This document shows positions 1-64,000 of a DNA stretch of 64,000 nucleotides, piece by piece. A program made the position numbers and the translations under genes. Origin of the DNA: an uncultured archaeon. GTDB lineage: Archaea > EX4484-52 > JAADEF01. The notes beneath the pieces were generated by a model. It was not told the origin of the DNA. It searched no databases and saw nothing but the letters and a program-made list of their open reading frames with translations. Each line of letters starts with the position of its first letter. The first letter of the stretch is position 1. The stretch is taken from contig CAYOWP010000004.1 in NCBI GenBank assembly GCA_964407715.1, positions 9,668 to 73,667 of the forward strand, in the 5' to 3' direction.

Positions 1-236
1 AATAAAATCACCAATGCAAAGAGCATTGAAATAATCAAAGAGATAATTGGTCTAAAAACAGAAAACAATAAGATGAGAAATAAAAATATTAAAATGATAA
101 ATATAGAAAAAAGATATTTAAAACATACACATGCTCCTCTTCTTATAATTCTATACAATGACTCTGTTTTGATTTTGACCATAATACTAAGTATTGTAAA
201 AATATTTAAATACTTCTTTCCAAATTAGAGAATTTT

Positions 237-932
237 ATGGTTAAGCAAAACAAAGATTCGCACATAAAATTCATATTTTTTATAAGTGTTATTTACACAT
301 TGTCAATTATTGCACTTACATTTTCTATTACATATTACTTGGATCAAATAAAGATAAGGGAAGTGCTTTATGATTATAAATATGAGGTTCTAACAATAAA
401 TGAGTATGATTTGTTTACAGAATATTTGGACAATTATTTCAAAAAGAATAAATCTTTTTATTGTGAATATGCATATCCGTTATTGGATAGCCTAACTGAA
501 GATATAAAAAGATTGGGAATAAAACTATCAAAATATGGAAAATCCTCTTCATCTCTCTCTGAGATTGACTATGATTACTTAAAGAGAAAATATTATCTTG
601 TTATGCTTAAAGAATATAATATATTGTGGAAAATAAAGGCAAGATGCAACAATATAAATATAGGCGTGTTCTTTTTCAAAAAGGATCACGAGCCCTCTCT
701 GATTATGGGAAGGGTTTATGAGGAGGTATCTAAGAGGATAAATAACACTTATATTCTCTCATTTGATATTGAATATGAAGATATAGCTCTTTTAAATTAT
801 CTTAAAAGCATATATTCATTAAAGAATTCAGATGCTCCTGTATTCATACTTAACGACAAATGCATAATAAAAGGGGTTAAAAGCATAGATGAAGTGATTA
901 AATATATAAATGAGAATAAATGCTTAAAATAA
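237..932 (+). CDS. hypothetical protein with N-terminal membrane anchor
   Basis: 231-aa ORF; hydrophobic stretch FIFFISVIYTLSIIALTF near N-terminus; no recognisable catalytic motif. Confidence 0.35.
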   Translation: MVKQNKDSHIKFIFFISVIYTLSIIALTFSITYYLDQIKIREVLYDYKYEVLTINEYDLFTEYLDNYFKKNKSFYCEYAYPLLDSLTEDIKRLGIKLSKYGKSSSSLSEIDYDYLKRKYYLVMLKEYNILWKIKARCNNINIGVFFFKKDHEPSLIMGRVYEEVSKRINNTYILSFDIEYEDIALLNYLKSIYSLKNSDAPVFILNDKCIIKGVKSIDEVIKYINENKCLK

Positions 933-965
933 AACATTTAAAAATCACAACAATACCTTTAATAT

Positions 966-2036
966 ATGACACATAATTTAGAGGAAATATTAAGCAAAAT
1001 CTCCTCTATAATAGATAAAAAGAACAGCATACCTAAGGGATATGTAGAGTTAGAAGATATTATGATGGCTGATTCTGAGCAGGACCCGCTTTATGATAAA
1101 AAACCATTTAAAGAAATAAACGCATACAATCTAGATGACATAAAACATCTTAAGATGGATATAGAGTCTTCTCTTTTTGGTGTTGATGGAAGCAGCAAAA
1201 GTGTAGTAGATACAAATGAGTTTGCGATTTTAATGTGTAGGATAGTAGGTACAAATCTCAAAAAAAGATATATCTCTGAATATATTTCCTTTGCATATCT
1301 TGAAAATGAAAAGGAATATGTATTGGAGCATTATTTTATAAGAGGAATGAGATTATTTGATGATGGAAAAATAGGAAATTTTGATGCATATGATACGAGA
1401 TATACATTCAAAGGCAAACGTGCTGATCCAAAGGAAATAGCATCTATTCTACGTAAATTTGGAGAATGGAAGATAGTGGAGAAAATAATGGAGGAAGAGG
1501 AAAATGCTATCATAATCAAAGATGGAGGATTACACTCAACAGTAAAAGAAGAATCTCATCTCATTAATGAAGTAATCAAAAAGCAAAGAGATAATCTCTT
1601 TGCAGGATTAATTAAAAATAACCTGTTGATAACTACGACTGGTAGAAATCTGATTTATGATGCCATGATATATGTTGAATCGAAATATGAATATAAGAGA
1701 TGGTTGTTTGGAGAGATTGCCATAGGAAAATATGATATTCACCCTGCTAAGATATTTATAGCAAAATTTCATGAGAGTTCAAGACCTTATAGAATAGACA
1801 TCCCTAAATCCTTAGAAAAGGATAATGTGATTGAGTTAATAAATGCTATATCTCTCTATACTAATGATAGCGATTTTTTGGGATATCCATATATCTTGGT
1901 AATGGCTGATAGGGAGAGCAATATAAAGGATCACGAAATTATTAAATATAAGAATGCTCTCCTGTATAAATCAAAGAAACTAAGAGAAATGGACAAGTTG
2001 TTTGAGGATATACATAAAATGTTATGGAAAATGTGA
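966..2036 (+). CDS. hypothetical protein, possible NurA-like nuclease fold
   Basis: 356-aa ORF; FGVDGSS motif resembles NurA motif I (xxDGS); no HerA partner nearby, so the call is weak. Confidence 0.3.
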   Translation: MTHNLEEILSKISSIIDKKNSIPKGYVELEDIMMADSEQDPLYDKKPFKEINAYNLDDIKHLKMDIESSLFGVDGSSKSVVDTNEFAILMCRIVGTNLKKRYISEYISFAYLENEKEYVLEHYFIRGMRLFDDGKIGNFDAYDTRYTFKGKRADPKEIASILRKFGEWKIVEKIMEEEENAIIIKDGGLHSTVKEESHLINEVIKKQRDNLFAGLIKNNLLITTTGRNLIYDAMIYVESKYEYKRWLFGEIAIGKYDIHPAKIFIAKFHESSRPYRIDIPKSLEKDNVIELINAISLYTNDSDFLGYPYILVMADRESNIKDHEIIKYKNALLYKSKKLREMDKLFEDIHKMLWKM

Positions 2037-2042
2037 AGTGCT

Positions 2043-3428
2043 ATGGAAGAGAGAATATTCAAGGCATATGATATAAGGGGTTTGTTTGAAAAAGAAATAG
2101 ATTTGGATGATATAGAAGATATCTTCTTTTCGATATTGGATGTGTTCAAACCTACAACAATCTCAATAGCTCATGATGCGAGGAAAGAAAACATAATGAT
2201 ATATGAAAAAGTGAAATCTCTTTGTGAGAAGATAAATAATATCCAGGTGTTCTTCTTAGGGAGAGTGCCAACAACAATCTTTTATATTTATAACAAATTA
2301 AAAAATATAGATATTGGCATAATACTTACAGCATCACATAATCCTAAGGGATATATAGGAATAAAGATTGTTAAAAAAGGAGAGAGCATTTCTCCGGGTG
2401 ATTTAAAGAAGATAAAGGAAATTGCATTTGAATACAAAAAAAAGAAAAAATTTGAGATCAAAGACACTAAAAACAAAAGCATTAGAGAGATAAGTTTAGA
2501 TGAGATTTTGGAGGTGTACTTCGAATATTTAGTGAATTCAATTCCATTAAAATACAAAAGAATCTCAGGAGATCCTCCAAAGATAATATTTGATGTGGCA
2601 TCAGGATCTTTTTCAAGCCCTTTTATAGAGGGTTTCCTATTGAGGTTAAAAGAACTTGTAAACATTGAATATGATCTCATTAATCATGTGGATGACAAAG
2701 GAGAATTTAAATCTCATCCTCCAGATACATCAAATATAAACAATTATAGAGATCTCATAGAGAGGTGCAAAGCAAATAGATCCTGGGGAATCGGCTTTGA
2801 TGGGGATGGTGATAGAATACTCGTGGTTGATCCAAGAGGAATTGTATACCCATCAGAATACATAGCATATCTAATAAGCAAATATTATGAATTTAAAAAT
2901 ATCCTTATTGAGGTTTCTGTATCAAAATATGTGAGTGATCTCATGGAAAAAGAAGGGATGAACATAAAGATGATCAGAACAGGGCATATTTTTATGGAGG
3001 AAAATATGAAAAGTTGTGGAATGGAAATTGGTGTGGAGAGATCAGGGCATTTCTATTTTAAAACAAGAAAATATGGTTATGTTGAGGATGCTATTTTAAT
3101 AATGGTACTCTTTCTCTTTGTTATCTCAGATACTGCTGAGAGAGAAAAAATCATGGAAAATAGTGTTAGGGATTTAAATTATTTTTATGATGTTAAAAAG
3201 ATAGATTTTGAGGGCGGTTTCTTAGCTATTAAAAACACAATAAGGGATCGCTTCAGAGAATGCAATATCATAGAGATAGATGGAATAAGAGTTGAATGCG
3301 ACAAGCATGGTTTCTGGTTTCTTATAAGAAAATCAAATACAGAAGACATTGTAAGGATCATAGTTGAGAGCAAAAGCAAAGAAAAATTGGATGAGATAAG
3401 GGAAGAGCTATTGTCTCTTATCAGATAA
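2043..3428 (+). CDS. phosphoglucomutase/phosphomannomutase family (phosphohexomutase)
   Basis: Active-site loop TASHNP (phosphoserine), metal-binding GFDGDGDR and sugar-binding GMEIGVERSGH motifs; 461 aa. Confidence 0.8.
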   Translation: MEERIFKAYDIRGLFEKEIDLDDIEDIFFSILDVFKPTTISIAHDARKENIMIYEKVKSLCEKINNIQVFFLGRVPTTIFYIYNKLKNIDIGIILTASHNPKGYIGIKIVKKGESISPGDLKKIKEIAFEYKKKKKFEIKDTKNKSIREISLDEILEVYFEYLVNSIPLKYKRISGDPPKIIFDVASGSFSSPFIEGFLLRLKELVNIEYDLINHVDDKGEFKSHPPDTSNINNYRDLIERCKANRSWGIGFDGDGDRILVVDPRGIVYPSEYIAYLISKYYEFKNILIEVSVSKYVSDLMEKEGMNIKMIRTGHIFMEENMKSCGMEIGVERSGHFYFKTRKYGYVEDAILIMVLFLFVISDTAEREKIMENSVRDLNYFYDVKKIDFEGGFLAIKNTIRDRFRECNIIEIDGIRVECDKHGFWFLIRKSNTEDIVRIIVESKSKEKLDEIREELLSLIR

Positions 3429-4010
3429 CAAACCTTCAGCAGCTCTCTTTGCTTCCTCATAGAGGTTCTCTAATGTCTTATAGAAAAGTTCTATGTTTCC
3501 CTCTTTAAAAGCCTTCTTAAATTTTTCCATTTCCTCATCAGTGGGTTGCCTCATTTTTTTCTCATGTATTTCTATATTGTGAACATATGTTCTATATCTA
3601 TCCTCAGGATCCTCAAATCCTCTCCAAAGAAAACTCATATATATGGATTCGGCAGATACTTCTTTAGCAAAATATAATCCGCAAATGAGAGTGTTGAGGT
3701 GGTTATCCCCACAGGAATAAACATCAAATCCTGCATATTCCTTTTCAGGCCAGGTATGTATTGAGATGTGTGATTGCTTGAGTATCAGGATTATGCTTGC
3801 TCCTCCTTTTTTTCCGCTAAAATTGACTACATATGAACTCATAACATCCAGGTTTGAAAGATCACATACCTCATATGCCTTGTCTAAAAGATATTTTGTA
3901 TCAGAAATCTTTTTATGATTACATCCCGAAAGTTCTGCTATGAGATGGTATCCATACTGCTTTGGCTTCTCAGCCCTCCCCAAATATCTCACAAATTTAT
4001 CATACTTCAT
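3408..4010 (-). CDS. speH: pyruvoyl-dependent S-adenosylmethionine decarboxylase proenzyme (SpeH class) with ~75-aa C-terminal extension
   Basis: YGYHL...SHISIHTWPE...GFDVYSCG signature of class 1b AdoMetDC; 200 aa versus ~125 aa typical. Confidence 0.7.
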   Translation of the reverse strand: MKYDKFVRYLGRAEKPKQYGYHLIAELSGCNHKKISDTKYLLDKAYEVCDLSNLDVMSSYVVNFSGKKGGASIILILKQSHISIHTWPEKEYAGFDVYSCGDNHLNTLICGLYFAKEVSAESIYMSFLWRGFEDPEDRYRTYVHNIEIHEKKMRQPTDEEMEKFKKAFKEGNIELFYKTLENLYEEAKRAAEGLLSDKRQ

Positions 4011-4056
4011 AAAGTTAATTATAATATAAGGAAATTAAATATATTTTTTTAGAAAT

Positions 4057-4557
4057 TTACCATTTCCATCCTTCTTTTCTCATCAATCCAATAATATTTG
4101 TACATTCAACTCCAAATTGCTTACAAACAAAGGGAATATTAACCTTGTTTGGTCTAAATCTCTCTTCTGTGATTATTACCCTTACTTCAACTTTTGGTAC
4201 TAATTTGTATTGTTTTTCTTTTTCCAAAGCTAACGCTATAAGCCAAGGATCAGCATCTATCTCTTTATCGGTGTCTATTATTCCTGGAAATTTGGCAGTG
4301 ATATCTTTCATAATCTTTATTTGTTGAGGTGTAATATCTTTAAACATAGTCCTTCTTTCTTTTGCCCACTTATATGCTGAATCATACTTTTTTGAAAGTT
4401 CCTTTAAAACAAATTTATGAGAGATTAATCTCTCTTCTCTAATAAGTCCATCTAAATTCTTCCATAATCTCGGAAAAATGTCTAAAGGATATAACCTAAA
4501 TAAATCTATTATCGAACATGTGTCTATAATATATATGAATCTCTTGGTATGGTTCAT
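4057..4557 (-). CDS. DUF4411 PIN-like protein (putative toxin component)
   Basis: 166 aa; N-terminal IIDTCSIID acidic PIN-like motif and FPRLWKNL motif typical of DUF4411; 5-nt gap to upstream ImmA gene. Confidence 0.55.
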   Translation of the reverse strand: MNHTKRFIYIIDTCSIIDLFRLYPLDIFPRLWKNLDGLIREERLISHKFVLKELSKKYDSAYKWAKERRTMFKDITPQQIKIMKDITAKFPGIIDTDKEIDADPWLIALALEKEKQYKLVPKVEVRVIITEERFRPNKVNIPFVCKQFGVECTNIIGLMRKEGWKW

Positions 4558-4562
4558 CCTTA

Positions 4563-5723
4563 TTACCTCCTAAGAAAAGAAAGTATTTTCTCGTAATGGT
4601 TAGATTTTATCCCCAGATATTCCAAAGCTTGATCAAATGTTATATTTCCTTTTTCAAGATTCACTTCAACCAAGGAGATAAACTTCTCACCTTTTTCAAC
4701 TATACACCTTTTATATGGTGGTAAAAATCCTTCTTTTTCAGCAAATTTCTCCTTTCTTATCATTTCCTCATATTTTTCTTTAGTTAAATAACCCAACTTT
4801 ACCATATTGTAAAGTAGCATGCCTTTACTGATTTTATATCTTTTAGACAATTTTCTTAGCGTATCTTTTTCAAAAAGCACTGTTTTGTTTTCATCAAATA
4901 TTTTCTTAGCTATTTTTTGCGGAAATAAAAATTCAGAAGCAAAATCATTGCACCATTTTTCTATCTTGTTAATTTTTATTTTATCCAATAATGACAAGGA
5001 TTCCTCAGGTAAATCTATTCCAGATCTTTTTAGTAAAATATGCCCAAATTCATGAATAAGCGTGAATAATCTTGGTTCGACCTTTTCTTTGGAGTTTATA
5101 ACGATTACGAAAGGTTCTTCATCCGCTAGCGTAAATCCACGAGCATCTTCAATAGGCATTGGAATTTGAAATACGAAAATATTCAAATTTTCAATCTTTT
5201 TTCTGAGAAAATTGAATGCCTCATACGCATTTCTCCATCTTGTTTGAACTTCTTCATCTATTCCAAAATCATCCCTATATTCTTTAGCTATTTCTAATGG
5301 ATCTTGTTCTATGCTAACATGTTTTATGGTTGGCTTTGTACTTATTCCCAAATTTTCAAGTAAGCTCTTGGCAATTTTTTGTAATCTTCTTGCTAATCTA
5401 ATAGCCAAAAGAGTTTCTCTGCTAAAAACTCCTTCCTTATCTGGTAACATTCTATAATCCTTAGGTAGTGGTTTTTCTTTTGGTGGAGCCGGCAAGAAAA
5501 ATACAGATAAAGGCCTTTTAACATACTTAGCTAAATTTTCTAATTGTCTAAGAGTAGGTTTCTTCTCACCAATTAACCAAGCTTTTATATTCTCTTCCGA
5601 AACTTTGAGCTTTTTACTTAGCTCTTCAACTGTCCATCCAGAGGTCTCAATAGCCCATCTGAGCACTTCTGGCTTAACCTCAACCTCAAATGTTTTGGTT
5701 GTCATTTTTTCATCCCCTTTCAA
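4563..5723 (-). CDS. HTH (XRE-like) domain fused to ImmA/IrrE family zinc metallopeptidase
   Basis: N-terminal helix-turn-helix (WTVEELSKKLKVSEENIKAWL); HEFGH (HExxH) zinc-binding motif of the COG2856/ImmA family. Confidence 0.7.
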   Translation of the reverse strand: MKGDEKMTTKTFEVEVKPEVLRWAIETSGWTVEELSKKLKVSEENIKAWLIGEKKPTLRQLENLAKYVKRPLSVFFLPAPPKEKPLPKDYRMLPDKEGVFSRETLLAIRLARRLQKIAKSLLENLGISTKPTIKHVSIEQDPLEIAKEYRDDFGIDEEVQTRWRNAYEAFNFLRKKIENLNIFVFQIPMPIEDARGFTLADEEPFVIVINSKEKVEPRLFTLIHEFGHILLKRSGIDLPEESLSLLDKIKINKIEKWCNDFASEFLFPQKIAKKIFDENKTVLFEKDTLRKLSKRYKISKGMLLYNMVKLGYLTKEKYEEMIRKEKFAEKEGFLPPYKRCIVEKGEKFISLVEVNLEKGNITFDQALEYLGIKSNHYEKILSFLRR

Positions 5724-5937
5724 ACAATATACCTAACCAAGCAAATAACAAACCTAATATAAAGACTATTATCCTTTCACTAAAGTTTAGATTAGAAACA
5801 AAAATAGATATAACTATTGCTACAAATCCTAACAATACTGCCATAGCTGTCCCCGAAAGAATATTATTACTCATCTTTTTCACCTCCTCCACCAAACACC
5901 CACTAGCATAGGATTTTATTTTCTCTATCTGCTCCAT
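5710..5937 (-). CDS. small two-TM membrane protein
   Basis: 75 aa; two hydrophobic helices; overlaps the ImmA gene start by 14 nt, consistent with translational coupling. Confidence 0.3.
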   Translation of the reverse strand: MEQIEKIKSYASGCLVEEVKKMSNNILSGTAMAVLLGFVAIVISIFVSNLNFSERIIVFILGLLFAWLGILFERG

Positions 5938-6104
5938 TTTTCTAAGAATTTTATTAATTGCTTTATCTCATTTCTTGCCTCTGGTGGTATAATTATGTTA
6001 CTAGTAGTTTTCCAAGTACCATTCCATCTTGATTCTGCTATCGTAAAATAAAAATCAACAGGATGACTTTTTGAATTTATTATGACATGATTAGGTCTTT
6101 TCAT
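5925..6104 (-). CDS. possible 59-aa protein at the head of the ImmA/DUF4411 operon
   Basis: Hand-translated minus-strand ORF MKRPNHVIINSKSHPVDFYFTIAESRWNGTWKTT...; purine-rich GGATGGGAGAGG immediately 5' of the ATG; 13-nt overlap with the next gene; below the 60-aa cut-off of the ORF track. Confidence 0.3.
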   Translation of the reverse strand: MKRPNHVIINSKSHPVDFYFTIAESRWNGTWKTTSNIIIPPEARNEIKQLIKFLEKWSR

Positions 6105-6170
6105 CCTCTCCCATCCTTCACTGCCAAATCTCTCAAGAATTAGGAATTATATTTTATAAGATGGGTAAAA

Positions 6171-6199
6171 AATTTATAAATTTTTTGAATTCGGGAGGC
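6171..6199 (+). promoter_or_regulatory. TATA-like box (AATTTATAAATTTTTT) and GGGAGG ribosome-binding site upstream of the RNA methyltransferase gene
   Basis: A/T-rich TATA-like element ~40 nt and GGGAGG ~16-21 nt upstream of the ATG at 6214. Confidence 0.3.
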
Positions 6200-6213
6200 A
6201 TTTCAAAAGTATT

Positions 6214-7176
6214 ATGGATAACAAAAAAGAGAGCATACCGATTATTCCTTCTGAGTTCAAGGCAAGGTATCACAAACTTTTGGGCAAGGAAAACAAAACA
6301 TTCTTAAGATATTGCATGAAACCCCTAAAAAAGAGCATACGTCTCAATCCCATAAAAACAGATATTAAGGAAATCAAAAAAAGGTTAGAGGAAAAATATG
6401 GATGGAAACTCAAAAAGATTCCATGGTATAAATATGGCTTCTGGATAGAAAATGAAGATGTAAAGGAAGGTGTTGTTGGAAATACATTAGAACATTTTAT
6501 GGGATATTATTATGTGCAGGAAGCTGCATCAATGATTCCTCCTGTTGTTCTTGATCCAAATGAAGATGATTTAGTATTGGATATGTGCGCAGCTCCAGGA
6601 TCAAAAACAACACAAATATGTGAGATGATAAACAATAAAGGCACAATAATAGCAAATGATGTAGATATTCCAAGAATAAAGGCATTAAGGTTTAACATAG
6701 AAAAACTTGGATGTGCCAATGTTGTTGTTACAAGAATGGATGGAAGAGAATTTAGCAAAACTAAGTTGAAATTTGACAAAGTACTAGTGGATGCGCCATG
6801 CTCTGCAGAGGGTACAATACGAAAGGATTGGAAAGCATTATCAAGGTGGAGCATAAATCTAATAAAAAGCATTTCAGGATTGCAAAAGAAATTGATATTG
6901 GCTGCTTATGATTCTTTAAAGGAAGGTGGTACACTTGTGTATTCAACGTGTACTCTTTCTCCAGAAGAAAATGAAGGAGTCATAAATTATCTCATAGAGA
7001 ATAGAGAGGGAGTCAAAATAAAGAAAATAGATATTCCTGGGATTAAATATCATAAAGGAGTCGTTGAATGGGAAAAAGAAAAGTATTGCTCAGATGTAAA
7101 GAAAATAGCAAGAATATATCCACATGATAACGACACAGAAGGATTTGTAATAGCAAAAATTGTCAAGGAAACATGA
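6214..7176 (+). CDS. NOL1/NOP2/Sun-family RNA cytosine-C5 methyltransferase
   Basis: SAM-binding DMCAAPGSKT motif, catalytic PCS and TC motifs (DAPCSAEGT, YSTCTLSPEENE). Confidence 0.8.
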   Translation: MDNKKESIPIIPSEFKARYHKLLGKENKTFLRYCMKPLKKSIRLNPIKTDIKEIKKRLEEKYGWKLKKIPWYKYGFWIENEDVKEGVVGNTLEHFMGYYYVQEAASMIPPVVLDPNEDDLVLDMCAAPGSKTTQICEMINNKGTIIANDVDIPRIKALRFNIEKLGCANVVVTRMDGREFSKTKLKFDKVLVDAPCSAEGTIRKDWKALSRWSINLIKSISGLQKKLILAAYDSLKEGGTLVYSTCTLSPEENEGVINYLIENREGVKIKKIDIPGIKYHKGVVEWEKEKYCSDVKKIARIYPHDNDTEGFVIAKIVKET

Positions 7177-7205
7177 AAATTTTTATATGTTAACCTAATT
7201 TCAAA

Positions 7206-7500
7206 ACTTGGTTAAGAGGAAAGATAAGCTCGTAGGAGGTCATCCAACAGCAGCTAACCTTTTTGATTGGTTAGCTGCTCCTAAAGCCCTTGTGTTAGCG
7301 ATCTCCTCGCGTTAACCAGTTATTTTTAAAAAATGGTTAAGGGGAAAATGTCCTCTTAATGAAGCACATTGCAGCAGCTAACCTCAGAAAGCGGTTAGGA
7401 AGCTGCTAACCTCTTTGAGTGGTTAGCTGCTTCAAAACCTTTGGGAAAAGTGGTATCTTCGCATTAACCAATCTCAGATCAGTTGCATTTCGGGGTGTAA
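7206..7500. repeat. Repeat locus R1: GTTAACC hairpin plus AGCAGCTAACC/GGTTAGCTGCT hairpin family
   Basis: Perfect hairpin CAGCAGCTAACC-N9-GGTTAGCTGCTC at 7248-7280; CGCGTTAACCA...TGGTTAAGGGG hairpin at 7308-7344; further GGTTAGGAAGCTGCTAACC copies. Confidence 0.8.
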
Positions 7501-7528
7501 AACTTGTGGTATCAAATGCGTCAATTAA

Positions 7529-7603
7529 CGAGCCCGAGGGGATTTGAACCCCTGACCTGCAGCTTAGGAGGCTGCCGCTCTAACCAAGCTGAGCTACGGG
7601 CCC
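7529..7603 (-). tRNA. tRNA-Arg (anticodon CCT)
   Basis: Cloverleaf folded by eye: acceptor GGGCCCG/CGGGCTC, D-arm GCTC-AGCTTGGTTA-GAGC, anticodon arm GCAGC-CTCCTAA-GCTGC, T-loop TTCAAAT; 75 nt. Confidence 0.8.
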
Positions 7604-7620
7604 GTAACAACACAAGAAGA

Positions 7621-10023
7621 TTACTCTATCTCTATGCTATTGCTGTTATGATATTCAATTCTCTTTACATGATGCATCATTACAATGTCCTTTTCAAATG
7701 GAATGAATTTCTCATTTATTTTTAAAAGATTTATCTCATCTCTCAAACTCATATTCTTATCCTTTTTATATTTCCATACCGCTTTATTTATCTCAATTAA
7801 ATCCTCAAAATCGACAGAGGAATATATATCAATCTTCTCAGGAAATCTCATCTCAATTATATTCTTCTTATATACATCCTTCATGATTTTATATGTAATA
7901 AAAGGCACAACAGGATGTAGCATAACCAATATATCTTTTAAAATTTTGTGTAATGTATAAAGCGCTGATTTTTGTTCCTCCTGGGAATAAATTCCCTCGG
8001 AGTTATATGCACGGGATTTTACCATCTCAATATAATGGCTCGCAAAGACATCCCATAGATAATCCCTCAATAATGTTGCAGCATTGTGTATCTCATATTT
8101 CATATACCTCTCATATGCCTCATCTATAATGCGGTTATGGAAACATAACATGCTCTTATCTAAATCCGTAAGTTTATCTAAAGGAAAACTATCCACTATC
8201 TCAAAAGCGCTAACAAATCTTGAGACATTCCACAATTTTGTAAGAAACTTACTTGCAGATTCTATTCGCTCAAAACTTATTCTAAAGTCTCCTTTATGCA
8301 TATTTCCCTCAAATGCACACCATAACCTAAAAGGCTCTGCACCATATCTCTTAAGTATCTCTTGCGGATCTATCACATTTCCCAAACTTTTGCTCATCTT
8401 GTTACCATGCTCATCCAACACATGATAGTGTATCCACACGTGATCAAAAGCCTCCTTACCTGTCAATAAGTACACTCTGAGCAAGGTATAGTATAACCAT
8501 GTCCTCACTATCTCCTTTCCTTGAGGTCGCAACGTGATTTTGCCTCCTATCTTCTTAAAGAATTCTTGATCCCTCAGATAACCACCAATAAAGAGAGGTG
8601 TAATCGAGGAATCAAACCACGTATCAAAAACTCTTGTCTCTCCTATAAACTCCTTACTTCCGCATTTTGGACATTCATTAACAGGAGGTTTTTCTTTCCA
8701 TGGAATATAATACCTCCCGGATTCTGGAACAATTACTTCACCACATTTCTTGCAATACCATAATGGAATCTCAGTAGCATAGTATCTTCTCCTTGATATA
8801 GGCCAATCAAAAGAAATCGTATCTATCCAATTTTCCAAGATTTGACGCGAATCCTCAGAGAAGAATTTGATTTTCCTTGAAATCTTACGGATCTCGTTCT
8901 TGAACTCAACCTGTTTCAAATAAAGCTCCCTTAATGGAATAAACTCAATAGGTGTTTTTGTTCTTTCACATACTGGTATTTTATGCCTTATTTTCTCCTT
9001 CTTAACCACATATCCCTTATCCTCAAGAATCTCCACAATCTTCTTTCTCGCATCCTCTACTTTTAATCCTGCTATTGGTCCTGATTTCTCATTCATCTTG
9101 CCATCCTCATCTATAAGAATTATTGGCTCAAGATTTTGCTCTCTAAAGAATTGAATATCTGTATAATCACCAAAGGAACACATCATCACTAACCCTGTAC
9201 CAAACTCTTTTTTAGCATAGGGATGTGCTTTTATTGGTACTTCCCTATTATAAACAGGCAAAATAGCATGTTTACCATTTAAGTGCTTATATCTCTCATC
9301 TTGTGGATTAAAGATTATCATCTGACATGCCCCTAAGAGCTCTGGTCTAGTAGTTGCTATCACTATCTTCTCTCCTGTTTCCTTAACCTCAAAAGTGATA
9401 TACACCAAATATCCCTCAACTTCCTTATATTCTATCTCAGAATCTGCAACAGTAGTTTTTAACTCCGGACAATAATTGCTTATATATTCTCCCTCATAGA
9501 TTAATCCTCTTTTCCATAAATCAATAAATGTTGCTTGAGTCAATGCTCTATACTCGGGCATATCAGTTAAGTATACATCCCCTATATCTGTACCAACATC
9601 CCATGAATTAAAGCTTATTCCAAGTCTAAAAAAAGTCTCTGCACTCTTAAGTGAGTACTCCTCCAATAATTTTTTACATGCCTCTATAAATTCCTCTCGT
9701 GTAACTTCCTCAGGAGAGATGTTTAATATCTTCTCAACAGATACCTCTATCGGCAACCCATTTCTATCCAATCCTAAAGGAAATAAGACCTCATAACCTA
9801 TTAACCTTCTAAACCTTGCGAACATATCCATTAATGTATAGGTTGTTGCATGACCAATATGTACTGGTGAGTTAACATATGGAGGAGGAGTATCTATAGA
9901 GTATATCTTCTTATTCGTTTTCTTATTGAACCTATACATCTTCTTTGATCTCCATTCCTCAGCTATCTCCAATTCCCAATCTTTATTCCATGTTTTCTCC
10001 CTTAACTTAAACTCAGACATCAA
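7621..10023 (-). CDS. valS: class I aminoacyl-tRNA synthetase, most likely valyl-tRNA synthetase
   Basis: IDTPPPYVNSPVHIGHA (HIGH) and KMSKSLGN motifs ~490 aa apart, consistent with a CP1 editing insertion; WPISRRRYYATEIPLWYC resembles Val/IleRS; 800 aa. Confidence 0.6.
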   Translation of the reverse strand: MMSEFKLREKTWNKDWELEIAEEWRSKKMYRFNKKTNKKIYSIDTPPPYVNSPVHIGHATTYTLMDMFARFRRLIGYEVLFPLGLDRNGLPIEVSVEKILNISPEEVTREEFIEACKKLLEEYSLKSAETFFRLGISFNSWDVGTDIGDVYLTDMPEYRALTQATFIDLWKRGLIYEGEYISNYCPELKTTVADSEIEYKEVEGYLVYITFEVKETGEKIVIATTRPELLGACQMIIFNPQDERYKHLNGKHAILPVYNREVPIKAHPYAKKEFGTGLVMMCSFGDYTDIQFFREQNLEPIILIDEDGKMNEKSGPIAGLKVEDARKKIVEILEDKGYVVKKEKIRHKIPVCERTKTPIEFIPLRELYLKQVEFKNEIRKISRKIKFFSEDSRQILENWIDTISFDWPISRRRYYATEIPLWYCKKCGEVIVPESGRYYIPWKEKPPVNECPKCGSKEFIGETRVFDTWFDSSITPLFIGGYLRDQEFFKKIGGKITLRPQGKEIVRTWLYYTLLRVYLLTGKEAFDHVWIHYHVLDEHGNKMSKSLGNVIDPQEILKRYGAEPFRLWCAFEGNMHKGDFRISFERIESASKFLTKLWNVSRFVSAFEIVDSFPLDKLTDLDKSMLCFHNRIIDEAYERYMKYEIHNAATLLRDYLWDVFASHYIEMVKSRAYNSEGIYSQEEQKSALYTLHKILKDILVMLHPVVPFITYKIMKDVYKKNIIEMRFPEKIDIYSSVDFEDLIEINKAVWKYKKDKNMSLRDEINLLKINEKFIPFEKDIVMMHHVKRIEYHNSNSIEIE

Positions 10024-10031
10024 ACATCACC

Positions 10032-10694
10032 TTATCTATACCTACATTTATATATCTCGGCAGCCAACTGAGGTAAACTCCTTGTTTGAAGATAGACTCT
10101 TCCATTACCGCTTATCTCAAACAAAAAACCTTCTCCTCCAAAAAAGAAGGTCTTTAACCCACCAATCTTCCTAAGTTTTACATCTAATGAAGAGTCAAAT
10201 GCCACAAGATTATAGTTGTCCACTAACACGCTTCCTCCATCTAATTTTATTTCCTCTATGGCTCCATAGACATTGAGATATGCGCTTCCATATCCCCTCA
10301 ATTTTAGCCAGAATAAACCTCCACGAGAAAATATCCCTTTAAGACCAAAAAACTTTGTATCTATCTCTATGTTTCCTGTATTTAAAAGATAAGCCCCATC
10401 CCTTACAAAAAGCTCCTCTCCATTTAAAGGAATCTCCAATATCTCTCCTGGATATGATGGCGAAAACCATAACTCTGCATTGCTTATTGCTATGAACCTA
10501 TTTATAAAGAATGTCTCTCCCCCAAATAGAGATCTCTTTATGCCCTTGAATATCCCACCAAAAGATTTTGTTTCTATTCTCACATCTCCATTCATGTACA
10601 TCAAAGACCCAGGTTGCGCATATATCTCTTCTTCAGGTTCAATAAAAGCCCTTACATAGTCATATCCTTTACGTTCTATAATCTCTGTTTTCAT
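10032..10694 (-). CDS. AIM24/DUF124 family protein
   Basis: 220 aa; glycine-rich repeats with C-terminal GNGRVYLQTRSL characteristic of DUF124/TIGR00266. Confidence 0.55.
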   Translation of the reverse strand: MKTEIIERKGYDYVRAFIEPEEEIYAQPGSLMYMNGDVRIETKSFGGIFKGIKRSLFGGETFFINRFIAISNAELWFSPSYPGEILEIPLNGEELFVRDGAYLLNTGNIEIDTKFFGLKGIFSRGGLFWLKLRGYGSAYLNVYGAIEEIKLDGGSVLVDNYNLVAFDSSLDVKLRKIGGLKTFFFGGEGFLFEISGNGRVYLQTRSLPQLAAEIYKCRYR

Positions 10695-10718
10695 AGAACA
10701 TCACCTCAAAATCTCATG

Positions 10719-11141
10719 CTATATAACACCACTACTCTCCAATTGTTGCCTTATCTTTTCCATTTGTCCAACAACATCCTCGATCATATCATCCAATCTG
10801 GTTAACTCTGCACTTGCCTTTTCTTTTAATTTTTCAAAATATTTTATTGCCTTATCATGAGACATCTCAACAACTATATTTGATCCTATATTAACAAAGA
10901 GATTTTTCTTATTTACACTTCCAACCTTTACATACACCCGCGAACTTATTGGTAAAATGTACTCATCATGATCTTCTTTTAATCCCTCAATAGATTTGAT
11001 GACTATATCATATTCATTTATTTTTTTCTCTATTTTTTCCCTTAAGAGAACTAATTGATTTGCCTTTTTTTCATATACATCATACATATACAGCATCTCC
11101 TGAACCTTTGATTCCACATCCATATCTTCTTTCTTTTCCAT
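10719..11141 (-). CDS. pfdA: prefoldin alpha subunit
   Basis: 140-aa coiled-coil / beta-hairpin / coiled-coil architecture; sits directly downstream of aIF6 as in many archaea. Confidence 0.6.
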   Translation of the reverse strand: MEKKEDMDVESKVQEMLYMYDVYEKKANQLVLLREKIEKKINEYDIVIKSIEGLKEDHDEYILPISSRVYVKVGSVNKKNLFVNIGSNIVVEMSHDKAIKYFEKLKEKASAELTRLDDMIEDVVGQMEKIRQQLESSGVI

Positions 11142-11156
11142 TTTACACCACCATCT

Positions 11157-11843
11157 TTATAGAAATCCTAAGCTCTCTGTGGCTCTTCCTAATTCAATTG
11201 GAGTAGTGATATCTCCAACAACTAAGGAAGTATCATTAACAAGAATGCCAGATTTAACATAAGGAGAGCCATAATTAACGGTACCTATATCTCCATCCAC
11301 TCCCAATACCTCTTTAACTTTCTCATATTCCTCTTCCTCTGCATATGCAGAGATTAAAAATCCCTTATTATTTGCAACGCCTAAACTACCAACCAAATCC
11401 AAATCCATAATCTTGCCTATTTCAACATCTACATTCAAGATATCCGCAATCTCTTTCTTATATTTGATAAGTGTCTTTGATATCAATGCACCTTTATTAT
11501 TGCATAAAATCAGATTGCCAATTACATTTTCCCTTGCCTTTAAGAATCCAACATTGATATCTACACCTTCCTCTTTCAATGCTTTTTTCAATGCCTTTTT
11601 TTCATTATCAGATATGATATCTGATAATAATATACCATTATCATTCATACATGCAAAAATACCTATAAATGGAGTATTATAAATGCTTGCCTTGATAACC
11701 CTCACCTTGAATACCTCTGCTATATCTAAATTAAACGATAGTATCTTAGGCACTATTGCTATCTGATTATTTACGATAGCGTATAGTCCAATGTTAATAT
11801 CTCCATCTATTTTGCCCTTTAATATAACCATAATTAACCACAA
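11157..11843 (-). CDS. eif6: translation initiation factor 6 (aIF6/eIF6)
   Basis: 228 aa; five-fold pseudo-repeat with GNLILCNNKGALIS, VANNKGFLIS and DITTPIELG motifs closely matching archaeal aIF6. Confidence 0.85.
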   Translation of the reverse strand: MWLIMVILKGKIDGDINIGLYAIVNNQIAIVPKILSFNLDIAEVFKVRVIKASIYNTPFIGIFACMNDNGILLSDIISDNEKKALKKALKEEGVDINVGFLKARENVIGNLILCNNKGALISKTLIKYKKEIADILNVDVEIGKIMDLDLVGSLGVANNKGFLISAYAEEEEYEKVKEVLGVDGDIGTVNYGSPYVKSGILVNDTSLVVGDITTPIELGRATESLGFL

Positions 11844-12883
11844 AACAACCCTTCAGCTGATGCATTTTCCTCATTAGATAAAGTTAAGTTGCATTCCTCT
11901 GGAGAATCTATAAATGCCTCGCATATGGCATCTTTTAAGGCTTGTGTACTTCTCTCACCGTTATATTTGTAGTCATTTATAAATAAAGTTGGTGATGCTT
12001 TTATGCCCTTTGCAGATGTTGCCTCGTATTCTGATAAAACAATCTTATCAAACTCGTTATTATACTCTTCCTCTATCCTTTCAACATCTAAATTCAAGTT
12101 TTTAGCAATTTCTTTCCAGCAATCCTCTATATTATTGAGGCTACATTCCTTATTAACCTCAACCACATACTCCGCCCATGTCTCTATGCCATAGAGATTA
12201 TAAATTACCTTTTCTCTCACATCCTGATAAAGCTCCCTGTTACCATGTAATGACCAATATTTCTCTCCATTAATCTCAACTATTTCTTCGCTATTGTAGG
12301 GATTGTCTCCTTTATAGATAATATAATGAGGGACAAAATTAACCTTATCCTTTAAGAGCTTGATAACTCCTATCATGACATTTTCTATTTGATTTCCATA
12401 CGGGCAAAAGGACATCACATTTATACTTACATTTGGAACTTCGCTCTTTGTGATATTTGGTTTTGGAATTTCAAAGTGCTCAACTACCTCTACCTTTTGT
12501 AAAAATGCTGTCTCTCCATCACATGAAATATAGAGAGGATGAGGATATTCCCTTCCATTAATTAAAAAATATACCTCATAAAGACAATCGTTGAATTTTT
12601 TTACATCATTAACCTCCACATCCAATGATAAAGAATCAAGATTCATCCCCATTGATGAATAATAATCATATAGCAACTTTGTAAAAGTATTCTTTGCAAG
12701 CTCTCCTGCTTGTTTCTCACTTATCAATGATTTTTGATTTAATGTGCTTGGATGTGTAAGGTATCCCATTAAAAATCCAACTACTATCCCAACAATGCCA
12801 ATGATCATGATCATATAATCCTTTGATATCTTTAAAGATATCTTTTTGTCTTTTTTACTCATTATTTCACCTCCTAACAACAA
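11834..12883 (-). CDS. membrane-anchored hypothetical protein (possible thioredoxin-like ectodomain)
   Basis: 349 aa; N-terminal TM helix; SFCPYGNQ motif; probable true start MSKKDKK; weak. Confidence 0.3.
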   Translation of the reverse strand: MLLGGEIMSKKDKKISLKISKDYMIMIIGIVGIVVGFLMGYLTHPSTLNQKSLISEKQAGELAKNTFTKLLYDYYSSMGMNLDSLSLDVEVNDVKKFNDCLYEVYFLINGREYPHPLYISCDGETAFLQKVEVVEHFEIPKPNITKSEVPNVSINVMSFCPYGNQIENVMIGVIKLLKDKVNFVPHYIIYKGDNPYNSEEIVEINGEKYWSLHGNRELYQDVREKVIYNLYGIETWAEYVVEVNKECSLNNIEDCWKEIAKNLNLDVERIEEEYNNEFDKIVLSEYEATSAKGIKASPTLFINDYKYNGERSTQALKDAICEAFIDSPEECNLTLSNEENASAEGLFCG

Positions 12884-14345
12884 TTGTTTTTATTTTTGTA
12901 AACTCTAATATAGATTCTCCTATTCCCTCTCTGCCTGTTCCAGAACCTTTATTCCCGCCAAATGGGAAGTATCCTATTCCATGTGTGGGATGTGCGTTTA
13001 TTGTTATTTCTCCCTCTCCCAATTCCTTTGCTATTTCAATACCTCGCGATGTGTCAGCAATAAATATGCTTGCATCAAGTCCATATTTTGTATCCTTTGC
13101 CTTTTTTATTGCATCATCCAAATCTTTTGCTGTGGTTATGGTAATTACAGGACCAAAGGTCTCTTCATAGAATATCTTCATCTCATTTGTTACGTTATCT
13201 AAAATAGCAGGTGTAATTACATTATCTCCTTTTCTTTCATATCCATAAACAAGAGTTGCTCCTTTTGTTAAAGCATCTCTTATTAGCTCCTCTACCTTAT
13301 CTGCAGCATCCTTGTCAATTAAAGGAACCAAATTTGTATTTGGATCATAGGGATCCCCAAATCTCCAGTTATCCATCTCTTTTAACAATGCATCTATCAG
13401 TTTTTGTTTAATTTCCTCTAAAACAATAACCCTATTTATGGCATCACATCTCTGTCCTGAGAATTTTAAAGCTCCCTTGGATATTTCCTTTGCATACATC
13501 TCGATGTTCTTATCATCTAAAACCAATGCATTTCCCTTACCTCCCAGTTCAGAATGGAATTTTTTAAATGTAAGTTTAGATGCTATTTTTTCTCCCACAT
13601 ATGTAGAACCTGTAAATGAAACCATATCTGTAAAATCATGTTGCAACAATATATCTCCAATCTCTGAGGATCTTCCCGTAACAACATTGAATATCCTCTT
13701 ATCAACTCCCACTTTCTCAGCAGCCTTATCAAAAGCCTGAGCAAGAAGAATAGAAGAGATTGGGGTTTTAAGAGAAGGTTTTGCAACTATTACATTACCA
13801 GAAAGAAGTGCAGGGATTACCTTTATCATCAGTGTTAGAGCAGGATAATTGAAAGGAGAAATGCACACAACACCACCATAAGGTTCCCTTATGATTATGG
13901 CATATTTTCCATCACTGCCAAAACCAAATTCTCCATCCTTAAATGTCGGTTGTAGTATCTCTACTTCTCTTTCTACATATTTGAATCGCTCTATTAATGC
14001 ATTCACCTCTCCCTCAGCATAATGAATGCTTTTTCCAGATTCCTTAATCAATATGTCTATTAGCTTGTCCTTTATCTTTTCTATTTCTTCTTTCCATGCA
14101 TACATTAGAGATAGTCTCTGCTTTATGCTGCTCTTCTTCCAGTATTCTTTTATCTCTATCAAAGAATCCAGTACCTCGGTTGCTCTTTCCTTGCTAATTA
14201 AAGAAACCTGAGCAAATTCTTTTAAATCATGAGGGGATACCACTCCTTTTCTATCTTCAGAATATTCGAAATTTCCTAACACATAATACGGATATACATT
14301 CTCCTCTTCATTAAAAGACATAATATTCTTATAGTTGAAATACAT
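12867..14345 (-). CDS. NAD(P)-dependent aldehyde dehydrogenase family
   Basis: FTGSTYVGEKI, ELGGKGNALV and GQRCDAINRVIV motifs, including the catalytic Cys and Glu regions of the ALDH family. Confidence 0.8.
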   Translation of the reverse strand: MYFNYKNIMSFNEEENVYPYYVLGNFEYSEDRKGVVSPHDLKEFAQVSLISKERATEVLDSLIEIKEYWKKSSIKQRLSLMYAWKEEIEKIKDKLIDILIKESGKSIHYAEGEVNALIERFKYVEREVEILQPTFKDGEFGFGSDGKYAIIIREPYGGVVCISPFNYPALTLMIKVIPALLSGNVIVAKPSLKTPISSILLAQAFDKAAEKVGVDKRIFNVVTGRSSEIGDILLQHDFTDMVSFTGSTYVGEKIASKLTFKKFHSELGGKGNALVLDDKNIEMYAKEISKGALKFSGQRCDAINRVIVLEEIKQKLIDALLKEMDNWRFGDPYDPNTNLVPLIDKDAADKVEELIRDALTKGATLVYGYERKGDNVITPAILDNVTNEMKIFYEETFGPVITITTAKDLDDAIKKAKDTKYGLDASIFIADTSRGIEIAKELGEGEITINAHPTHGIGYFPFGGNKGSGTGREGIGESILEFTKIKTIVVRR

Positions 14346-14395
14346 TTTAAAAATTTTTAGATTTTATCACCCAACAAGAGACTTCCTCATCAAAA

Positions 14396-14945
14396 GCCTT
14401 TGGAAAGTGATTTTCCCTGCGTTAACCAGTTATTTTGATAAATATGGTTAACGGGAGAGAGAGCCATTTGAGAGAGCTGAGTATAGTATGATAGCCTTTG
14501 AAAGCAGTTAGGAAGCAACTAACCTTTAAAAGCGGTTAGCTGCTCTAAAATCTTTGTGTTAGTGATATCTTCCCGTTAACCAATTTTTTATTTTTAAAAA
14601 TGGTTAAGGGGAAGTATACCTTCTCAAAGGATATCTTACAGCAGCTAACCATTTCAAAGCAGTTAGGAAGCAGCTAACCTTTTAGGGAAGGTTACCATAC
14701 TCCTAAGCCTTTGTGTTAGTGATATCTTCGCGTTAACCAATTTTTTATTTTTAAAAATGGTTAAGGGGAAAAATACCTCATCAAAGAATATCAAACAGCA
14801 GCTAACCTTAAATTGGGTTACTATGCTGTAAAACCTTAGTTATAGTGATATCTTCGCGTTAACCAGTTATATTCAAATAAAAAACATGGTTAAATGGAAA
14901 ACCTGACCATCTGAAAAACCATGGTAGAGCAGCTACCCAAAATAA
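14396..14945. repeat. Repeat locus R2a: ~3.5 tandem ~150-bp units of the GTTAACC-hairpin / GCTGCTAACC family
   Basis: Each unit starts GATATCTTC[C/G]CGTTAACCA...TGGTTAAGGGGAA, followed by CAGCAGCTAACC-N9-(G)GTTAGGAAGCAGCTAACC. Confidence 0.8.
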
Positions 14946-15001
14946 ATGGGTTAAGAAGCGAAAAGTTTCTGAAAAGGATAGTATGGAGCAACATGGATAG
15001 T

Positions 15002-15156
15002 GGCATTATCCAATCATTCTCCATTTGTTAAGCGGAAGAGTAACCTCTTAAAGAACCGCATTAAAGTAGCGAACCTTATAGAGCTGATGCGATTACCGCT
15101 ATAAGTGCTATTTGCGCGTTAAATTTCCGCTTAACAATAAAAAATTTTGGACAAAG
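15002..15156. mobile_element. MITE-like element (short copy) with terminal inverted repeats
   Basis: 5' GGCATTATCCAATCATTC...TTGTTAAGCGGAAGA and 3' TTTCCGCTTAACAATAAAAAATTTTGGACAAAG are inverted complements; shares the AAGAACCGCATTAAAGTAGCGAACC core with copies at 38.1, 44.1 and 45.7 kb. Confidence 0.65.
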
Positions 15157-15243
15157 CCCTCAATGCCTAATGAAGAGTTAATATTTTAAATTTTTTGGTT
15201 TATATCTCTTATTTTTATTTTTATTTTAAGTTTATGGAGGGAG

Positions 15244-15486
15244 ATGATGAGGTTTGAGAAAATATCTCGATTAACAGAGATTTGTATTAAAGAGGGAGGT
15301 AACTTTTATGTTATCTTGAATGGCAATGTTTATTGTGGGATAGCTCGTACTCGCGGTCCTGTAGAATGTCCATATTGCTGTAAAGAAAAAGACATAAATG
15401 GGTTATATAAGTGTACATATGAAGGATATACAAAAATTAGGGATATGATTCTCTACAAAAAACCGCTTAATGATAAGAAATTATAA
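15244..15486 (+). CDS. small cysteine-containing hypothetical protein
   Basis: 80 aa; CGIARTRGPVECPYCC...C pattern suggests a metal-binding knuckle. Confidence 0.25.
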   Translation: MMRFEKISRLTEICIKEGGNFYVILNGNVYCGIARTRGPVECPYCCKEKDINGLYKCTYEGYTKIRDMILYKKPLNDKKL

Positions 15487-17062
15487 AATTTTTTATAATT
15501 ATATTAACAATATGAAGATTGAACATTCAGGAACTTTTCCTTATTCAAAGATCCTTTTGTATGGAATGATAATTGAAATTGGATTGTTTTCATTTATAAC
15601 ATCTTGGTATTTTTATCCATGGGATTTTTTGTCATATTTGCTAAATGGGGATTACTTATTTGGGAATGGAGAATATTATGAAATATACAGACCTCCTTGC
15701 CTCTCTTTTTTCCTCTTTCTATTGAAATTATTTTTTCAAAATAAATATCTTATATTATTTTCCTTTATTTTTATGTCATCAATATTTTTTATTTACTCTA
15801 TAGAACATATCTTAAACTCATTACCCATCAAAAATAGAGATCATGCAAGGTTGCTGATATTTTTTGTACTTGGTATGAATCCTGTCTTTATTGCTTTCTC
15901 TTTTATCCCATCGGGTACTGAAATCATTTCTATAAGTTTCGCTATGTTAGGAATCTCATACCTTCTTTCTTCCAATGGCATAAAAGATGCAACATTAAGT
16001 GGAATCTTGCTCTCACTCTCTTCCCTAACAAGATATAATTTTCTAATTTTGTTTCCTATCTTGTTTTTTCACAGAAAACTTAAGAAAATATTTTTTGCAA
16101 TTGTTTCATTTTCTATGCCTTGGCTCTTCTGGCTAATATATAACAAAGTAATGTATGGTAAATTCCTTTATAGTTTTATAGACTCATATTTCCTTAATGT
16201 ATACTATCGAGAAACAATATCACAATCACCTTCTTTCAATGAACTTCTTTTCTTATTCGTGATTATCATTACAACATCTCTTTTTTTAATATACGTGCTT
16301 AAAAAATTACTTTTCTATCATATAGAATACAAAAAGCAAATAATCGCTCTGCTTTTTATATCATTATATATTTTATTGACCTCCCTCTATACCTTTATTA
16401 TTATGCCTCTAAAAATAAAGAGATATATTTATCCTATAACTATCTCTTATATTCTCTTTGTTCTAATCTACCAAATGCTAATATCTAGCAAAAGAAAAGT
16501 AAAAATCAACAAAAGAACCATAAAAATTGGAGCAATATCTTTTATCATCTTGCTTGTTTCTTTTAATATTTTTTATGCGCAATATCTCTCTTTTTATGAG
16601 TTCAAAAATCACTATGCTCCAATCCAAGAAGAAATCGAAAATGTTTATGAATATATAAAAAATGCTTCCTGTATATACTCTGATTATTGGATTTATTATA
16701 ATGCTCTTAATATTAAAGCATATCCTGAAGGATTCTTATATGATCCGCTTACAAAATCTTTTGATACACGTAATCTCAATAGTAATTGTTCATACATTAT
16801 CTTGCATGAAAATAAAGTAGATATCTTTCCTTATTATAATGAAACCTTTAAAATGAAAGAGATAAATCAAACAAAGATATATTTTATATCCTCAGTACTC
16901 TTAAGGAAAGAAAGCACTCAAAATGCATACTTTAAAAGATATAAAAATAAAGTGGTCATAGATAACATATATTGGTATTCTTTGTTGTATGAAGATCCAA
17001 ATTTATTTTATAAAGTATGCTCAGATGCTTTTGGCATTTTCTCTTTTGCAATGTGCAAGTGA
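15470..17062 (+). CDS. polytopic membrane protein, GT-C-type glycosyltransferase-like
   Basis: ~13 predicted TM helices with a short soluble C-terminal region; resembles PMT_2/ArnT-like membrane glycosyltransferases by architecture only; real start probably internal (MKIEHSG). Confidence 0.35.
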   Translation: MIRNYKIFYNYINNMKIEHSGTFPYSKILLYGMIIEIGLFSFITSWYFYPWDFLSYLLNGDYLFGNGEYYEIYRPPCLSFFLFLLKLFFQNKYLILFSFIFMSSIFFIYSIEHILNSLPIKNRDHARLLIFFVLGMNPVFIAFSFIPSGTEIISISFAMLGISYLLSSNGIKDATLSGILLSLSSLTRYNFLILFPILFFHRKLKKIFFAIVSFSMPWLFWLIYNKVMYGKFLYSFIDSYFLNVYYRETISQSPSFNELLFLFVIIITTSLFLIYVLKKLLFYHIEYKKQIIALLFISLYILLTSLYTFIIMPLKIKRYIYPITISYILFVLIYQMLISSKRKVKINKRTIKIGAISFIILLVSFNIFYAQYLSFYEFKNHYAPIQEEIENVYEYIKNASCIYSDYWIYYNALNIKAYPEGFLYDPLTKSFDTRNLNSNCSYIILHENKVDIFPYYNETFKMKEINQTKIYFISSVLLRKESTQNAYFKRYKNKVVIDNIYWYSLLYEDPNLFYKVCSDAFGIFSFAMCK

Positions 17063-17154
17063 TTGAAGTACTTTTTAATAGAAGTAACCAAAAATTTTAA
17101 ATATTTTGATATATCAATATATTTATATACATTTGTTTATCTAAAGGTGATTAA

Positions 17155-17907
17155 ATGTCTCAACGAGTTATAGGGATTTTGTCAGGTAAAGGAGGAGTGG
17201 GAAAAACTGTCACATCTCTAAATCTTGGGTTGGCATTACATCAATTCGGAGAAGATGTTGTTGTAATAGATGCAGATATTACAGCTTCAAATTTAGGGTT
17301 GCATTTAGGAATGTACAATTTTCCGCATGGTCTTCAAGATGTATTAAATAATGATCTCGACATCGAAAAGGCAATGTATATGCATCATACAGGATTACGA
17401 GTAATACCAGCATCATTAGATATCTCATCTTTAAAGGCAGATATCTCACAATTAAAGAAGGTAGTGAAGGAAATCCCTGCAGAAATAATACTTATAGATG
17501 CTCCACCAGGCATAAATGAAGATGTATTGGCTGTGTTAAATGCATCAAAAGAAATTATGATCGTAACAAATCCTGACATTCCGACAGTTACAAATGCCAT
17601 GAAGATTTCACGGGTATCAGAAAAATATAAAAGGCATGTTTCTGGTGTGATAGTTAATAGATACCTTGGAAATGCATATGAATTAAATATTGATGAGATT
17701 GAAATGATGATAGAATCACAAATATATGGTGTAGTACCTGAAGATCCTTATGTGAGAGAAAGTATTTATCAAAAAATTCCAATTGTGGCGTATAAACCTT
17801 TTAGTCCTGCATCAATAGCATTTAAACAGATTGCGGCTAAGATAATAGGTAAGGTATATAAACTCCCAAGATTTTATAGAATAAAAAGATTATTGGGATT
17901 AATATGA
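17155..17907 (+). CDS. MinD/ParA-family P-loop ATPase
   Basis: Deviant Walker A GKGGVGKT; DAPPG motif; 250 aa; stop overlaps the start of the next gene (ATGA). Confidence 0.8.
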   Translation: MSQRVIGILSGKGGVGKTVTSLNLGLALHQFGEDVVVIDADITASNLGLHLGMYNFPHGLQDVLNNDLDIEKAMYMHHTGLRVIPASLDISSLKADISQLKKVVKEIPAEIILIDAPPGINEDVLAVLNASKEIMIVTNPDIPTVTNAMKISRVSEKYKRHVSGVIVNRYLGNAYELNIDEIEMMIESQIYGVVPEDPYVRESIYQKIPIVAYKPFSPASIAFKQIAAKIIGKVYKLPRFYRIKRLLGLI

Positions 17908-20285
17908 GAAAAAGAAAATTTTTGTTGTGTAGTGTGGTGGTATTCTTACTTTTGATATCTCTTAAAAATGTTTATGCTCAAATTGAAGTTATTAGTTATG
18001 ATAAGTATGTTATCTTTTCTGATGAGGAATTAAAAACAGTAAGTGTAAGCTTTGCATGTCAAAAAGATAATGCTTCTGTAACTGATGCAATTGCAAAATA
18101 TGATAATTTCGGGTTTGTAAAAGCCACTTATAATGGAGCATACTATACAGCAAACCTTCAGATATTCAATATGCTAGGTCTTTATGGTAATAAGACGATA
18201 ACTATTTCATGTATCTATTCTGATTCAACAACAGAAACCAAGTATATACATATTATAGTAGATAAAATATATTTAGAAATTAAGGAACCAACATTCTCTG
18301 ACCCAGTTGAGGTATATAATGGAGAATATGTTACCTCATTAAAAGTTATGCTCAGTTCTTATTATCTTAATACTGATCCCTATTCATTACAAAATCTAAG
18401 AGTTGTGCTAAAATCGTCTGAGAGCACATATACTATAGAAAGTCCTTTAATATCATACAATGGGAATGAGATGAACATAATATTTTATGTTCCATATGAT
18501 ATAAAAGAAGGATTATATGATATCTATGTTAAAGCAGCATACTCGTACTATGGAACAAATTTACAATTAGAATCCAAATCACCAAGAAGTTTAAATGTAC
18601 GCTCACCTATAAAGATAGAAATGCTTTCTCCTTCCAAAGGAAGTACAATAAAGCTGGATACATCAAAAAGAATTTCTATATCCTTTAAAGTATATGAAAA
18701 AGATGAAGAATTAATTGATCTCAGTGATACCAACTTCAAATTTAAACTTGGAGATAAGGAATTAGAATATGAGGTAAAATATGATGAGCAAAATGCAAGA
18801 TATGTTGCAACAGTATATTTAGTGAAAGGTAATGATGGTAACAAAACACAAGATACTTTATTCATTTTCATTAAAGATTATAAAGATTATCCTGAACTTA
18901 AATTCCCTATTTTGAATGTGGAGTATGTTGTATCACTTAAAGGATCAACATTAATAAAAGGAGGTAAGATTATAAATGCGAAATTTATACTTGAAGGAAA
19001 CAATAAAGTATATGAGTTTTCCACAGATAATAAAGGTAATTATAATATTCTTGTGCCAAAAGGAACATATAATGTAACATTAATATTAAATAATATAGAC
19101 AAAATTATATTTTATGATGTTGAAATAGATAATACCTTAGACTCTTTTATAAAGATAGATTATCCTTCAATATCTAATGATAAATTCAGAATTATAAAAT
19201 CTCTTGTGGTTGAGATATCTTCTCCATATTCATATGCAAAATCAGAGATTTATTATGATGACACTAAAATAGTTGATGAAAGAAACATTATTGCATTATA
19301 TTGTGATTATTGGAATTTTGGTTTACAGAAATGTAATGGTGATTTAAAGAAATATGATTATAATATAAATATAATATCTAATAGGATATATCTTGACAAA
19401 TTTGAAGGTAATGTCATTATCTCAGAAAAAAAGAGGCTCTATATCACATTAGATGTGGAAAAAAAAGATTATTATGTAGGTGATGAAATAAAAGTCACAG
19501 GATATATAAAGGATTTTGATGGCAATCCACAAAGTGGTATCGAGATAAAATATAAGATAAAAGGAACAGATATAGAAGGAGATGTGAATACAGATGAAAA
19601 TGGCAAGTTTGAGATATCTTTCATTGCGCCTAATATAAATAGAAGATATGAGAAAAAGGAATTAGTAGTGTTCATTCCATCTTCAGAAGTTAAGGCAGAA
19701 AATAAAAGCATAGTGTTTAACATTGAAAAAAGAGTACGATTAGTTGGTTATGTTGAAGAAATAGTAGATGTGTACAAAGGAGTAGAAACAGAGATACCTA
19801 TAACAATATCAAATGAGGGAGATCTTGATTTAACAGATATAGAGATAAGATTGGCAGGTATCAAAGAGGATTGGTATACTTTCACACCTTCCTTTATCGA
19901 AACTTTAAAAGCAGGAGACAAAGTCAAAGTTAGATTAAGAGTAAAAATTACATGTGGTAATGAATGTAAAGATTATTACTTTGTTAATATGCGCATAAAA
20001 AGCAAAGAAGCAACAGAGGATGTAAGTTTTACATTGAGGGTATTGGATAAAGCCAACACCACTGCTACGCTATCAAGTAAGCAAACTCAGGAAAAAAGCA
20101 TATTTTCAGGAATCTCAGATGCCATAACAGGAAAAATAACAAGCATAAATATAAATAGCAGCAATGTCAATTATTATATAATCATTGCATTTTTCATAGC
20201 AGCATTTATAATAATAACCATAAAGAAAAGGTCGCGCAGAAGATCAAGGATAAGCAGAGCAATTATAATAAAAAAGAATTTTTAA
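17904..20285 (+). CDS. large secreted surface protein (signal peptide, C-terminal TM and basic tail)
   Basis: 793 aa; N-terminal signal LLCSVVVFLLLISLKNVYAQ; many NxS/T sequons; C-terminal IIIAFFIAAFIIITIKKRSRRRSR membrane anchor. Confidence 0.5.
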   Translation: MRKRKFLLCSVVVFLLLISLKNVYAQIEVISYDKYVIFSDEELKTVSVSFACQKDNASVTDAIAKYDNFGFVKATYNGAYYTANLQIFNMLGLYGNKTITISCIYSDSTTETKYIHIIVDKIYLEIKEPTFSDPVEVYNGEYVTSLKVMLSSYYLNTDPYSLQNLRVVLKSSESTYTIESPLISYNGNEMNIIFYVPYDIKEGLYDIYVKAAYSYYGTNLQLESKSPRSLNVRSPIKIEMLSPSKGSTIKLDTSKRISISFKVYEKDEELIDLSDTNFKFKLGDKELEYEVKYDEQNARYVATVYLVKGNDGNKTQDTLFIFIKDYKDYPELKFPILNVEYVVSLKGSTLIKGGKIINAKFILEGNNKVYEFSTDNKGNYNILVPKGTYNVTLILNNIDKIIFYDVEIDNTLDSFIKIDYPSISNDKFRIIKSLVVEISSPYSYAKSEIYYDDTKIVDERNIIALYCDYWNFGLQKCNGDLKKYDYNINIISNRIYLDKFEGNVIISEKKRLYITLDVEKKDYYVGDEIKVTGYIKDFDGNPQSGIEIKYKIKGTDIEGDVNTDENGKFEISFIAPNINRRYEKKELVVFIPSSEVKAENKSIVFNIEKRVRLVGYVEEIVDVYKGVETEIPITISNEGDLDLTDIEIRLAGIKEDWYTFTPSFIETLKAGDKVKVRLRVKITCGNECKDYYFVNMRIKSKEATEDVSFTLRVLDKANTTATLSSKQTQEKSIFSGISDAITGKITSININSSNVNYYIIIAFFIAAFIIITIKKRSRRRSRISRAIIIKKNF

Positions 20286-20297
20286 AAGTGATGTCAT

Positions 20298-23200
20298 ATG
20301 AGAACATGGAAAATCATGTTTTTGTTATTGTTTTCCCTTTATTTTATTGTATCTGAAATACATGCTTATAAAATTTATTTTGAAGTTCAAACATATGATA
20401 GGAAATATAACTTCTCAGATAAAGTAGTCCTTGATGACTCAATAAATAACAAAATTTATTTTTATTTAAGGCAAGATGATGGAGAAGACAATATAACAAA
20501 TATAACATTTTATCTTCCTGGAGATGTTACCTTCACAGGTAAAAATGATACTTCTCTTGGTGATGCAGCAGATTTTGGTGTAAATTCTTCCAATCAATCA
20601 ATTGGGCAGTGGAATATAACAGATAGCACCCAACTAAAAAATAGTTTTGGAAGTTTTTGGATGGAGGTTAATGTTCCTATAGATAAGGAAAAGGAATATA
20701 CTTTCCAATTAAATATCACATATAAAAATAAAAGCGGGATCTTACGTAATTTCACATTGTGGGTTGATACTCTTTCTCCAAGGGATGTCAAAATAACAAA
20801 GGAAAATGATTATGAGTATTATAATATATCTGAAAACTTGATAGTGGAAGTCTCTTCCTATGATGCTTTATGGAACAAAACTATTCTTGCTGTAGTGTTT
20901 AAGAACTCAACAAATTATCCTTATTTACCTGAGAACACTACCTATTTCATATATGAAAATTCACATATAGAAAACTTTACATATGAGGTTCCAAGTAAGA
21001 TAATTATCCTTAAGGATATCATAAATGGCACTACGTATAATGTTCTTGTTAAAAAAATAGAGACATCATCAAACACATATTATATCATGTTAGGTAATTT
21101 CACTAATACCATAAATAATGAATGGTTTAATGGAGGTTTTGTGTATGATAAAGAAAATATCTCTCAATTTCTTTATATTATTAATTTTGACAAAGATCTT
21201 CTTATTAATAAAAGCGGAATATACTATGTGAATGGCACTTCATTGCTTTTGGATTCTCACCAATTTGATTATCTCAATGTTAATCTAAGTTATGGTTTTG
21301 TCAATTTAAGTGGATTGCAAATAGCATATAGTAATCTATCTTTTAATGTCTCATATGTTATTGAAAATACAACTCTTGTATTTAAACCTCTTTATGATGG
21401 AAATTACTCTGTATTTGTAGAGGTTTGGGATTTGTTCTCAAACACTTCCTCAGAAATATCATATGAAATAAATAACTCGCCTTTAGTGTCACCACCTACA
21501 GTATCTTTGGATATAGTTAACGGAACTAGGATTTTGGTAAATAAACCATTTCATTTTACTTTTACATTGGATGATGAGGCTCAAAATTCATCATGCTCCT
21601 TATATCTCAATAATAGTTTAGAAGATTCCATATCTAATATAGGATCAGGAAAATATTCCCTTTCCTCTACACCAACACAAGCGAAATATTATGTGGTTAA
21701 TATCACATGCATAAATGACTTTAAATTAAAAGGCGCTGATTTTAGAGAAATCTATGTTGAGGACAAACCAGATCTCAACTTGTCTTTAGTATCAATTTCA
21801 CCATCTGCATATGGATTAAATGATGAGATAAATATCTCATATAATATAAGCAATTTGGGCTCCTCAAATGCAAATCAAGTTAATATCACATTCAAAGTAT
21901 GCTCTGATTCCTCATGTACAAATATCTTACACGAAAAGTATACAGAAATCAATACGCTTTCCGCAGATGAGTATAAGATAGATTGGTTCAATTATACCAT
22001 AAAGGATTCCTCTACTCTCTATATAAAAATGGATGCTTATTCCAATGATACTGATTTTGATTATTCAAATCAAAACCTATCTCTTATTTTATCTCCAACA
22101 ATTTCTATAAGTTATGCTGTATCAGAATCAACAGAGGATTTAAAACCTGGAAGTGATCTAACTATTTATGTAAATGTAGTTCACTATGATGGAACATATA
22201 TCAGCGAGCTTAATGAAAATAACTTCACTATTTATGATTATTGGCATTATATAGGGAAGTATAGAAATAAAACCAAAAATTTATATCTCATCAATAATTT
22301 TGGTAATGGGACATATAAATTTGCTTATACCTTGCCTAATATTTCCTCTAATGAGAAGTATTATGAGTTCGGTGCACATAAATTAATCTTAGAAGTTAGA
22401 ACAAATAAATATAAGAAAATCAATACAACTGAATTGAACTATGATATACAGGCTCCATTTGTTGAGCTTTATTTCAGTGATGTCCCTTCTAGTATGAAAG
22501 AAGGTGATAAAAAGACAGCATATATCAAAGCCAAAAACCTTGGAGATATGACGATTAACACAATTAAAATAACAATAAAAACATCCTCAACCTCAAAACT
22601 CACATTTAACGGAGATTCCTCTTATTCCTGCAATATAACAGGATTAACTCCTGGAGATACTGAGTCATGTAGTTTTACCTTAAAGGCAGAAGATACGGGA
22701 GATGTGGAGATTTATGTAAGTTCATCTTCAAGTGATACATATTTCATCTTGGATAAGGCATACTCTAAGGATTATCCAGGTTTAGGAGGTAAAATATATT
22801 TCTATTCATATCCTGAAAAGGATATAGAAATAGAAGAAGAGCAAGAAAGTACAACACAGGAATCCTCAAGTGATGAAACAGAATCATCAGAGGAGACAGA
22901 AGAGAATGAAGAAACATCACAAACATCTACAACAGAAGAAAGCAATAAAGTGAGTGAGATCAAAATTGAAATCCCTGAGAATGAATATTCATTTTTAATT
23001 AATGAGTCTAAAACAATTGAAATTAAAATAAAAAATATAGGAAACAAAACCGCATCTTCCTTATCCTTAGGATTAGAGTATGATAAGGAGAACCTAAATA
23101 TTACTCATGACTTCAAAAAATCCTCTTTGGATCCTGGAAAAGAATATGTATTTCATTTGAATGTCTCATCTCCTACTCAACGAGTCGGAAAATATACAAT

Positions 23201-23696
23201 AGCTATAACAGTTGTTTATGATAGCAATAAAGTAGCGGATGGGACATTAACCATTACTCTTTTACCTACAGAAAAAAAGAAAAAAGAGATAGAAGATATG
23301 TTAGAAAATATGAAATCTGAGATTGAAGAGTTGGATGTGCCAGAGGATATGAAAGCAGTATATGATCAAACAAAAAGATTTATTGAAGAAGCAGAGAATA
23401 AGATAAAAAATGGAGATTATGTATCCGCATATGCTTTATTAGAAAAAGCTCAAAAGAACATAAATGCAATAAAAATGTCTGCAACTTCAAAGGGAAAAAG
23501 CAAATGGTGGATATGGGTAATAGTAATACTTATTATATTGGGAATCATAGGAGGAGTGGCTTATTATTTGCTTACACCTCCAACATCAACATATCATCCT
23601 GAAAAAGGATATTCATTCAATCCAAAGGTATATGAGGAACAGAGAGCAAATTATATAAAGAGATTAAAAGAATCCCTTCAAAGAAAATTGAGTTAG
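20298..23696 (+). CDS. giant surface glycoprotein with CARDB-like domains
   Basis: 1132 aa; signal peptide; CARDB-like segments (DLNLSLVSISPSAYGLNDEINISYNISNLGSSNANQVNITFKV; EGDKKTAYIKAKNLGDMTINTIKITIK); acidic S/T/E linker; C-terminal coiled coil and TM. Confidence 0.55.
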   Translation: MRTWKIMFLLLFSLYFIVSEIHAYKIYFEVQTYDRKYNFSDKVVLDDSINNKIYFYLRQDDGEDNITNITFYLPGDVTFTGKNDTSLGDAADFGVNSSNQSIGQWNITDSTQLKNSFGSFWMEVNVPIDKEKEYTFQLNITYKNKSGILRNFTLWVDTLSPRDVKITKENDYEYYNISENLIVEVSSYDALWNKTILAVVFKNSTNYPYLPENTTYFIYENSHIENFTYEVPSKIIILKDIINGTTYNVLVKKIETSSNTYYIMLGNFTNTINNEWFNGGFVYDKENISQFLYIINFDKDLLINKSGIYYVNGTSLLLDSHQFDYLNVNLSYGFVNLSGLQIAYSNLSFNVSYVIENTTLVFKPLYDGNYSVFVEVWDLFSNTSSEISYEINNSPLVSPPTVSLDIVNGTRILVNKPFHFTFTLDDEAQNSSCSLYLNNSLEDSISNIGSGKYSLSSTPTQAKYYVVNITCINDFKLKGADFREIYVEDKPDLNLSLVSISPSAYGLNDEINISYNISNLGSSNANQVNITFKVCSDSSCTNILHEKYTEINTLSADEYKIDWFNYTIKDSSTLYIKMDAYSNDTDFDYSNQNLSLILSPTISISYAVSESTEDLKPGSDLTIYVNVVHYDGTYISELNENNFTIYDYWHYIGKYRNKTKNLYLINNFGNGTYKFAYTLPNISSNEKYYEFGAHKLILEVRTNKYKKINTTELNYDIQAPFVELYFSDVPSSMKEGDKKTAYIKAKNLGDMTINTIKITIKTSSTSKLTFNGDSSYSCNITGLTPGDTESCSFTLKAEDTGDVEIYVSSSSSDTYFILDKAYSKDYPGLGGKIYFYSYPEKDIEIEEEQESTTQESSSDETESSEETEENEETSQTSTTEESNKVSEIKIEIPENEYSFLINESKTIEIKIKNIGNKTASSLSLGLEYDKENLNITHDFKKSSLDPGKEYVFHLNVSSPTQRVGKYTIAITVVYDSNKVADGTLTITLLPTEKKKKEIEDMLENMKSEIEELDVPEDMKAVYDQTKRFIEEAENKIKNGDYVSAYALLEKAQKNINAIKMSATSKGKSKWWIWVIVILIILGIIGGVAYYLLTPPTSTYHPEKGYSFNPKVYEEQRANYIKRLKESLQRKLS

Positions 23697-23715
23697 AATA
23701 TAGGGAGATGAAACC

Positions 23716-24624
23716 ATGATAGAATATATTCTTTATATTATTGGGATATTCCTATCAACACTTGCTCTATATTTCACAGGCATTTTAAATGTTGATTTTT
23801 ATGATATTTCTTCTCTTCTTTTTATTTATAAATATGTTGATTTAAAGATGGTATTGGCATTTGTCTTAATCTATGGATTATCGCTATCTTTTCTTTATTG
23901 GATAAAAATAAAAAATGAGAATCCAAAACTTATGTTCTTAGCAAGTTTTGTTTCTTCTTTTCCATTTTTGATGCTTTCTTATTTTGTTTTTGATATTGGA
24001 TGGTTTATATTGCTTATTGTGTGTACATTGGGCATATCATATATCATTAATATGAATGTATTACGTGAAGAAAAAATATATAAAGTTATACCTTATGACA
24101 AACTCTCAGTTAAATTATTTAAGAATGTTTTATCTTTATTTTTTATTATTTTTGCTTTATTCCTTGCATTTACATCATCATCAAGGGATAATTCTATATA
24201 CATAAATAATCTAACATATCACATTGGAAAGATAAATCTAACAGATATAACCAATTTAGAGAACAAAATTATATCTCTTCAAAGAAATTATGCTATAAAC
24301 ATAGCAAATGCAACCACTTTCATATTAATGAATGAAATATTTAATGATAACTCGCTCTCATATAACACCAAGGTCCAGTGTTTAAGAGCAATAGACTCAA
24401 ATCGAGAAAATGTGTTAGATAAGATTGATAGAGAAATATCAAGGAATGCTTCAAACAATATTGGGCAATTTGAAGATATCTCTGGGGTTGTTGAGATATC
24501 AATAAAAGCATATCCTATCATAATAGGACTTTATGTATATGTGTTATTGGGTTTCACTTTCTTTTTTATATCTTTTGCCTCTCAGGTATTAGTTAAAATA
24601 TATAAGTTAGTATATCATAAATAA
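23716..24624 (+). CDS. polytopic membrane protein of unknown function
   Basis: 302 aa; ~6 TM helices and a central Asn-rich soluble loop. Confidence 0.35.
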   Translation: MIEYILYIIGIFLSTLALYFTGILNVDFYDISSLLFIYKYVDLKMVLAFVLIYGLSLSFLYWIKIKNENPKLMFLASFVSSFPFLMLSYFVFDIGWFILLIVCTLGISYIINMNVLREEKIYKVIPYDKLSVKLFKNVLSLFFIIFALFLAFTSSSRDNSIYINNLTYHIGKINLTDITNLENKIISLQRNYAINIANATTFILMNEIFNDNSLSYNTKVQCLRAIDSNRENVLDKIDREISRNASNNIGQFEDISGVVEISIKAYPIIIGLYVYVLLGFTFFFISFASQVLVKIYKLVYHK

Positions 24625-24630
24625 AAGTAT

Positions 24631-25122
24631 ATGATGCCCTCAACAGAATGTTTAAGTGATGAAGAAAAGATATCCTATTATCTAAGCCACGTAAAAAAAC
24701 CTGTGTTATTATTTATTGGATTTCCTTTTTCAGAGATAAAAAAATTTGAATCTCATGCAAAGGTAATATATCTCATTGGAGATTTAAAAGAGAAAAAATC
24801 TTGCAAAAAAATAAGTGCATTTTCCTCTATGGATGATTTTATCAATAATTTTACATCTCTTGATGCAAAGATAACACATATATTTGCTTATTATATTGGA
24901 TGGGATCAAATAAAAAACCAACTTCCTCCAAAATTTACTCTTAATAACTCAAAACTCTATCTCTTTATAAAAGTGCCATTTGAGAAATGGAAATCTTTTA
25001 TTGATAAGGATAGATATTTGATTGAGAATACCTTAAGTGATTATAACCTCAAATTTGATGATATTATCTCATCAAATAAAGAAAATTATTTTTATGGTGT
25101 TTTTGCAAAGGTGAAAGGATGA
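24631..25122 (+). CDS. hypothetical cytoplasmic protein
   Basis: 163-aa ORF; 4-nt overlap with the next gene. Confidence 0.3.
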   Translation: MMPSTECLSDEEKISYYLSHVKKPVLLFIGFPFSEIKKFESHAKVIYLIGDLKEKKSCKKISAFSSMDDFINNFTSLDAKITHIFAYYIGWDQIKNQLPPKFTLNNSKLYLFIKVPFEKWKSFIDKDRYLIENTLSDYNLKFDDIISSNKENYFYGVFAKVKG

Positions 25123-25799
25123 ACTTTAAAGGAATGTCTCCTTTATTATCTGGAGTGCTTTACATGACAATCATAGTTACAGGTATTTTGATAGTGATGG
25201 CATCCATTTATCCAAAAATAATGGATTTAAAGGAATACTCAAAAATAACAAATACAATAAAATGTGCTAGGAACATGGATTATGCTTTGTCTCTTTTAGA
25301 AAAATCATCTCTTAGAGGAGAACAGGAAATAGAATGTAAAATAAAAAATGCAAAGTTGTCAATTAAAAATGACACTATGCTTTTTATATTTCCACATATT
25401 GATTATTTATCTCTTGACATATTCAAAAATGAAGAATATACGTTAAATGAAGGTGTTTATGTCTATGATAATGGAAGTTATTTTCTTATGGGAAACAAAT
25501 ACTTAGAAGTTAATTTTTCAAAGATATATGCCAATAACATGATAAATATCTCGCAAATTATAAATAACATATATTATAAAAAGACTTCTAAAAATATTGA
25601 TGGCTCCTCTTTATATTTCATATTAAATGATGATCCCTCTATAAGCATAGGTAGAGGATATACGATAGCTGAGCGCTCTGGAGCATATCTAAAATATGGA
25701 AAAATAATTGCTCATGTGGAAAATGATAACGCTAAATATAATTTAACCTTTATTCTATATCCCTCGGCAGATTATATTATTATCTCTGTGGAGAGTTAA
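25119..25799 (+). CDS. candidate archaeal type IV pilin-like protein (class III signal peptide)
   Basis: MNFKG|MSPLLSGVLYMTIIVTGILIVMAS: short basic N-terminus ending KG, followed by a hydrophobic helix, the layout of prepilin peptidase (FlaK/PibD/EppA) substrates. Confidence 0.4.
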   Translation: MNFKGMSPLLSGVLYMTIIVTGILIVMASIYPKIMDLKEYSKITNTIKCARNMDYALSLLEKSSLRGEQEIECKIKNAKLSIKNDTMLFIFPHIDYLSLDIFKNEEYTLNEGVYVYDNGSYFLMGNKYLEVNFSKIYANNMINISQIINNIYYKKTSKNIDGSSLYFILNDDPSISIGRGYTIAERSGAYLKYGKIIAHVENDNAKYNLTFILYPSADYIIISVES

Positions 25800-25834
25800 A
25801 AGTATATATTTAACAAATATCTAATAAAATATTT

Positions 25835-27055
25835 ATGATGTTAAAAAGAAAAGGAACAGAATCTTTTTTTTATGTGTTGTTAGCAGGTTTGGGAATTTTT
25901 ATACTGATAGCTATAATCTCATTAAGTATTGATTATGTGGAAGTAGAGCATCCAGAGGAAGAGATTCCATATCTCCTTAATAAAAAAGGCATAGCCGATA
26001 CAATCAAAGAGAACAAGATATATTATTTTGATAAGTTTCTATTTAAATCCTTAGGTAATGTAGAGGAGAATAAAAGGACAATTTATATTGGAGATAAAAA
26101 CATAGGAAATGTCCTGGCATATGGTGTAGTTAGAGAGAAACCCAAAATAGAGATATATAATGGATTGTTTGGTAAGAAAAATGAAATAATTTATTTTAGC
26201 ACATATAATGCAAAAAAGGTTAGAATCTCTTTTGTTGTTAACAGAACAAACAGATATGGAAGATTGATCCTAAAATTTAATGGAAAAGAAATATTCAGGA
26301 ACCTAACATATGAAGGAGAGAGAATATTGGTTGAGATTGAAAAAGGAATAAAAAATAAAAATGTTTTGGAAATTATGTGTGAATCATCTCTACCAAAAAT
26401 ATGGGCTCCAACAAAGTATGAGATAACAAACTTAAGAATTGAAGCATTGGATTATATATCAAAGGATGCTTACATAGAATTTGAGATTCTTCCAGAAGAA
26501 TATCAAGGATTACGCTATGTTGAAATCAAATTTAATGTATTGGATACAAATGAATATGCTCCTCTCTCTTTTATAGTAAATGGAAAAAAGGTATTTGAGG
26601 ATGTATTTGATGCTGGTGCAGAGCCATATAGAGTATGGTTATATAGAAAGGACAATCTTAAACCAGGAATAAATGTTCTAAGAATGGAAACATATAACTC
26701 ATCATATTATGACCTCCTAAATGTAGAGATTAACATATATTATATAGGAAATGCACATGTATATGTGGATGAGAGTAATTTCAATATAAATCCTGATGAT
26801 TATGAGTTTATAGAAAAGAATAAGGATATTTTAGAGGGAGTTATCGAAATCAACACAAGAAGCATAAATCTTGATAAGGGCATAGTTTTCTATATTAATG
26901 GTGCTCGATACACTATCAGCAACTTAAGGAGTTATGCATCAAATTATCTCACATTTGATGTTGATCTCCTTAGAAAAGGTGTAAATTATCTGAGATGGGA
27001 AACACAAGGAAATTATGAGATAAAAGATATCAAGATAGGAGTTAGGAAAAAGTGA
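25835..27055 (+). CDS. secreted/pilin-like protein with class III-like signal
   Basis: MMLKRKG|TESFFYVLLAGLGIFILIAII N-terminus; 406 aa, remainder beta-rich. Confidence 0.35.
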   Translation: MMLKRKGTESFFYVLLAGLGIFILIAIISLSIDYVEVEHPEEEIPYLLNKKGIADTIKENKIYYFDKFLFKSLGNVEENKRTIYIGDKNIGNVLAYGVVREKPKIEIYNGLFGKKNEIIYFSTYNAKKVRISFVVNRTNRYGRLILKFNGKEIFRNLTYEGERILVEIEKGIKNKNVLEIMCESSLPKIWAPTKYEITNLRIEALDYISKDAYIEFEILPEEYQGLRYVEIKFNVLDTNEYAPLSFIVNGKKVFEDVFDAGAEPYRVWLYRKDNLKPGINVLRMETYNSSYYDLLNVEINIYYIGNAHVYVDESNFNINPDDYEFIEKNKDILEGVIEINTRSINLDKGIVFYINGARYTISNLRSYASNYLTFDVDLLRKGVNYLRWETQGNYEIKDIKIGVRKK

Positions 27056-27061
27056 TATGCT

Positions 27062-27481
27062 ATGAGTGAAAAAAAACTTACATGTCCTGTTGAAGGATGC
27101 AACAATGAAGTATATCTTGAGATGATAGATGGTGAATTATATTGGATTGATAAGATGAATCCATTACAACATAGAGGTAAAGTAATGGAATTACCTTCTC
27201 CAAAAAGGGAGCTTTTTTTGGGATATGCATATGAAAAGGGAATATTAAAAAAGGATAGCGAAAAAAAAGATCAAATAATACAATACACAACTCAGAATAT
27301 GAAAGTCCCCGTGGATAGCAAACAACACATCCCATATGATGCAGCGCTACTTTTTCTTATAGGCATCATATATATAATCTTCTCCTTTATGCCATTTAAT
27401 GAGTTTTCAAGCTCTCTTTTATATTTATTAGGTGGTTTCTTTATGATATTAGGCATTGTGGAGTATTTTTCACTTTATTAG
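27062..27481 (+). CDS. hypothetical protein with Cys knuckle and C-terminal two-TM anchor
   Basis: 139 aa; CPVEGCNNE N-terminus; C-terminal LLFLIGIIYIIFSF and LLGGFFMILGIV hydrophobic helices. Confidence 0.3.
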   Translation: MSEKKLTCPVEGCNNEVYLEMIDGELYWIDKMNPLQHRGKVMELPSPKRELFLGYAYEKGILKKDSEKKDQIIQYTTQNMKVPVDSKQHIPYDAALLFLIGIIYIIFSFMPFNEFSSSLLYLLGGFFMILGIVEYFSLY

Positions 27482-27489
27482 ATTAAAGT

Positions 27490-29337
27490 TTGGTGAATAG
27501 CATGATTAACATACTTTTTATAACCACGCTTTTTTTGGGATGGATGCTAAAATATATTGGATATGATACTCATTATTTTGTACTTTTAATCTTGTTCATA
27601 ATTGCTTATGGTATATTCTATATAGGTATAAAAGAAAACAAACAAAAAAGATTTTTGGTTTATGTTTTGTCTTCAAGTTTTATAATTGTTGTGTTGTGGG
27701 TATTGGAGTACTTTGAAATCTTATCTCTATCTATATATGACTCGCTCTTGTTATCTTTTTCTATATATTTGGCTGGAAGTATTGTTTCAAAACAAAAAAA
27801 TGAGATAATAACAATTTTTTTAACAATCATTTTCATAGGTGCTTTTATCTTTTATGTGCCAAACATATCCTTGGCAGAGATATATGGGGGAGATTTAACA
27901 CATCTTGATAACACCTTACAGAAGCTCCCTTTTATTGAAAGGGTAAAGGAAGGTTACAACATATTGATTCAGAGCTTAAAAAATATGACATATTATGAGG
28001 ATCTTGATTATCCTTCTGGTGCATCTAAGGAAAAGGAAAAAATAAGAGAATCTGTGAAAAAAGAGATAGATGATATTGTACATCTTGATATTTCCCCTTC
28101 CTCAATATCTCAAAAAGGAGATACGAAAAGCATTGTCTCGCTCTCTGCAAATAATCTCTTAAAAGATAGATATGCGAGAAATGTATATGTTGGTATGGAT
28201 GTTGGAAGTGAGGGAAGAATGTATGGTCTTGATGTGAATAGTGAAGAAGGATTCTGCTATGAAAATAATAAGAATTGCTATAGTGCAATAGACACAATAC
28301 CTCCACAAGGATTTGCACCTGCTCTATTCGAGATCATGCTTCCCCCATGTAAGAATGATTTTAATGCAGAAATTTATACAAAATATATCACTACAGCAAT
28401 TGGTGAAAAGGTAATATTTGTAGATAAGGGAGAATATAGAGATACTATATCATCAGAAGGTCCATTAACATTGGATATTGAACTTCTTCCAAAGAGACTT
28501 ACATATCCAGGAGAGGGAGACATGAAATTCATTATCAATATCTACTCATTGCTTAATAGCAATCAGTTTGAGAATCAACATGCATATTACAAATATTTAT
28601 TTCTTTCTATTCCAAAAGAGATAAATCTTGAAAGGGATTCAACATATTGTCCTTATCAAAAATATAGAGAGGAAGGAGGAAATACAATATATCTTTTTGA
28701 AATCAGAGATGAACTTCAATGCTTTGATAAAAATACTATTGGAGTGTTAACATGTAAAGCACAAATACCTGAAGAGAGGGTTGATGAGTTTATAAAAGGA
28801 TATAAGACATTTAGAGTTTATGTACCATATATATTTTATGGATCTTTTCCTTATAAAATAGAAACAATAAGTGATAAAGAATGTGAGAATGTCTTTAAGA
28901 AAAACACATTTGGATTGAGTGATGTAGAGTTTTTAAATAAAAGAGGATATTTAATCTCCTTCAGAAAAACATATAATGAAAAGGAAACAATAAACTTAGA
29001 AGATTTAGTAAGCGAGATGATAGATTTTTGTCATAATATCTTTGAAGGATCTTTTTCTGATCATGAATGTGCTTATGTTGTATTAAAAGGATATAAAGGA
29101 AAATTAAACATAGATTCATCAAGGTTCTCAAAGAGTTCAAAAGATAAGGATAAAGTTGTGTTACAAAAAGATAGTTCCTTAGATGATATCTTATCTAACT
29201 TGGAAAAGATATATGGAAATGAAATGGAAAAAGATGTGGAAATAATAAACAATTATGATGGTGAAGGAGATCTAAGTATAGATGTAAAATATAAATTTGA
29301 TTGTAGAGGTGGTAAAATAGTGGTTATCTTTGAATGA
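27490..29337 (+). CDS. membrane protein with large extracytoplasmic domain
   Basis: 615 aa; ~6 N-terminal TM helices then a ~450-aa soluble domain rich in Cys/Tyr. Confidence 0.35.
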   Translation: MVNSMINILFITTLFLGWMLKYIGYDTHYFVLLILFIIAYGIFYIGIKENKQKRFLVYVLSSSFIIVVLWVLEYFEILSLSIYDSLLLSFSIYLAGSIVSKQKNEIITIFLTIIFIGAFIFYVPNISLAEIYGGDLTHLDNTLQKLPFIERVKEGYNILIQSLKNMTYYEDLDYPSGASKEKEKIRESVKKEIDDIVHLDISPSSISQKGDTKSIVSLSANNLLKDRYARNVYVGMDVGSEGRMYGLDVNSEEGFCYENNKNCYSAIDTIPPQGFAPALFEIMLPPCKNDFNAEIYTKYITTAIGEKVIFVDKGEYRDTISSEGPLTLDIELLPKRLTYPGEGDMKFIINIYSLLNSNQFENQHAYYKYLFLSIPKEINLERDSTYCPYQKYREEGGNTIYLFEIRDELQCFDKNTIGVLTCKAQIPEERVDEFIKGYKTFRVYVPYIFYGSFPYKIETISDKECENVFKKNTFGLSDVEFLNKRGYLISFRKTYNEKETINLEDLVSEMIDFCHNIFEGSFSDHECAYVVLKGYKGKLNIDSSRFSKSSKDKDKVVLQKDSSLDDILSNLEKIYGNEMEKDVEIINNYDGEGDLSIDVKYKFDCRGGKIVVIFE

Positions 29338-29352
29338 ATTTGGAGGTGAGTT

Positions 29353-30369
29353 ATGAAAAAAAACTATAAGAGTTTATCGGTAATAAGCATATTGTTTTAT
29401 CTTGCATTATTATCTGTGATAGTAGTCATGCTTGTTATTGCTACAAAAAAGCATGTCTCATTTTTTGGAAATTTCTTTGGTGAAACCTCTGAACAATCCG
29501 CGGCTTATAATAGATGTCTCACTTATTGCCTTTCTGCATCCCCAAAAGACAAGTGCAAATATGGAGATAAAGAGATTTTATGTGCAGCATTTTTAAGCGT
29601 TTTTGGTTCTTCCTTTGTTTTTGATGATGAAATATTTAATGAAGGAAGTTTAACAGCATTAGGCATCAAAAAGGAAAACTTAGTAAGTAATGTTGGAAGT
29701 TCTGAAGAATACAAATGTAAGATTTATGATTTCTTAAATATAGAAAAAAGAACCTTAGGCAAAGGTATAGGTATCCCATCTTTGGATGATATAAGAAAGA
29801 GTGTTGAGAGAACCATAGAGAAATATGGCTCAGCTATAGAGGAGATATCAGAAAACGAGGGTATTGATCCTTGTATTCTTGTGAGCACAGTAGCAATTGA
29901 GAGTTCTGGGGGAGTTGTTAAAAGAACAAAATATATCTCTTGTGGAATTACAATGATTACCCCACAAAATTTGAGATCATTGGGATATTGTAATGCAAAA
30001 GAAAGTGATAAAGAATGTTGTGAAAAGATAGCTAAGAATGATAGAGCTGCCATTGAGTTAAGCGTTAAACTTTTTAAAAGGTTTGAGAATAACGTGAATC
30101 AATACATCTTTAAGAACAACTATCCTATAGATGAAAATGGAGTTTTCAAGTTGGCATATCTTTTCGCATATTATAATGGTGGTGGAAGTTGCATGGGTCC
30201 ATCTAAAAGTTGCAGTTTTACATCTTGTAAAAACTTAAAGGAAGACTTAAGAGGATTTGATAGCATTCCAATATTCATGTGTGCCTATAAACCTGGAGGT
30301 TGCATCGAAACTCAAGCGCATGTTACTAAATCTCTCTATGCATATAAAATATGTAAGGAGACGTGGTAG
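29353..30369 (+). CDS. Cys-rich secreted protein, possible lysozyme-like (lytic transglycosylase-like) fold
   Basis: 338 aa; signal/TM anchor; >20 Cys; AIESSGG...CGITMITPQN loosely matches the ES...GxMQxxP motif of SLT domains. Confidence 0.3.
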   Translation: MKKNYKSLSVISILFYLALLSVIVVMLVIATKKHVSFFGNFFGETSEQSAAYNRCLTYCLSASPKDKCKYGDKEILCAAFLSVFGSSFVFDDEIFNEGSLTALGIKKENLVSNVGSSEEYKCKIYDFLNIEKRTLGKGIGIPSLDDIRKSVERTIEKYGSAIEEISENEGIDPCILVSTVAIESSGGVVKRTKYISCGITMITPQNLRSLGYCNAKESDKECCEKIAKNDRAAIELSVKLFKRFENNVNQYIFKNNYPIDENGVFKLAYLFAYYNGGGSCMGPSKSCSFTSCKNLKEDLRGFDSIPIFMCAYKPGGCIETQAHVTKSLYAYKICKETW

Positions 30370-30415
30370 TCAATTGCAATGTGAGCTTCTCTAACACAAC
30401 TTTTTAGATGTTATC

Positions 30416-31045
30416 TCGCCTGTTAACCATAATTTGTTGAAAATGGTTAACGGGAAGAAATCGCTCTTCCAAAGCTTTGCGGCGGGATATCCTTTTTTGA
30501 AGGTTAGGTGCTTCACAACCGCTTTGAAATGTTAGCTGCTCTTATGTGTTTTCTTAGAGGGTTAGGTTTCCCGTTAACCAATTTTTTATTGAGAAGATTA
30601 TGGTTAACGGGAAGAAATCGCTATCACAAAAGTTTTTTTGAGTGCGCTATCCTCTTTTAAAAGGTTATCTGCTTCCTAACCGGTTTATTAGGTTAGCTGC
30701 TCTTATGTGCTTCATTAAGGTGACATCTTCCCGTTAACCAATTTTTTATTGAGAAGATTATGGTTAACGGGAAGAAATCGCTATCACTAAGGCTTCGCAG
30801 CATGCTAACCTTTATCAAGGGTTAGCTGCTTCCAAACCGCTTTAAAAGGTTAGCTGCTCTTATGTGTTTTCTTAGAGGGTTAGGTTTCCCGTTAACCATA
30901 TTTTTATTGAGAAGATTATGGTTAACGGGAAGAAATCGCTCTTCCAAAGCTTTGCAGCATGCTAACCTTTATCAAGGGTTATCTGCTTCCAAACCGCTCT
31001 GAAAGGTTAGCTGCTGTAATATGCTTCATTAAGATGACCTTTACC
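30416..31045. repeat. Repeat locus R3: ~4 tandem ~160-bp units
   Basis: Perfect hairpin CCCGTTAACCA-N20-TGGTTAACGGG at 30570-30611, 30730-30771 and 30888-30929 (period 158-160 bp); each followed by AGCATGCTAACC-N9-GGTTAGCTGCT and further GGTTAGCTGCTCTTATGTG half-sites. Confidence 0.85.
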
Positions 31046-31153
31046 CTTTAATCAACTTTAAAAAAGAAATGTCTTGATAACGCTAAAATTTGATAAACTT
31101 AAGATCAGCAAAATAGCATCACCTTTTTTAAATGTCAAGAGGAGAGATATTTT

Positions 31154-32260
31154 ATGGTATCATCTATAGAGGAAAAAATAAAGGCATTGGAAGAGGAGAT
31201 AAGAAAAACGCCAAAGAATAAGGCAACAGAGGTACATTTAGCAAAATTAAAATCAAAACTTGCAGCATTAAAAGAGCTATTAGAAACAAGGAAAAAAGCA
31301 CAAAAGAAGTCTGGAAAAATCACAACAATAAAAAAACAAGGTAATGCAACCATTGGGATAATAGGATTTCCTTCTGTTGGAAAGAGCAGTTTGTTAAATG
31401 CTCTTTCAAATGCTGAGTCAAAGATAGGAGATTATGCCTTCACAACAGTAAATATTGTTCCAGGAATGATGTTTTATAAAGGTGCTTATATTCAACTATT
31501 TGATTTACCTGGAATAATAGAAAACGCGTCAAAAGGAATTGGGATGGGAAAAGAAATATTAAGTTATGCTCGAGCTTGTGATCTATTACTCATCATGATA
31601 GACCCAACAAAGGATATAGAGCACCAAATAAAAACAATTCTTAATGAACTTCACAAAGCAGGTTTTCGAATAAATAAACCAAAACCAGATATAAAGATAG
31701 TGAAAAAAGATCGCGGTGGGCTGGATATATTTATTGCTAATCACCTGAATATAAAAGAGGAAGATGTGAGAGAAATTTGTTATGAGTTTAATATTCATAA
31801 TGCTGACATAGTAATCAAAGATGCCGAAACATTGGAGGATGTTTATGATGCGCTGTTCTCCAATAGAGTATATGTAAAGGCACTCATCATAATAAACAAA
31901 ATTGATTTGTTGGAGAAGCGTACATTAGATGATCTCAAGAATAAGCATCATGATTGGGTATTTATCTCTGCAAAAAATGGAGAGGGAATAGAGGAGTTAA
32001 AAGAAAGAATATTCAGAGAATTGAACTTGATAAGGATATACACAAAAAAACCCTTACAAAAACTTGAGGATGTTGATAAAGAGTTTCCATTAATCCTCAA
32101 AAGTCCATGTTATGTAAGAGATGTTGCAGAAAAGCTACATCTCTTAAAGATTTTCAAATATGCAAGAATATGTGGAAAATCAGTTAAGTTTGATGGTCAG
32201 AGAGTTGGTTTGGATCATAAACTTGAGGATGAAGATATCGTGGAGATATCAACTGAATGA
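31154..32260 (+). CDS. DRG/Obg-family GTPase with C-terminal TGS domain
   Basis: G1 GFPSVGKSS, G3 DLPG, G4 NKID; 368 aa; C-terminal TGS-like segment. Confidence 0.8.
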   Translation: MVSSIEEKIKALEEEIRKTPKNKATEVHLAKLKSKLAALKELLETRKKAQKKSGKITTIKKQGNATIGIIGFPSVGKSSLLNALSNAESKIGDYAFTTVNIVPGMMFYKGAYIQLFDLPGIIENASKGIGMGKEILSYARACDLLLIMIDPTKDIEHQIKTILNELHKAGFRINKPKPDIKIVKKDRGGLDIFIANHLNIKEEDVREICYEFNIHNADIVIKDAETLEDVYDALFSNRVYVKALIIINKIDLLEKRTLDDLKNKHHDWVFISAKNGEGIEELKERIFRELNLIRIYTKKPLQKLEDVDKEFPLILKSPCYVRDVAEKLHLLKIFKYARICGKSVKFDGQRVGLDHKLEDEDIVEISTE

Positions 32261-32380
32261 AGAGATTTTAAATTTTACCACGTATGAACTGTATCTATTA
32301 CTTCTCTTTATATTTTTGACACTTCTTAACTTTATATTTCATAAATTGTCATGTGAAAGATGTAAAATGAGAAATATTTG

Positions 32381-33223
32381 TCAATGACAAAATCTTTTTA
32401 AGAAAGAAGATAAAAGAAAACCTATACCCGATACCAAAACAATAGTTGCGCCAGATGGCAAATCGAACACATAAGAGAGATATAAGCCAATTAGAGTTAA
32501 AATCATACTTATAAATGTTGAAAAAATCATCAATTTCTTTATGTTATAGGTAAATGCTCTGCTTATCGCTGCTGGAATCGTAAGTAATGCTATAACAAGA
32601 ATAACTCCAACAATCCTTATCAAGACCACAACACTCAAAGCAACTAAGCATAAAAGAAGAAAATATACCTTTTTTGTTGGAACTCCCACAACTTCTGAGA
32701 ACTCCTCATCAAATGAGATTGCCAAAAATTCCTTGTAAAACAAAATCACCGTAAAAATTATTATCATGTTCAATATCAACATTATAATTAAATCAAAGGA
32801 GGTAACTGTAAGAATTGACCCAAATAAATAGCTAAAAAGATTAGGAGCATATCCTGGGCTTAAAGCAACAAAGATAATTCCTAATGCCATGCCAACTGTC
32901 CATGAAATTCCTATGGCTGTATCTTCACTGACCTTTGTTTTTTTACTGATAATACCAATGAAAAGTGCAGATAATATACTAAACGGGATAGCAGTAAGAA
33001 TAGGATTCATTCCAAGCAAATATCCTAAACCAATACCACCAAATGCCGCATGAGAAATCCCTCCACTAATAAAAACTATTCTTTTTATCACTACATACGT
33101 CCCTACAATTCCGCATGTTATGCTCACTAAAATTGCCGCTATTAATGCATTTCTCATAAATTCATATTGAAGAATCTCTATCATCTTTCTCATTCCTCCG
33201 CGATATTCTCTCAGGAAGCTCAT
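32381..33223 (-). CDS. ABC transporter permease (Zn/Mn ZnuB-like)
   Basis: 280 aa; ~8 TM helices; in an operon with the ATPase and TroA-like binding protein. Confidence 0.7.
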
Positions 33224-33962
33224 AAGTTATTAGATCTACTGAGTATTGATATGCCTCCTTAAGGTTTTTCAATACTGCTTCCTTTGAACCATAATAAAAC
33301 AACCTGCGATTTAAACAGGCAATCTTTTCCACATAAGTGGAGACCACGCTAATATCATGTGTTACAAGAACAATCGCCATTTTTTTCTTGAGTTTTGATA
33401 GCAATTTATAAAATGATTCCTGTATATTTGGATCTATGCCTGTAGTTGGTTCATCAAGCAGAAGTAGTTTTGGCTCTCTTACAATAGCTCTTGCTACAAA
33501 AACCCTTTGTAACTGCCCACCAGATAGCTTGCCTATCTGTCTATTTTTGAATTCAAGCATATTCACAGCTTTAAGAGCATTAAGTGCTGCCTCTTTATCC
33601 TGTTTGGAATATGGTTTAAATGCTCCTTTATACCTTCCCATTAAAACAACATCAAATACGCTCATCGGAAACTCTGGATCAAAAAAGGTGTATTGTGGAA
33701 GATAACCAATTAGTTTTCTACCTTCCTTTGGGTCTTTTCCAAAAACTTTAACTTCTCCTCTATTAGGCTTAATTAATCCAAGGATGACCTTTAGCAGCGT
33801 AGTTTTTCCACCACCATTTGGCCCTATAATAGCAAGGAAATCATTCTGCTTTATGGAAAAAGAGATATCTTCAAGAACAGGAATACTATCAAAATAAACA
33901 TACACATTCTTTAAGCTAACAATCTCCTTTCCCATTCTAATCACTTGCAAATGCTTCAGCAA
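33162..33962 (-). CDS. ABC transporter ATP-binding protein (ZnuC-like)
   Basis: Walker [10 protein letters not shown], signature LSGGQLQR, Walker B LLLLDEPT; probable true start MGKEIVSL. Confidence 0.85.
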
Positions 33963-34803
33963 CTTTACGCATGTTTTGTAGATAGTCCTTCTTCAAAGGA
34001 TCTACCATAATAACTTTACCATTAATTTCCTCGGCTATCACTTGCGCGATTTTTGGATTAGATTGCGGTGACGCAAATATTAAAGTTATGTTATTTTCTT
34101 TTGCTTGTTTTATTAAGCTTGCAATTCCTTGAGGTGTTGGTTCTTTTCCTTCTTTTTCAATTGCTATCTGCTCTAATCCATAATCTCTCGCAAAGTATGT
34201 CCATGCTGGATGATATACTATGATCTTTTTATTCTTTTTCTTAGAAAGAATTCTAGCGATGTCTTTATCAAGTTCATCCAACTCCTCTAAATATTTTTCT
34301 TTATTTCGCGCATAGTATTCTTTGTTAGAAGGATCCACCTCCACCAATCCTTGGAATATATTCTCAACCATTATCTTTGCATTTTTTGGAGAAAGCCAAA
34401 TATGTGGATCATTATCTATAATCTCTATTCCTTTTGAACAATCCACAACAAGCATTTTTTTATTAACAGAAAGTATTTTATCCATCCATGACAATTCAAA
34501 TTCAATTCCTGATCCAACTTTGGCATAGAGTTTTGCTTTGCTAACCTCTCTTAACTGAAAGGGTGTTGGCTCATAAGTATGTGGATTTGCATCTGGAGGA
34601 ATCATTATAACAACTTTTACTCTATTCCCTCCTATCTTCTCTACAAACTCTGCTTGTGGTGGTATAGTAACAACTACAACTATCTTATTATCAACATCTT
34701 TTGAGTGTGGAATAAGAAAAAGATATGCACTAATCAAAATCCCAATAACCAATATTCCAAAAAACAATAATCTTTTTCTTTCCATCTTCTTTGTCTCCAT
34801 CAT
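33937..34803 (-). CDS. metal (Zn/Mn) ABC transporter substrate-binding protein, TroA/ZnuA family
   Basis: N-terminal signal/TM; metal-ligand motifs NPHTYEPTP and DPHIWLSP. Confidence 0.8.
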   Translation of the reverse strand: MMETKKMERKRLLFFGILVIGILISAYLFLIPHSKDVDNKIVVVVTIPPQAEFVEKIGGNRVKVVIMIPPDANPHTYEPTPFQLREVSKAKLYAKVGSGIEFELSWMDKILSVNKKMLVVDCSKGIEIIDNDPHIWLSPKNAKIMVENIFQGLVEVDPSNKEYYARNKEKYLEELDELDKDIARILSKKKNKKIIVYHPAWTYFARDYGLEQIAIEKEGKEPTPQGIASLIKQAKENNITLIFASPQSNPKIAQVIAEEINGKVIMVDPLKKDYLQNMRKVAEAFASD

Positions 34804-34868
34804 AGATATATAATGGTTATTAGTTGTTAATTTTTAAAATTTTTTGTTGATTATATACTTAGTGAGGT

Positions 34869-35450
34869 ATGAATATGAATATTGATGAATTGAACAAAAT
34901 GATAAAAAATTGTAGGAGATGTAGATTGTCAGAAACAAGAACAAATGCTGTTTGTGGAGAAGGAAATCTAAATGCTAAAATTATGTTGATTGCTCAAGCA
35001 CCAGGAGAAAAGGAGGACAAAGCAGGAAGAATGTTTGTTGGTCCTTCTGGAAAAGTATTGGATGAATTACTAACGTTAGCAGGAATTAAAAGGCAAGAGA
35101 TTTATATGACAAATCTAATTAAGTGTATGCTACCAAATTATAGAAGGCCTAAGGAGGATGAAATTAAAACATGTAGTTATTATTTGGATGAAGAGATTAA
35201 ATTAATAAATCCAAAGATATTAGTTCCATTAGGTTATTATGCTACCTGTTATATTTTTCAAAAATATAATATTTCTCTTCCTTTAACACAAAAATTTTCT
35301 TCAATTTATGGAAGAGTATTCTTAGCTGATAACAAAAAGATATTTCCTCTTCCCCATCCAGCAACCATGCTCTATAATCCAAACTTTAAACAAGATTTAA
35401 TAGAAAATTATAGAAAATTGCATATGGTACTTAAAGAGGTGGAAAAATGA
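34869..35450 (+). CDS. uracil-DNA glycosylase family 4
   Basis: CRRC...C Fe-S cysteines; GEGNLNAKIMLIAQAPGEKEDKAGRMFVGPSGKVL motif; HPA motif near the C-terminus. Confidence 0.8.
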   Translation: MNMNIDELNKMIKNCRRCRLSETRTNAVCGEGNLNAKIMLIAQAPGEKEDKAGRMFVGPSGKVLDELLTLAGIKRQEIYMTNLIKCMLPNYRRPKEDEIKTCSYYLDEEIKLINPKILVPLGYYATCYIFQKYNISLPLTQKFSSIYGRVFLADNKKIFPLPHPATMLYNPNFKQDLIENYRKLHMVLKEVEK

Positions 35451-36139
35451 AGTTTATTATTGTTTATGATGACATTGTGTTTAGAAAAGATTTGCAAGCT
35501 GATTGGGGATTCTCAGCTCTTGTAGAAGTTGAAAAAAGAAAAATTCTCTTTGACACAGGTGCTAATCCGAAAATTTTGCTTTCAAATATGGAAAAATTTG
35601 GCATTAATCCGAAAGAGATTAACAAAGTGGTCATCTCTCACATTCATCATGATCATATTGGAGGTTTAGAAGGTTTCTTAGAAAGGAACAATAATGTTAC
35701 TGTTTTCATCCCAAGTTCCTTTCCTCAATCTATCAAGGATATGATAATCCAGAAAGGCGCAAAATTTGTGGAGATTTCAGCACCAAGGGAAATCTCCAAG
35801 TTTATTTACACAACAGGAGAGCTTTATGCTTTTCCACCAGAGCAATCCTTGATTATTGATTCAAAAAAGGGACTGATAATTATTACAGGTTGCGCCCATC
35901 CAGGAATAGTAAATATTGTGAAGAGAGCTAAGGAATTAATGAAGAGAGATAAAGTATATTTGGTTTTAGGAGGTTTTCACCATCCTCCCATTTCATGTGT
36001 TAAGGAATTCAAAAAATTGGAGGTTGAAAAGGTTGCGCCATCTCATTGTACAGGTGATGCTGTCAGAGAAGCCTTTAGAAATGAATATAAAGATGGTTTT
36101 ATTGAATATGGAGTTGGAAAAATAATTGAAGTTAAATAA
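35447..36139 (+). CDS. metallo-beta-lactamase fold hydrolase
   Basis: HIHHDHIGG (HxHxDH) motif; 230 aa. Confidence 0.7.
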   Translation: MKFIIVYDDIVFRKDLQADWGFSALVEVEKRKILFDTGANPKILLSNMEKFGINPKEINKVVISHIHHDHIGGLEGFLERNNNVTVFIPSSFPQSIKDMIIQKGAKFVEISAPREISKFIYTTGELYAFPPEQSLIIDSKKGLIIITGCAHPGIVNIVKRAKELMKRDKVYLVLGGFHHPPISCVKEFKKLEVEKVAPSHCTGDAVREAFRNEYKDGFIEYGVGKIIEVK

Positions 36140-36142
36140 TGA

Positions 36143-36466
36143 TTGAAGTTAGGAGGTTATATTATGGATTTGAAAACATTTCAGAAAGAGGTAGAGGAGT
36201 TGTTTAATAAAATCTCTAATAAAAGAAATAGAAAACATGAAGAGGAAGAGGTATTTATCCATTTGATTGAGGAAATTGGAGAGATAGCAAGGCAATTAAC
36301 AAACAAAAAAATAAGAAAAGAAAAGTTTAATCATAAAAATCTTGAAGAGGAAATCTCAGATGCAATTGTGTTTTTAACATACTTGGCATCTCTATATGAA
36401 ATTAACCTATCAGATTCTCTAAGAAAAGATATAGAGAAATTAAAGAAAAAGTTTGGAATTTCGTAA
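36143..36466 (+). CDS. MazG-like nucleotide pyrophosphohydrolase (small, single-domain)
   Basis: 107 aa; LIEEIGEIARQL EExGE motif typical of the MazG/NTP-PPase all-alpha family. Confidence 0.65.
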   Translation: MKLGGYIMDLKTFQKEVEELFNKISNKRNRKHEEEEVFIHLIEEIGEIARQLTNKKIRKEKFNHKNLEEEISDAIVFLTYLASLYEINLSDSLRKDIEKLKKKFGIS

Positions 36467-36917
36467 AGACAACTAAACTTTAACAATTTCATCCTTGTGC
36501 TTCTATTCATCATACTTGCTTAGCAACTTAAAGTATTTCTCTATGATGGAATTCCAGAGTTTAATTAAGGGGGTGCTCTTATCATAATGGTTAAAATTTT
36601 TTCCGTAATACATTATTTCCTTGTTTTTGATTTTTCCATTTTCAAAAATTAATCTCTCCCAAATTATCAACCATCCTGTTCTTGTTATTTGCTCAATAGA
36701 ATATGTTAACAATGCAGGATACTCAGGAAAATCAAATTTCAGTTTTAAATTTTGATCAAGATATGTTCTTACTTCATCATAAAGATTCCCTTCTCTCTTC
36801 TCGATCTCTTTGAGAGCCTTTAGATATTCCTCCTGAGTTTTTAATCCAAGAATGCTAAATTTTTTTAATTAGAAATCACATATTATAGATGTCATAGCAA
36901 TATAAGGGAGGAAGAGA

Positions 36918-37889
36918 ATGAGAAAGATAGAGATCATAGTAAATCATATCTCGAAATATATGCTGATTTACACATTACTGACAATTGCTTTTGGGACTTT
37001 TATTAGTTGTAATTATTCTCTAAGCTTTCTATCCAAGTATATAATGATTATTGTGTTCTTAATGATATACCCAATGATGGTTAATGTGTCTTTTGAAAGT
37101 CTTAAAAAAATCAAAACAGTTCACAAACCTGTTGTGATTGCACTATTTTTTAACTTCATTGTTGCGCCATTTCTATACTGGCTTTTATGCATCATATTTC
37201 ATGTTCCCATGGATATAAAAATCGCATTGTTGTTATTGGCTGTAGCGCCTGCTTCAAGCATGGGATTAGGATATGTTGGTTTATCAAAGGGAAACATGGT
37301 CTCAGCAAGCATAATTGTAGCATTGGCTTTTATTATGTCTTTATTTGTTTATCCTATAACAATCCACATATTGAATGCAGGAAATAATATAATTCCTTTT
37401 AGCCAGGTCATCAAAAACTTGATCTTTGTATTAGTATTGCCCATGATATTGGGTTTGACTACAAGAGAAGGAATAATAGAAAAGAAAGGTAAAGACTTCA
37501 AGAAGATAAAGCCATATTTCTCTCTTGCTACATTAACTTTCCTTTATATATTAATTTTTGTAATCTTTGCACTTAAAGGAAAATTGATAATAGAACATTG
37601 GAGAAAGGTAATTTTAATAGCGCCTATTGCGATATGTTTTTATACGATAATGATAGGTGTAGCTATTATATTCAATAAATATTTAGCAGGATTAGGATAC
37701 GAAGACCATCAAGCAATTGTATTTACCACAGTAAGCAAAAACATAGCATTAACAATTGGTTTGTTAGCAACAGTTTTTGGAAAAAATGCGCATGAACTTG
37801 CAATGTATCCAGCCATAATTTCAATCTTTCAGATAATATTCTTAATGAGCTATCTGCATTTTAGTGAACATATAAGAAGATGGTGGTAG
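36918..37889 (+). CDS. membrane transporter, bile acid:Na+ symporter / ACR3-like family
   Basis: 323 aa, ~10 TM helices; family assigned from topology and size only. Confidence 0.4.
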   Translation: MRKIEIIVNHISKYMLIYTLLTIAFGTFISCNYSLSFLSKYIMIIVFLMIYPMMVNVSFESLKKIKTVHKPVVIALFFNFIVAPFLYWLLCIIFHVPMDIKIALLLLAVAPASSMGLGYVGLSKGNMVSASIIVALAFIMSLFVYPITIHILNAGNNIIPFSQVIKNLIFVLVLPMILGLTTREGIIEKKGKDFKKIKPYFSLATLTFLYILIFVIFALKGKLIIEHWRKVILIAPIAICFYTIMIGVAIIFNKYLAGLGYEDHQAIVFTTVSKNIALTIGLLATVFGKNAHELAMYPAIISIFQIIFLMSYLHFSEHIRRWW

Positions 37890-38064
37890 AAATAAAATGA
37901 AGTTTTAGTGTATGCATATCTTTTACTATCCACAATTCTATGCACAATGATGCACTGAAATGACTATCATAATGAAAAAATATAATTGTTGTTCCCTCTA
38001 AAGTCGAACATCAAAAGATAAGAGATATCGCGGAAAGAGTTGAGGAGGTGTTAAGTAAATGATA

Positions 38065-38306
38065 GCATTGTCCAATAATTCTCTATTAATAAAATTTTGT
38101 TAAGCGGAAACATAATCTATCAAAGAAGCGCATTAGAGCAGCAAACATTATAGAGCTAATGCGATTGTAAGAGCAAATTTTCTCGTTAACAAATCCTTAT
38201 TAAAAAATTATTGGACAATTTGTTAATAGGAGGCATAGCCATATTCAACGGGTTAACTGCTCTAATGCGCTTCTGCGAGAGGTTATGTTTCTGCTTTACA
38301 ATGCCG
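38065..38306. mobile_element. MITE-like element copy with an inverted partial duplicate
   Basis: 5' TIR GCATTGTCCAATAATTCTCTATTAATAAAATTTTGTTAAGCGGAAAC; 3' TTCTCGTTAACAAATCCTTATTAAAAAATTATTGGACAAT; then an inverted fragment GGTTAACTGCTCTAATGCGCTTCT, the reverse complement of the AGAAGCGCATTAGAGCAGC core. Confidence 0.7.
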
Positions 38307-38362
38307 TAAATGATGTTAATGAAGTTTAAATTTAAAAGTTTTTCTAAAAAGAATATTTCCTT

Positions 38363-39430
38363 ATGCAATCATATGAATGGTCAAAAGAGAAATATTATAG
38401 TTTTCTGTTGGATAATGAGTGTATAGGTTTTCATGAACAAGGCATAAAGTTGAAATCAGGAAGATTGTCTCCATTTTATGCAAACCTTAGGATATTAACA
38501 GACACTACTGAAAAAGCAAAGGAGTTGGCATCTTATATCATTAATTTTTCAAAAGATAAAGGAATCATAGATGATCCTAATATCCTTTTTTATGGTGTTC
38601 CTGAGGGTGCAACAAAAGCAGGGTTTTTTGCACAACTACAACTTATCCAAAACTATAAGATGGCTCAACCATATATCTTGAGTGATAATACCTCTTTTAA
38701 AAACCAACCACTTCTATATCCGCTTTCACACCTTGAAGCTATAGCATCTTTAATACTTGATAGATTAGAAAAGGAAAAGCTTGAGATTAAAGCAATTGAT
38801 ACGATTTATGGTGATCCAAAAACCATTTATCGAGAGGTGTCTTTGTTATTAGGAGCAAAATGCTATGAGAAATATAAGAAAGATTATTATCTCGTTTTAG
38901 GAAGGATAAAACCAAAAAGCCATGGCCTGGCTCGTGATAGATACTTCATAGGAAAACCAAAAGGAAATGTGCTTATATTAGCACATAATGAGCAAAGAGC
39001 TGAAGAATTGGAAAAACAAGTTAGAGAAATAGAAGATATTAAGCAAATATATAAAGTTGTTATTAATGCAGAGATGCATTATCATAAGCCATCAATACCT
39101 GCTTATAATATCATACTCATAGAGGATGTAACCACAACAGGTGGTTCTGCAATTAAAGAAGTTAAGAACATGCTTTCCATGGGCTTCTCAGTTAAGGGGG
39201 TTATAGCGTTATTTAACAGGAATGAGATAAACGAGGAAGGCACAACAATAGAGGAAGAGCTTAATAAGTTGGGTGTTTCTTATTATGCCATGGCTAATGC
39301 ACTTGATTTGCTTCCTGAGGCTGCTAAGAGAAAGAAGATAGATAAAGAGATGATAGAAAAAGTGATTTCATATTATAAAAAATATGGTGCTCATGATAAA
39401 GAAGGAATAAGAAAAATCCCAATTTTTTAG
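38363..39430 (+). CDS. pyrE: orotate phosphoribosyltransferase-like protein with large insertions
   Basis: LKSGRLSPFYANLR (OPRTase hood motif) and NIILIEDVTTTGGSA (PRPP-binding); 355 aa versus ~180-210 typical; adjacent to pyrF. Confidence 0.6.
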   Translation: MQSYEWSKEKYYSFLLDNECIGFHEQGIKLKSGRLSPFYANLRILTDTTEKAKELASYIINFSKDKGIIDDPNILFYGVPEGATKAGFFAQLQLIQNYKMAQPYILSDNTSFKNQPLLYPLSHLEAIASLILDRLEKEKLEIKAIDTIYGDPKTIYREVSLLLGAKCYEKYKKDYYLVLGRIKPKSHGLARDRYFIGKPKGNVLILAHNEQRAEELEKQVREIEDIKQIYKVVINAEMHYHKPSIPAYNIILIEDVTTTGGSAIKEVKNMLSMGFSVKGVIALFNRNEINEEGTTIEEELNKLGVSYYAMANALDLLPEAAKRKKIDKEMIEKVISYYKKYGAHDKEGIRKIPIF

Positions 39431-39444
39431 AGGAGGTAATACCC

Positions 39445-40173
39445 ATGGAAGATAGAAAAAGATTAATCGAGAAACCTCGAAGGATTATTGTTGCATGTGA
39501 TGTCGAAACATTAAATGAGTATGAAGAAATAATAAAGAAAACATATGATCACCCTGCCATTGGTGGGTATAAAATTGGCTCTTTATTGGCTATTACATAT
39601 AGTCTTCCTCGTCTTGTTGAAATAACACGCAAATATACTCAGAAACCCATAATCTATGATCATCAAAAAGCAGGCACAGATATACCTGACCTCGGTAAGA
39701 AATTCATGAAGACAGTCAAATATGCTGGTACTGATGCCATAATAGTTTTCCCTCTTTCAGGATCTTTGGTATTAGAGAAATGGGTAAAAGCAGCATACGA
39801 TGAAGGATTATATGTTTTGGTTGGTGGCTTAATGACACATAAGCAGTTTTTGATAAGTGAAGGGGGGTATATAGGTGATAAAGAGGTATATGATATTTAT
39901 AAAAGGGCTGCACAATTGGGAGTAAGGGATTTTGTTGTACCCGGAACAAAACCTGAAGAAATAAGGAAGATAAAAGATATATTGATAGAATCTAACATAG
40001 AACCTATTTTTTATTCTCCTGGATTGATTACTCAAGGAGGAGAAATCACAGAAGCTGGAAAAGCAGCAGGTAAGGAATGGCATGCCATAATTGGTCGCGC
40101 AATTTATGCATCAAAAGATGTCCGCAAAACTCTTGATGAGCTATATAAAGCAATAAAGGAAAGCGAAAATTAA
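39445..40173 (+). CDS. pyrF: orotidine 5'-phosphate decarboxylase
   Basis: [12 protein letters not shown] (DxKxxDIP catalytic motif), [17 protein letters not shown]-terminal motif; 242 aa. Confidence 0.75.
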
Positions 40174-42941
40174 CCAACATATCCCATAATCTCTGCAGGC
40201 GTCTTCAATGCAGCCTTTTTCATTTTCTCAACTTTCTCTTTATATCTTTCAATAGTTTCCTTATCTATTGATGGCTTTATTATCTTCAGAGCCTCCATGA
40301 AATCATCTCGTGTTACCTCTCTTGCATTTATATTCTTCCTTAAAGCAATTATACCTGCCTCTTTACAAAGATTAGCAATATCAGCACCTACAAATCCCTC
40401 TGTTAAATCAGCCAACTCCTCAAGGCTAACATCAGAGGATAAAGGCATTTTTCTTGTATGAACCTCCAATATCTTCAAACGTGTTTCTCTATCAGGAACA
40501 GGAATATATATCTGCCTATCAAACCTTCCTGCTCTCAATAATGCTGGATCCACGATATCAGGTCTATTGGTTGCAGCAATGACAACCACATTCTCTAACT
40601 TCTCTAAGCCATCCAATTCTGTAAGAAGCTGAGTGATTATTCTATCTGTTACCTCGTTTCCTATGCCAAGCCCTCTTCTTGGAGCTATGGCATCTATCTC
40701 ATCTATAAATATGATAGCAGGCGCTACCTGTTTTGCCTTCTTAAACACGTCCCTTATTCTCTTCTCACTTTCTCCAACCCATTTGTTAAGTATTTCTGGT
40801 CCTTTAATATATATGAAGTTTGCCTCAGATTCATTAGCCACTGCTTTGGCAAGCAATGTTTTTCCTGTACCTGGCAATCCATATAGCAGTACTCCTTTAG
40901 GAGGTTCAATACTTAATCTCTTAAATGATTCTGGATATTTAAGCGGCCATTCTACCATCTCCTTTAATTGTTGCTTTACATCTTCCAAGCCACCAATATC
41001 ATCCCATGTTACATTTGGCACTTCTATAAGTACCTCTCTCATTGCAGAGGGTTCAACATAGTTTAATGCGTGTTTAAAATCCTCATATGTCACATATAGC
41101 TTTGAGATATCTTCCTCAAGAATCTCCTCATCTGGAGATATCTTGTCAAGCAATCTTCTTAGAGCATTCATAGCAGCTTCCTTTACCAATGCCTCCAAAT
41201 CAGCACCCACAAACCCATGAGTTAATTTTGAGAGTTCATCAATCATATTATCAACGGATTTATCAATTATCTCTTCCTCATATTTTCCAAATAATTTCAA
41301 GATGTTGAATAAAGACTCTACATCCTCATCATTAAGTTTGGATAACTTCTCTATGAATTTGTTATTTAATCCCATGCCTCTGCATATTTCAAGCAATTTT
41401 TTCTTATCGAATTTAATCACATAAGCATTCCTTATCTTCCTAAGATAAGGAAAATCTCTTTCCACCAAATCCTCCAAAATCTCTTTATATTCATCTTTAT
41501 TTATTATGCTCTCAAATTTCATTATGTTCTTTTCTAATTCATCCCATGATATTTCTCTATCAGGATAATGAATAAATACGAACTCTTTTATGTTATCCAA
41601 TATCATTGTATAATATCTCTTTAAGATTTCCATCCTTTCAATGCTACTTATGTTGGAGAATAAAGAAATAAACCTTCTTTTTAATCCATTTATCGCCTTC
41701 TTATTATCTACCTTGCAAAGAATAATCTCAAATGCTATGTTATCATCCCAGTGATATAAAGGCATATTTCGAGTTTTTATTTGAAGAATCTCTTTTCTTC
41801 CATCCTTATTTGGCACTCCTATCTCAATTTCCCTATCAAATCTTCCAGGTCTCCTTAATGCAGGATCCAATGCTTCTGGGCGATTGGTTGCACCTATCAC
41901 CACAACTTGGCCTCTTCCTTTTAACCCATCCATGCTTGCTAATAATTGAGCCACTATTCTTCTTTCAACCTCTCCAAGAACATCCTCACGTTTTGGTGCT
42001 ATGGCATCTATCTCATCTATGAATATGATAGCAGGAGCATTCTCCTCTGCCTCTTTAAATATATCCCTTATCTTTTTTTCGCTCTCTCCATACCACTTAC
42101 TCGTTATCTCAGGTCCATTTATGGAGATGAATCTTGTGCCTGCTTCATTGGCAACTGCTTTAGCAATCATTGTCTTACCTGTGCCAGGAGGCCCATAAAG
42201 CAGTATTCCTTTTGGTGGCTCTATGCCCAATCTCTCAAATAATCGAGGATGTTTTAAAGGCAATTCTATCATCTCCCTTATCTTTTTTATAGTCTCACTT
42301 AAACCCCCTATATCTTCATAGCTTATGGAAGGAATGCTCTCTTCCTCTCTTATCTCCACTGCCTTAGAAAGCACCTTTACATTAGTTAGTTCTGTTATCT
42401 TAACAATGCCAAGAGGTTTTGTATCCACAACCTTAAATTGTATTTCTTGCAATCCAAAATTAAAGAAATCATCCCTTGAAGGTGGGAAAAATCTTGCGCT
42501 TCTTTTATTATATGGAAGGACAATATCTCCCTTGGTAACAACTCGATTCATCATTATTCTCTTAACATATTCATTTGGCATATGTAGAATAATTCCCTTC
42601 TCTGCTGGTGCAAGAACAACTTCCTTTGCCTCTCTAACATTGGCTCTTCTTACCTTCACTATCTCTCCTATGCTCGTACCTGCATTTCTTCTTGTTATAC
42701 CATCCATCCTTATAATGTTAATGCCTATATCTGAGGGATATGCCCTTAAAGCTATAGCAGCAGTTTTTCTTGATCCCTCTATCTCAACAACCTCTCCCTC
42801 TCTTATCCCTATTTCCTCCATCTTTTTTGAATCTATTCTCACTATATTGACCCCTATATCTGATTGAATACTACTTGGAATCTCAGCAACTTTTAATAGA
42901 ATCTCTCCCTTCGGTTCTTTTTCATCATGCTTCTCTTCCAT
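40170..42941 (-). CDS. cdc48: CDC48/VCP-like AAA+ ATPase (double AAA domain)
   Basis: Two Walker A sites ([20 protein letters not shown]; [20 protein letters not shown]), two Walker [13 protein letters not shown] sites, N-terminal double-psi barrel region; 923 aa. Confidence 0.9.
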
Positions 42942-42977
42942 AAATGATAATATAAGAGGGTGTATTTATAAATGTTT

Positions 42978-43334
42978 TTAAATAAAACTAACCTTTAATC
43001 TTTCTCCTTTCTCGGCCTTAAAGTTTTCTCTTGCATCGACCTCAAGAACATATTTATATGGAACCTCAGAACAATAAAGCTTCCATGTGCTTGGATCAAA
43101 ACTGATTTTCTTGGCATACTGAACATCCACAACCTCCAATCTCTTATTTAAAAAATAAAGATGGAGATCATATCTCATAAATAGCATACAAATTCTATGT
43201 CTTCTCTCGCTTTTGAATTCTAAAAGCGCATTGCCCTTCTTTTTAAACATTAAACCTCTCACTAATTCAAAATAGCATTTTTTATGCTCCGCTTCTATCT
43301 CCGAAGACCTACTTTTTATCAAAACCTTTGCCAT
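42978..43334 (-). CDS. DUF192 family protein
   Basis: 118 aa; GLMF...CMLFMR pattern resembling COG1430/DUF192. Confidence 0.45.
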   Translation of the reverse strand: MAKVLIKSRSSEIEAEHKKCYFELVRGLMFKKKGNALLEFKSERRHRICMLFMRYDLHLYFLNKRLEVVDVQYAKKISFDPSTWKLYCSEVPYKYVLEVDARENFKAEKGERLKVSFI

Positions 43335-43359
43335 ATGAAATCAACAACCTCGATGGATG

Positions 43360-44118
43360 TTATTCTATAAACATCTTTATCTCTCCATTATTCCATTTTC
43401 TTATTATCTCCTTTGATGCTCTTTCTAAATCTTCTTCACCATTACTTAAATAAAACTTTCTTCTTATAGCATATTCCCTTAATATATCCGTTGGCTCTTT
43501 TGATGCAATGTTCTTTATCTTTAGTAGCTCCTCAAGGTTATTCTCATATCTCTTAGAATATTCAAGTAACAACAAAGCATGCTTAAGACATTCCTGTTTT
43601 TCAGGATTAACATTTCCTCTAAATACAATGAAATCCTCTGGCTTTTTAGCATTTATTATTCCTGCGGTATCTATGAGTAAGATATCCTCTTTAAGCTTTA
43701 TCCATTGATACTTTTTTGTATAAGCTGGTAAAGGAGATGTCTTAGCTTTTTGTGATCTTGTTAAGAGATTTATAAGAGAGGACTTTCCAACATTTGTGTA
43801 TCCTATAATCCCAACCTTAACTTTTTTGGTTCCTGTGGTTTTCTTAACTTTATGTGATAAGAGATATATTAGCTTTTTAACGCTATTTACTCCCTTTCTT
43901 TCTTTATATGAGGCATATGCTGTAGGAAAAGGCAATGATTTAAGCTTTTTCTCTAATTTTGATTTCTCAACCAAATCGCATTTCATTGCTACAATCATCA
44001 ATAATTTCCCTTTATTCACTATTCTTTTTTCTAATGGTTCACATCTAGTAAAATCTATTGCTCTACTATCCACAACCTCTATAATTATATTGCTCTCATT
44101 TATTATTCTATTTATCAT
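43360..44118 (-). CDS. circularly permuted GTPase (YlqF/YawG-like)
   Basis: G4-like MKCDL precedes G1 GYTNVGKSS and G3 DTAG, a permuted order; 252 aa. Confidence 0.7.
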   Translation of the reverse strand: MINRIINESNIIIEVVDSRAIDFTRCEPLEKRIVNKGKLLMIVAMKCDLVEKSKLEKKLKSLPFPTAYASYKERKGVNSVKKLIYLLSHKVKKTTGTKKVKVGIIGYTNVGKSSLINLLTRSQKAKTSPLPAYTKKYQWIKLKEDILLIDTAGIINAKKPEDFIVFRGNVNPEKQECLKHALLLLEYSKRYENNLEELLKIKNIASKEPTDILREYAIRRKFYLSNGEEDLERASKEIIRKWNNGEIKMFIE

Positions 44119-44148
44119 AATTAGATAACTCTAAAAGAAATTTTAAAA

Positions 44149-44522
44149 GCATTGTCCAATAATTCTTTGTTGTTAAGCGGAAAAGTAACCTCTTAAAGAA
44201 GCGCATTAAAGTAGCGAACCTTGTAGAGCTAATGCGATTTAAAAGGTTAGCTGCTTTATTGCCTTTTGAGAAGGTACATCTCTAACCTCTCGTTAAAGAT
44301 TAGCTGCTCTGATGTGTGTTGTTGATGTGGTATGCTTCCTGTTAACCATGTTTTATTAAAAACATAGTTAACGAGAAAATATCTTCATTCACTCATGGAA
44401 TGCAGCATGTTAATCTTTCGTTAAATGTTAGTTGCTTCATAACCATTATAAAGAGTTAGCCGCTATAAGTGCTATTTGCGCGTTAAATTTCCGCTTAACA
44501 ATAAAGAATTATTGGACAATAC
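44149..44522. mobile_element. MITE-like composite element (374 bp) bounded by ~35-bp terminal inverted repeats and carrying hairpin-repeat cargo
   Basis: 5' GCATTGTCCAATAATTCTTTGTTGTTAAGCGGAAAAG; 3' TTTCCGCTTAACAATAAAGAATTATTGGACAATAC (reverse complement); the interior has GGTTAGCTGCT, GATTAGCTGCTC and a long GTTAACCATGTTTTATTAAAAACATAGTTAAC hairpin. Confidence 0.75.
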
Positions 44523-44608
44523 CTTTTTAAAAAGTATGGCGATAAATTTAAAAAATTTTAAAACATAATTATAATATATCCTCTGTAAAATCAGGAGGTG
44601 AATAAGAA

Positions 44609-44815
44609 ATGGCAGATGTAAAAGGAAAGAGTGCATGGGACTGGATTGCAATTGTGTTGGTGATTATAGGGGGTCTAAATCTTGGTATATTGGGATTGTT
44701 CAATGTTGATGTGATAGGAAAGATATTTGAGAGTGTAGAGGTTGTAGCAAGAATTATATATGTCTTAATAGGTCTTGCTGCACTATATATGATATATTTC
44801 GCAACAAAAGAATAG
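44609..44815 (+). CDS. DUF378 family small membrane protein
   Basis: 68 aa; WDWIAIVLVIIGGLNLGILGLF motif; strong SD AGGAGGTG 8 nt upstream. Confidence 0.6.
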   Translation: MADVKGKSAWDWIAIVLVIIGGLNLGILGLFNVDVIGKIFESVEVVARIIYVLIGLAALYMIYFATKE

Positions 44816-44850
44816 CCTCCATTTTTTTTGTTTTTAATTTTCTTCTTATA

Positions 44851-45645
44851 TTATATTTTTCGTATTATATTTAGGAGTTGTTGTAATATATTAGGGAATG
44901 TCTCTCTCCGTATTTTATAATACATCTCTTTGAATTCCTCTATCAACTCTGGATTAGAGGAATCTCTATCATATAAATTCCAAACACATGGTGGTAATAC
45001 AAGATATTTATTATATAATGAGATTGAATGTGCTACCCTATCAAAATAGCTTAAATCTTCATCAATATAAGCAAAATAAATATTCATAATATGAGGTGAT
45101 TTCATCTTAAAATATTCCATAAAAATATATCCTCCTGTGATGATAAACGATTTCTTACTCTCTTCATTAAGCTCATCAAAACTTCTTACTCTTTCACCAA
45201 AGTAAATTATATTTACTTTATCGAAAGCTCTTATGAATTTCTTCTTAGGTGTTTTCTCTATATCTTTGTTTTTTAGCCATATTGCAAGATTAATATATTT
45301 TTCTTTTCCTTTTCTTTTTACTCCATCTATTTCCACACAACTGTATTTTATATCTTTCCTTTCAAGGATTTCCTTAACTCTTGGTTCTAATTCTTCCTCA
45401 TACTCTCCAAGAATGAATGCTGCAGAGCCATCTATAGATTTTTTAGCTGCATAAGAGAAAATCTCTTCATAAAGCTTATCAGAAATATCTATTTTAATAT
45501 CTGCACATACTCTTATCATAGGTTTTTCAAAATTCTTTATCTTCTTATATATCAGATCAACCATATCCCTATACTCAATTATGACTTTGACATCATCATG
45601 AGTGTTCATATGCCAATTTATTATTTTAGAAAACTTTAAAAACAT
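44851..45645 (-). CDS. hypothetical protein
   Basis: 264-aa ORF with no motif I can recognise; flanked on both sides by MITE-like copies. Confidence 0.35.
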   Translation of the reverse strand: MFLKFSKIINWHMNTHDDVKVIIEYRDMVDLIYKKIKNFEKPMIRVCADIKIDISDKLYEEIFSYAAKKSIDGSAAFILGEYEEELEPRVKEILERKDIKYSCVEIDGVKRKGKEKYINLAIWLKNKDIEKTPKKKFIRAFDKVNIIYFGERVRSFDELNEESKKSFIITGGYIFMEYFKMKSPHIMNIYFAYIDEDLSYFDRVAHSISLYNKYLVLPPCVWNLYDRDSSNPELIEEFKEMYYKIRRETFPNILQQLLNIIRKI

Positions 45646-45656
45646 TACTCATAAAT

Positions 45657-45784
45657 GGCATTGTCCAATAATTCCCTATTAACAAAATTTGTTAAGCGGA
45701 AAAATAGCCTTTTAAAGAAGCGCATCAGAGCAGCAAAGCTTATTGAGCTAAGCGATTGTAGGAGCAAATTTTCTCGTTAACAAA
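45657..45784. repeat. Truncated MITE-like copy (5' TIR plus core only)
   Basis: GGCATTGTCCAATAATTCCCTATTAACAAAATTTGTTAAGCGGAAAAA...AAGAAGCGCATCAGAGCAGCAAAG...TTCTCGTTAACAAAAC; lacks the distal TTATTGGACAAT. Confidence 0.65.
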
Positions 45785-45831
45785 ACAAAAAATAATAAAA
45801 TAAAAAAAGATTTTTCTTTTAAAATTTGCGG

Positions 45832-45954
45832 TTATATTTTTTCTTCCTTATGTAACCAGTAAAGAACTCCGCCAATGATCAACAAAACCACAATAACAAC
45901 TACTGCAATTACATAAGGGTCACTCAAATTTATCCCTGCTATTTCAGCGGCCAT
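45832..45954 (-). CDS. possible 40-aa single-TM peptide
   Basis: Hand-translated MAAEIAGINLSDPYVIAVVVIVVLLIIGGVLYWLHKEEKI; SD AAAGGAGGTG 7 nt upstream; 13 nt downstream of the regulator gene on the same strand. Confidence 0.35.
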   Translation of the reverse strand: MAAEIAGINLSDPYVIAVVVIVVLLIIGGVLYWLHKEEKI

Positions 45955-45967
45955 TTTTTCACCTCCT

Positions 45968-46459
45968 TTATTTTTTTGATATACTCATGTTGTTCTCCAT
46001 ATTTAATGATGATAAATATTTCATCGTCTTTGAGAATATCAAAATCCCTATATTCAATTTTTCATATTCTCTTATTATCCTTCTAACATTTTCCCTAATA
46101 GTACCATCTTCTATTTTGTTTAGGTTTTTAGATAAATAATCAATTAAAGGTTTGATTTCAGTTTCAAGAAAATCATTTATCATATTATTAAATCCATCAA
46201 TCAAAGAGGTATTGGCAGAGTAATAGATCTCTTTACCTTTTTTTGTTATGTTAATCATATTTAACTCCCTCAATTTTTTTAAACTTCTACTTATAAGACC
46301 TCTACTATATCTTATGCCTTTTTCTATCTCCTCTTGTGTCATTGGTTTTGAGTTAAATAATAAGAAACCCCATACCTTTCCTACAGATTTTCCTAAGCCC
46401 CATTGCTTTGACATCTTTTCAAATGATGATAACACTTTTTTTATATTTATCTCTTTCAT
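45968..46459 (-). CDS. winged-helix transcriptional regulator (MarR/TrmB-like)
   Basis: 163 aa; N-terminal wHTH WGFLLFNSKPMTQEEIEKGIRYSRGLISRSLKKLRELNMI; C-terminal helical region. Confidence 0.5.
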   Translation of the reverse strand: MKEINIKKVLSSFEKMSKQWGLGKSVGKVWGFLLFNSKPMTQEEIEKGIRYSRGLISRSLKKLRELNMINITKKGKEIYYSANTSLIDGFNNMINDFLETEIKPLIDYLSKNLNKIEDGTIRENVRRIIREYEKLNIGILIFSKTMKYLSSLNMENNMSISKK

Positions 46460-46564
46460 GTTATCACCTTCATTTTACTTTTTACTAAAAAGTATAATAG
46501 TACAATGATAAATATATAATTTTAAAATTTTTAAAAATTATCTCTACTTTAATATTACTGAGTG

Positions 46565-46625
46565 CACCATCCTGTTGAAGGATGGTGACACGCCAGCGGA
46601 TTTATGAGGCTGGCATGTGGAGTGT
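46565..46625 (+). promoter_or_regulatory. two consecutive perfect hairpins in the uS2 leader
   Basis: CACCATCC-tgttgaa-GGATGGTG (8-bp stem), then GCCAGC-ggatttatgag-GCTGGC. Confidence 0.25.
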
Positions 46626-46725
46626 GAATCAAATGCCTAAAAGAAAAATGCAAAGAAAAAAATCAGATAAAAAATATAGCAAGAAAAGGCAAAGACTTCA
46701 AAGGTCAAGTTCTGATAAGGAAATA

Positions 46726-47391
46726 ATGGCAAATGCTAAAAAAGAGAAGAGGGAAGATATCTCTAAGGAGGCAGAAACAAAATTCTTAATACCTTTAAAT
46801 CAATATTTAGCTACAGGAATACATATAGGAATGAGAGCAAGAACAAAAGATATGGAGAAGTTTATTTATAAAATCAGACAAGATAAATTGGCTGTGTTTG
46901 ATATATCAAAAGTAGATGAACGCATAAGATTAGCAGCAAATTTGTTAAGTACATATGAACCAAATGAGATATTAGCAGTAAGTAGAAAAAGAAATGGACA
47001 CAAGCCTGTATATATGTTTGCAAAAGCAACTGGTGCTAATTGCTTTTATGGTAGATTTATGCCCGGCACACTCACAAATCCAAATTATGAAAAATATATG
47101 GAACCAAAAATCATTATTATAACTGATCCCTTTGCTGATAGCCAAGCATTTCAGGAAGCAATAAAATCAAATATCACAATCATAGCCATGTGCGATACAT
47201 TTGATCAAACAAAATATATCGATTTAGTGATTCCAATGAACAATAAAGGAAGAAAAAGTGTTGCTTTGGCGTATTATCTCCTTGCAAAAGAATACTTAAA
47301 ATTAAGAGGAGAGATAAAATCAGATGATGAGTTTCCATATAAATTAAAAGATTTTGAGATGCCAATTGCTGCTAAAAGGAATATTGTTTAA
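46726..47391 (+). CDS. rps2: ribosomal protein uS2
   Basis: From Met49 of the 269-aa ORF the sequence (FLIPLNQYLATGIHIGMRARTKDMEKFIYKIRQD...IPMNNKGRKSVALAYYLLAKEYLKLRGEI) aligns from memory along its length with archaeal uS2; the upstream in-frame 48 codons (start 46582) are Lys/Arg-rich and probably untranslated. Confidence 0.85.
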   Translation: MANAKKEKREDISKEAETKFLIPLNQYLATGIHIGMRARTKDMEKFIYKIRQDKLAVFDISKVDERIRLAANLLSTYEPNEILAVSRKRNGHKPVYMFAKATGANCFYGRFMPGTLTNPNYEKYMEPKIIIITDPFADSQAFQEAIKSNITIIAMCDTFDQTKYIDLVIPMNNKGRKSVALAYYLLAKEYLKLRGEIKSDDEFPYKLKDFEMPIAAKRNIV

Positions 47392-47403
47392 AAAGGTGAT
47401 TCT

Positions 47404-48648
47404 ATGACAACAGAAAAAGGAAGCCTGAAGGTTAATCATTTTATTGAAAAAAGGTTTTTCTCTATACTTGATGATGATTATCTCTCAAAAGCATTAGGGG
47501 AAATGTATAGCAATAATGTTAAAGGTTTGCTTGTATTTGATAGGAATTGTATATTTAAAGGAGTGTTAACAGAAGAAATCATTACAAAATCATATCTTGA
47601 TCCTTCTACAACAAAAGTAAAAAGTTTAGCTGTTATGCCGCCAAAGAATATCACTGAGAATGATGATGTATATAAAGCAGCCTATATCTTATTCAACTCT
47701 CATCTTCCTATTATCCCTGTATTTGACAAGGATAAAAAGGAAATCATAGGAGTTTTGGAAATAAAATCTCTCATTAAGAAATACTCAGAGATAGATAAGC
47801 AATTTTCCAATATGAGAATCATTGATATAGCGACAACAGATGTTGTAACCGTTAATGAATATGACACGCTAGGAAATGCATTAAGATTAATGCGCGAGAA
47901 CAAGATTACAAGATTGCCCATCTTAGGAAAGAATGGAAAATTAACTGGTATCTTAACCTTGCATGATATAATAGAAAAACTAATAAAACCAAAGTATAGA
48001 AGCCAGAAATTTAGGGAGGGTGAAAGAGTTTCTCGTGAAAAAATAAAAATCACAGAATATCCTGTAAAAGAAATAATGAATAATGTCGTATTTACAATAG
48101 ATCCTCTTGCCACAGTTAAAGAATGCATAAAAATGATGGAAGAACTCAATGTTTCAAGTTTGGTTATTATTGAGGATGATAAAGTAAAAGGTATCGTAAC
48201 AGATAAAGACATCCTTGGCTATATTGCATCGCTTTATCAAAAACCAGAGAAGTTTAAGGTATTGTATGCAATATCAGGAGATGTTGAGGAGCTAGACAAA
48301 TATGAGCTTGAAGATGCAATAGAGCATGTTAGAAATGTTATTCAGAGATATGAGGATTATTTAAACTCAGGAAACATATATATCTATATAAAGCAACATG
48401 ATGAAAGATTTAGATCAATGCCTCTATACCATATAAGAATTAGACTATCATCTGAAAAAGGAGTATTCATAGGGATTGGAGAAACCTGGGGTTTATATAA
48501 TGCGATAGGATGCGCATTAAAGAAATTGAGGGATCAAATAGAGTATAAAAGAGAACTTGAAAAGGATCCATACTTAGGTTTAAGAGCACTTGTAAAAGAA
48601 GTAGCAAATACTACAGTATTACCAAACATAAAGGGGCCAAAAGATTAA
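47404..48648 (+). CDS. CBS-domain protein (two CBS pairs) with C-terminal domain of unknown function
   Basis: Repeated CBS-like segments (ITRLPILGKNGKLTGILTLHDII; VSSLVIIEDDKVKGIVTDKDIL); 414 aa. Confidence 0.65.
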   Translation: MTTEKGSLKVNHFIEKRFFSILDDDYLSKALGEMYSNNVKGLLVFDRNCIFKGVLTEEIITKSYLDPSTTKVKSLAVMPPKNITENDDVYKAAYILFNSHLPIIPVFDKDKKEIIGVLEIKSLIKKYSEIDKQFSNMRIIDIATTDVVTVNEYDTLGNALRLMRENKITRLPILGKNGKLTGILTLHDIIEKLIKPKYRSQKFREGERVSREKIKITEYPVKEIMNNVVFTIDPLATVKECIKMMEELNVSSLVIIEDDKVKGIVTDKDILGYIASLYQKPEKFKVLYAISGDVEELDKYELEDAIEHVRNVIQRYEDYLNSGNIYIYIKQHDERFRSMPLYHIRIRLSSEKGVFIGIGETWGLYNAIGCALKKLRDQIEYKRELEKDPYLGLRALVKEVANTTVLPNIKGPKD

Positions 48649-48667
48649 AAAATAAAAGAAGAAAGGA

Positions 48668-49144
48668 TCACTCTATATTCACTTTTTTCTTTTCCTCCTT
48701 ATGAGCCTTCTTTATCCTTACCTCCAATACTCCATTCTTATATGTTGCCTTTACTTCATCAGGATTCACATCTGTAGGCAATGATAGCGTGATATAATAT
48801 CCTTTATACGCTCTTTCCTCGAATCTTGCTCTCTCTCTTTCCTCCTTTGTCTCCTCTTTTCTTTCAGCCTTTACTTCCAATGTTCTTGAAGTGACTCTTA
48901 AATCAATATCCTCTTTCTCAACTCCAGGAAGCTCTATAACTGCTATAACCTCATCATCCGTCTCCCATACCTCACTAATAGGTTCTCTATATTCTCTTTC
49001 CTCTTCAATATAAGCCCTTCTTCTTGGACCTCCTATATAACTTGTTCTAAAAACATCCTCAAAGGATCTTGCTATATCCTCAAATAGATCCTCTAAGAAG
49101 TCATCAAAAAACCCTCTCCTTCTCCTGAACCTCATTTTTATCAC
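48668..49144 (-). CDS. small heat-shock protein, Hsp20/alpha-crystallin family
   Basis: Alpha-crystallin domain VIELPGVEKEDIDLRV...ATYKNGVLEVRIKK; 158 aa. Confidence 0.85.
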   Translation of the reverse strand: MIKMRFRRRRGFFDDFLEDLFEDIARSFEDVFRTSYIGGPRRRAYIEEEREYREPISEVWETDDEVIAVIELPGVEKEDIDLRVTSRTLEVKAERKEETKEERERARFEERAYKGYYITLSLPTDVNPDEVKATYKNGVLEVRIKKAHKEEKKKVNIE

Positions 49145-49234
49145 CTCCTTCCTGATTTATTTAATAATTATAAAATATATTTTATATATTTTAGAATTTA
49201 AAAATTTTTAAGATTATCTCTTTAATTAAAGTTT

Positions 49235-50305
49235 ATGGAGTCAAATCGTGCTGAAGATAGATATGAGATGCCTCTAAGCACAAGATTGCAATTAAAAAAG
49301 AAGCAGTATGGATTAGTAGGTAAACAAGCATCTGTTAAGATATGTCTATGGACAAAAAAAGCCCTGAAAAGAGAGTATGTATGCTATAAGCAAAGATTTT
49401 ATGGTGCTGAAACACATAGATGTGCTGAAATAACACCAATCACAGCAATATGTTCTCAAAACTGCATATATTGCTGGAGACCTATGGAATGGATGAAATT
49501 TTATGAGCCAAAAGAGGATGAGGTTGATGATCCAAAAGAAATAATTGAGGGCATCTTAAAGGAAAGGCGTCAACTTTTATCAGGATTTAAAGGTAATGAG
49601 AAAGTTGATCAAAAGCTTCTTGAGGAAAGCTATGATCCTTCGCACTGGGCTATCTCGCTATCTGGAGAGCCAACATTATATCCAAGATTGCATGAGCTTA
49701 TAAAGTTGCTATGGAATAGAAAAAGCACAAAAACAATATTTGTTGTAAGCAATGGGGAGCATCCTGAGACATTTATGAAGATGTATGAATATGAGAAAGG
49801 AATGCCATCACAGATATATATCTCGCTTGATGCTCCTAATGAGGAGTTATTCAAGAAAATAAATAGACCTGTATATAAAGATGGTTGGGAGAGATTGATA
49901 AAAACGCTAACAATTCTATCAAAGATGCCAGTCAGAAAAGTTGCGAGATTAACGCTAATTAAGGGCTTAAATGATTCAGAAGAGTACATGCCAGAATTTG
50001 CAAAGATATTTGAATTAGGAAATTTTGATTTCATAGAGATAAAGGCATTTATGCTATTAGGATACTCAAGGAGAAGATTAAGCATAGATAACATGCCTAC
50101 ACACAACGAAATAAAAGAATATGCTGAAAAGCTTTTAAGATATCTTCCTAATTATAGATATGAGGATGAGGTTAGGATGTCAAGAATAGTATTGCTAAGG
50201 AATATCTTCTCTCCATGGCCAAGATATATTAGAGAGGTTCCCATGCATGTAAAGGATATACCATCAGATAAGGATGATGAAAATATGGAAATGGAGGATG
50301 AGTAA
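49235..50305 (+). CDS. radical SAM enzyme, TYW1/Taw1-like (wyosine-base synthesis)
   Basis: CSQNCIYCWRP (Cx3Cx2C) plus an upstream Cys cluster (C..C...HRC) as in TYW1; 356 aa. Confidence 0.55.
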   Translation: MESNRAEDRYEMPLSTRLQLKKKQYGLVGKQASVKICLWTKKALKREYVCYKQRFYGAETHRCAEITPITAICSQNCIYCWRPMEWMKFYEPKEDEVDDPKEIIEGILKERRQLLSGFKGNEKVDQKLLEESYDPSHWAISLSGEPTLYPRLHELIKLLWNRKSTKTIFVVSNGEHPETFMKMYEYEKGMPSQIYISLDAPNEELFKKINRPVYKDGWERLIKTLTILSKMPVRKVARLTLIKGLNDSEEYMPEFAKIFELGNFDFIEIKAFMLLGYSRRRLSIDNMPTHNEIKEYAEKLLRYLPNYRYEDEVRMSRIVLLRNIFSPWPRYIREVPMHVKDIPSDKDDENMEMEDE

Positions 50306-50322
50306 GCATTATCAACTTTATA

Positions 50323-51978
50323 TCATATCTTAGACAAAGGTTTAATTCCAATAATATCAAAAACAATACTTAAAACATCTCTTACTAAAAAAGAAAGATA
50401 CATTCCAGCATGCTCAAACTTAGGGTTATCAATAAAGCGTATGTTTTGATATAAGGTGTTATATCTCTTACATAGCTCTATGCTATATATAACCAAATAA
50501 TGTGGGTCATAATTATCTATGCTTTTCTTAATATAAAAAGGAAACTTATAGATGAAATTCAAAAGTTTTTCTGATGCATTGTTCTCTTTAAGCATTTTCA
50601 ATATCTTTTCCTGATTTAGCTCATTTTCCTGTTTTTTATCTTTATATTTGTTGATAAGGGATTGTATTCTTGCATAGGTATAAACCAAATAAATTGCATT
50701 CTCATTGTTGAATGTGGTGAATTTCTTAACATCAAACATAAAGTTTTTTCTTCTGCTCTGTGAAAGTAAAGCAAATTTTATGGTATTTATGGCAAGCCTT
50801 TCCAAGTTATCATGCAATATCTCTTTTTCCCTTTTTTCAAAATCTTCTTTGATTTTCTCTTTTAGAAAATCTATGAACTCATCAACAAAAACAACATTTC
50901 CTTTTCTTGTGGAGAACTTGCCTTCTGGTAAATACAGCAATCCAAAATCCACATGAACCAAATCGCTATCGCATAACCCTGCTTTTTTAGCAGCATAAAA
51001 AATCTTCTCAAAATATTGCTGCTGCTCATTTCCAACCACATAAAGTATTGCTAAGGGATTATATTTGTTGCATCTAAATCTTATCGCAATCAAGTCACGT
51101 GTTGAATATAATGTTCTCTCTCCTTTTTTATATATCACAAGATTGCCATAAGGAGTAGGAATCAAAACACTGCCATCTTTCTCATCTATAAAAGCAATCT
51201 TTCTTTTAATGAGATTCTCTATCAATGAATTTGCATGTTCAACTTGATTGCTCTCGCTATCATACACATCAAAAGATATATTGAGCTTATCATATATTCT
51301 CTTAAACTCTCTCATGCTAACCTCACAAAATCTCTTCCATAATTCAAAATTCTCTCTATCCCCATTTTCCAATTTTATAAATTCCTCTTCTCCCTTCTCT
51401 TTTATGCTCTCATCCTTTTCCTCATCTTTATGAATTCTTACATATAACTCAAATAAGTATCTTATTCCTCTCTTCTCTAATTCTTTCTCATCACCATATT
51501 TTTTATATGCATATATAAGTTTTCCAAATTGCAATCCCCAATCACCAAAATAGGTCATTCTTAGAACATTATATCCTGAGATGCTTAACAATTTGCTTAG
51601 AGAATCTCCAAGAATTGTTGATCTCAAATGTCCTACATTAAATGGTTTGCCTATATTAGGAGATGAAAACTCAACAATAACTCTCTCCTTATTTCCAAAT
51701 CTTGGAATAGATATGGTATTCAAGAAAAGATTTTTATATGAAACTCTCAGAAAGCAATTATCTAAAGAAAAACTCATTCCTATGCTATCCTCTAATTTTT
51801 TCTTTATTTTATCACATCCCTCATTTGAAATGTTTTTTATTTTATGTAGAGGAATCACAAAAACATAATCATCGCTCTTCTCATATATTGGCTGTACCTC
51901 TATGCCATATTCTTCCTTGAGGTATCTGTTTATTTTTTCATAGAGTTGATAATAATCAGCTATGCTGTGCTCATCCAT
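50323..51978 (-). CDS. argS: arginyl-tRNA synthetase
   Basis: SSPNIGKPFNVGHLRSTILGDSL (class I HIGH-region variant typical of ArgRS); C-terminal DALR anticodon-binding-like helices; 551 aa. Confidence 0.8.
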   Translation of the reverse strand: MDEHSIADYYQLYEKINRYLKEEYGIEVQPIYEKSDDYVFVIPLHKIKNISNEGCDKIKKKLEDSIGMSFSLDNCFLRVSYKNLFLNTISIPRFGNKERVIVEFSSPNIGKPFNVGHLRSTILGDSLSKLLSISGYNVLRMTYFGDWGLQFGKLIYAYKKYGDEKELEKRGIRYLFELYVRIHKDEEKDESIKEKGEEEFIKLENGDRENFELWKRFCEVSMREFKRIYDKLNISFDVYDSESNQVEHANSLIENLIKRKIAFIDEKDGSVLIPTPYGNLVIYKKGERTLYSTRDLIAIRFRCNKYNPLAILYVVGNEQQQYFEKIFYAAKKAGLCDSDLVHVDFGLLYLPEGKFSTRKGNVVFVDEFIDFLKEKIKEDFEKREKEILHDNLERLAINTIKFALLSQSRRKNFMFDVKKFTTFNNENAIYLVYTYARIQSLINKYKDKKQENELNQEKILKMLKENNASEKLLNFIYKFPFYIKKSIDNYDPHYLVIYSIELCKRYNTLYQNIRFIDNPKFEHAGMYLSFLVRDVLSIVFDIIGIKPLSKI

Positions 51979-52030
51979 AAATACTTATCCGTCTTAACTT
52001 TTTAAAATTCTTTTTATATATGTTTATAAT

Positions 52031-52105
52031 AGCGGGGTGGAGCAGCTTGGAGTGCTCGTCGGGCTCATAACCCGAAGGTCGCAGGTTCAAATCCTGCCCC
52101 CGCTA
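52031..52105 (+). tRNA. initiator tRNA-Met (anticodon CAT)
   Basis: AGCGGGG acceptor with an A1:U72 pair and three G:C pairs in the anticodon stem (TCGGG-CTCATAA-CCCGA), the archaeal initiator signature; T-loop TTCAAAT; 75 nt. Confidence 0.85.
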
Positions 52106-52135
52106 TAGCTATGCTATAAGGAATTGGGTGTTTAA

Positions 52136-52813
52136 ATGCATATAAAGAACATCTCAAAAAACCTGATAAAAATAAACAACAAACATTATGCCACATTATC
52201 AAAAAAGGAAGGATATAATGTATATGGAGAGAGAATAATAAGATATAAGAATAGAGAATATCGCATATGGAATCCAACAAAATCAAAATTAGGTGCTGCT
52301 TTACACAATAAAATTCCAATAAACATAATCAAGAAGATAGAATCTTCAAATTATATTTTATACTTAGGTATTGCCAATGGCACAACAGCATCTCATTTAG
52401 AGGATCTAAATCCAAATGCTATGATATTTGGTGTTGAAATTAGTCCAAGAAGCATCATTGATCTCGTTTATATGATAAAAAAGAGGAAAAGCAATATCAT
52501 TCCAATATTGGAGAATGCAGCACATCCATTAAGATATTCCTTTATGGTTGCAAAATCTGATATTCTATATGTGGACATTGCGCAACCCCACCAAACAGAT
52601 ATTGCATTAAGAAATGGAGAGCTATTCTTGAAAAAAGGAGGTTTGTTATTTCTTGCAATAAAAACGAGATCCATAGATATAAAAAAGAAGCCTGTTGAAA
52701 TTGTTAAAAAAGAAATAGAAAAAATAGAATCTTATGGATATGAGATTAGTTTTAGCACTATGCTGGATCCCTATGAAAGAGATCATGGATTTGTAGTAGC
52801 AATAAAAAAATAA
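52136..52813 (+). CDS. flpA: fibrillarin-like rRNA/tRNA 2'-O-methyltransferase
   Basis: YGE...RIWNP...SKLGAAL...ILYLGIANGTTASHLEDL...FGVEISPRS...LYVDIAQPHQ motifs are the canonical fibrillarin signature. Confidence 0.9.
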   Translation: MHIKNISKNLIKINNKHYATLSKKEGYNVYGERIIRYKNREYRIWNPTKSKLGAALHNKIPINIIKKIESSNYILYLGIANGTTASHLEDLNPNAMIFGVEISPRSIIDLVYMIKKRKSNIIPILENAAHPLRYSFMVAKSDILYVDIAQPHQTDIALRNGELFLKKGGLLFLAIKTRSIDIKKKPVEIVKKEIEKIESYGYEISFSTMLDPYERDHGFVVAIKK

Positions 52814-52826
52814 TAAGTAAGAGAAT

Positions 52827-53579
52827 TTATTCCTCTGCACGAGGTGCTAGTATATAATACATCCACAAATCATCGCTATCCTTAAAATCAAATCTTGCAG
52901 GTGCATCTTGATTTATGCTTATCTTAACTGTAGGTGCAACCTTCTTGGCTTTTGTTATCTTCTTAAGATAATCTATGGAATATTTTGCCTTAACATCTTC
53001 CTTAGCATCCAATGCTATCACACCTTCTGATTCTTTCTTAAATTCTGCCTCCATACTTGTAAGCTCACTTTGGGCAGAGATTGTAAATGCTCCATTCTCA
53101 AATGAAAATGTGGCTTCATCAGATATGTTAGATGCATCTTCTATAGCCTCCACAAATAAACTTGAGAGAATCTCAGCACTTCCCTTGAATTCAAGATTGA
53201 GTTCTGGTATTTCTTGAACCTCGCTGTCTAAGATAGGTAGAACAAATCTCTTTTCATGCTTGCCCTTTATAATCACATTCAATCTGCTTATATTTTTCTC
53301 ATTAATTTGAAATATGACCTTATCTGATGCCTTTGTCTTTTTTAAGGATTGTCTCAACAAATCTATGTTTAGCGTAAGATACACCTTATCCTCTACCTCA
53401 TATATATCAAAATTCTCCTTACCATAGAACATCTCTATAAGCGTTACCATTGTTGGATCAGTTGCCTTGAAATGTATTCCCTTTTCATCTATTACAAATG
53501 TTCCTTCGCTGAGAAGATTGCTAATTGCATCCAATATATCCTTAAAAGTACCTATGCTCATAAATTGCACATTCAACAT
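52827..53579 (-). CDS. pcn: DNA polymerase sliding clamp PCNA
   Basis: 250 aa; N-terminal FKDILDAISNLLSEGTFVIDEKGIHFKATDPTMVTLIEM typical of archaeal PCNA; acidic C-terminus. Confidence 0.85.
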   Translation of the reverse strand: MLNVQFMSIGTFKDILDAISNLLSEGTFVIDEKGIHFKATDPTMVTLIEMFYGKENFDIYEVEDKVYLTLNIDLLRQSLKKTKASDKVIFQINEKNISRLNVIIKGKHEKRFVLPILDSEVQEIPELNLEFKGSAEILSSLFVEAIEDASNISDEATFSFENGAFTISAQSELTSMEAEFKKESEGVIALDAKEDVKAKYSIDYLKKITKAKKVAPTVKISINQDAPARFDFKDSDDLWMYYILAPRAEE

Positions 53580-53645
53580 ATCATCACCTCTTCACATGAT
53601 AATATAATTAAATAATAATTTGTAATCTTTAAAAATGTTATCTTA

Positions 53646-53719
53646 TGGACCCGCCGGGATTTGAACCCGGGCTAATGCCTCCGCAGGGCATTGTGCTAAC
53701 CAAGCTACACTACGGGTCC
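53646..53719 (-). tRNA. tRNA-Arg (anticodon GCG)
   Basis: GGACCCG/CGGGTCC acceptor (perfect), anticodon arm ATGCC-CTGCGGA-GGCAT, T-arm CCGGG-TTCAAAT-CCCGG; 74 nt with a 4-nt variable loop. Confidence 0.8.
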
Positions 53720-53739
53720 AAAAAATAAAAAAGAATACA

Positions 53740-53976
53740 TTAAAAACTTTTTTTATATCCCTCTCTATATATCACAGGTTTATAAAATCCGCATCTCTCA
53801 TAATTTCCCTCGAGGGTTCTATAAAATCCATACCCTGAACACTCCTTGCATTTGTTTGAATCAGGAATCTCTTTTGGAGAATATACTGTAGGCTTTCCTT
53901 TTTCAATCTTCCATCTACATATATAAATACCTCTCCCTCCGTTCTCCTCCCCTATATCTACCATATTACTATTCAC
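53740..53976 (-). CDS. small Cys-rich (zinc-ribbon-like) hypothetical protein
   Basis: 78 aa; CRW...CKEC...ERCGF cysteine pattern. Confidence 0.3.
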   Translation of the reverse strand: MNSNMVDIGEENGGRGIYICRWKIEKGKPTVYSPKEIPDSNKCKECSGYGFYRTLEGNYERCGFYKPVIYREGYKKSF

Positions 53977-54015
53977 CTCCCTGTATTTAATTTTTACATT
54001 CTTTAAAGTTTCTTT

Positions 54016-54912
54016 TTAAAAATCTATTAATTTAGATATTATCTTTTCTTTCTTGAATATCTCCAAATCCTCATATCCTTGCCCTGTTCCTAAGAAAAAA
54101 ATTGGTTTTTTAATGGCATAGCATACATTCAAGAATGTGCCTCCTTTATTGTCAGCATCAAATTTTGTTATGATGTATCCATCAAATCCAACCTCATTAA
54201 ATAGCTTAGCTTGAGATATTGCATCATTTCCCGTAGTAGAATCTATCACCAAAAAAATAAAGGATGGTTTATTTACTCTAATAATCTTTTGAAGCTCATC
54301 TATAAGATTCTTATTGATATGCACTCTCCCTGCTGTGTCAGCTAACACAAAATCTATCTTATGTGATTCAGCATACCTTACAGCATCATATATCACTGCT
54401 GCACTATCCGCGCCATATCTGTTCTTGATTACTTTGATGTTAAGATTTCTTGCGTGTTCTTCTAATTGCTCTATTGCTCCTGCTCTATAGGTATCTCCTG
54501 CAGCAAATATGACAGAGTATCTTTTATCAAGAAGGAATTTACCTAATTTAGCAATGGTCGTTGTCTTTCCAACTCCATTAAAACCAATAAATATGATCAA
54601 CCTCGGAGTCTCCTTTTCTCTAATTCTTTCAAGAAATTCTCCTTCCAATAATAGCTCATCCAACAATGATTTGAGAGATGCTTTAATTTTATCTTTGATT
54701 TCAAGAGAGCTCAATTTTTTTCCGATAAGGGCATCTTTAATTCTTGTATTTAAGAGCTCTACAATCTCTAAAGATACATTGCTCTCCAATAAACTTATCT
54801 CCATATCCCACAAAACATCTTTTAAGTCTTCCTCAGAGATTTCTTTCTCTGTGAGTTTTTTAGCAATATCCTCTGTCTTATCTTTTAAAATGCTTCTTAG
54901 TTTCTTTAGCAT
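54016..54912 (-). CDS. ftsY: signal recognition particle receptor FtsY
   Basis: NG domain GFNGVGKTTTIAKL (G1), DTAGR (G3), TKFD (G4); short acidic N-domain and no M-domain so FtsY not Ffh; start reassigned to the ATG at 54912 because the ORF-track N-terminus overlaps tRNA-His. Confidence 0.85.
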   Translation of the reverse strand: MLKKLRSILKDKTEDIAKKLTEKEISEEDLKDVLWDMEISLLESNVSLEIVELLNTRIKDALIGKKLSSLEIKDKIKASLKSLLDELLLEGEFLERIREKETPRLIIFIGFNGVGKTTTIAKLGKFLLDKRYSVIFAAGDTYRAGAIEQLEEHARNLNIKVIKNRYGADSAAVIYDAVRYAESHKIDFVLADTAGRVHINKNLIDELQKIIRVNKPSFIFLVIDSTTGNDAISQAKLFNEVGFDGYIITKFDADNKGGTFLNVCYAIKKPIFFLGTGQGYEDLEIFKKEKIISKLIDF

Positions 54913-54914
54913 AA

Positions 54915-54986
54915 GGCGAGGACCGGGATTCGAACCCGGGTCAGCGGATCCACAGTCCGCCAGGATAACCACTACCCTATCCTCGC
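54915..54986 (-). tRNA. tRNA-His (anticodon GTG)
   Basis: Acceptor GCGAGGA/TCCTCGC with discriminator C; anticodon arm GCGGA-CTGTGGA-TCCGC; T-loop TTCGAAT; position -1 is A, not G. Confidence 0.7.
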
Positions 54987-55055
54987 TCAAAAAATGATTA
55001 ACAACATAAAAATATATTTTCAGATTTAAAAAGATTAAAAGAAAAACGCTATGCT

Positions 55056-55628
55056 TTATAAGTTTAAGCCATTAAGTGTATAGATTCCATTTGTCTCTAA
55101 TAATGTATGAACAATTGCTAATTCCAATGCCTTTTCAAAGTCTCTTGGTCTCCTTAGAATCTCAACCGCAATCAAACAATGGTCTATATTTGCCTTATCA
55201 AGCACCTTGTTTATTGTTCTCTTTGATCTCTGAACAAAATCAGGTACCTCTTCCTCTTCAAGTTCAAAGTTTTCTGATAAAGTGATGCTTAGCAATTTTC
55301 TACCTGTGAGACGAGGAGCAGGTACTATTGTAACTTTTATTGAGTTTGAGGGATCTGTTGAGCTTCCTGCCTGCATAACTGTATTTTCTATTTGCCTCGC
55401 TTCTCTTATTTTTATTTCATTGACCTTCATCTTCTTTAACATCTCTTTGATTACGGGATAGTTCTGAAAGCTGCACTCTATTTGGATTTCCCTTGAGATT
55501 ATAGAGACATTTTTAGCTCCTGATTCCATTAAAATATTGATAACAGTTTCTGATGAGATATTAGCAGGAAGTATTCCAGTAACTTTTAGCATGATATTCT
55601 TTGGAGACATAATAATAAATAAAATCAA
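55056..55628 (-). CDS. hypothetical protein (possible ACT-like regulatory fold)
   Basis: 190-aa ORF; probable start MLKVTGILPANISSE; no catalytic motif recognised. Confidence 0.3.
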   Translation of the reverse strand: MILFIIMSPKNIMLKVTGILPANISSETVINILMESGAKNVSIISREIQIECSFQNYPVIKEMLKKMKVNEIKIREARQIENTVMQAGSSTDPSNSIKVTIVPAPRLTGRKLLSITLSENFELEEEEVPDFVQRSKRTINKVLDKANIDHCLIAVEILRRPRDFEKALELAIVHTLLETNGIYTLNGLNL

Positions 55629-55710
55629 TATCTTTTAAAAAATTACGGTTTATCAATATCTCTATATATATGATTAGGATACATACCTTGTTCCTCCGCA
55701 CACTGCTCCA

Positions 55711-55990
55711 AATGGTTAACGGGAAGCATAACCTCTTCTCAAGGCATATCACAGCAGGTAACCTCTCCGAGCGTTTAGGAAGCAGCTACCCTGAAGAAAG
55801 GTTAGCATGCTTTTATGTGTTTGGTATTGTGATATCTGCGCGTTAACCAATTTTTATTTATTCAAAATAAATAAAAATTCGTTATCAGAAAACATACCAT
55901 CTCAAAAACCACATTGGAGCAGCTAATATTTTATTTTGGTTAGGTGCTATAAAACCTTGCAAAAGATGAGATCTTCGCGTTAACCATAAC
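55711..55990. repeat. Repeat locus R7: degenerate copies of the GTTAACC / GCTAACC hairpin family upstream of tRNA-Glu
   Basis: TGGTTAACGGGAAG, CACAGCAGGTAACC, TTTAGGAAGCAGCTACCC; CGCGTTAACCAA-TTTTTATTTATTcaaaATAAATAAAAA long palindrome; GATCTTCGCGTTAACCA. Confidence 0.7.
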
Positions 55991-56044
55991 GCCTTCACTT
56001 AATTTTTTAAAAATATCTTATCTAAATATCTTTTATTTTGTTTA

Positions 56045-56118
56045 GCCCCGGTAGTCTAGTCCGGTAAGGATAGCGGCCTTTCGAGCCGCAGACCCGGGTT
56101 CAAATCCCGGCCGGGGCA
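56045..56118 (+). tRNA. tRNA-Glu (anticodon TTC)
   Basis: GCCCCGG/CCGGGGC acceptor, anticodon arm GCGGC-CTTTCGA-GCCGC, T-arm CCCGG-GTTCAAATC-CCGGG; 74 nt; no encoded CCA. Confidence 0.85.
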
Positions 56119-56119
56119 T

Positions 56120-56869
56120 ATGAGAGTAAAAGTTACTCTTCTCATGAAGGAAAACACAGGTTTTTTACCATATTCATATCAGTATTTTTTATCTTCTCTT
56201 GTATATTCTGCTCTTGAGAAGGCAAATCCTGAGTTATCTTTTTATCTTCATGACCCGTCTCCTTTTAAAGGGTTTGTCTTTTCATCTTTGTTTTTTGAAA
56301 GGTTTCATAATAAAAAGCAAGGAATTTATTTTGAAGGGAAGGTTGTTTTTTATTTTTCTTCATTTTTTAAAGAAATTACTCGTTCTTTTGTTGAAGGAAT
56401 TTTATCTCTTAAGGATATCTATTTAGGAAAAAATAAATTTGATCTTGAAAAAATAGAAGTATTAGAAGATCCTGATTTCACAACAATAAATACTTTTAAT
56501 TTGCTTTCTCCTCTAATTCTCCAAAAGCCCATCAAAATAGGAAATAAACTTAAAGGTATAGATTTATTCCCACATGACAAAGACTTTTATGATTATCTAT
56601 TAAAAAATATCAAGAAGAGATATGAAAAATTTTATGGAAAATCTTTATCTTCTAACATATTTATAGAATTTTTAAATTTTAAACCAAAGAGATATTGTAT
56701 AAAAGGAGAGTATTACCGAGGGCCGCTAGGAACATTGCGCATAATAGCACCGAAAGATGTTTTACATTTACTATATCACACAGGCATTGGTTCAAAAAAC
56801 TCGATGGGATTTGGAATGCTTGCACCTTACTATGATTCTCACGGAAAACAACATAAAAATAAGATTTAA
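56120..56869 (+). CDS. cas6: CRISPR endoribonuclease Cas6
   Basis: 249 aa; C-terminal glycine-rich loop GIGSKNSMGFGML (GhGxxxxxGhG) diagnostic of Cas6; ATG 2 nt after tRNA-Glu. Confidence 0.85.
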   Translation: MRVKVTLLMKENTGFLPYSYQYFLSSLVYSALEKANPELSFYLHDPSPFKGFVFSSLFFERFHNKKQGIYFEGKVVFYFSSFFKEITRSFVEGILSLKDIYLGKNKFDLEKIEVLEDPDFTTINTFNLLSPLILQKPIKIGNKLKGIDLFPHDKDFYDYLLKNIKKRYEKFYGKSLSSNIFIEFLNFKPKRYCIKGEYYRGPLGTLRIIAPKDVLHLLYHTGIGSKNSMGFGMLAPYYDSHGKQHKNKI

Positions 56870-56916
56870 AAAGTTTATTTAGTTATCTATAATATTTTAT
56901 AAAAGAGGTTGAAATT

Positions 56917-58566
56917 ATGAACTCCTTGTTGCAATATGCGAAAGAGGAAGAAAAAAATAAAACCCATGCTCCTTCAGAACTACACTTTACAAGTAATTCT
57001 ATAAATTCCATAAAATTTGAAATACCTATTCATATAGATGCATGGATGTTAAATGGAATAGAAACACTTTATACTCTACTTAATGATCTGAAAGACTGCA
57101 AAGTAGAACTTGAATCTGATAGGTTAAAGGTAGAAATATTCGATCTGGAAAGTTTTCTAAAAATTTTTGCAGGAAAGATAGAAGATAAACAGAATAAAGT
57201 AATTTTTGTAAAAAAACTTGATAATAAGGGACAGGAAAAATTTATTAAAAAAGATTTCGTGCTTATTCAATACGGAAAAGCTATTAATGGAAAAAATGTG
57301 CTTAAAGAGAAAATTTATTTGGAAACAGAAAAACGTCTTAAAGATATTTTTTTAGCCATCAAAAAAGGGAACAAAACATGTATCCTCTGCGAGCGAAAGT
57401 TCAAAAAATCCGTTGATAAGTTAAAACAAGCTGTACATCCCTTTGCGACCAAAATAAAAAGTTTGAGCGGTGTGAGAACTCTAAAGGAAAATTACGACAA
57501 TCTCTGCCCACTGTGTTATTTGATAGGAACTTTGGAGTGGTTGGATGAAGCTATTCTTTATAGATGTTCCTTAGGTAGTGGTAAGCAAACTTATTCTGTG
57601 ATCTTTCTTCCATTTGAATTGAATCTCAAGAAACTTCATGAATGTAAGGTGGAATATAGAAAAATTTTGAAGAGTAATATAAATTCTCCAGTATCAAATT
57701 TACTAAAAATTGTACCATCCTCAGATGGTAAAGAAAAAAAGATTGGTTATGAAGGTGAGTACACAACGATTCTTAAGTTCTTTGAAAGATTTGTGAAGGA
57801 AATTCTTGGGGAATATGGCAGAGATAATTTCGAAGAAATTGACGAGATTTTTGGATATGCTGAGAGAAAATTCTGCAAATCTTGGATCATGCTTAAAATC
57901 CCTTCTGGAAATGTTAAAAACATTAAATTAAGCCGCTTAGATTTAAACAATGATTTTATTAAATTATTGATAGACCTGGAAAGAAAAGATATTTTCATCT
58001 ACGACAATATCGTGGACAAAATAGGAGTGCGTGATAAGAACGGCAAATTTCTTCCTAAAGAAACGTCTGAAACGAAAGAATACACGGCAAAAACCGTTAT
58101 TTTTGATAATTTCAGAGATTTCTCAAGAATGTTTTTACCGAGAAAAAATATAGTAAAATATCATGGTAATTTAAAAGATTTGGACGAACTAATAAAATTG
58201 TGGAGGTTGATGCCCATGAAACTTGATGAAAACCTAAAAGATATAAAAGATGCTGCAAAGACACTTGCAAAACTTCTGAAAAACCACTTAAGTATTTTGT
58301 ATGAAATGAATAAAGCCAGAACAAAAGAAGAGTTCATAAGAATCTATCAGCAAGCCTGCAGGAGATTATTGGGAGTTAGAGAAGAAGAAAGAACCAACAT
58401 TTACCCACCAGCACTCGAGAAGTTTGCAGACCTGCTGATAAATTCCTCTAACAACGAGTGGAAAACTCTAAGAGATGTGTTGCTTATCTATACTTCGATT
58501 TACATATCTAGAGGAGAATATAAAAATACTTTCACCGGTGAAGAAAATGAAGGAAACAAACCTTGA
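56917..58566 (+). CDS. cas8b: type I large subunit, Cas8b-like (Cst1/Csh1 position)
   Basis: 549 aa; CxxC...CxxC zinc knuckle (TCILCERKF...LCPLCYLIG); position between cas6 and cas7/cas5/cas3; family assigned from synteny and size. Confidence 0.5.
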   Translation: MNSLLQYAKEEEKNKTHAPSELHFTSNSINSIKFEIPIHIDAWMLNGIETLYTLLNDLKDCKVELESDRLKVEIFDLESFLKIFAGKIEDKQNKVIFVKKLDNKGQEKFIKKDFVLIQYGKAINGKNVLKEKIYLETEKRLKDIFLAIKKGNKTCILCERKFKKSVDKLKQAVHPFATKIKSLSGVRTLKENYDNLCPLCYLIGTLEWLDEAILYRCSLGSGKQTYSVIFLPFELNLKKLHECKVEYRKILKSNINSPVSNLLKIVPSSDGKEKKIGYEGEYTTILKFFERFVKEILGEYGRDNFEEIDEIFGYAERKFCKSWIMLKIPSGNVKNIKLSRLDLNNDFIKLLIDLERKDIFIYDNIVDKIGVRDKNGKFLPKETSETKEYTAKTVIFDNFRDFSRMFLPRKNIVKYHGNLKDLDELIKLWRLMPMKLDENLKDIKDAAKTLAKLLKNHLSILYEMNKARTKEEFIRIYQQACRRLLGVREEERTNIYPPALEKFADLLINSSNNEWKTLRDVLLIYTSIYISRGEYKNTFTGEENEGNKP

Positions 58567-58846
58567 AACGATAAAGAGCTTGCTCGAAAAACAAAAACAT
58601 GAACTGAAAATGAAATACGGAGTTAAAAGCATAGGTATATTCGGCTCTTTCGTGCGGGGCGAAGCAAAGAGTAGTAGTGATATAGATGTGCTTGTGGAAT
58701 TTGAAAAACCAATAAGAATGTTCAAATTTCTGGAGCTGGAAGAATATTTATCAAAACTCTGCGGACGTAAGGTTGATCTAGTATCCAAAAAAGCCCTTAA
58801 GCCGAATATAGGAAAGCACATACTGAAAGAGGTTGTGGAAATATAA
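58547..58846 (+). CDS. minimal nucleotidyltransferase (MNT / Pol-beta superfamily)
   Basis: GIFGSFVRGEAKSSSDIDVLVEF (GS...DxD) motif; ~99 aa from the ATG at 58547; overlaps the cas8b 3' end by 20 nt in another frame. Confidence 0.75.
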   Translation: MKETNLETIKSLLEKQKHELKMKYGVKSIGIFGSFVRGEAKSSSDIDVLVEFEKPIRMFKFLELEEYLSKLCGRKVDLVSKKALKPNIGKHILKEVVEI

Positions 58847-58867
58847 ATTCCAAAAAAGGTGTAAAAT

Positions 58868-60472
58868 ATGGCAAAATTGGAACGCACGGATAAACCTGTA
58901 AGCGTACTTTTAGAAGAATTGAAAAGAGGCGAGTTAGGTTTACCAGAAATCCAGAGAGGATACGTATGGAATAGACCGCAAGCAAGAGATTTGGTGGATT
59001 CTCTTTATAGAGAATATCCTTCAGGATTAATCCTCTTGTGGAAACCTAAGGAATTACCACAACTTCGCTCTCCGGATGTAGAACAGCAATCCGAAACAAA
59101 AAGAAATCCAACTTACTTAATTTTAGATGGTCAACAACGTTTAACATCCCTTGCGAAAGTGTTTGATGAAGAAGACGAAGATATAAACATTTATTTTAAT
59201 GTAGAAACTGAGGAATTTCAATTGTTCAGTACAAAATTGAAAGCAGATCCTTTATGGGTATCTGTGAAAGATGTTTTGAATAAGGGAGCTGTAAAAGTCT
59301 GGAGAGAGCTTAAGAAACGTTTATTTGAGAGGGTCTTACCACAAGTGAATGAAAAAAAGCTAGATGAATATTTGGAAAGGTTATCAAGATTAGAAAAAAT
59401 AAAGGATTATACATATCCTGTAATGATAATACACACAGATGATTATGAAGAAGTAACAGAATCGTTTATTAGAGTGAATTTCAATGGAACCAGACTAAAA
59501 GAGGCTGAAATGGCAATGGCACAATTGGCTTTCAGGTGGCCAGGAGTACTTGTTAAAGAATTTGAAAAAGCATTAGAAGATTATGAACAAATTAATTTTG
59601 ATTTCGAGCCTCGTTTTCTAATGAGATGTTTTGTGGCCATAGGTACAGGTCAAAGCAGATTTAAACATTTAACAAATCTCTGGAGAAAGAACTTAAATGA
59701 ACTTCAAGAGATATGGAGAAAAACTAAAGAAGGAATAGATTATACTATAAACTTCCTTAAGAACAACGCCGGAATAGAATCTTCAGAATGGATACCATCA
59801 ATTAATGCATTAGTACCAATTGTAGTCTATTTATCAGAACGCCAATCTTTAACAGAGAAAGAAGAAAGAATCTTGTTATTTTGGTTTTTTGTTTCCACAA
59901 TATTTGGAAGATTTACAGGTAGCCCTGAAACAAAATTAGATCAGGACTTGAAAGCACTCAAGAGTGAGGAACCTCTATTATCGCTTATAACAAATCTTAG
60001 GAGAGAAATGGCGAGTTTTGAGGTAACTCCAGAAATGCTTATAGGTAAATATCAAAGAAATCCCCATCTCCCACTAATATTTGTAATTTGTAGGAATAAC
60101 AAAGCTAAAGATTGGTTCACAGGCACAGTGCTAAGTTCAACTAATGTCGGTCCATCGCATAGACTGGAACTTCATCATATATTTCCAAAATCTTTGTTAA
60201 AAAACAATAATTATAAACCGCAAGATATAGATGCCCTTGCAAACATAGCCTTTCTATCTCAACGTGCAAACAGATCTATTTTGAATTCGCCTCCAAGTGA
60301 TTATCTTAAAGACATAGATGAAGAGAAACTCCGGGCACAGTACATTCCTATCGATAAAAATCTTTGGAAACTTGATAACTTTAGTAAGTTCTTAGAGGAA
60401 AGAAGATACCTACTAGCCAATGCTATAAACGATTATCTTAAGAGTTTAGGAGGGGATATTTATGAGATTTAA
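58868..60472 (+). CDS. DUF262 (ParB-like NTPase) fused to DUF1524 (HNH-like nuclease): GmrSD-type type IV restriction-like protein
   Basis: N-terminal IQRGYVWNRPQARDLVDSLYREYPSGLILLW...YLILDGQQRLTSL (DUF262 signature); C-terminal LELHHIFPKS...NIAFLSQRANRS (DUF1524 His-Me finger); 534 aa. Confidence 0.8.
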   Translation: MAKLERTDKPVSVLLEELKRGELGLPEIQRGYVWNRPQARDLVDSLYREYPSGLILLWKPKELPQLRSPDVEQQSETKRNPTYLILDGQQRLTSLAKVFDEEDEDINIYFNVETEEFQLFSTKLKADPLWVSVKDVLNKGAVKVWRELKKRLFERVLPQVNEKKLDEYLERLSRLEKIKDYTYPVMIIHTDDYEEVTESFIRVNFNGTRLKEAEMAMAQLAFRWPGVLVKEFEKALEDYEQINFDFEPRFLMRCFVAIGTGQSRFKHLTNLWRKNLNELQEIWRKTKEGIDYTINFLKNNAGIESSEWIPSINALVPIVVYLSERQSLTEKEERILLFWFFVSTIFGRFTGSPETKLDQDLKALKSEEPLLSLITNLRREMASFEVTPEMLIGKYQRNPHLPLIFVICRNNKAKDWFTGTVLSSTNVGPSHRLELHHIFPKSLLKNNNYKPQDIDALANIAFLSQRANRSILNSPPSDYLKDIDEEKLRAQYIPIDKNLWKLDNFSKFLEERRYLLANAINDYLKSLGGDIYEI

Positions 60473-60522
60473 AAACATGGCATGGATTATAATAAAAATG
60501 TTTGTGCACGGAGGTGAGATAA

Positions 60523-61497
60523 ATGAAAGGAATAAGTATTGTTTGGTTGTCCAAAACAGATTTGACGAACCTTAATGCAGGTGAAGGAGAAACAAATTAT
60601 ATTGATATCAAGAAATTCAGAAAGGAAGGAAAAGAATATCCCTACGTCTCAGGTCAAGCTATGAGATTTTACATTAAAGAAGCAATAAGAAGAAATCTTA
60701 AAGATAGAGAGTATATGTGTGTTCCTGATGATAAGGGTGAAACATGTGGAAATATTCAAAAGTGTATTCTATGCGATCTCTTCGGATTTATGAGTACTAT
60801 TAAAAAAGGTACTCCATGGCCAGGATATGAGAATGGACATCCAGGGGGAGCTGTAACTAGAGTATCTCCTGTGAAAGTGTCTCCTGCCATAGGTATGTTA
60901 CCGTTTGACGAAAATGTTGTCATAGACTTCCTAACAAGAAGAAAATCTCAAAAAGAAACAGGAGAATTATCTGGAGATATAGTGAATGTTGAAATAGGAA
61001 CAAACATTTATAAATGTGGAATTTCAATCGATGTAGTTAGAGTAGGGGGTGATGAAGTAATAGATAATGAAAATAGAACTGTAAAAATAGAATATCTTAT
61101 GCCCTCCGAAGAGAGAAAAAATAGAATTAAAAAAGTCTTGGAAGCTCTAAGGTATTTAACGGATTATTCGAAGCAGGCGAGATTGCTGACAGATTTCACT
61201 CCTGATGTGATATGCATAACATTCCAGAGTAAATACTCTCACAGGCTGCAGAAGCTGTTTGAGTTTGTAATCGAGAACGGGAAAATCGTAAGGAAGCTTG
61301 ATGTGAAAAGAATGGAAGAAATATTGAATGACGTAAAGGATTACAGCGACAGAATAATGTTTGGAATGATATCTGGAGTAATAGAGAACGAAGAAGAAGT
61401 AAAGGAAGTTATGCAGAAGTTTGGAATTGAAGTAAAAACACCGAAAGAGGTGATTGAAGAAGCTCTGAATTACATAAACAAAGTGGCGGTAGAGTGA
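60523..61497 (+). CDS. cas7: Cas7 (Csa2/Cst2/DevR family) Cascade backbone subunit
   Basis: N-terminal [17 protein letters not shown]...[17 protein letters not shown] matches the Cas7 RRM thumb motif. Confidence 0.8.
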
Positions 61498-62162
61498 GAG
61501 TGATCGAAATGCTTGGCCTGGTTTTTTATCTGGAAGGAATTTATTTTTGTTGTTTCAGGCAGCCGACCACAACAAGCCTAATCCTATCATTCCCCGTTCC
61601 TCCTTTTACTACTATCCGTGGTTTCTTAGAAAATGCTATAGGCTATGAAAAGGATTCATTTGCTCTACAAGAAAAAGATTTGCTCATTGGAATAAGACCT
61701 TTAAGCGAAATTGAGAAAACAACTGAACTGACAAAACTACTAAAGTTAAAAGAAAACGAGCCATGCTTTAAGAGAACTTTTCCTTCTTCACCTATGTTCA
61801 AAACTTTTCTAGTTAATCCTAAATATAAGGTATATTTAGTAGGAGATAATAAACTTATAAAAGAGATTGCAGAAAAGTTGAAAGATCCTTCCCGCCCTCT
61901 ATATCTGGGACAGTCCGACGATTTTGTGGATGTTAAAAATATAGAGACTATGGAAGTGGAAAAAACTAAGAGTTTGAAAATATATAGCGTTATTGAAGGT
62001 TTTCACGAAAATTGCGAGATTGTTAAACTTCCATACAAATTTATAAATAACGGGAAAGATGTGGAAATGAAAATTATCTCGATTCCAAAAAAGTTTCCGT
62101 TGAAGTTGAAAGAAGAAGTCGAGTGCTTTAAATTTGGTGAAGAATATGTGTGGTGCGTTTAG
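61494..62162 (+). CDS. cas5: Cas5 (Cas5t-like) Cascade subunit
   Basis: [33 protein letters not shown]: glycine-rich Cas5 N-terminal motif (PPPST..G...A.G); 4-nt overlap with cas7. Confidence 0.75.
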
Positions 62163-62249
62163 CAAAAAATATTGAAAAGATACTAATTCCAACAATTCAC
62201 AATATAAAGGCCTTGGGTGAACAAAAAAATAGAGGAGCAGGGAGAGTAA

Positions 62250-64000
62250 ATGCTCAAATTGGATAGGAAGAATGTGTTAGCAAAATTTTCAGAAAAAACT
62301 GGAAAAAAGCAAACTTTATCTGGTCACACAATAGATTGTCTTAAAATCCTAAGATGCTATTTTGAAAAAAATGAGGTAATTATAGAGGTATTTTGTAAAC
62401 GATGGAACATAGATAAACAAACATTCATGAGAAACTTGTTCGTTGCGGTTTATCTTCACGATATCGGGAAATTAACAAAAGAGTTTCAGAAGAGAATTAG
62501 TGAGGGAAAACACTCACAGCAGTATCCGCATGCATTTTATGGATTTCCAATTGTTTGGGAGGTCTTTAAAAAACAATTCCAGGAATTCGTGTATTCCGAC
62601 GAGCCATTAATAGAAACTTTAAGTGTTCTTGCACATCACACGCAGCTTTATGATGGAATTTACGAAAACGCGCAGATAAAGGAAGTGGATATACTGAAGA
62701 ACGAGATAATTGAATTCGTAAACGGAATTGAAAAGGTTTATGAAAGCTTAAGTTTCAAAAAATTTTTCGAGTTAAGATGGAATAACCTACAACTACACGA
62801 TTTAAAAAGTTTTGCTTTATTTGAAAGGAATCCCCAGCACAAAATTCCAAACGGTATAAGGAGATTGAGAGAAAAAATTGAAAATTTAAAGGGAAATAAT
62901 TTACAAAAAATTTGTGCACTAAAATCCATATACACATCCTTCCTTTCTATTTTAAAACTCTGTGACTACTATGCAAGTGTAGAGTTCTCAGAGTATGCCT
63001 GTAAGGATAACACAGAAAAAGAAATTTTTGATGATGTTTTGAAAAAACCTGAAAAATATGTGTTATCCTTGCCATCCATAACTGAGGATATCATCCTTAG
63101 AAAACATAAGCCTTATGAATTTCAAAAAGAGATAAAGGAAAAATCTCCAGAATTCTGCTTTTTGTTTGCTCCATGCGGGAGAGGAAAAACAGAAGCAGCT
63201 TTACTCTGGGCATTTGAAGTTTGTAAAAAATACAATAAAAACAAAATTATTTTTGCGATGCCAACTCAAACGACAAGCAATGCTATGAGAGATAGATTTG
63301 TAGAATTACTAGAGAGTGCTGGTCTAAATGGCGAAGAATATGTTGGTTTATATCATGGAAAGAGTTTTATTAAGTTTAAAGAAGAAAGAGTGAGAGATCA
63401 AGAGGAAGAGAAAGATGAATTAAGTGATGAGGATATAGAGGAGATAAAAGGAGAAAATTTTAAAGGAAATATATTTTTCAAGCCAATTACTATCACAACG
63501 ATAGATCATCTTATCCTTTCATTTGTTCATGGTTTTCCCCAGGCGGATTTCGCATTGGGTAATTTGCAAAACGCTGTGATCATATTTGATGAAGTGCATT
63601 ACTATGAAACGCAAACTCTAAAACATTTAGTTGATTTGTTTAAAATTTTAAGAAAAATGAGAGTTCCACACTTGCTTATGAGCGGAACTCTTCCAGATTT
63701 TCTGATTGAAAGAATTAATAAGGATTCAAAAGAGGAAAATATAAAATACGAGTTAATTAAAGATAAAATAGGACTTCAATATACTCCCTTCAAAATCGAA
63801 AAATATAAAGAACCCTTAATCACAAAAGAAAACGTAAATGAGAAAGTAATTGAGGAGATAATAAAAAATTTCAAGATAGGATACAATCAATTTATCATAC
63901 TTAATACAGTCGAGAGGTCACAAAGAGTATATAAAATATTAAAAGAAAAATTAAAGAAATTTGGTGAAAAATATGTAAAAGATATTTTCCTCTTGCATTC
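62250..64000 (+). CDS. cas3: Cas3 HD nuclease-helicase fusion (partial; runs off the window end)
   Basis: HD domain (LSGHT...VAVYLHDIGK), then SF2 helicase Walker A FAPCGRGKTEAALLWA and DEVH box IIFDEVHYYE; SD GGAGCAGGGAGAG upstream of the ATG at 62250. Confidence 0.85.
   Translation, partial: MLKLDRKNVLAKFSEKTGKKQTLSGHTIDCLKILRCYFEKNEVIIEVFCKRWNIDKQTFMRNLFVAVYLHDIGKLTKEFQKRISEGKHSQQYPHAFYGFPIVWEVFKKQFQEFVYSDEPLIETLSVLAHHTQLYDGIYENAQIKEVDILKNEIIEFVNGIEKVYESLSFKKFFELRWNNLQLHDLKSFALFERNPQHKIPNGIRRLREKIENLKGNNLQKICALKSIYTSFLSILKLCDYYASVEFSEYACKDNTEKEIFDDVLKKPEKYVLSLPSITEDIILRKHKPYEFQKEIKEKSPEFCFLFAPCGRGKTEAALLWAFEVCKKYNKNKIIFAMPTQTTSNAMRDRFVELLESAGLNGEEYVGLYHGKSFIKFKEERVRDQEEEKDELSDEDIEEIKGENFKGNIFFKPITITTIDHLILSFVHGFPQADFALGNLQNAVIIFDEVHYYETQTLKHLVDLFKILRKMRVPHLLMSGTLPDFLIERINKDSKEENIKYELIKDKIGLQYTPFKIEKYKEPLITKENVNEKVIEEIIKNFKIGYNQFIILNTVERSQRVYKILKEKLKKFGEKYVKDIFLLH

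Follow-up and report, generated by a model that had tools for sequence, protein, structure and literature searches.

The characterised member of the family to which the genes described here belong is the VapB52/VapC52 pair of M. tuberculosis (Rv2515c/Rv2514c; PDB 9VZY/9VZZ; Singh et al., NAR 2026, PMC13273310). VapBC52 comprises a large antitoxin and a tRNA-cleaving PIN toxin in 1:2 stoichiometry, with antitoxin and toxin held in one complex in 9VZY, and its overexpression is reported to give phage resistance (PMC13273310). ssDNA is reported to activate VapB52 to cleave off its own N-terminal domain at an FR motif, and a proposed ‘cysteine switch loop’, in which a cysteine about 9 residues after HExxH serves as a fourth zinc ligand, would auto-inhibit the peptidase (PMC13273310). 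Systems of this kind had been predicted before. A ‘three-component’ toxin–antitoxin (TA) arrangement of a fused Xre-COG2856 protein with a PIN or RelE partner was proposed with Rv2515c as an example (Makarova, Wolf & Koonin 2009, PMC2701414), and DUF4411.1 was later placed downstream of fused HTH-DUF955 proteins, with 13 archaeal members counted (Matelska et al. 2017, PMC5499597).

More distant systems share parts of this design. RosmerTA (RmrT/RmrA, Millman et al. 2022) likewise has an antitoxin with a zinc peptidase and a helix-turn-helix (HTH), but its toxins are described as of unknown function, whereas the toxin here is a PIN-like DUF4411 protein with no RmrT match. CapP/CapH, ImmA/ImmR of ICEBs1 and IrrE(PprI)/DdrO of Deinococcus share the M78 fold and a protease logic responsive to DNA damage or ssDNA. 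In those systems, however, the peptidase cleaves a separate XRE repressor and thereby induces transcription, whereas the locus considered here encodes HTH and peptidase in one chain, and the proposed outcome is that a bound toxin would be set free. None of the adjoining genes belongs to a CBASS, an ICE or a repair regulon.

The window analysed here is the whole stretch of 64,000 nucleotides of an AT-rich archaeal chromosome. The functional unit in it is most likely two genes, a DUF4411 toxin and an HTH-M78 antitoxin, which together would form a VapBC52-type TA or abortive-infection module. The features of the locus are as follows.

4057..4557, minus strand: gene for a DUF4411 / VapC52-like PIN-domain nuclease (putative toxin), 166 aa
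4563..5705, minus strand: gene for a VapB52-like antitoxin/sensor with XRE-HTH, M78 zinc peptidase and helical C-terminal domain, 380 aa
5040..5054, minus strand: HEFGH zinc-binding motif, antitoxin codons 218-222 (invariant residues)
5451..5456, minus strand: ‘FR motif’ equivalent, antitoxin codons Y84-R85 (alignment to 9vzy_A)
5487..5645, minus strand: XRE-type helix-turn-helix, antitoxin codons 21-73 (PF01381)
5710..5874, minus strand: gene for a small two-TM membrane protein, 54 aa (Shine–Dalgarno sequence and lengths of relatives)
5875..5937, minus strand: 21-codon relic, read as the 3' end of a lost Type IIG restriction–modification (RM) / TaqI_C-domain gene (homology to L003)
5925..6104, minus strand: 59-aa orphan ORF in junction DNA, a lineage-specific gene or 5' leader
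6105..6213, no strand: divergent intergenic region, predicted promoter region (sequence reading)
6214-7176, plus strand: gene for an RsmB/F-like methyltransferase, on the other side of the divergent intergenic region

The three Pfam profiles by which the earlier note proposed to check the locus are all matched: PF14367 (DUF4411) over its full length by the 166-aa toxin (E=8.7e-28; gathering score 23.5), and PF06114 (Peptidase_M78) and PF01381 (HTH_3), each above gathering, by antitoxin residues 178-306 (E=9.5e-16) and 21-73 (E=2.6e-6). Among PDB chains, 9vzy_A matches the antitoxin at E=9.3e-23 from the single sequence and 4e-34 with a profile (positions 10-375), and 9vzy_D, a ‘DUF4411 family protein’, matches the toxin at E=1.8e-9 and 4.4e-34, respectively. 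Judged by these alignments, the two large genes belong to the VapB52/VapC52 family. The earlier suggestion that an ImmA-type peptidase and a DUF4411 protein make up a TA-like or phage-sensing module is thus borne out by the profiles, and a member of the family has since been characterised both structurally and functionally. Catalytic residues are intact in both proteins: the antitoxin zinc-site residues H218, E219 and H222 and the third ligand E249 are invariant in the homologue alignment, as are the toxin acidic residues D12, E53, D103 and E132 among 29 homologues. Both genes are under purifying selection (dN/dS = 0.10 for each, versus the sister locus). They are separated by a 5-nt spacer, and a Shine–Dalgarno (SD) sequence, GGAGGT, precedes the toxin ATG by 7 nt.

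Models of other families also find the antitoxin. The NCBIfam spr1629 antitoxin model matches at 2e-20, below the model's cut-off, PADLOC capP matches at E=1.9e-18, and sixteen PADLOC RmrA models hit most of the protein, with E=2.2e-21 and 74 bits for the strongest of them; the RmrA scores have no curated cut-off and are modest for a protein of 380 aa. For the DUF4411 protein, none of the PADLOC models, those for RmrT toxins included, gave a match at E<=1. In the AF2 model of the antitoxin (pLDDT 81), linkers 86-89 and 321-338 are of low confidence, and the C-terminal domain is a set of helices (330-379) modelled with moderate confidence only (pLDDT about 50-60). Foldseek, run against a PDB copy that ends in April 2026 and predates 9VZY, returned IrrE/PprI structures as the top matches, and also PrpR and XRE/C-protein HTHs; matches to the N-terminal domain include ImmR, SinR, CapH-NTD, the DdrO DNA-binding domain and RM controller proteins. 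This profile (IrrE/PprI, PrpR and an RM-controller-like HTH) agrees with that reported for VapB52.

Likenesses to VapBC52 extend from gene order to short motifs. In both, a large antitoxin gene precedes a DUF4411 PIN toxin gene on the same strand; the antitoxin has an HTH N-terminal domain, an M78 domain with HExxH and a downstream Glu, and a helical C-terminal domain; an aromatic-Arg motif lies in the linker between the N-terminal and middle domains; the PIN acidic residues are present; and both chains are matched end to end. By contrast, the present locus has an archaeal host, low identity to the mycobacterial proteins, YR rather than FR, no equivalent of C229, an antitoxin about 35 aa shorter, a small TM gene upstream and close relatives that are coupled to RM genes. 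In the systems of Makarova 2009 and Matelska 2017, too, a DUF4411 PIN-like gene comes after a fused HTH-COG2856 gene; those descriptions are computational only, and the archaeal clade here is large and often RM-linked. The earlier note had singled out the HTH–peptidase fusion as a special feature. It is instead the standard architecture of the family, described in 2009 and 2017 and represented by 784 full-length relatives in our searches.

The putative cleavage site is also conserved. Y84-R85 aligns with the ...RDFRRL... segment of 9vzy_A as a conservative F-to-Y variant; R85 is invariant, Y84 is nearly so, [FY]R occurs in essentially all relatives, and the low-pLDDT linker 86-89 follows directly. 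In the mechanism that we propose by analogy with VapBC52, one antitoxin molecule would use its N- and C-terminal domains to clamp a toxin dimer, and its HTH would probably also autoregulate transcription. A stress or infection cue, which is ssDNA in the characterised member, would activate the peptidase, which would then cut off its own N-terminal domain at the [F/Y]R linker, Y84-R85. The freed PIN toxin would cleave tRNAs, arresting the cell or the virus. The toxicity, trigger, self-cleavage and RNA target that we consider most likely here are all carried over from VapBC52, and because identity to VapB52/VapC52 is low, the substrate and trigger may differ.

One step of the characterised mechanism cannot be carried over. 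The alignment to 9vzy_A leaves a gap in the antitoxin at the position of VapB52 C229, and a Cys within 16 aa after HExxH is found in 0/40 close relatives, versus 19/27 and 32/87 in two sets of more distant relatives. A conserved SG[IV][DS][LM]PE loop stands in place of GxCDL in the archaeal clade. Because the clade lacks the Cys of the switch proposed to auto-inhibit VapB52 and CapP, its activation step cannot be identical. The cysteine switch belongs to the mechanism of the characterised member and does not define the family, and the activation proposed for it cannot be universal, as it is missing from the whole archaeal clade.

The fold matches raise the question of whether the locus is instead a switch of the ImmR/ImmA or IrrE/DdrO type, in which cleavage of a separate repressor by the peptidase would induce a mobile element or a stress regulon, with DUF4411 as cargo under regulation rather than as a directly bound toxin. 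Homology links the M78 domain to ImmA and IrrE, and the HTH resembles the DNA-binding domains of ImmR and DdrO. However, no separate XRE repressor, integrase, phage or ICE gene lies within about 10 kb; HTH and peptidase form one chain, as in VapB52, which is its own substrate and binds its toxin directly; and M78-DUF4411 adjacency is tightly conserved. We regard such a switch as extremely improbable. Window neighbours over the same distance of about 10 kb are housekeeping genes (RsmB/F-like, AdoMetDC, PMM, NurA, ValRS, prefoldin and eIF6), with no integrase, phage or CBASS genes among them, and an Rfam search returned tRNAs as its sole matches. The stretch is assigned to the archaea by its neighbours eIF6, prefoldin, NurA and aIF2.

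The adjacency just mentioned holds across the family. DUF4411 lies directly downstream of the antitoxin in 30/32 close, 25/28 intermediate and 25/35 distant relatives, and the pair has spread horizontally among archaea and bacteria. A two-gene VapBC52-type module, acquired as a block behind an RM gene and accompanied by the TM gene as a passenger or optional accessory, is the reading that we hold with good, though not full, confidence.

The two small upstream ORFs had suggested something more elaborate, namely an overlapping four-gene operon. All four minus-strand ORFs claimed in the earlier note are present, and the longest-ORF calls are 4057-4557 (166 aa), 4563-5723 (386 aa from TTG), 5710-5937 (75 aa) and 5925-6104 (59 aa). 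With these boundaries the 13-nt and 14-nt overlaps and the 5-nt spacer are as described, but both overlaps require longest-ORF starts that are probably wrong. The likeliest start codon of the antitoxin is ATG 5705, not TTG 5723: the ATG has an AGGGGA SD, and gene callers and homologues (380-384 aa) agree on it. An exact protein look-up found no identical entry for the 386-aa TTG-start form, which is consistent with the ATG start. From ATG 5705 the antitoxin begins after a 4-nt gap behind the stop of the TM protein, and the 14-nt overlap disappears. Codon 22 of the 75-aa ORF is ATG 5874, with a perfect SD, GGAGGTGA, at 5880-5887 and a 5-nt spacer, whereas our reading of the sequence found no SD before ATG 5937; all 23 of 23 relatives of the TM protein are 45-67 aa long, with the alignment beginning at codon 22. 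Read in this way, the 75-aa ORF consists of an in-frame 21-codon relic of an RM gene followed by a two-TM protein of 54 aa, and a stretch of 50 nt, with no overlap, separates the end of the 59-aa ORF from the TM gene downstream of it.

The source of the relic can be traced in a sister locus, L003. A block of 81% nt homology with the sister locus ends exactly at 4055 and 5937 (blastn). The edge at 5937 corresponds to position 1285 of L003, inside its TaqI_C gene, which runs to 1350 and terminates in an ATGA overlap. The relic tail, MEQIEKIKSY..., resembles ...MGQMEKIKSHPWV... of L003 and also ...MKEIEKIKSHPWV... of a 1093-aa Eco57I/MmeI/TaqI_C enzyme at another locus, L032. Close relatives of the pair are coupled to Type IIG RM genes, and no RM gene occurs elsewhere in the window. 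We propose that the module (4055-5937) entered as one block, formerly situated behind a Type IIG RM gene of which 21 codons survive. We found no direct or inverted repeats flanking 4055-5937 as insertion scars, and the GC content of the block, 0.32, equals that of the window; at another locus, L006, the pair is AT-richer than its flanks (0.38 versus 0.44-0.49). The locus also shows neatly that the remnant of a neighbouring gene can make an ORF look longer than the true gene, here 75 aa instead of 54 aa.

The 54-aa TM gene is a real gene of a small-protein family. The two TM segments originally noted in the 75-aa ORF are confirmed as two hydrophobic segments, and 23 cluster representatives at E<=1e-3 share the motif SGTAMAVLxGF...G...G..FS[KR]G. 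The protein has no match in Pfam, NCBIfam or PADLOC families. We also considered it as a SLATT pore-former and rejected this: the only NCBIfam SLATT matches are at E=0.12-0.17 (about 12 bits, against cut-offs of 55-60 bits), and PADLOC RTasSLATT matches at E=0.011 along roughly 27 residues within a single TM helix, all far below threshold and probably reflecting TM composition. A 55-aa orthologue with 75% aa identity and a one-codon in-frame indel occupies the same position in L003-L005, and a dN/dS of 0.35 between window and sister orthologues indicates some purifying selection.

Could this protein be a lineage-specific accessory, for example a second effector that damages membranes or a modulator that the peptidase releases or regulates, in a three-gene variant limited to this sub-clade and to which the 59-aa ORF is irrelevant? 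Its position and its spacing of 4 nt from the antitoxin start are conserved in both lineages (the window and L003-L005), it has a strong SD and is under some purifying selection, its relatives repeatedly adjoin defence or mobile genes, and the SLATT-like matches at E 0.01-0.17, weak as they are, point the same way. Yet the two lineages that share it are close (81% nt), such that the linkage may be a single inherited accident. Among about 150 related loci, the TM gene lies beside an HTH-M78/DUF4411 pair only here and in the one sister lineage, and it is missing even beside antitoxins at 81% and 70% identity. None of nine other sampled family members adjoins M78/DUF4411 genes; they lie in unrelated, mostly mobile or defence contexts, with heterogeneous neighbours that are not homologous to one another. 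Neighbours of TM-family members include a Panacea+RelE-like TA system, an SNase-like gene with an ATGA overlap, an RM system accompanied by a transposase, and the L003 RM gene. We consider the three-gene variant unlikely. In our preferred reading, the TM gene is a passenger of the two-gene module, or an optional accessory to it, rather than one of its core parts.

The 59-aa ORF, an orphan, belongs to the host side of the junction and may be either a lineage-specific gene or a 5' leader. The SD-like sequence reported for it is present (GGATGGGAGAGG, immediately 5' of its ATG), and its host-trained coding score of 0.228 bits/codon exceeds that of 99% of spurious ORFs and is typical of host genes. 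A same-strand ORF of at least its length arises in 2.3% of dinucleotide shuffles of the junction. The ORF lies outside the conserved homology block; a search of 5.8 billion proteins returned only its self-match, and 180 related loci contained no match. A single-sequence AF2 model shows a beta-hairpin plus helix (pLDDT 69) with nothing at E<0.7 in Foldseek against the PDB. Two other origins were considered and rejected. First, three tblastn matches at E about 0.3 inside DUF4411 genes hinted at a degraded DUF4411 N-terminus, but the DUF4411 HMM gives only 3.4 bits, a score equalled by 37/2000 shuffles, with an hhalign probability of 1.4%, and is not significant. Second, as a candidate part of the lost RM gene it finds no support from the RM proteins of seven loci, which add nothing beyond the 21-34-aa tail. 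Upstream of the ORF, a 20-nt A/T palindrome, AAAAAATTTATAAATTTTTT, at 6167-6186 and TATA-like TTTATAAA / CTTATAAAATA 45-70 nt upstream of ATG 6104 make 6105..6213 a likely promoter region.

With both small ORFs in hand, the circuit inferred in the earlier note can be weighed. There, the 59-aa and two-TM proteins would be translationally coupled to the larger genes and feed a membrane signal to the HTH-peptidase, which would control the DUF4411 nuclease. The four ORFs are indeed co-directional and closely packed, the TM gene is real and under some purifying selection, the 59-aa ORF has host-like coding statistics, and elsewhere several proteins of the TM family are encoded next to TA or RM genes. 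Against this, the overlaps vanish under better-supported start codons, the 59-aa ORF is an orphan without homologues, the TM gene is absent from about 150 other pairs and 0/9 other representatives of its family adjoin M78/DUF4411 genes, and the characterised family member is a two-protein system with a cytoplasmic ssDNA cue (PMC13273310). The small ORFs are thus not conserved partners of the pair; the TM gene accompanies it in one sister lineage only. Such lack of conservation in homologous loci is what the earlier note had itself named as telling against its membrane-linked sensor/anti-repressor circuit, and we consider a four-gene circuit very unlikely.

More broadly, the locus is an archaeal copy of a family predicted in 2009 and 2017 and explained mechanistically in 2026, a placement that corrects an over-interpretation of its small neighbours. 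The two-TM proteins form a small membrane-protein family that had no database entry and is now documented. A three-way variant system, combining peptidase gating without the Cys switch, frequent translational coupling to Type IIG RM and a recruited two-TM component, seems to us an improbable reading. The ~55-aa two-TM protein, if recruited, would be a third, membrane-acting or membrane-sensing component of the system in this sub-lineage, and the coupling to Type IIG RM, if true, would make for a layered RM and abortive-infection operon. The VapBC52-type family is abundant and horizontally mobile in archaea, and the frequent Type IIG RM linkage of its pairs hints at a coordinated two-layer defence.

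The two genes at the centre of this locus, an HTH-M78 antitoxin and a DUF4411 toxin, read as an archaeal example of a system that is already known and has now been characterised by experiment. They lie among four minus-strand ORFs, whose positions in the earlier note were confirmed by reading the sequence.

Minus-strand ORFs, in window positions
4057-4557, minus strand: toxin ORF, 166 aa
4563-5723, minus strand: antitoxin ORF, longest form, 386 aa from TTG
5710-5937, minus strand: small TM ORF, longest form, 75 aa
5925-6104, minus strand: orphan ORF, 59 aa

The domains proposed in that note also held up. The 166-aa protein matches the whole PF14367 (DUF4411) profile (E=8.7e-28), and the antitoxin matches PF06114 Peptidase_M78 (E=9.5e-16) and PF01381 HTH_3 (E=2.6e-6), all above the gathering score. 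At E<=1e-10, 784 relatives of the 380-aa antitoxin were found; the best 120 are full-length proteins sharing 48% identity or more, from Odin-, Woese- and Micrarchaeota, Thermoplasmatota, Methanosarcinales and some bacteria. Gene context was compared over 160 retrieved loci; the gene directly after the antitoxin is DUF4411 in 30/32 of the close relatives, 25/28 of the intermediate and 25/35 of the distant ones. Antitoxin residues H218, E219, H222, E249 and R85 and toxin residues D12, E53, D103 and E132 are invariant, and dN/dS against the sister-lineage locus L003 is 0.10 for each gene.

Both proteins find their counterparts in PDB 9VZY, the VapB52/VapC52 complex (Rv2515c/Rv2514c) of M. tuberculosis (PMC13273310): the antitoxin profile matches chain A over positions 10-375 (E=4e-34; single-sequence 9e-23), and the toxin profile matches chain D, a ‘DUF4411 family protein’ (E=4.4e-34; single-sequence 1.8e-9). 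An AF2 model of the antitoxin reaches pLDDT 81, its low-confidence stretches being the two linkers between domains (86-89 and 321-338); its fold matches, namely IrrE/PprI, PrpR and RM-controller-like HTHs, are also the structural neighbours listed for VapB52. VapC52 is a PIN tRNase whose overexpression confers mycobacteriophage resistance, and one VapB52, with an N-terminal HTH, a middle M78 peptidase and a helical C-terminal domain, binds each VapC52 dimer; once activated by ssDNA, the peptidase cleaves at a conserved FR motif and so sheds the N-terminal domain of its own chain (PMC13273310). The HTH-peptidase fusion, previously taken as a distinguishing feature, is in fact the norm, since Rv2515c had already been named as the example of an Xre-COG2856 fusion associated with PIN/RelE toxins (Makarova et al. 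2009, PMC2701414) and DUF4411.1 genes were described downstream of fused DUF955-HTH genes (Matelska et al. 2017, PMC5499597).

By homology, the antitoxin would clamp a toxin dimer until a cue activates the M78 peptidase; self-cleavage at Y84-R85, within a YR linker motif in place of the FR of VapB52, would then take off the HTH domain, and the freed PIN toxin would cut tRNAs and so arrest either the cell or a virus infecting it. The cue in the model system is ssDNA, but the cysteine of the ‘cysteine switch loop’ (C229 in VapB52, common to CapP) falls in an alignment gap in the window antitoxin, so the cue here may be a different one. Among relatives L003-L095, the replacing loop (window 5013-5039, antitoxin codons 223-231) reads SG[IV][DS][LM]PE in the 40 closest (at least 300 bits), and in all of these the 16 residues that follow HExxH are free of Cys. 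GxCD[LV] is kept in 19/27 intermediate and 32/87 distant relatives, and many bacterial relatives keep the Cys. This residue, which auto-inhibits VapB52 and CapP, is thus absent throughout the archaeal clade (40/40), where the activation step must differ in detail from that of VapB52.

Two other assignments were considered. The antitoxin matches PADLOC's RmrA (RosmerTA antitoxin) models with E-values down to about 2e-21, but none of the RmrT models picks up the toxin, and we do not assign the pair to RosmerTA. An ImmR/ImmA- or CapP/CapH-type switch is countered by the window neighbours, which are housekeeping genes (RsmB/F-like methyltransferase, AdoMetDC, PMM, NurA, ValRS) and include no integrase, phage, ICE or CBASS genes.

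Taken as longest ORFs, the four do show overlaps of 13 nt and 14 nt, a 5-nt spacer and GGATGGGAGAGG 5' of the 59-aa ATG, but both overlaps appear to be a product of that choice. Gene calls on identical contigs start the antitoxin at ATG 5705, giving 380 aa (homologues, 380-384 aa); AGGGGA precedes this ATG, and TTG 5723 has no Shine-Dalgarno (SD) sequence. The TM-protein stop then lies 4 nt before the antitoxin (TGA AAAA ATG). In the ‘75-aa’ ORF, a perfect GGAGGTGA lies 5 nt upstream of codon 22 (ATG 5874), and no SD was found upstream of ATG 5937. The 55-aa L003 orthologue starts at the equivalent of ATG 5874, and the alignment to 23 cluster representatives from an exhaustive HMMER search, all 45-67 aa, begins at codon 22. 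With this start, the 59-aa ORF stops 50 nt upstream of the TM gene, without overlap.

The remaining 21 codons (5875-5937, MEQIEKIKSY...) read as the remnant of a lost restriction-modification (RM) gene. By blastn, window 4055-5937 and L003 1285-3169 form a single 81%-identical block that begins within a TaqI_C-domain gene of L003, whose stop overlaps the start of the 55-aa gene as ATGA. The 21 codons resemble the C-terminal tail of this gene and that of a 1093-aa Eco57I/MmeI/TaqI_C enzyme at the related locus L032; a 1-nt difference brings them into frame with the TM gene, and no RM gene was found elsewhere in the window. The ‘75-aa protein’ is therefore probably a 54-aa protein plus this relic, the window copy having apparently lost its RM neighbour. 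In 9/33 close relatives, and also in L038, L075 and L003, the gene immediately upstream, in the same orientation, encodes a Type IIG RM enzyme or a large N6/N4 methylase, and its stop often overlaps the next start.

RM-coupled pairs, in positions of each related locus
L032: 723-5649
L009: 1311-5643
L024: 408-5622
L089: 322-5634
L090: 151-5379
L014: 556-5004
L038: 1021-5656

The upstream Type IIG enzymes (Eco57I/MmeI/TaqI_C) have 880-1224 aa, and an RM or N6_N4 methylase gene occurs in ~1/3 of close archaeal relatives, where the arrangement suggests a co-transcribed RM plus abortive-infection operon. In fold searches, the antitoxin HTH resembles RM controller (C) proteins.

Four grounds mark the 54-aa TM protein as a real gene: an orthologue (75% aa identity, one-codon indel), a dN/dS of 0.35 (12.5 synonymous vs 17.5 non-synonymous differences; neutral expectation about 7 vs 23), a strong SD, and a family with two hydrophobic helices and the signature SGTAMAVLxGF ... 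G ... G..FS[KR]G. The ORF matches no Pfam, NCBIfam or PADLOC family, and the two-TM family (P0124-P0145; loci L166-L186), for which none of these holds a model, is undescribed. Nevertheless, the gene does not generally accompany the pair: of the related loci compared, only those of the sister lineage (L003-L005) have it; L006 (antitoxin 81% identical) has a short AT-rich leader in its place, and in L032 (70%) the RM-gene stop directly overlaps the antitoxin start. None of nine other representatives looked up adjoins M78/DUF4411 genes.

Neighbours of other TM-family genes
divergent M48 peptidase
Panacea + RelE-like pair (TA)
SNase-like gene, ATGA overlap
ribbon-helix-helix-like gene
Type II RM system + DDE transposase
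RusA/HTH region

Because these neighbours are varied and show no homology to one another, the family looks like a small gene of mostly mobile or defence-related settings, and its linkage to the pair is most easily explained if the two came together once and were then inherited side by side.

The 59-aa ORF lies outside the block conserved with L003. Among 5.8 billion proteins it hits only itself, and it matches nothing in the retrieved loci, elsewhere in the window, or in Pfam, NCBIfam or PADLOC. Dinucleotide shuffles of the junction yield an ORF of this length in just 2.3% of cases, and the 3-periodic Markov score of the 59-aa ORF falls where host genes usually do, above 99% of out-of-frame/antisense ORFs. 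Modelled by AF2 from its sequence alone, it forms, with moderate confidence, a beta-hairpin and helix for which no fold match was found; a resemblance to the DUF4411 N-terminus was weak and not significant. It may be either a lineage-specific gene or a leader, and no evidence was found that ties it to the module. A perfect 20-nt A/T palindrome, AAAAAATTTATAAATTTTTT (6167-6186), lies between this ORF and the divergent RsmB/F-like gene and may be a bidirectional TATA element.

The window also holds two dispersed repeat families. One is intergenic, of about 70-165 nt (7267-7415, 14492-14884, 30440-31031, 55712-55986), with core GTGATATCTTCGCGTTAACCA and hairpins TTCCCGTTAACC...GGTTAACGGGAA, in both orientations and short tandem clusters; Rfam gave only 5 tRNAs and no match to it, and its copies are candidates for MITE-like elements or for small structured RNAs. 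The second, of about 100 nt (14995-15146, 38067-38301, 44140-44544, 45659-45758; ...TTGTTAAGCGGAAA...AAGAAGCGCATTA.AG.AGC...), contains two inverted pairs that are local, plus a pair of 51-nt copies, 98% identical (15096-15146, 44460-44510).

The earlier note's core, an ImmA-type HTH-peptidase with DUF4411, thus stands, and its coupled small proteins and membrane-linked circuit find no support: the overlaps vanish with better starts, the 59-aa ORF is an orphan, and the TM gene accompanies the pair only here and in one sister lineage. At L006 (4001-5643), in a genome much richer in GC, the pair has a GC content of 0.38 against flanks of 0.44-0.49, with no RM or TM gene upstream, which clearly points to the two genes having been transferred there horizontally, by themselves and recently; conjugative plasmids and two phage-like contigs carry distant homologues. 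Together with the RM coupling, these features mark the pair as a horizontally mobile defence-island module. Of minor interest are the lack of the cysteine switch, the coupling to RM genes and the undescribed small TM family.

Follow-up and report, generated by a model that had tools for sequence, protein, structure and literature searches.

A MinD-type ATPase gene linked to genes for anchored surface proteins in DPANN archaea

The gene for a MinD-type ATPase is kept beside genes for large anchored surface proteins in several lineages of DPANN archaea, and the conserved gene order in other genomes shows that the arrangement is not due to chance. The locus lies in a 64,000-nucleotide stretch of DNA (the window) from a tiny symbiotic-type (DPANN) archaeon whose closest named MAGs are 'Nanobdellati archaeon' and Aenigmarchaeota. 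Judging from gene context, the ATPase is most likely a membrane-binding MinD that spatially organizes anchored surface glycoproteins. The fuller proposal, a lineage-conserved DPANN envelope module in which Sec-exported, C-terminally anchored surface proteins are the organized cargo of MinD, is a tentative one that we rate somewhat short of an even chance.

The locus is a compact block of genes on the plus strand. The ORF list gives ten consecutive, closely packed plus-strand ORFs at 17155-30369, with gaps or overlaps of -4, 12, 19, 6, -4, 35, 6, 8, and 15 nt in order, so the tight same-strand packing reported in the initial annotation is confirmed. The twelve genes counted there are not; that number also needs the upstream plus-strand ORFs at 15244-15486 and 15470-17062, with 92 nt between them and MinD. 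The second of these encodes a 530-aa polytopic membrane protein with at least eight TM segments and no family or PDB match in profile and PDB searches. It is absent 5' of MinD in the closest relative (L008) and in L004, and it is outside the conserved module. An AT-rich, TATA-like box lies 5' of MinD and is uninformative at a genome GC of about 30%. The plus-strand block is bounded on the left by a gene-free array of a hairpin-rich repeat of about 157 nt (14346-15240) and on the right by a gene-free region with 3.6 copies of the same repeat (30370-31153).

The first gene of the block (17155-17907) encodes an archaeal MinD-type ATPase of 250 aa. It matches TIGR01969 (minD_arch) with 245.9 bits and an E value of 3.5e-73 (cut-off 201.75), it has a CbiA/ParA match in Pfam, and it carries the deviant Walker A motif SGKGGVGKT, in agreement with the MinD/ParA identity first proposed from GKGGVGKT. 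A C-terminal amphipathic helix (RFYRIKRLLGLI) is kept in 12 relatives. Family membership (TIGR01969/arCOG00589), the deviant Walker A motif, and the C-terminal amphipathic helix are shared with Haloferax volcanii MinD, which positions the archaellum (bioRxiv 10.64898/2026.04.22.720090; PMC4858521) and the chemosensory machinery, and the spatial role proposed for the window protein is analogous. However, the presumed cargo is not an archaellum. Also, arCOG00589 MinD genes are found separately more often than within pilus operons (Makarova 2016, PMC4858521), whereas the window MinD is the first gene of an operon-like block and overlaps the gene for an anchored surface protein. The overlap of its stop with the next start, as initially reported, is a 4-nt ATGA, and it is present in L008 as well and thus in two lineages. 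From this sequence arrangement, MinD is probably translationally coupled to the surface-protein genes. Other ParA/MinD ATPases that localize envelope machines are TadZ/CpaE (Tad/Flp pili), FlhG (flagella), and BcsQ (cellulose synthase), and the window MinD resembles them in being a member of this family encoded within an operon-like surface-gene locus. Its similarity to their models is weak, with 32 bits against the CpaE model (cut-off 154) and 73 bits against the BcsQ model (cut-off 158). Unlike TadZ it has no N-terminal receiver-like domain, because it is a single 250-aa domain, and unlike those systems its locus has no secretin, pilus ATPase, or synthase.

The two large proteins encoded next have Sec-type signals and C-terminal anchors. 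The 793-aa protein (17904-20285) is a type I membrane protein with a cleavable-type signal peptide and with domains that are Ig-like or transthyretin-like (CarboxypepD_reg) and NEW3/CARDB-like. A TM segment lies at the C-terminal end, and the cytoplasmic tail is basic. It had been described as secreted, and the signal is indeed present, but the protein is membrane-anchored besides. The conserved TM segment, FIIITIKK[KR], is 76% identical to that of L008, and F768, I770, I771, K774, and K775 of this TM/juxtamembrane stretch are invariant in all four aligned members of the family; the cytoplasmic tail is poorly conserved (28%). The 1132-aa protein (20298-23696) is a candidate surface glycoprotein with a signal peptide, CARDB domains (2.5e-13), an acidic Ser/Thr/Glu linker, a helical stalk, a TM segment, and a 38-aa cytoplasmic tail. 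Its sequon richness was borne out, with 49 N-x-S/T sequons versus 18.3 +/- 4.2 in shuffled sequences. The orthologue in L008 is 39% identical, and the tail is the best-conserved part (68% identical, versus 30% for the distal ectodomain), which suggests that the tail may have a cytoplasmic partner.

Conservation in other genomes supports the association of MinD with surface-protein genes. MinD is paired with a gene of the 793-aa family in seven other lineages, as the initial annotation's linkage of the two would lead one to expect. The 793-family gene is directly 3' of MinD in L008 (52% identity), L003, L012 (3e-54), L016 (1e-30), L017, and L018, and it is nearby in L010 (6e-29). In L008, where MinD is 80% identical, the genes for MinD and the 793-, 1132-, 302-, 163-, and 226-aa proteins all recur, while in L016 only MinD and the 793-, 1132-, and 302-aa proteins do; a 1398-aa protein of L016 has C-terminal homology to the 1132-aa protein (5.5e-10). 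In distant DPANN/Aenigmarchaeota relatives MinD is 48-56% identical and usually lies 3' of three secreted or anchored proteins. The window and L008/L004 have different genes on both sides of the module but share the module itself, so MinD travels with it, and since the linked MinDs span the whole clade in a neighbor-joining tree, the linkage looks ancestral. No cell-division genes are found beside MinD in the linked subfamily among the related loci compared; only a distant copy in L019, 42% identical, has ftsZ in its vicinity (about 4.5 kb away), and it is surrounded by housekeeping genes. Two MinDs of the same clade, in L015 and as a second paralogue in L012, are unlinked to surface genes, showing that the ATPase can work without this neighborhood. 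Giant sequon-enriched proteins adjoin subfamily MinD in five lineages (z = 6.7 to 10), but those of L010 and L014 belong to a different family, so MinD may share a general neighborhood of envelope genes with these proteins and not form a specific complex with them.

The remaining genes show that the stretch at 17155-30369 is composite. The 302-aa polytopic membrane protein (23716-24624; about five TM segments, a loop of about 100 aa, and two more TM segments) has an orthologue in L008 (32% identity, 6e-24) and a weak match at the equivalent position in L016 (E = 0.007). The 163-aa protein (24631-25122) is soluble, with neither signal nor TM segment, and is presumably cytoplasmic; its orthologue is found in L008 only (29% identity, 1e-6). 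Neither has a family match in profile searches. For the last four genes, which encode proteins of 406, 139, 615, and 338 aa, the related loci compared contain no homologue, and the view of the 13-kb stretch as one system had to be abandoned, as only the first six genes are found in the nearest relative. The distal four are a lineage-specific add-on of extracytoplasmic proteins. The 139-aa protein (27062-27481) begins with a region that carries a CxxxC segment, and its C-terminal part has two TM segments. The 615-aa protein (27490-29337, TTG start) has about five TM segments in its N-terminal part, besides a large domain that contains Cys; a word-indexed search of 5.8 billion proteins returned only itself, and it has no PDB match. 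Together with the 302-aa protein (about seven TM segments in all), these account for the multi-TM proteins initially reported. The 338-aa protein (29353-30369) is Cys-rich, with 16 Cys, as had been described, and it is membrane-anchored by an N-terminal hydrophobic segment. It has a weak segment resembling lytic transglycosylases (SLT), in which the motifs AIES, GITMI, and AYYNGGG can be recognized by eye, and SLT is the sole Pfam match of the trimmed domain, at a score of 13.4 bits (E value 0.057) that does not reach the cut-off of 21.3. AF2 models the protein poorly (pLDDT 43.5). The protein is possibly a glycan-cleaving, SLT-like enzyme.

One protein of the block is well supported as type IV pilin-like. 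The 226-aa protein (25119-25799) has the class III-type N-terminus MNFKG|MSPLLSGVLY, and its AF2 model (pLDDT 89.9) consists of a 57-residue N-terminal helix and a beta domain. The KG|xSP(L/I)(L/I)SGVLY N-terminus and the long helix with a beta domain are shared with DUF7289 and archaeal pilin-like (arch_flag_Nterm-type) proteins. DUF7289 is matched by 16 of 40 members of the 226-aa protein's family, while the window protein itself is under the Pfam threshold (12.4 bits versus 27). Archaeal 'flagellin', PilE1, and geopilin chains are matched weakly by the N-terminal part of the family profile, and family members include fusions to lectin and beta-propeller adhesin domains. In a Foldseek search the globular domain matched no solved pilin; the best matches were GH38 mannosidase and YidC beta-sandwiches, with TM-scores of at most 0.36. 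A second class III signal had been claimed, and here the evidence is divided. When the 135 window ORFs of 60 aa or longer were scanned with a rule requiring [KR][GA]|x and a hydrophobic stretch, the only genuine ORFs that matched were those for the 226-aa and 406-aa proteins; a third match, an ORF of 60 aa, lies at the edge of the window. The 406-aa protein (25835-27055) has the class III-like N-terminus MMLKRKG|TESFFYVLL, but comparison with the related loci and with 226-family representatives gave no homologue, and nothing in Pfam or the PDB matched it. It is thus a candidate by its motif, while the 226-aa protein has family evidence as well.

Local pilus machinery was not found, as the initial annotation had reported. 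Pfam scans covering almost every window ORF of 100 aa or more gave no match to T2SSE/FlaI, T2SSF/TadC, or Peptidase_A24, and the handful of ORFs left unscanned or without an assignment do not resemble such proteins. T2SSE, T2SSF, and Peptidase_A24 were also absent within 8-10 kb of MinD in about ten related loci. MinD is the sole nucleotide-binding component of the locus, though not necessarily of the whole system. The core that is conserved more widely (MinD, the 793-family protein, and three proteins that are secreted or anchored) contains no class III candidate, and the pilin-like gene is limited to the window/L008 lineage. The core is therefore not a self-contained pilus system, and the novel envelope appendage first proposed is not its obvious product.

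The block could still be the accessory half of a type IV filament system, with minor pilins, pilin-anchored or pilus-associated adhesins, and a FleN/MinD-type regulator here and the ATPase, platform, and peptidase elsewhere. The N-termini of the 226-aa and 406-aa proteins and the adhesin fusions in relatives fit this, as does the reported presence of FlaI/FlaJ homologues in most Aenigmarchaeota MAGs (PMC8407114). Archaeal type IV pilus loci that encode large Ig-rich adhesins are already known to have MinD/FleN ATPases within them or close by (PMC4858521; bioRxiv 10.64898/2026.04.22.720090), so the idea is less novel than the initial annotation implied. Clade 1 loci hold MinD of arCOG00589, large adhesins, at least five minor pilins, and extra membrane proteins, and pilin sets evolve independently of the ATPase/TadC modules (Makarova 2016, PMC4858521); subsystem 4G is described as always having a MinD-like ATPase and Ig-rich adhesins (arCOG05608 and arCOG05616; 2026 preprint). 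The window likewise combines a MinD-like ATPase, large Ig-domain adhesin-like proteins, a pilin-like protein, and extra membrane proteins. However, clade 1/4G loci, which are from Thermoproteales, methanogens, and Thermococci rather than DPANN, hold the secretion ATPase, a TadC/FlaJ platform, and often the peptidase, all of which the 64-kb window and the related loci lack. The 793-aa and 1132-aa proteins do not have pilin N-termini, and the wider core has no pilin. The accessory-half explanation is a possible but unlikely one. Slightly less probable is an ordinary S-layer-type cluster, in which these two proteins are wall glycoproteins and MinD is a general cell-cycle or positioning ATPase that became their operon mate by chance. 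A stalk and anchor architecture is typical of SlaB-, tetrabrachion-, and Haloferax SLG-like S-layer glycoproteins, and the 1132-aa protein shares their signal peptide, dense sequons, acidic Ser/Thr linker, helical stalk, and TM anchor. The two families of giant sequon-rich proteins beside MinD in relatives and the MinD paralogues away from surface genes are also in keeping with this explanation. On the other hand, none of the locus proteins matches an S-layer family in Pfam or NCBIfam, and the 1132-aa protein differs in its conserved cytoplasmic tail, with the partner this suggests. The MinD/793 adjacency also survives rearrangement of both flanks at MinD identities of 48-80%, and the stop-start overlap is kept in two lineages.

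A third explanation, that the block is a variable genomic island serving conflict or the recognition of a host or partner, with conserved upstream and exchanged downstream cassettes and MinD as an incidental member, appears improbable. The GC content of the block is 0.291, versus 0.330 and 0.326 in the flanks, repeat arrays lie at both borders, synteny with L008/L004 breaks on either side, the four distal genes lack homologues in the related loci, and the more exposed a region of the surface proteins is, the more sharply its identity to L008 falls. The polymorphic, hypervariable Ig-protein modules called VARTIG in Thermococcales have been considered as an analogue. However, VARTIG lack MinD and are confined to that group (PMC8416519), and the block has no integrase, toxin, or immunity-like genes. 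The 157-nt repeat also occurs near 7.3, 44.2, and 55.8 kb of the window and therefore does not specifically bracket the block, and the core module is vertically conserved with MinD.

Overall it appears most likely that MinD organizes the surface proteins. MinD would be co-transcribed with the genes for the 793-aa Ig-domain protein and the presumably heavily N-glycosylated, stalked 1132-aa protein, and the module would further include the polytopic 302-aa membrane protein, the small cytoplasmic 163-aa protein, and the type IV pilin-like protein. For its processing and insertion the pilin-like protein would depend on a prepilin peptidase and FlaI/FlaJ-type machinery from other parts of the genome. 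An ATP-bound MinD dimer would use its C-terminal amphipathic helix to bind the membrane from the cytoplasmic side and may recruit or pattern the anchored proteins through their conserved TM-proximal and cytoplasmic segments. The outcome would be an adhesive or envelope patch set at a defined place on the cell and serving, for example, in contact with a host.

The gene block at 17155-30369 is a real envelope module, conserved but so far uncharacterised, in which a MinD ATPase is embedded. The surrounding 64-kb window has a GC content of about 30%, and its housekeeping genes, including those for eIF6, fibrillarin, PCNA, Cdc48, a DRG-type GTPase, and aminoacyl-tRNA synthetases, are archaeal; type I CRISPR-associated genes are also present. 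The nearest named genomes by MinD are a 'Nanobdellati archaeon' MAG (83% identity, partial gene) and Aenigmarchaeota MAGs. Together the housekeeping genes and these relatives indicate a DPANN archaeon as the source. Public metagenome assemblies include the same contig. The initial annotation counted twelve consecutive genes in the block, but only ten plus-strand ORFs are found there, encoding MinD and proteins of 793, 1132, 302, 163, 226, 406, 139, 615, and 338 aa, named here by length. The twelve were probably these ten plus two upstream plus-strand neighbours, an 80-aa Cys-rich ORF (15244-15486) and the gene that it precedes, for a membrane protein of 530 aa with at least eight TM segments (15470-17062), which ends 92 nt before MinD. 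The tight packing is real, with spacings of -4, 12, 19, 6, -4, 35, 6, 8, and 15 nt, and the MinD stop does overlap the start of the 793-aa gene (ATGA). GC is 0.291 in the block versus 0.330 and 0.326 in the flanks. A scan for bacterial promoters and terminators gave counts at or below shuffle expectation, which is uninformative since the models are bacterial and the host is archaeal. Searching PHROGs with ten of the proteins, leaving out MinD and the 80-aa ORF, gave chance-level matches only.

The first gene encodes an archaeal MinD that is distinct from TadZ/CpaE. The protein matches TIGR01969 (minD_arch) with 245.9 bits against a cut-off of 201.75 (E = 3.5e-73), in agreement with the earlier assignment, and the translation contains the deviant Walker A motif SGKGGVGKT and the switch motifs VIDAD and LIDAPPG. 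It ends in an amphipathic helix, RFYRIKRLLGLI, and the pattern [FY]xx[IL]KK[LF]LG[LM][IL] is present in 11 of 12 clade members; this is a predicted membrane-targeting helix. The CpaE_hom_Actino model gives the window MinD 32.2 bits, while its cut-off is 154.45. TadZ/CpaE proteins have an N-terminal receiver-like domain and sit in tad loci with TadA, TadB, and TadC, whereas this MinD is a single domain of 250 aa and scans of the window found no tad genes. Genome and metagenome scans with MinD recovered few loci, and short ones.

Comparison by BLASTP with loci fetched around MinD relatives indicates that the 17155-30369 stretch is composite. The closest relative, L008 (GCA_054032155.1), keeps exactly six genes in the same order as the window: MinD (80% identity) and the 793-aa (52%), 1132-aa (39%), 302-aa (32%), 163-aa (29%), and 226-aa (39%) proteins. 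After the sixth gene its block ends and unrelated opposite-strand genes follow; the 406-, 139-, 615-, and 338-aa genes have no counterpart in this locus. Upstream of MinD, both L008 and a second relative, L004, have Metallophos, NUDIX, and TIM genes, while the window has the 530-aa membrane protein and an aldehyde dehydrogenase; the 530-aa gene is not upstream of MinD in either relative. Since both flanks change and the unit is kept, MinD is the first gene of that unit. The first loop of the 530-aa protein carries a 'GEYYEIYRPP' motif that by eye resembles GT-C or PMT-type glycosyltransferases. Its identification as a GT-C enzyme from this YRPP-type motif was dropped, as Pfam, NCBIfam, and the PDB gave no support.

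In several more distant relatives MinD lies among genes for secreted or anchored proteins. In L012/L013 and L017 (MinD 55% identical in each) and in L018 (48%), MinD follows a set of three such genes and precedes a gene of the 793 family (homologues of the 793-aa protein). The outer members of the three-gene set are secreted proteins of about 330 and 290 aa, each with a C-terminal TM segment, and the middle member (about 150-220 aa) has an N-terminal TM segment and an ASH/HYDIN-type Ig domain. The short contig L003 (52%), with an Ig-like protein, an approximately 290-aa protein, MinD, and the N terminus of a 793-family protein, is by its gene order the end of this five-gene arrangement. L006 ends inside MinD (78% over 58 aa only) and has Ig-like and approximately 290-aa proteins upstream. 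In L016 (54%) the three-gene set precedes MinD, and after MinD come a 793-like protein, a sequon-rich protein of 1398 aa, and a polytopic one of 335 aa. The gene order of L016 is that of the window; the C terminus of the 1398-aa protein is homologous to the 1132-aa protein (5.5e-10), and the 335-aa protein weakly matches the 302-aa protein (E = 0.007). In L010 (56%) about 4 kb separates MinD from the three-gene set and a 793-like gene upstream of it, with a KaiC-like ATPase adjoining them, and in L014 (53%) MinD adjoins a divergently transcribed giant sequon-rich protein and there is no 793-like gene. The giant sequon-rich proteins near MinD in L010 and L014 (z = 10.0 and 6.7) form a different family and are 42% identical to each other.

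The linkage of MinD to surface genes is probably ancestral, with occasional loss or duplication. This is suggested by a neighbour-joining tree in which the surface-linked MinDs span the whole clade. Only housekeeping genes surround MinD in L015 (50%), the second MinD paralogue of L012 (52%) is not linked to surface genes, and L019 (42%) has housekeeping genes with ftsZ about 4.5 kb away. Conservation elsewhere with cell-division genes, which the initial annotation had named as evidence against a surface role, was not found for this MinD subfamily. The two paralogues of L012/L013, at 4431-5177 (minus strand) and 10001-10747, are 52% and 55% identical to the window MinD and 5 kb apart; one adjoins an HTH regulator and the other is inside the surface module. 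The subfamily thus duplicates. The KaiC/FlaH-like ATPase of L010 (PF06745; 5921-6613, minus strand) lies between an 890-aa 793-family gene and MinD. A MoxR AAA ATPase/DUF58/VWA (BatA-like) set occurs within about 8 kb of the MinD module in L014 (526-2707) and L018 (13111-16168).

Conservation is high in the TM region of the 793-aa protein and, for the 1132-aa protein, highest in the cytoplasmic tail. The 793-aa protein is secreted, as had been proposed, with a Sec-type signal, and it also has a C-terminal TM segment and a basic tail. It contains CarboxypepD_reg and NEW3/CARDB-like Ig domains and is not enriched in sequons (7 versus 7.4). A word-indexed search found only itself and one orthologue, and a PDB sequence search with the family returned a transthyretin-like domain only. 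The 1132-aa protein is indeed sequon-rich, with 49 N-x-S/T sites versus 18.3 +/- 4.2 in shuffles, and consists of a signal peptide, CARDB domains, an acidic Ser/Thr linker, a helical stalk, a TM segment at about 1074-1092, and a 38-aa tail. From outside to inside, its identity to the L008 protein rises from 30% in the distal ectodomain and 41% in the middle ectodomain to 52% in the CARDB and stalk region and 68% in the cytoplasmic tail. Window and L008 share 76% identity in the TM segment of the 793 family, and F768, I770, I771, K774, and K775 in the TM and juxtamembrane region are invariant in all four aligned members; the far tail is not conserved. Such an identity gradient is the pattern expected for fast-evolving exposed proteins whose membrane-proximal and cytoplasmic parts would contact a conserved partner.

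The 226-aa protein is accepted as type IV pilin-like because of its motif, family matches, structural model, and the adhesin fusions of its relatives. A class III signal rule, simplified from published -2/-1/+1 requirements (PMC3387779) to [KR][GA] at -2/-1, a permitted +1 residue, and then 20 hydrophobic residues, was applied to the 135 window ORFs of at least 60 aa. Among genuine ORFs it selected the 226-aa and 406-aa proteins only; the one further match was a 60-aa ORF at the window edge. The 226-aa N terminus, MNFKG/MSPLLSGVLYMTIIVTGILIV (slash between -1 and +1), has a short basic N-region followed by a hydrophobic H-domain; the L008 orthologue reads KKS/QAP, with Ser at -1. An exhaustive HMMER search for the 226 family gave 99 cluster representatives, mostly of 220-250 aa and aligned over their full length. 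Across 40 members the N terminus is conserved as KKG/(I/L)SP(L/I)(L/I)S(G/A)VLY or KKA/QIW(I/V)SAVLY. Pfam DUF7289 is matched by 16 of these 40 (best E = 2.8e-10); the window protein itself stays below threshold, with E = 0.11 and 12.4 bits against a gathering score of 27. A few members weakly match the arch_flag_Nterm (TIGR02537, two members), GspG, and ComGD models, and with the family profile an archaeal 'flagellin' filament chain, PilE1, geopilin, and a fimbrial protein are matched weakly at the N terminus. The AF2 model built from a 40-sequence alignment (pLDDT 89.9) has a 57-residue helix (residues 6-62) followed by a beta domain, which is the 'lollipop' shape of pilins; a Foldseek search of the PDB with the head found generic beta-sandwich domains only and no solved pilin. 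In longer members of the family this N-terminal module is followed by Laminin_G_3 lectin, beta-propeller, or InlB-repeat domains, an architecture typical of adhesins that are anchored through a pilin. As a pilin-like protein, the 226-aa product would be cleaved by a prepilin peptidase and built into a filament. The initial annotation named two class III proteins, and the 226-aa protein stands on motif, family, and model. The 406-aa protein is a candidate by its motif alone, in which +1 is Thr and +2 is Glu; no homologue of it was found, including among the 226-family representatives.

The remaining proteins of the block include three that are polytopic, of 302, 139, and 615 aa, as described earlier, while the 163-aa protein is soluble. 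The 302-aa protein was considered as a divergent TadC half and rejected, since it has no T2SSF signal; neither it nor the 615-aa protein matched T2SSF at E up to 0.1. A word-indexed search of 5.8 billion proteins with the 615-aa sequence found only itself, and PDB sequence searches with the 338-, 530-, 615-, and 406-aa proteins gave nothing useful. The Cys-rich protein at the end of the block (338 aa; 29353-30369, plus strand) has 16 Cys and an N-terminal anchor, and by eye the SLT-like motifs AIES, GITMI, and AYYNGGG. A trimmed segment has Pfam SLT as its sole match, below threshold (E = 0.057, 13.4 bits versus 21.3), and the full-length protein matched neither SLT nor any PDB sequence. An AF2 model made without an alignment was unusable (pLDDT 43.5). 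If this candidate is a glycan-cleaving enzyme, it could act on the cell wall of a partner of the DPANN archaeon.

Both borders of the block are long gene-free stretches (14346-15240 and 30370-31153) with tandem arrays of a hairpin-rich repeat of about 157 nt. There are at least two copies at 14497-14807 and 3.6 copies at 30443-31015, and the hairpins of the unit are CGTTAACCA-(AT-rich)-TGGTTAACGG and GGTTAGCTGCT/AGCAGCTAACC. The repeat folds as RNA far more stably than shuffles (z = -6.96), has no Rfam match, and among the fetched loci occurs in the same organism only (L001). It could be an ncRNA, a MITE-like element, or a regulatory array. Further copies lie near 7250-7430, 44245-44308, and 55750-55950. 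A mobile island delimited by the arrays was rejected as the main reading because the repeat is dispersed and there is no integrase. The type I CRISPR-associated set (56120-62162) comprises Cas6 (56120), Cas7/Csa2 (60523), and Cas5 (61494), with a 549-aa ORF that has no Pfam match (56917) and a 534-aa GmrSD_N (DUF262-type) restriction-like gene (58868-60472) inside it; Tandem Repeats Finder reported no CRISPR-like array in the window. The longest ORF of an FtsY/SRP54-type GTPase (TTG start; 54016-54990, minus strand) overlaps a same-strand tRNA-His (54915-54986), and the true start is probably further downstream. At 4057-5723 (minus strand) the gene for an HTH and Peptidase_M78 (IrrE-like) protein precedes an ORF of 166 aa, and the two may form a toxin-antitoxin or regulatory module; Pfam scanning covered the M78 gene alone.

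The best reading of the block, held tentatively, is that MinD organises anchored surface proteins at the membrane. Each mechanistic step is drawn from gene context, topology, and conservation patterns. A MinD dimer would sit on the inner membrane face through its amphipathic helix and, by way of the TM-proximal or cytoplasmic segments of the anchored proteins, would organise these proteins or fix their location. Type IV filament machinery encoded elsewhere would act in trans on the 226-aa protein, and the four distal genes (406, 139, 615, and 338 aa) may be a lineage-specific extracytoplasmic add-on. A bolder reading, which is doubtful at present, has the block encode an organelle of DPANN archaea, for attachment or of the envelope, that MinD organises and that is independent of pili. 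Its cargo would be Sec-exported single-pass Ig-domain glycoproteins rather than a cytoplasmic or motor complex; MinD would grip their conserved TM-proximal and cytoplasmic segments, and they would be concentrated at one site on the cell, for example a host-contact zone. If this were true, the five-gene core (the three-gene set, MinD, and the 793 family) would form a conserved system, not described before, by which Aenigmarchaeota-like archaea pattern their envelope. An assembly system for a novel appendage, as suggested in the initial annotation, was not demonstrated.

Among the other explanations, that the block is an accessory locus of a type IV filament system is possible, if rather unlikely. 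FleN/MinD ATPases (arCOG00589, arCOG05608) occur in or near archaeal type IV pilus loci, often with 'unrelated intracellular or membrane proteins', and these loci also hold minor pilins, large adhesins, and extra membrane proteins, and associate with KaiC-like ATPases (Makarova et al. 2016, PMC4858521). In a 2026 preprint, subsystem 4G always has a MinD-like ATPase and Ig-rich adhesin-like proteins (10.64898/2026.04.22.720090), and FlaG/FlaI/FlaJ homologues are reported in most Aenigmarchaeota MAGs (PMC8407114). At the window locus the 226-aa protein, of class III type, is the only well-supported type IV filament component. FlaI/T2SSE and TadC/T2SSF are absent locally, as first observed: Pfam scans that covered nearly every window ORF of 100 aa or more found neither, nor a prepilin peptidase (Peptidase_A24: PibD/FlaK/EppA), and the few unscanned or unassigned ORFs do not resemble any of the three. 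No secretion ATPase (PF00437-type; T2SSE/FlaI/PilB) and no platform protein (T2SSF/TadC/FlaJ) is listed within 8-10 kb in the related loci, and the conserved core of L012, L016, L017, and L018 has no class III candidate, even with a relaxed rule. It is unlikely that the block is just an ordinary operon for an S-layer or envelope in which MinD is a passenger. The 1132-aa protein has a Sec signal, dense sequons, and a C-terminal membrane anchor in common with archaeal S-layer glycoproteins; no S-layer model in Pfam or NCBIfam was matched, just the CARDB, DUF11, and CarboxypepD_reg Ig-like domains. Should MinD be no more than a passenger, these genes would still be a useful envelope-protein marker set for an uncultured lineage, otherwise ordinary. 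A variable recognition island is the least probable of these explanations. VARTIG (PMC8416519) likewise has a large Ig protein and variable downstream genes, but it lacks MinD and is specific to Thermococcales.

The reading in which MinD organises the anchored proteins would link a cytoplasmic ATPase to the archaeal surface. That MinD genes are coupled to surface-structure genes is already known; what is new is that in DPANN archaea such a gene is coupled to those of Sec-type anchored glycoproteins at a locus that lacks a pilus core. No published description was found for this DPANN module or for DUF7289. What MinD does in archaea is understood only in part, and its positioning of motility and chemosensory systems is known from one haloarchaeon; the preprint on subsystem 4G (10.64898/2026.04.22.720090) recalls that the Haloferax archaellum is positioned by MinD. 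How DPANN archaea construct and place the surfaces with which they contact hosts is largely unknown. A MinD gene that several DPANN genera keep in an operon-like block with genes for anchored surface glycoproteins is a testable candidate for both questions. The DPANN surface repertoire also gains conserved DUF7289-type pilin-like modules, some of them fused to lectin or propeller adhesin domains. From the module one would expect a cytoplasmic positioning ATPase to be linked directly to how exported envelope proteins are displayed.

Follow-up and report, generated by a model that had tools for sequence, protein, structure and literature searches.

What kind of element is the tandem repeat of about 160 bp at positions 30416-31045, and how are the similar sequences found elsewhere on the same DNA related to it? 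We analyzed these repeats in the window, that is, the whole stretch of 64,000 nucleotides taken from an uncultured archaeon. In the window, TRF reported an array with a period of 157 bp, 3.6 copies and 82% matches at 30443-31015; cutting the array at hairpin A, one of the two palindromes of the repeat, yields four units of 151-160 bp over 30416-31040, in agreement with the three to four units originally predicted between 30.4 and 31.0 kb. TRF also found a second array of period 157 at 14497-14807. Two hairpin motifs are far more frequent than chance allows: CCCGTTAACCA, with at most one mismatch, occurs 20 times (0.19 expected) and GGTTAGCTGCT 25 times (0.45 expected), an enrichment of about 50-100-fold, with 0 shuffles reaching as high a count for either. 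All together, the repeats amount to 2,736 bp, or 4.3% of the window, close to the 2.5 kb first estimated, and every locus is intergenic, as had been proposed. No ORF of 80 aa or more lies within the window copies. The units of the 30.4 kb array are also present in two independent assemblies of this organism (contigs L009 and L010, from ENA ERZ27248328 and Logan SRR7051321), where the array is identical to that of the window and the contigs of both assemblies end within it. Since the array is common to two independent assemblies, it is not an assembly artefact.

The original prediction described one composite unit recurring at seven loci. The repeats are real, but they fall into two related families rather than one. 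Fam1 is the unit with hairpins A and B, 126-160 bp long, found at 7.19-7.47, 14.39-14.99, 30.42-31.05, 44.24-44.46 and 55.70-55.99 kb. Fam2 is a homologous but different element, found at 15.00-15.16, 38.06-38.31, 44.15-44.52 and 45.66-45.79 kb; the loci at 38.1 and 45.7 kb are thus Fam2, and those at 15.0 and 44.1 kb are partly so. The features are as follows, in window coordinates:

7190..7475, minus strand: Fam1 array of about two units (nhmmer E 1e-24) with the only perfect hairpin B (7249-7279), flanked by the 3′ ends of a NOL1/NOP2/Sun-family RNA m5C methyltransferase gene and of tRNA-Arg
14385..14990, minus strand: Fam1 array of about four units (TRF 14497-14807, nhmmer) in a divergent intergenic region, adjoining the Fam2 copy that starts at 15003
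15003..15157, plus strand: putative Fam2 MITE, 155-bp form, with TIR GCATTATCCAATCATT / AAATTTTGGACAAAGC and subterminal repeats TTGTTAAGCGGAA / TTCCGCTTAACAA; no recognisable TSD (5/9)
30416..31045, plus strand: main Fam1 tandem array (TRF), four units of 151-160 bp with an ABAB higher-order pattern; no TIR or TSD at its ends
30567..30614, no strand assigned: example of hairpin A, CTTCCCGTTAACCA, a 20-nt A+T loop and TGGTTAACGGGAAG; further copies in the main array at 30727-30774 and 30885-30932, and a degenerate copy at 30416-30457
38064..38305, plus strand: putative Fam2 MITE, 'dimeric' form of about 240 bp, flanked by the 9-bp perfect direct repeat GTAAATGAT at 38055-38063 and 38306-38314; right TIR internally deleted
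44149..44522, plus strand: putative Fam2 MITE of 374 bp, with terminal and subterminal inverted repeats of 45 nt (89% complementary); TSD 8/9
44240..44459, plus strand: about 1.7 Fam1 units inside the preceding element (alignment; nhmmer Fam1 matches at 44237-44473)
45658..45787, plus strand: truncated Fam2 copy, left TIR and 5′ module only
55700..55990, minus strand: Fam1 array of about two units, beginning at an A right arm and ending at an A left arm, 55 bp upstream of tRNA-Glu and a cas operon

The Fam1 unit is built in the order hairpin A, linker, hairpin B, second linker, with a period of 126-133 bp. Hairpin A consists of CTTCCCGTTAACCA, an A+T-rich loop of 13-24 nt and TGGTTAACGGGAAG; the first linker opens with AWATCGCT; hairpin B consists of GCAGCATGCTAACC, a loop of about 9 nt and GGTTAGCTGCT. 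Long units (156-160 bp, or 151-160 bp in the main array) carry an extra B-type module, B2, whose left arm is weak and whose right arm, GGTTAGCTGCT, is conserved, the order in the main array being B1, then B2, then linker. A core, TAACC...GGTTA, is common to all three hairpins. The perfect palindrome with a 20-nt spacer that had been announced for hairpin A was recovered in three exact copies (CCCGTTAACCA-N20-TGGTTAACGGG at 30570, 30730 and 30888), although its stem measures 14 bp and not 11. Hairpin B departs further from its first description, in which each unit held a perfect AGCAGCTAACC-N9-GGTTAGCTGCT: the copy at 7249-7279 is the sole perfect one. In the 30.4 kb array, two units have AGCATGCTAACC as the left arm of hairpin B, which leaves a 1-nt bulge, and the remaining two have a degenerate arm; GGTTAGCTGCTCTTATGTG occurs exactly at 30691 and 30848. 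Nor are the units near-identical, as had been thought: on average, units share 74% identity within an array and 66% between arrays, with a maximum of 84%.

To see what is conserved, we aligned 24 units, picked by their match to hairpin A; hairpin B played no part in the picking. The conservation of hairpin A is therefore inflated. Its core pairs 8-43 to 12-39 (TTAAC with GTTAA) are invariant in 24/24 units and its two loop-side pairs are retained in 23/24, while its outer CCCG/CGGG part shows uncompensated mismatches. The right arm of hairpin B is at least 90% conserved and the left arm about 70-90%. The stretches conserved as sequence are TTAACCA, TGGTTAAC, ATCGCT and GGTTAGCTGCT. Degenerate copies with decayed cores also occur. 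The GGTTAAC and GGTTAGCTGCT cores are conserved as sequence, not as pairs.

This distinction bears on the proposal that both stems are kept despite variation in their loops, and hence that selection acts on structure, with a structured RNA family as one outcome. The unit does fold far better than its shuffles (z -5.41), and a mild excess of G-U over A-C mismatches (44 vs. 23) was seen in one orientation. However, the opposite strand folds equally well (z -5.27), as any DNA palindrome must. Across the 24 units, the named stems were paired in 86.6% of cells, which is the mean of 500 shuffles, and the covariation score was 0.092 vs. a shuffle mean of 0.100. RNAalifold gave a covariation term of +0.07, with hairpin A alone kept in the consensus structure and hairpin B left out. 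Most substitutions in the stems disrupt pairing: 11/24 units have lost pair 7-44 of helix A and 13/24 pair 85-108 of helix B, the non-Watson-Crick cells are mainly non-isosteric (C-C, G-G), and no pair of helix B shows changes on both sides. The covariance check across copies that had been suggested thus turned up no compensatory changes, and selection on the paired form, as first argued, does not follow from these stems. At the gathering score, Rfam returned five tRNAs and no repeat match for the whole window; with E values up to 1, the array gave sub-threshold, chance-level matches (E 0.04-0.5). The G+C content of the repeats (33-41%) is close to that of the genome (32%) and well below that of its tRNAs (59-66%); Klein and colleagues are said to have described, in 2002, stable RNAs that are G+C-rich in A+T-rich thermophiles. 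The copies also lie in both orientations relative to adjoining genes. On this evidence, a family of structured non-coding RNA genes, or of cis-regulatory RNA structures, would be a very unlikely account of the repeats.

We propose instead that the key to the repeats lies in Fam2. An exact hairpin scan of the JGI metagenomes yielded four more contigs, all in one metagenome, Ga0190367 (L021-L025). They have a similar GC content and many more arrays of both families, and we assume that they come from the same or a very close organism. Window and contigs, ~113 kb in all, contain 7 or more copies of Fam2 and 13 or more repeat loci. Fam2 copies have TIRs of 16-23 bp, GCATTGTCCAATAATTC, which in complete copies read GCATTGTCCAATAATT(C) and (G)AATTATTGGACAATGC; a repeat tool gave inverted-repeat arms of 23, 17 and 45 nt with 91, 94 and 89% complementarity, respectively. 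Inside the TIRs, TTGTTAAGCGGAA and TTCCGCTTAACAA are versions of the hairpin A arms, and the interior beyond these arms holds B-type GCTAACC...GGTTAGCTGCT modules. The 9-mers flanking complete Fam2 or hybrid copies match at 7-9 of 9 positions in five of six cases:

Window 38064-38305: TSD GTAAATGAT / GTAAATGAT, 9/9
Window 44149-44522: TSD ATTTTAAAA / TTTTTAAAA, 8/9
L022 13770-13963: TSD TTGTGAGAG / TTCTGAGAG, 8/9
L025 6834-7082: TSD TATTATCTG / TATTATCCG, 8/9
L022 11151-11395: TSD TTCATGTAA / TTCATGTCT, 7/9
Window 15003-15157: flanks ACATGGATA / CAATGCCTA, 5/9

Among 20,000 random site pairs drawn from the window with the same offsets allowed, such matches are rare (P(9) = 0.0004, P(≥8) = 0.006, P(≥7) = 0.044). 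MITEs are defined as small, non-coding, A+T-rich sequences with TIRs and TSDs, present in many copies (PMC2229807, PMC10969869). The transposable form here, Fam2 plus hybrids, is 155-374 bp long, non-coding, multicopy and A+T-rich. Judged by its structure, Fam2 is thus a putative MITE, and the same structure suggests that the elements are, or have been, mobile. No transposase domain was detected in the ~80 ORFs scanned in the window and L021-L025 (~113 kb), and the 264-aa and 190-aa orphan ORFs that adjoin repeats show nothing transposase-like.

How does the array unit relate to this element? A copy on L022 (13770-13963) has Fam2 TIRs and a TSD of 8/9, with a Fam1 unit as its interior (nhmmer E 1.4e-12). 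In the window, the element at 44149-44522 and the 155-bp copy at 15003-15157 align collinearly, save for 220 bp (44240-44459) that only the former has and that are the ~1.7 Fam1 units listed above; no TSD was seen at the inner junctions of this stretch. In addition, a Fam2 profile matches the Fam1 arrays with E values of 1e-6 to 1e-8. Copies bounded by TIRs and TSDs thus enclose Fam1 units, which suggests that the array unit is an internal module of the MITE superfamily. We also considered the Fam1 unit as a MITE of its own, with the hairpin A arms as TIRs, and rejected this since there is no TSD at array ends.

The arrays have a history of their own. A 34-mer, CCGCTATAAGTGCTATTTGCGCGTTAAATTTCCG, is exact in three elements that are otherwise 66-77% identical, which implies that copies have recombined or undergone gene conversion. 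In ungapped comparison, neighbouring units share 62-86% identity. In the main array, the ABAB pattern reflects a copy 318 bp away that is 86% identical vs. 62% for the adjacent unit, and an array on L024 shows a period-3 pattern. For 11 of the 24 units, the nearest relative lies in the same array, compared to about 2-3 expected by our own estimate. These patterns would fit local block duplication, by unequal recombination or slippage. Fam1 arrays, including 30416-31045, have neither TIR nor TSD at their ends and tend to terminate at hairpin A arms. With overall identities of at most 84%, the copies appear to be old.

We consider it reasonably probable, at roughly 65%, that the repeats are a MITE superfamily combined with tandem amplification of its internal hairpin module. 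On this reading, a transposase of the DDE type, provided in trans, would recognise the TIRs and make 9-bp staggered cuts. Arrays such as 30416-31045 would have arisen by local amplification of the internal module, probably through unequal recombination or replication slippage between units of 126-160 bp, possibly aided by the palindromes, and would have lost their TIRs or never had any. The simplest reading of the GGTTAAC and GGTTAGCTGCT cores is as protein-recognition sites, such as putative subterminal transposase-binding sites, and any host effects, such as those of hairpins and oligo-T tracts in read-through transcripts, would be incidental. This reading bears out one option of the original prediction, a replicating selfish element, through the TIRs and 9-bp TSDs of Fam2 and the two bounded elements that hold Fam1 units. 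It is also consistent with the abundance of the repeats on four other contigs of a single metagenome and with their distribution: copies are intergenic and in both orientations, and the genes on either side are convergent at 7.2 kb, divergent at 14.4, 44.1 and 55.7 kb and in tandem at 30.4, 38.1 and 45.7 kb. The mixture of junction types and orientations is at odds with a role as dedicated terminator or promoter. Several findings count against the MITE reading: no autonomous partner was seen among the ~80 ORFs scanned, the copies are old, and the Fam1 arrays, the main one included, are without TIR and TSD. Moreover, a host function would explain the well-preserved core motifs just as well.

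This lack of termini on the Fam1 arrays is what a REP/BIME-like origin would account for. Palindromes would then be spread as single-strand hairpins by a Y1 transposase (RAYT or IS200-IS605-type) and kept in mosaic clusters, where they may have been recruited to terminate or stabilise transcripts, or for topology. The palindromes do sit in mosaic arrays with linker motifs, the arrays tend to end at hairpin arms, and stable hairpins are predicted on either strand. Nevertheless, neither a Y1 transposase nor TnpB was found in the ORFs scanned (~113 kb), and no GTAG or CGTC tag, a feature of two large REP super-families (PMC3733652), lies beside the A or B stems. The units are also 126-160 bp long rather than 20-40 bp, and their homologue Fam2, with TIRs and 9-bp TSDs, points to cut-and-paste DDE rather than Y1 chemistry, so that we regard this origin as unlikely. 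Slightly less probable is that the elements are maintained as arrays bound by a host protein (a chromatin protein, a regulator or a replication factor), which would recognise the GGTTAAC dyad and GGTTAGCTGCT at a phasing of about 64 bp. Retention of the cores without compensation, with the B right arm better kept than the left, could be explained in this way, as could the rarity of GTTAAC outside the repeats, about 3-fold below expectation (7 vs. about 21). The position of two Fam2 copies, next to an orc1/cdc6-type gene and to oapB, would also fit. However, the TSDs show that these origin-adjacent copies are insertions, and the cores do not seem to resemble the known ORB core, TCCA-N-TGGAAA. 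At least 13 loci in 113 kb in every intergenic context, and degenerate copies with decayed cores, are likewise difficult to reconcile with such a role. One can also imagine the two readings combined, with the dyad and GGTTAGCTGCT as putative host-protein sites and the MITE as the means by which a ready-made binding platform was spread and then locally amplified; we think this distinctly improbable. In one version of it, the ~245-bp Fam2 form, which has two 52-nt inverted arms around an A+T-rich centre, may be used at, or may have seeded, replication-origin-like regions: this form directly adjoins the orc1/cdc6-type gene and, on another contig, oapB, with a GTPase gene upstream of oapB.

A last possibility arises from the 55.7 kb locus. 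Just after tRNA-Glu, at a distance of 130 bp downstream of the array, lies the start of a type I cas operon (cas6, cas7, cas5), and one might think of a CRISPR-like array, degenerate or non-canonical in form, whose transcripts would be processed by this Cas6. GGTTA(A/G)C motifs in direct orientation do recur about every 64 bp. However, the sequences between the conserved blocks are themselves conserved across units and loci, the blocks are inverted as well as direct, and the arrays are dispersed over many loci. Despite the neighbouring cas operon, the unit alignment effectively refutes a CRISPR array, in line with the original view that these repeats are not CRISPR, and even the degenerate version has almost no chance of being correct.

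The MITE reading places the repeats among known systems of a familiar kind. Archaeal MITEs have been described in Sulfolobus (SM1-SM4), Halobacterium and Haloquadratum (PMC10969869, PMC2229807). Like prokaryotic and archaeal MITEs in general, the present elements are small (155-374 bp for Fam2), A+T-rich, multicopy and intergenic, with TIRs and TSDs and no transposase of their own. Unlike known MITEs, they belong to a sequence family unmatched in Rfam, plasmids, phages, the GTDB representatives (exact hairpin only) and the literature searched, and their interior is a hairpin module prone to tandem repetition, which also occurs as arrays of up to 6 units without TIRs. The pneumococcal BOX element consists of boxA, a variable number of boxB and boxC. 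It is likewise modular and MITE-like, with an internal module that varies in tandem number, clustering, nesting and strong predicted hairpins. It differs in being bacterial and of unrelated sequence, whereas here the internal module alone occurs in long arrays without terminal modules. By analogy, BOX is arguably the closest functional counterpart of the modular, tandem-prone interior. The PATEs of Haloquadratum walsbyi are archaeal, non-autonomous elements derived from IS200/IS605-type elements, with palindromic ends and, as far as is known, no TSD. Fam1 arrays similarly have palindromic ends rather than TIRs, whereas the bounded elements here have 9-bp TSDs and neither tnpB nor tnpA was seen. 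BOX, RUP and SPRITE elements also cluster and insert into one another (PMC10969869). With E. coli REP and BIME (PMC3733652, PMC2229807), the repeats share intergenic mosaic clusters of extragenic palindromes and linkers; they differ in that no GTAG/CGTC tag or RAYT was found, units are 4-6 times longer, and homologous copies have TIRs and TSDs. Tag, size and the lack of a RAYT speak against membership. The palindromic repeats MJRE1-3 of Methanocaldococcus jannaschii (Suyama et al. 2005, as cited in PMC2229807) are, as far as that citing account describes them, similar in being palindromic, old, diverged extragenic repeats that make up an appreciable part of the intergenic sequence in a thermophilic archaeon with A+T-rich DNA. 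According to the same account (PMC2229807), some MJRE2 copies lie in frame inside genes, unlike all of the window repeats.

The window is part of an 82-kb contig on record at NCBI and JGI. The host is an archaeon by its genes, the window encoding archaeal housekeeping proteins such as CDC48, PCNA, fibrillarin, eIF-6, prefoldin and aminoacyl-tRNA synthetases, and the 32% GC of the genome vs. 59-66% for its tRNAs is a thermophile signature. The closest relatives of its DRG GTPase are metagenomic proteins with 77%, 71%, 64% and 63% identity, named archaea being at ~50%; by their record names, some of these relatives come from hydrothermal-deposit metagenomes. The sampled loci of these four relatives are not syntenic with the window. 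No repeats were detected in the sampled loci of relatives, 21 kb of Methanocaldococcus infernus among them, the one exception being a MITE remnant, a diverged 3′ end in L011, the relative with 77% DRG-GTPase identity. The 355-aa protein that adjoins the 38 kb MITE has best relatives of at most 43% identity. Exact hairpin A had 8 matches in the GTDB representative genomes, all in bacterial genomes or MAGs and none in archaeal representatives; as the bacterial taxa are unrelated, we took these matches as chance. Plasmid and phage collections gave no match, viral contigs gave chance matches only, and a literature search with the motif strings returned unrelated papers, none of them on archaeal repeats.

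We thus describe a previously undescribed, probable MITE superfamily of an otherwise ordinary general kind, the selfish repeat, in an uncultured A+T-rich thermophilic archaeal lineage known from metagenomes only, probably a hydrothermal-vent archaeon. No new mechanism is implied. For a compact genome, ~4% of DNA in repeats is high, and a MITE interior that turns into TIR-less tandem arrays is the point of interest in the architecture. In practical terms, the repeats account for assembly breaks at these loci in this organism (a same-species contig breaks inside the 38 kb MITE), could act as strain markers, and are best masked before non-coding RNA or CRISPR searches in this lineage. As to their surroundings, a repeat locus lies within 60 bp of four of the nine tRNA genes, compared to ~2 expected on a rough estimate; the difference is not significant and we set tRNA targeting aside. 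By eye, the DRG gene has a putative promoter and ribosome-binding site that both lie outside the array. Turning points in GC skew are found near the repeats, and we attribute them to switches in gene orientation.

Both ~245-bp copies of the MITE-type family (Fam2) that lie outside the window adjoin origin-type genes, on two contigs (L022 and L025) from the JGI metagenome Ga0190367 that we assume to come from the same or a very close organism.

Fam2 copies and adjoining genes
L022 10029-11093, minus strand: orc1/cdc6-type gene, its start facing the Fam2 copy
L022 11151-11395: Fam2 copy, occupying the gap between this gene start and Hef
L022 11399-13714: Hef, on the other side of the copy
L025 5807-6445: GTPase gene, preceding oapB and the Fam2 copy
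L025 6482-6820: oapB, between the GTPase gene and the copy
L025 6834-7082: Fam2 copy, immediately after these two genes

Target-site duplications accompany both copies, which therefore look like insertions.

A 34-nt module, CCGCTATAAGTGCTATTTGCGCGTTAAATTTCCG, is exactly conserved in three elements (window 15096-15129 and 44460-44493; L022 13896-13929), the rest of which are just 66-77% identical. Such identity suggests either that gene conversion has occurred recently or that the module is strongly constrained. The repeats also hold 23 of the 30 GTTAAC sites in the whole window, leaving 7 outside them where base composition predicts ~21. This scarcity might mean that an HpaI-type restriction site is avoided; it could also be due to chance, since the counts of other 6-bp palindromes vary from 5 to 39.

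The two largest arrays, both of the hairpin A/B unit (Fam1) and mutually opposite in orientation (14385-14990, minus strand; 30416-31045, plus strand), border a 15-kb gene cluster lying entirely on one strand (window 15244-30369, plus strand). Its genes include those for a ParA/MinD-like ATPase and a CARDB protein of 1132 aa, along with several large ORFs without a Pfam match. At 0.27-0.31, GC in the cluster falls below the 0.32-0.35 of its flanks.

In the ~113 kb of sampled DNA (the window and contigs L021-L025), four of nine tRNA genes lie no more than 60 bp from a repeat locus (window 7528 and 56045, L021 6453, L022 13980), a proximity that is not significant by a rough estimate. A type I cas operon (window 56120-62162, plus strand) begins 2 nt past tRNA-Glu; no CRISPR array was detected by TRF across the whole window.

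Genes of the cas operon (window, all plus strand)
56120-56869: Cas6
56917-58566: 549-aa protein without a Pfam match
58868-60472: GmrSD_N-domain protein, located within the operon
60523-61497: Cas7/DevR
61494-62162: Cas5

Elsewhere in the window, two neighbouring genes (4057-5723, minus strand), one for an IrrE-like protein with HTH and Peptidase_M78 domains and the other for a DUF4411 protein, look like a toxin-antitoxin-type or defence-type module. On L021, a 242-aa DUF7343-domain protein (5009-5737, minus strand) is encoded by the sole gene between Fam1 arrays 4745-4995 and 5790-6420, and on L024 a single 4,299-aa ORF (1564-14463, minus strand) adjoins a five-unit Fam1 array.

Follow-up and report, generated by a model that had tools for sequence, protein, structure and literature searches.

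Archaeal MITEs are reportedly represented by the SM1–SM4 elements of Sulfolobus, ascribed to Redder et al. in 2001, and abundant palindromic repetitive elements, MJRE1–3, are said to have been described in Methanocaldococcus jannaschii by Suyama, Lathe and Bork in 2005. The REP elements of bacteria, ~35 nt in length and associated with RAYT transposases, are not known to have terminal inverted repeats or to be flanked by target duplications. MITEs as a kind are well known in both archaea and bacteria (e.g., PMC11602168), and one of them, MITEHarch3, whose name suggests an archaeal host, is placed in ISfinder under IS6 (PMC6807381). On the side of the potential mobilisers, both inverted repeats of IS903B are printed as GGCTTTGTTGAATAAATC..., together with a 9-bp direct repeat (PMC10569121), and the tabulated elements of the IS5/IS903 group all generate 9-bp repeats, compared to 2–6 bp in the other IS5 subgroups (PMC3281130).

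The DNA analysed here, a stretch of 64,000 nucleotides referred to as the window, is gene-dense and ~32% GC. Its segment 44149–44522 is very probably a copy of a noncoding MITE family, characterized by inverted ends, 9-bp target duplications, a body built of palindromic units, an apparent expansion in a burst and, as we infer, an IS903-group mobiliser. All the hallmarks of a MITE that could be assessed are present, with the exception of a cognate IS, which was not found in the ~235 kb available. We regard the family, with its dozens of insertion sites in one hydrothermal archaeal genome, as a thoroughly documented case of an established type of element and not as a new type.

The letters of the segment are as an initial annotation of this DNA had described them. 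The element is a complete copy of the long subtype on the forward strand, 374 bp in length (375–376 bp with extra terminal bases), as delineated by its inverted arms, a second long copy and an empty site. An inverted-repeat search recovered arms of 45 nt at 44145–44189 and 44482–44526 that are 89% complementary. The 35-mer end occurs twice in the window, with 0 and 2 mismatches, where shuffled sequences lead one to expect none, and the terminal 17-mer, with up to three mismatches allowed, occurs six times against 0.38 expected. The terminal inverted repeats proposed initially are thus real, although their estimated length of ~35 bp was too short, as the conserved end spans ~40 nt and is partitioned into two blocks. 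Alignment of 46 ends defines the left repeat (44149–44189, forward strand), which consists of block 1, GCATTGTCCAATAATTC, followed by block 2, TTGTTAAGCGGAAA; the same alignment and the inverted arms define the right repeat (44482–44522, reverse strand), which carries both blocks as their reverse complement. One further base, usually G...C, lies outside the GCATTG...CAATGC of the element ends. That these repeats are a chance feature of AT-rich intergenic DNA is vanishingly improbable: the low GC content of 32% is the sole observation in its favour, and it is contradicted by the excess of 35-mers over expectation (2 versus 0), by dozens of copies with the same ends and by the presence of duplications.

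Between its ends, the element contains ~1.4 units of hairpin-family sequence (44240–44459, forward strand), including a unit-to-unit junction with the long palindrome that had been noted inside the segment, GTTAACCATGTTTTATTAAAAACATAGTTAAC at 44341–44372. This 220-bp interior, which is similar to hairpin arrays at 30.4 kb and 7.3 kb (families D6, D11, and D14), is missing from the 155-bp subtype and makes up the whole difference between that subtype and the 374-bp copy; in the 155-bp copy at 15003–15156, ...GCGATT is joined straight to (A)CCGCTATAAGTGC. A second long copy, L028:11177–11564, lies between different flanks and has 94% identity to this one across the aligned columns, or 89.6% as scored by BLAST. 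The only ORFs overlapping the 44149 copy are short, up to 59 aa, and are taken to be spurious.

In the window and ~171 kb of related loci (~235 kb), at least 24 complete copies of 87–388 bp were found, along with several truncated ones and a remnant of 47 bp. The complete copies, each bounded by (G)GCATTGTCCAATAATTC ... GAATTATTGGACAATGC(C), fall into size classes of 87, 135–144, 154–169, 240–258 (the commonest), 300, 346, and 369–388 bp, because the number of palindromic units between the ends varies, from 0.5 to ~2.5. The earlier remark that copies differ in internal length was therefore correct, and it is the number of internal hairpin-family units that differs. Coding capacity is nil across the size range (47–388 bp including the remnant), as none of the copies spans an ORF. 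The 46 aligned ends exhibit two conserved blocks, an outer GGCATTGTCCAATAATTC and an inner TTGTTAAGCGGAAA, connected by a short linker, which in some of them is extended by 11 inserted nt; in three ends the inner block takes the form GGTTAACGGGAA, a sequence that is also the end box of hairpin-family units. Terminal repeats, which the initial annotation had recommended looking for in the other copies, are common to all.

The related copies named in that annotation are all present, at 15003–15156, 38065–38304, and 45658–45784. The first, recorded here as 15002–15157 on the forward strand, is a complete short copy of 155 bp that adjoins a hairpin array and whose target duplication is unrecognisable (4/9). 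The second had been read as a copy with an inverted partial copy appended, a description that the alignment of 12 copies overturns: it belongs, as a complete copy, to the commonest, ~247-bp subtype (38064–38305, forward strand) and is alignable end to end with ~12 loci at 82–86% identity, its right terminus having suffered an internal deletion. The third (45657–45784, forward strand) is truncated, retaining the left terminus and core and lacking the right terminus. Elsewhere, the most similar pair of type-B copies (93%), L010:2327–2573 and 3087–3333, is arranged in direct orientation 513 bp apart and brackets a small two-gene cassette, the second protein of which appears RelE-like by eye. The sequence TTTGATGT follows copy 1, precedes copy 2 and reappears, in degenerate form, behind copy 2, and the arrangement may be either a local duplication or a composite unit.

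Target-site duplications, proposed at the outset as a check, flank most copies. Among 23 complete copies, 15 have flanking 9-mers that are identical at 8/9 positions or better, seven of them perfectly, compared to 3 of 506 control pairs made by mismatching left and right flanks (permutation p<1e-4). The commonest register is 9 bp (12 copies), with one extra base, usually G and C, counted as part of the element; three copies exhibit a 10-bp and two an 8-bp register, and duplications are poor (4–5/9) in five copies. At the 44149 copy, the left duplicated target ATTTTAAAA (44140–44148, its register uncertain by 1 nt) matches the right one, TTTTTAAAA (44524–44532), at 8/9 positions. This target resembles a TATA element; the genes on its two sides are divergent, and each of them keeps one adjoining copy of it. 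A perfect 9-bp duplication, GTAAATGAT, encloses the 38064–38305 copy at 38055–38063 and 38306–38314, and another, CAAGAATTT, borders both sides of the internally deleted 47-bp remnant L026:3440–3486. In the nested insertion L018:5337–5654, one copy resides in the tip of another and TAGACAATGC is duplicated.

A further record of insertion comes from a contig of a sister lineage, L042, which retains the gene order DUF378-GTPase-DUF192-CDC48. Its CDC48 protein falls into the same 90% cluster as that of the window, the GTPases are 85% identical, and the coding DNA is 79% identical. In place of the 374-bp copy, L042 has a short spacer with a single target, ATTTAAAAA, and the window sequence aligns to it continuously after deletion of the element together with one of the two duplicates. 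The L042 spacer is the empty site of the 44149 element, of the kind that the initial annotation had suggested seeking in related strains.

In the metagenome collection, the two-block end pattern was found in 18 stretches of one metagenome, Ga0190367; six other matches, of GC 0.36–0.57, lack the rest of the element. Since the Ga0190367 loci have only the repeats in common with the window, we considered whether they represent a second organism, which would imply horizontal spread, and rejected this possibility on samples, relatives, and GC. The three samples that contain the tryptophanyl-tRNA synthetase (TrpRS) of these loci also contain the window GTPase, relatives of both proteins occur in one assembly, GCA_054032155.1, GC is equal, and no genes overlap. 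From these shared samples, GC, and relatives, the Ga0190367 loci most likely derive from elsewhere in the window's genome, and the copies would accordingly be paralogues within one genome.

The genes flanking the element are archaeal, including a CDC48-type ATPase and a uS2 protein that is nearest to ribosomal proteins of Thermococcales and Archaeoglobus. Named homologues are otherwise distant, with the GTPase at 32–38% to Woesearchaeota/Nanoarchaeota, DRG at 54% to Nanohaloarchaeota, and TrpRS at 67% to Aenigmarchaeota, and the host is probably a small-genome DPANN archaeon. The uS2 ORF (46582–47391), read from its first ATG, has ~66 extra N-terminal residues compared to solved archaeal uS2 proteins, and its true start is probably further downstream. 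Two independent assemblies of the same strain, L001 (ENA ERZ27248328) and L002 (Logan SRR7051321), stop within the 44149 copy, as a repeat would lead one to expect, and a 2.5-kb Logan contig is the sole record of the exact DRG protein; the MITE repeats fragment short-read assemblies of the host genome.

Outside this genome, little trace of the family was found. The ~72 kb available from relatives yielded one weak, degenerate relic (L055:550–627, E = 0.056), part of a degenerate right half at L055:530–632 in a sister lineage (JGI 3300023439) with 13/17 positions of block 1, TGTTAAGC, and GAGCAGCCTAACC. This relic suggests that the family, or a relative of it, already existed when the host lineage separated from the one in which the site is empty. 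The representative-genome collection contained only four scattered bacterial matches to the two-block pattern, read as chance, so the host is absent from that collection. In the viral collection, the 17-mer had 11 isolated matches without the second block and the two-block pattern none, offering no link to viruses, and BLAST against plasmid and phage collections returned nothing. The MITE family is abundant in the host lineage and almost absent from the relatives sampled.

The copies have a regular genomic placement. All 25 copies examined, in the window and L007–L030, are intergenic and interrupt no gene; the distance to a downstream start codon is 30–110 bp for nearly all of them and 48–58 bp for many, and only 2 of 22 are found between convergent genes. 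This placement could stem from an insertion preference for promoter-proximal AT-rich DNA or from survival where the core promoter was left intact; it would be explained if, in so compact a genome, only harmless insertions had survived. In terms of age, the type-B copies share 84–93% pairwise identity, with a median of 88% and star-like divergence, and the most similar pair of any subtype reaches 94%. Their sequences suggest a single burst in the past, after which the copies decayed independently, and nothing points to present activity. The copies have diverged less from one another than the window has from L042 (79% identity in coding DNA), in agreement with the empty site.

The body of the element is not exclusive to it. 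The interior had been called a hairpin-repeat cargo; hairpin-family sequence is indeed inside, but it is better regarded as the element's body, and its units also occur in arrays. The module CTTAAnGAAGCnCATnAGAGCAGC(T)AACC, which follows the inner block, is present both in the MITE arms and in 157-bp hairpin-family units, CTTAAnGAAGCnCATnAGAGCAGCTAACC is a module shared by the MITE and the 30.4-kb array, and three orphan left ends lead straight into hairpin units. The 30.4-kb array (30374–31071), recognised by TRF, the shared module, and a census of units, consists of 3.6 tandem units of 157 bp and lacks terminal block 1. A second array of 157-bp period, identified by TRF and census, lies beside the 15003 copy at 14392–14960; the tandem repeats proper span 30443–31015 in the first array and 14497–14807 in the second. 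Further hairpin-family units adjoin a tRNA-Arg (7199–7480) and precede a tRNA-Glu and cas6 (55701–56000). The 157-bp arrays as a whole are devoid of the outer block, and their unit exists in a short form of ~108 nt and a long form of ~135 nt to which a 22-nt spacer is added. An end box, GGTTAACGGGAA, is found in every unit together with the inner boxes GGTTAGCTGC / GCAGCTAACC. Together, the MITE and hairpin families account for 4.4% of the window; over the 235 kb sampled their share is 5.9%, a figure biased upward as loci were fetched around copies. As a possibility, if a doubtful one, the arrays may represent an undescribed route by which a prokaryotic MITE expands into satellite-like DNA.

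The hairpin units and tRNA-Glu stand immediately upstream of a cas cluster (56120–62162) that encodes cas6, a csa2/cas7-like DevR, and cas5, as well as a protein with a GmrSD-type nuclease domain (58868–60472). A tandem-repeat finder detected no CRISPR array in the window.

A further question is whether the repeats serve the host, as palindromic elements of REP/BIME-like character or as a protein-binding array, with the terminal repeats being secondary. The unit boxes are conserved at 0.88, compared to 0.58 between boxes, the arrays keep a regular 157-bp period, the families take up 4–6% of a compact genome, and the copies recur 30–110 bp upstream of start codons, all of which would be consistent with a cellular function. 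This explanation nevertheless leaves the 9-bp duplications, the empty site, and the nested and internally deleted copies unaccounted for. The copies bounded by terminal repeats, moreover, are evenly conserved and diverge in a star-like manner, as under neutral decay; type-B copies in particular range between 0.85 and 0.98 along their length, unlike the hairpin units. A family almost lacking in relatives is also not a conserved cellular feature. On balance, a host function at the root of the repeats is quite unlikely, and a REP/BIME or IS200/IS605-derived palindrome (Y1 HUH) is excluded by the terminal repeats and 9-bp duplications, with no transposase of that type in the window.

The box-specific conservation of the hairpin units, as judged from sequence, may still leave room for a sequence-specific role of the boxes within the MITE family. 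Because the boxes GGTTAACGGGAA and GGTTAGCTGC stay constant as the intervening sequence drifts and RNA covariation is lacking, an array of sites for a DNA-binding protein is suggested. It is conceivable, though doubtful, that the hairpin unit is a protein-binding module and that a MITE with IS903-like ends carried such modules to sites immediately upstream of promoters throughout a reduced archaeal genome, rewiring regulation.

The same palindromes could alternatively be the helices of a structured noncoding RNA gene. The whole 376-nt strand folds as one long rod, far better than shuffled sequences (z = −11.3), yet good single-strand folding is expected of any inverted-repeat element. Rfam contained no family matching at threshold, a permissive Rfam search was likewise empty, and RNAalifold found no consensus structure in 23 aligned short hairpin units. 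The GCATTA/TAATGC hairpin that had been described in the shared core does exist, but the differences among 16 copies break its pairs or convert them to wobbles, and none is compensated. In the two obvious stems of the unit, 83.5% of positions are paired compared to 83.9% with shuffled partners, and double changes number 3 where 6.2 are expected. A set of 346 box-loop-box hairpins from a permissive search was dropped, as it was contaminated by chance 10-mers and biased through selection for pairing, and the analysis was redone on aligned whole units. The pairing, so far as the alignments indicate, reflects two conserved boxes in inverted order rather than a selected fold, and an RNA gene is very improbable.

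If the element is a MITE, as we favour, its transposase would have to be supplied in trans. No transposase domain was found by Pfam/NCBIfam in ~50 scanned ORFs of the window, which agrees with the earlier statement that it contains no transposase gene. Neither the window nor the ~171 kb of related loci contains an autonomous IS or a multi-copy ORF, and a DDE transposase (Pfam DDE_Tnp_1, ~300 aa) in an element of ~1.05 kb was encountered nowhere in the ~235 kb. The proposal of mobilisation in trans fares accordingly in two parts: the features of a MITE are in place, and the trans step is deduced, as no matching autonomous IS turned up in that ~235 kb.

Two hiding places for the transposase were considered and rejected. 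The orphan ends, as candidate ends of a full-length IS, lead into hairpin units or are deletion remnants, and their neighbours are only housekeeping genes. Seven window ORFs without Pfam hits had no transposase match in NCBIfam, one being PyrE-like. Altogether, eight ORFs of 226–611 aa in the window have no Pfam match (237–932, 23716–24624, 25119–25799, 25835–27055, 27502–29337, 44851–45645, 15470–17062, and 56917–58566), and the six of these that were also scanned against NCBIfam had none there. Several of them form a block at 23.7–29.3 kb beside large CARDB / CarboxypepD_reg-domain proteins, which are possible surface proteins.

The termini themselves offer a lead to the mobiliser. The consensus of the terminal 18 nt, GGCATTGTCCAATAATTC, is identical to the IS903B inverted repeat, GGCTTTGTTGAATAAATC, at 14/18 positions. 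Individual ends match it at 6 to 16/18, mostly 12–14, some with T at position 4, and only 5 of ~128,000 window 18-mers reach 14/18, these five being taken to be MITE ends. Because of this terminal match together with the 9-bp duplication, an IS903-group transposase is the likely agent. Given that the element is a MITE, we consider it somewhat more probable than otherwise that a DDE transposase of the IS5/IS903 kind acted in trans, a proposal derived from 18 nt and the length of the duplication. Membership in the IS903 group cannot be claimed from ends and duplication length, as the transposase gene was not found.

A mobiliser from another family with 8–10-bp duplications and GG ends (IS6, IS1, IS4, IS256, or an unclassified archaeal one) is possible, if clearly less likely. 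The absence of a partner IS from the ~235 kb is compatible with it, and the end of IS26 matches the MITE end at 9/14 positions, which is a point for IS6. The GGnnnTG start is also seen at IS6 and IS1 ends, and IS6 elements and IS6-derived MITEs are on record in archaea (PMC6807381); one IS6 element is tabulated with a 9-bp repeat (PMC3281130). Against these affinities, IS903B at 14/18 is the best match found, while a hand count on published sequences gives ~9/18 for an IS5-group end and ~6/18 for an IS1 end (PMC10569121). IS6-family ends share with the MITE no more than the generic GGnnnTG start, IS6 duplications are 8 bp where recorded, compared to the commonest register of 9 bp here, and the cointegrate movement of IS6/IS26 is, in our view, a poor fit to dispersed, short, non-autonomous copies (PMC6807381).

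Under the preferred reading, that of a MITE with an IS903-like mobiliser, an IS5-family, IS903-group DDE transposase encoded elsewhere would bind the outer blocks and cut intergenic targets situated immediately upstream of promoters, with a stagger of 9 bp; the element would be inserted, and repair would create the 9-bp duplication. The family would then have arisen in one past burst from a master copy and would now probably be inactive. These observations document an abundant MITE family in a compact archaeal genome, probably DPANN, a lineage with few described mobile elements, and suggest that IS903-type transposition has operated in archaea. The insertion points also mark the upstream limits of core promoters. 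Existing knowledge of how MITEs work is unchanged; the less ordinary features are the modular body held in common with tandem arrays, the box-specific conservation, and the promoter-proximal placement.

How, then, does this family relate to the systems that it most resembles? With the bacterial IS903 / IS903B group (IS5 family, ~1.05 kb), it shares the GGC start, TTGT, AATAA, and the 9-bp duplication. It differs in being without a transposase gene, in its archaeal host, in a body made of a palindromic unit unrelated to IS903 sequence, and in a conserved end of ~40 nt with an inner block, compared to 15–27 nt in the IS903-group elements listed. The archaeal MITEs SM1–SM4 and MITEHarch3 are likewise short and noncoding, with terminal repeats, duplications, and many intergenic copies, and are mobilised in trans. 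Their cognate IS are known in the same genomes, whereas none was found here in ~235 kb, their sequences are unrelated, and the host of the present family, a small-genome and probably DPANN archaeon, is unlike theirs. By description, MJRE1–3 can be set beside it as abundant, short, diverged palindromic repeats with a sizeable intergenic share in an AT-rich hydrothermal archaeon; however, they are not known to have IS-like termini or 9-bp duplications, and some are inside genes, compared to 25/25 intergenic copies here. The REP/BIME clusters of bacteria, finally, are head-to-tail arrays of intergenic palindromes, as are the hairpin units of this genome; unlike them, the hairpin unit here also resides inside elements that are bounded by terminal repeats and flanked by duplications.
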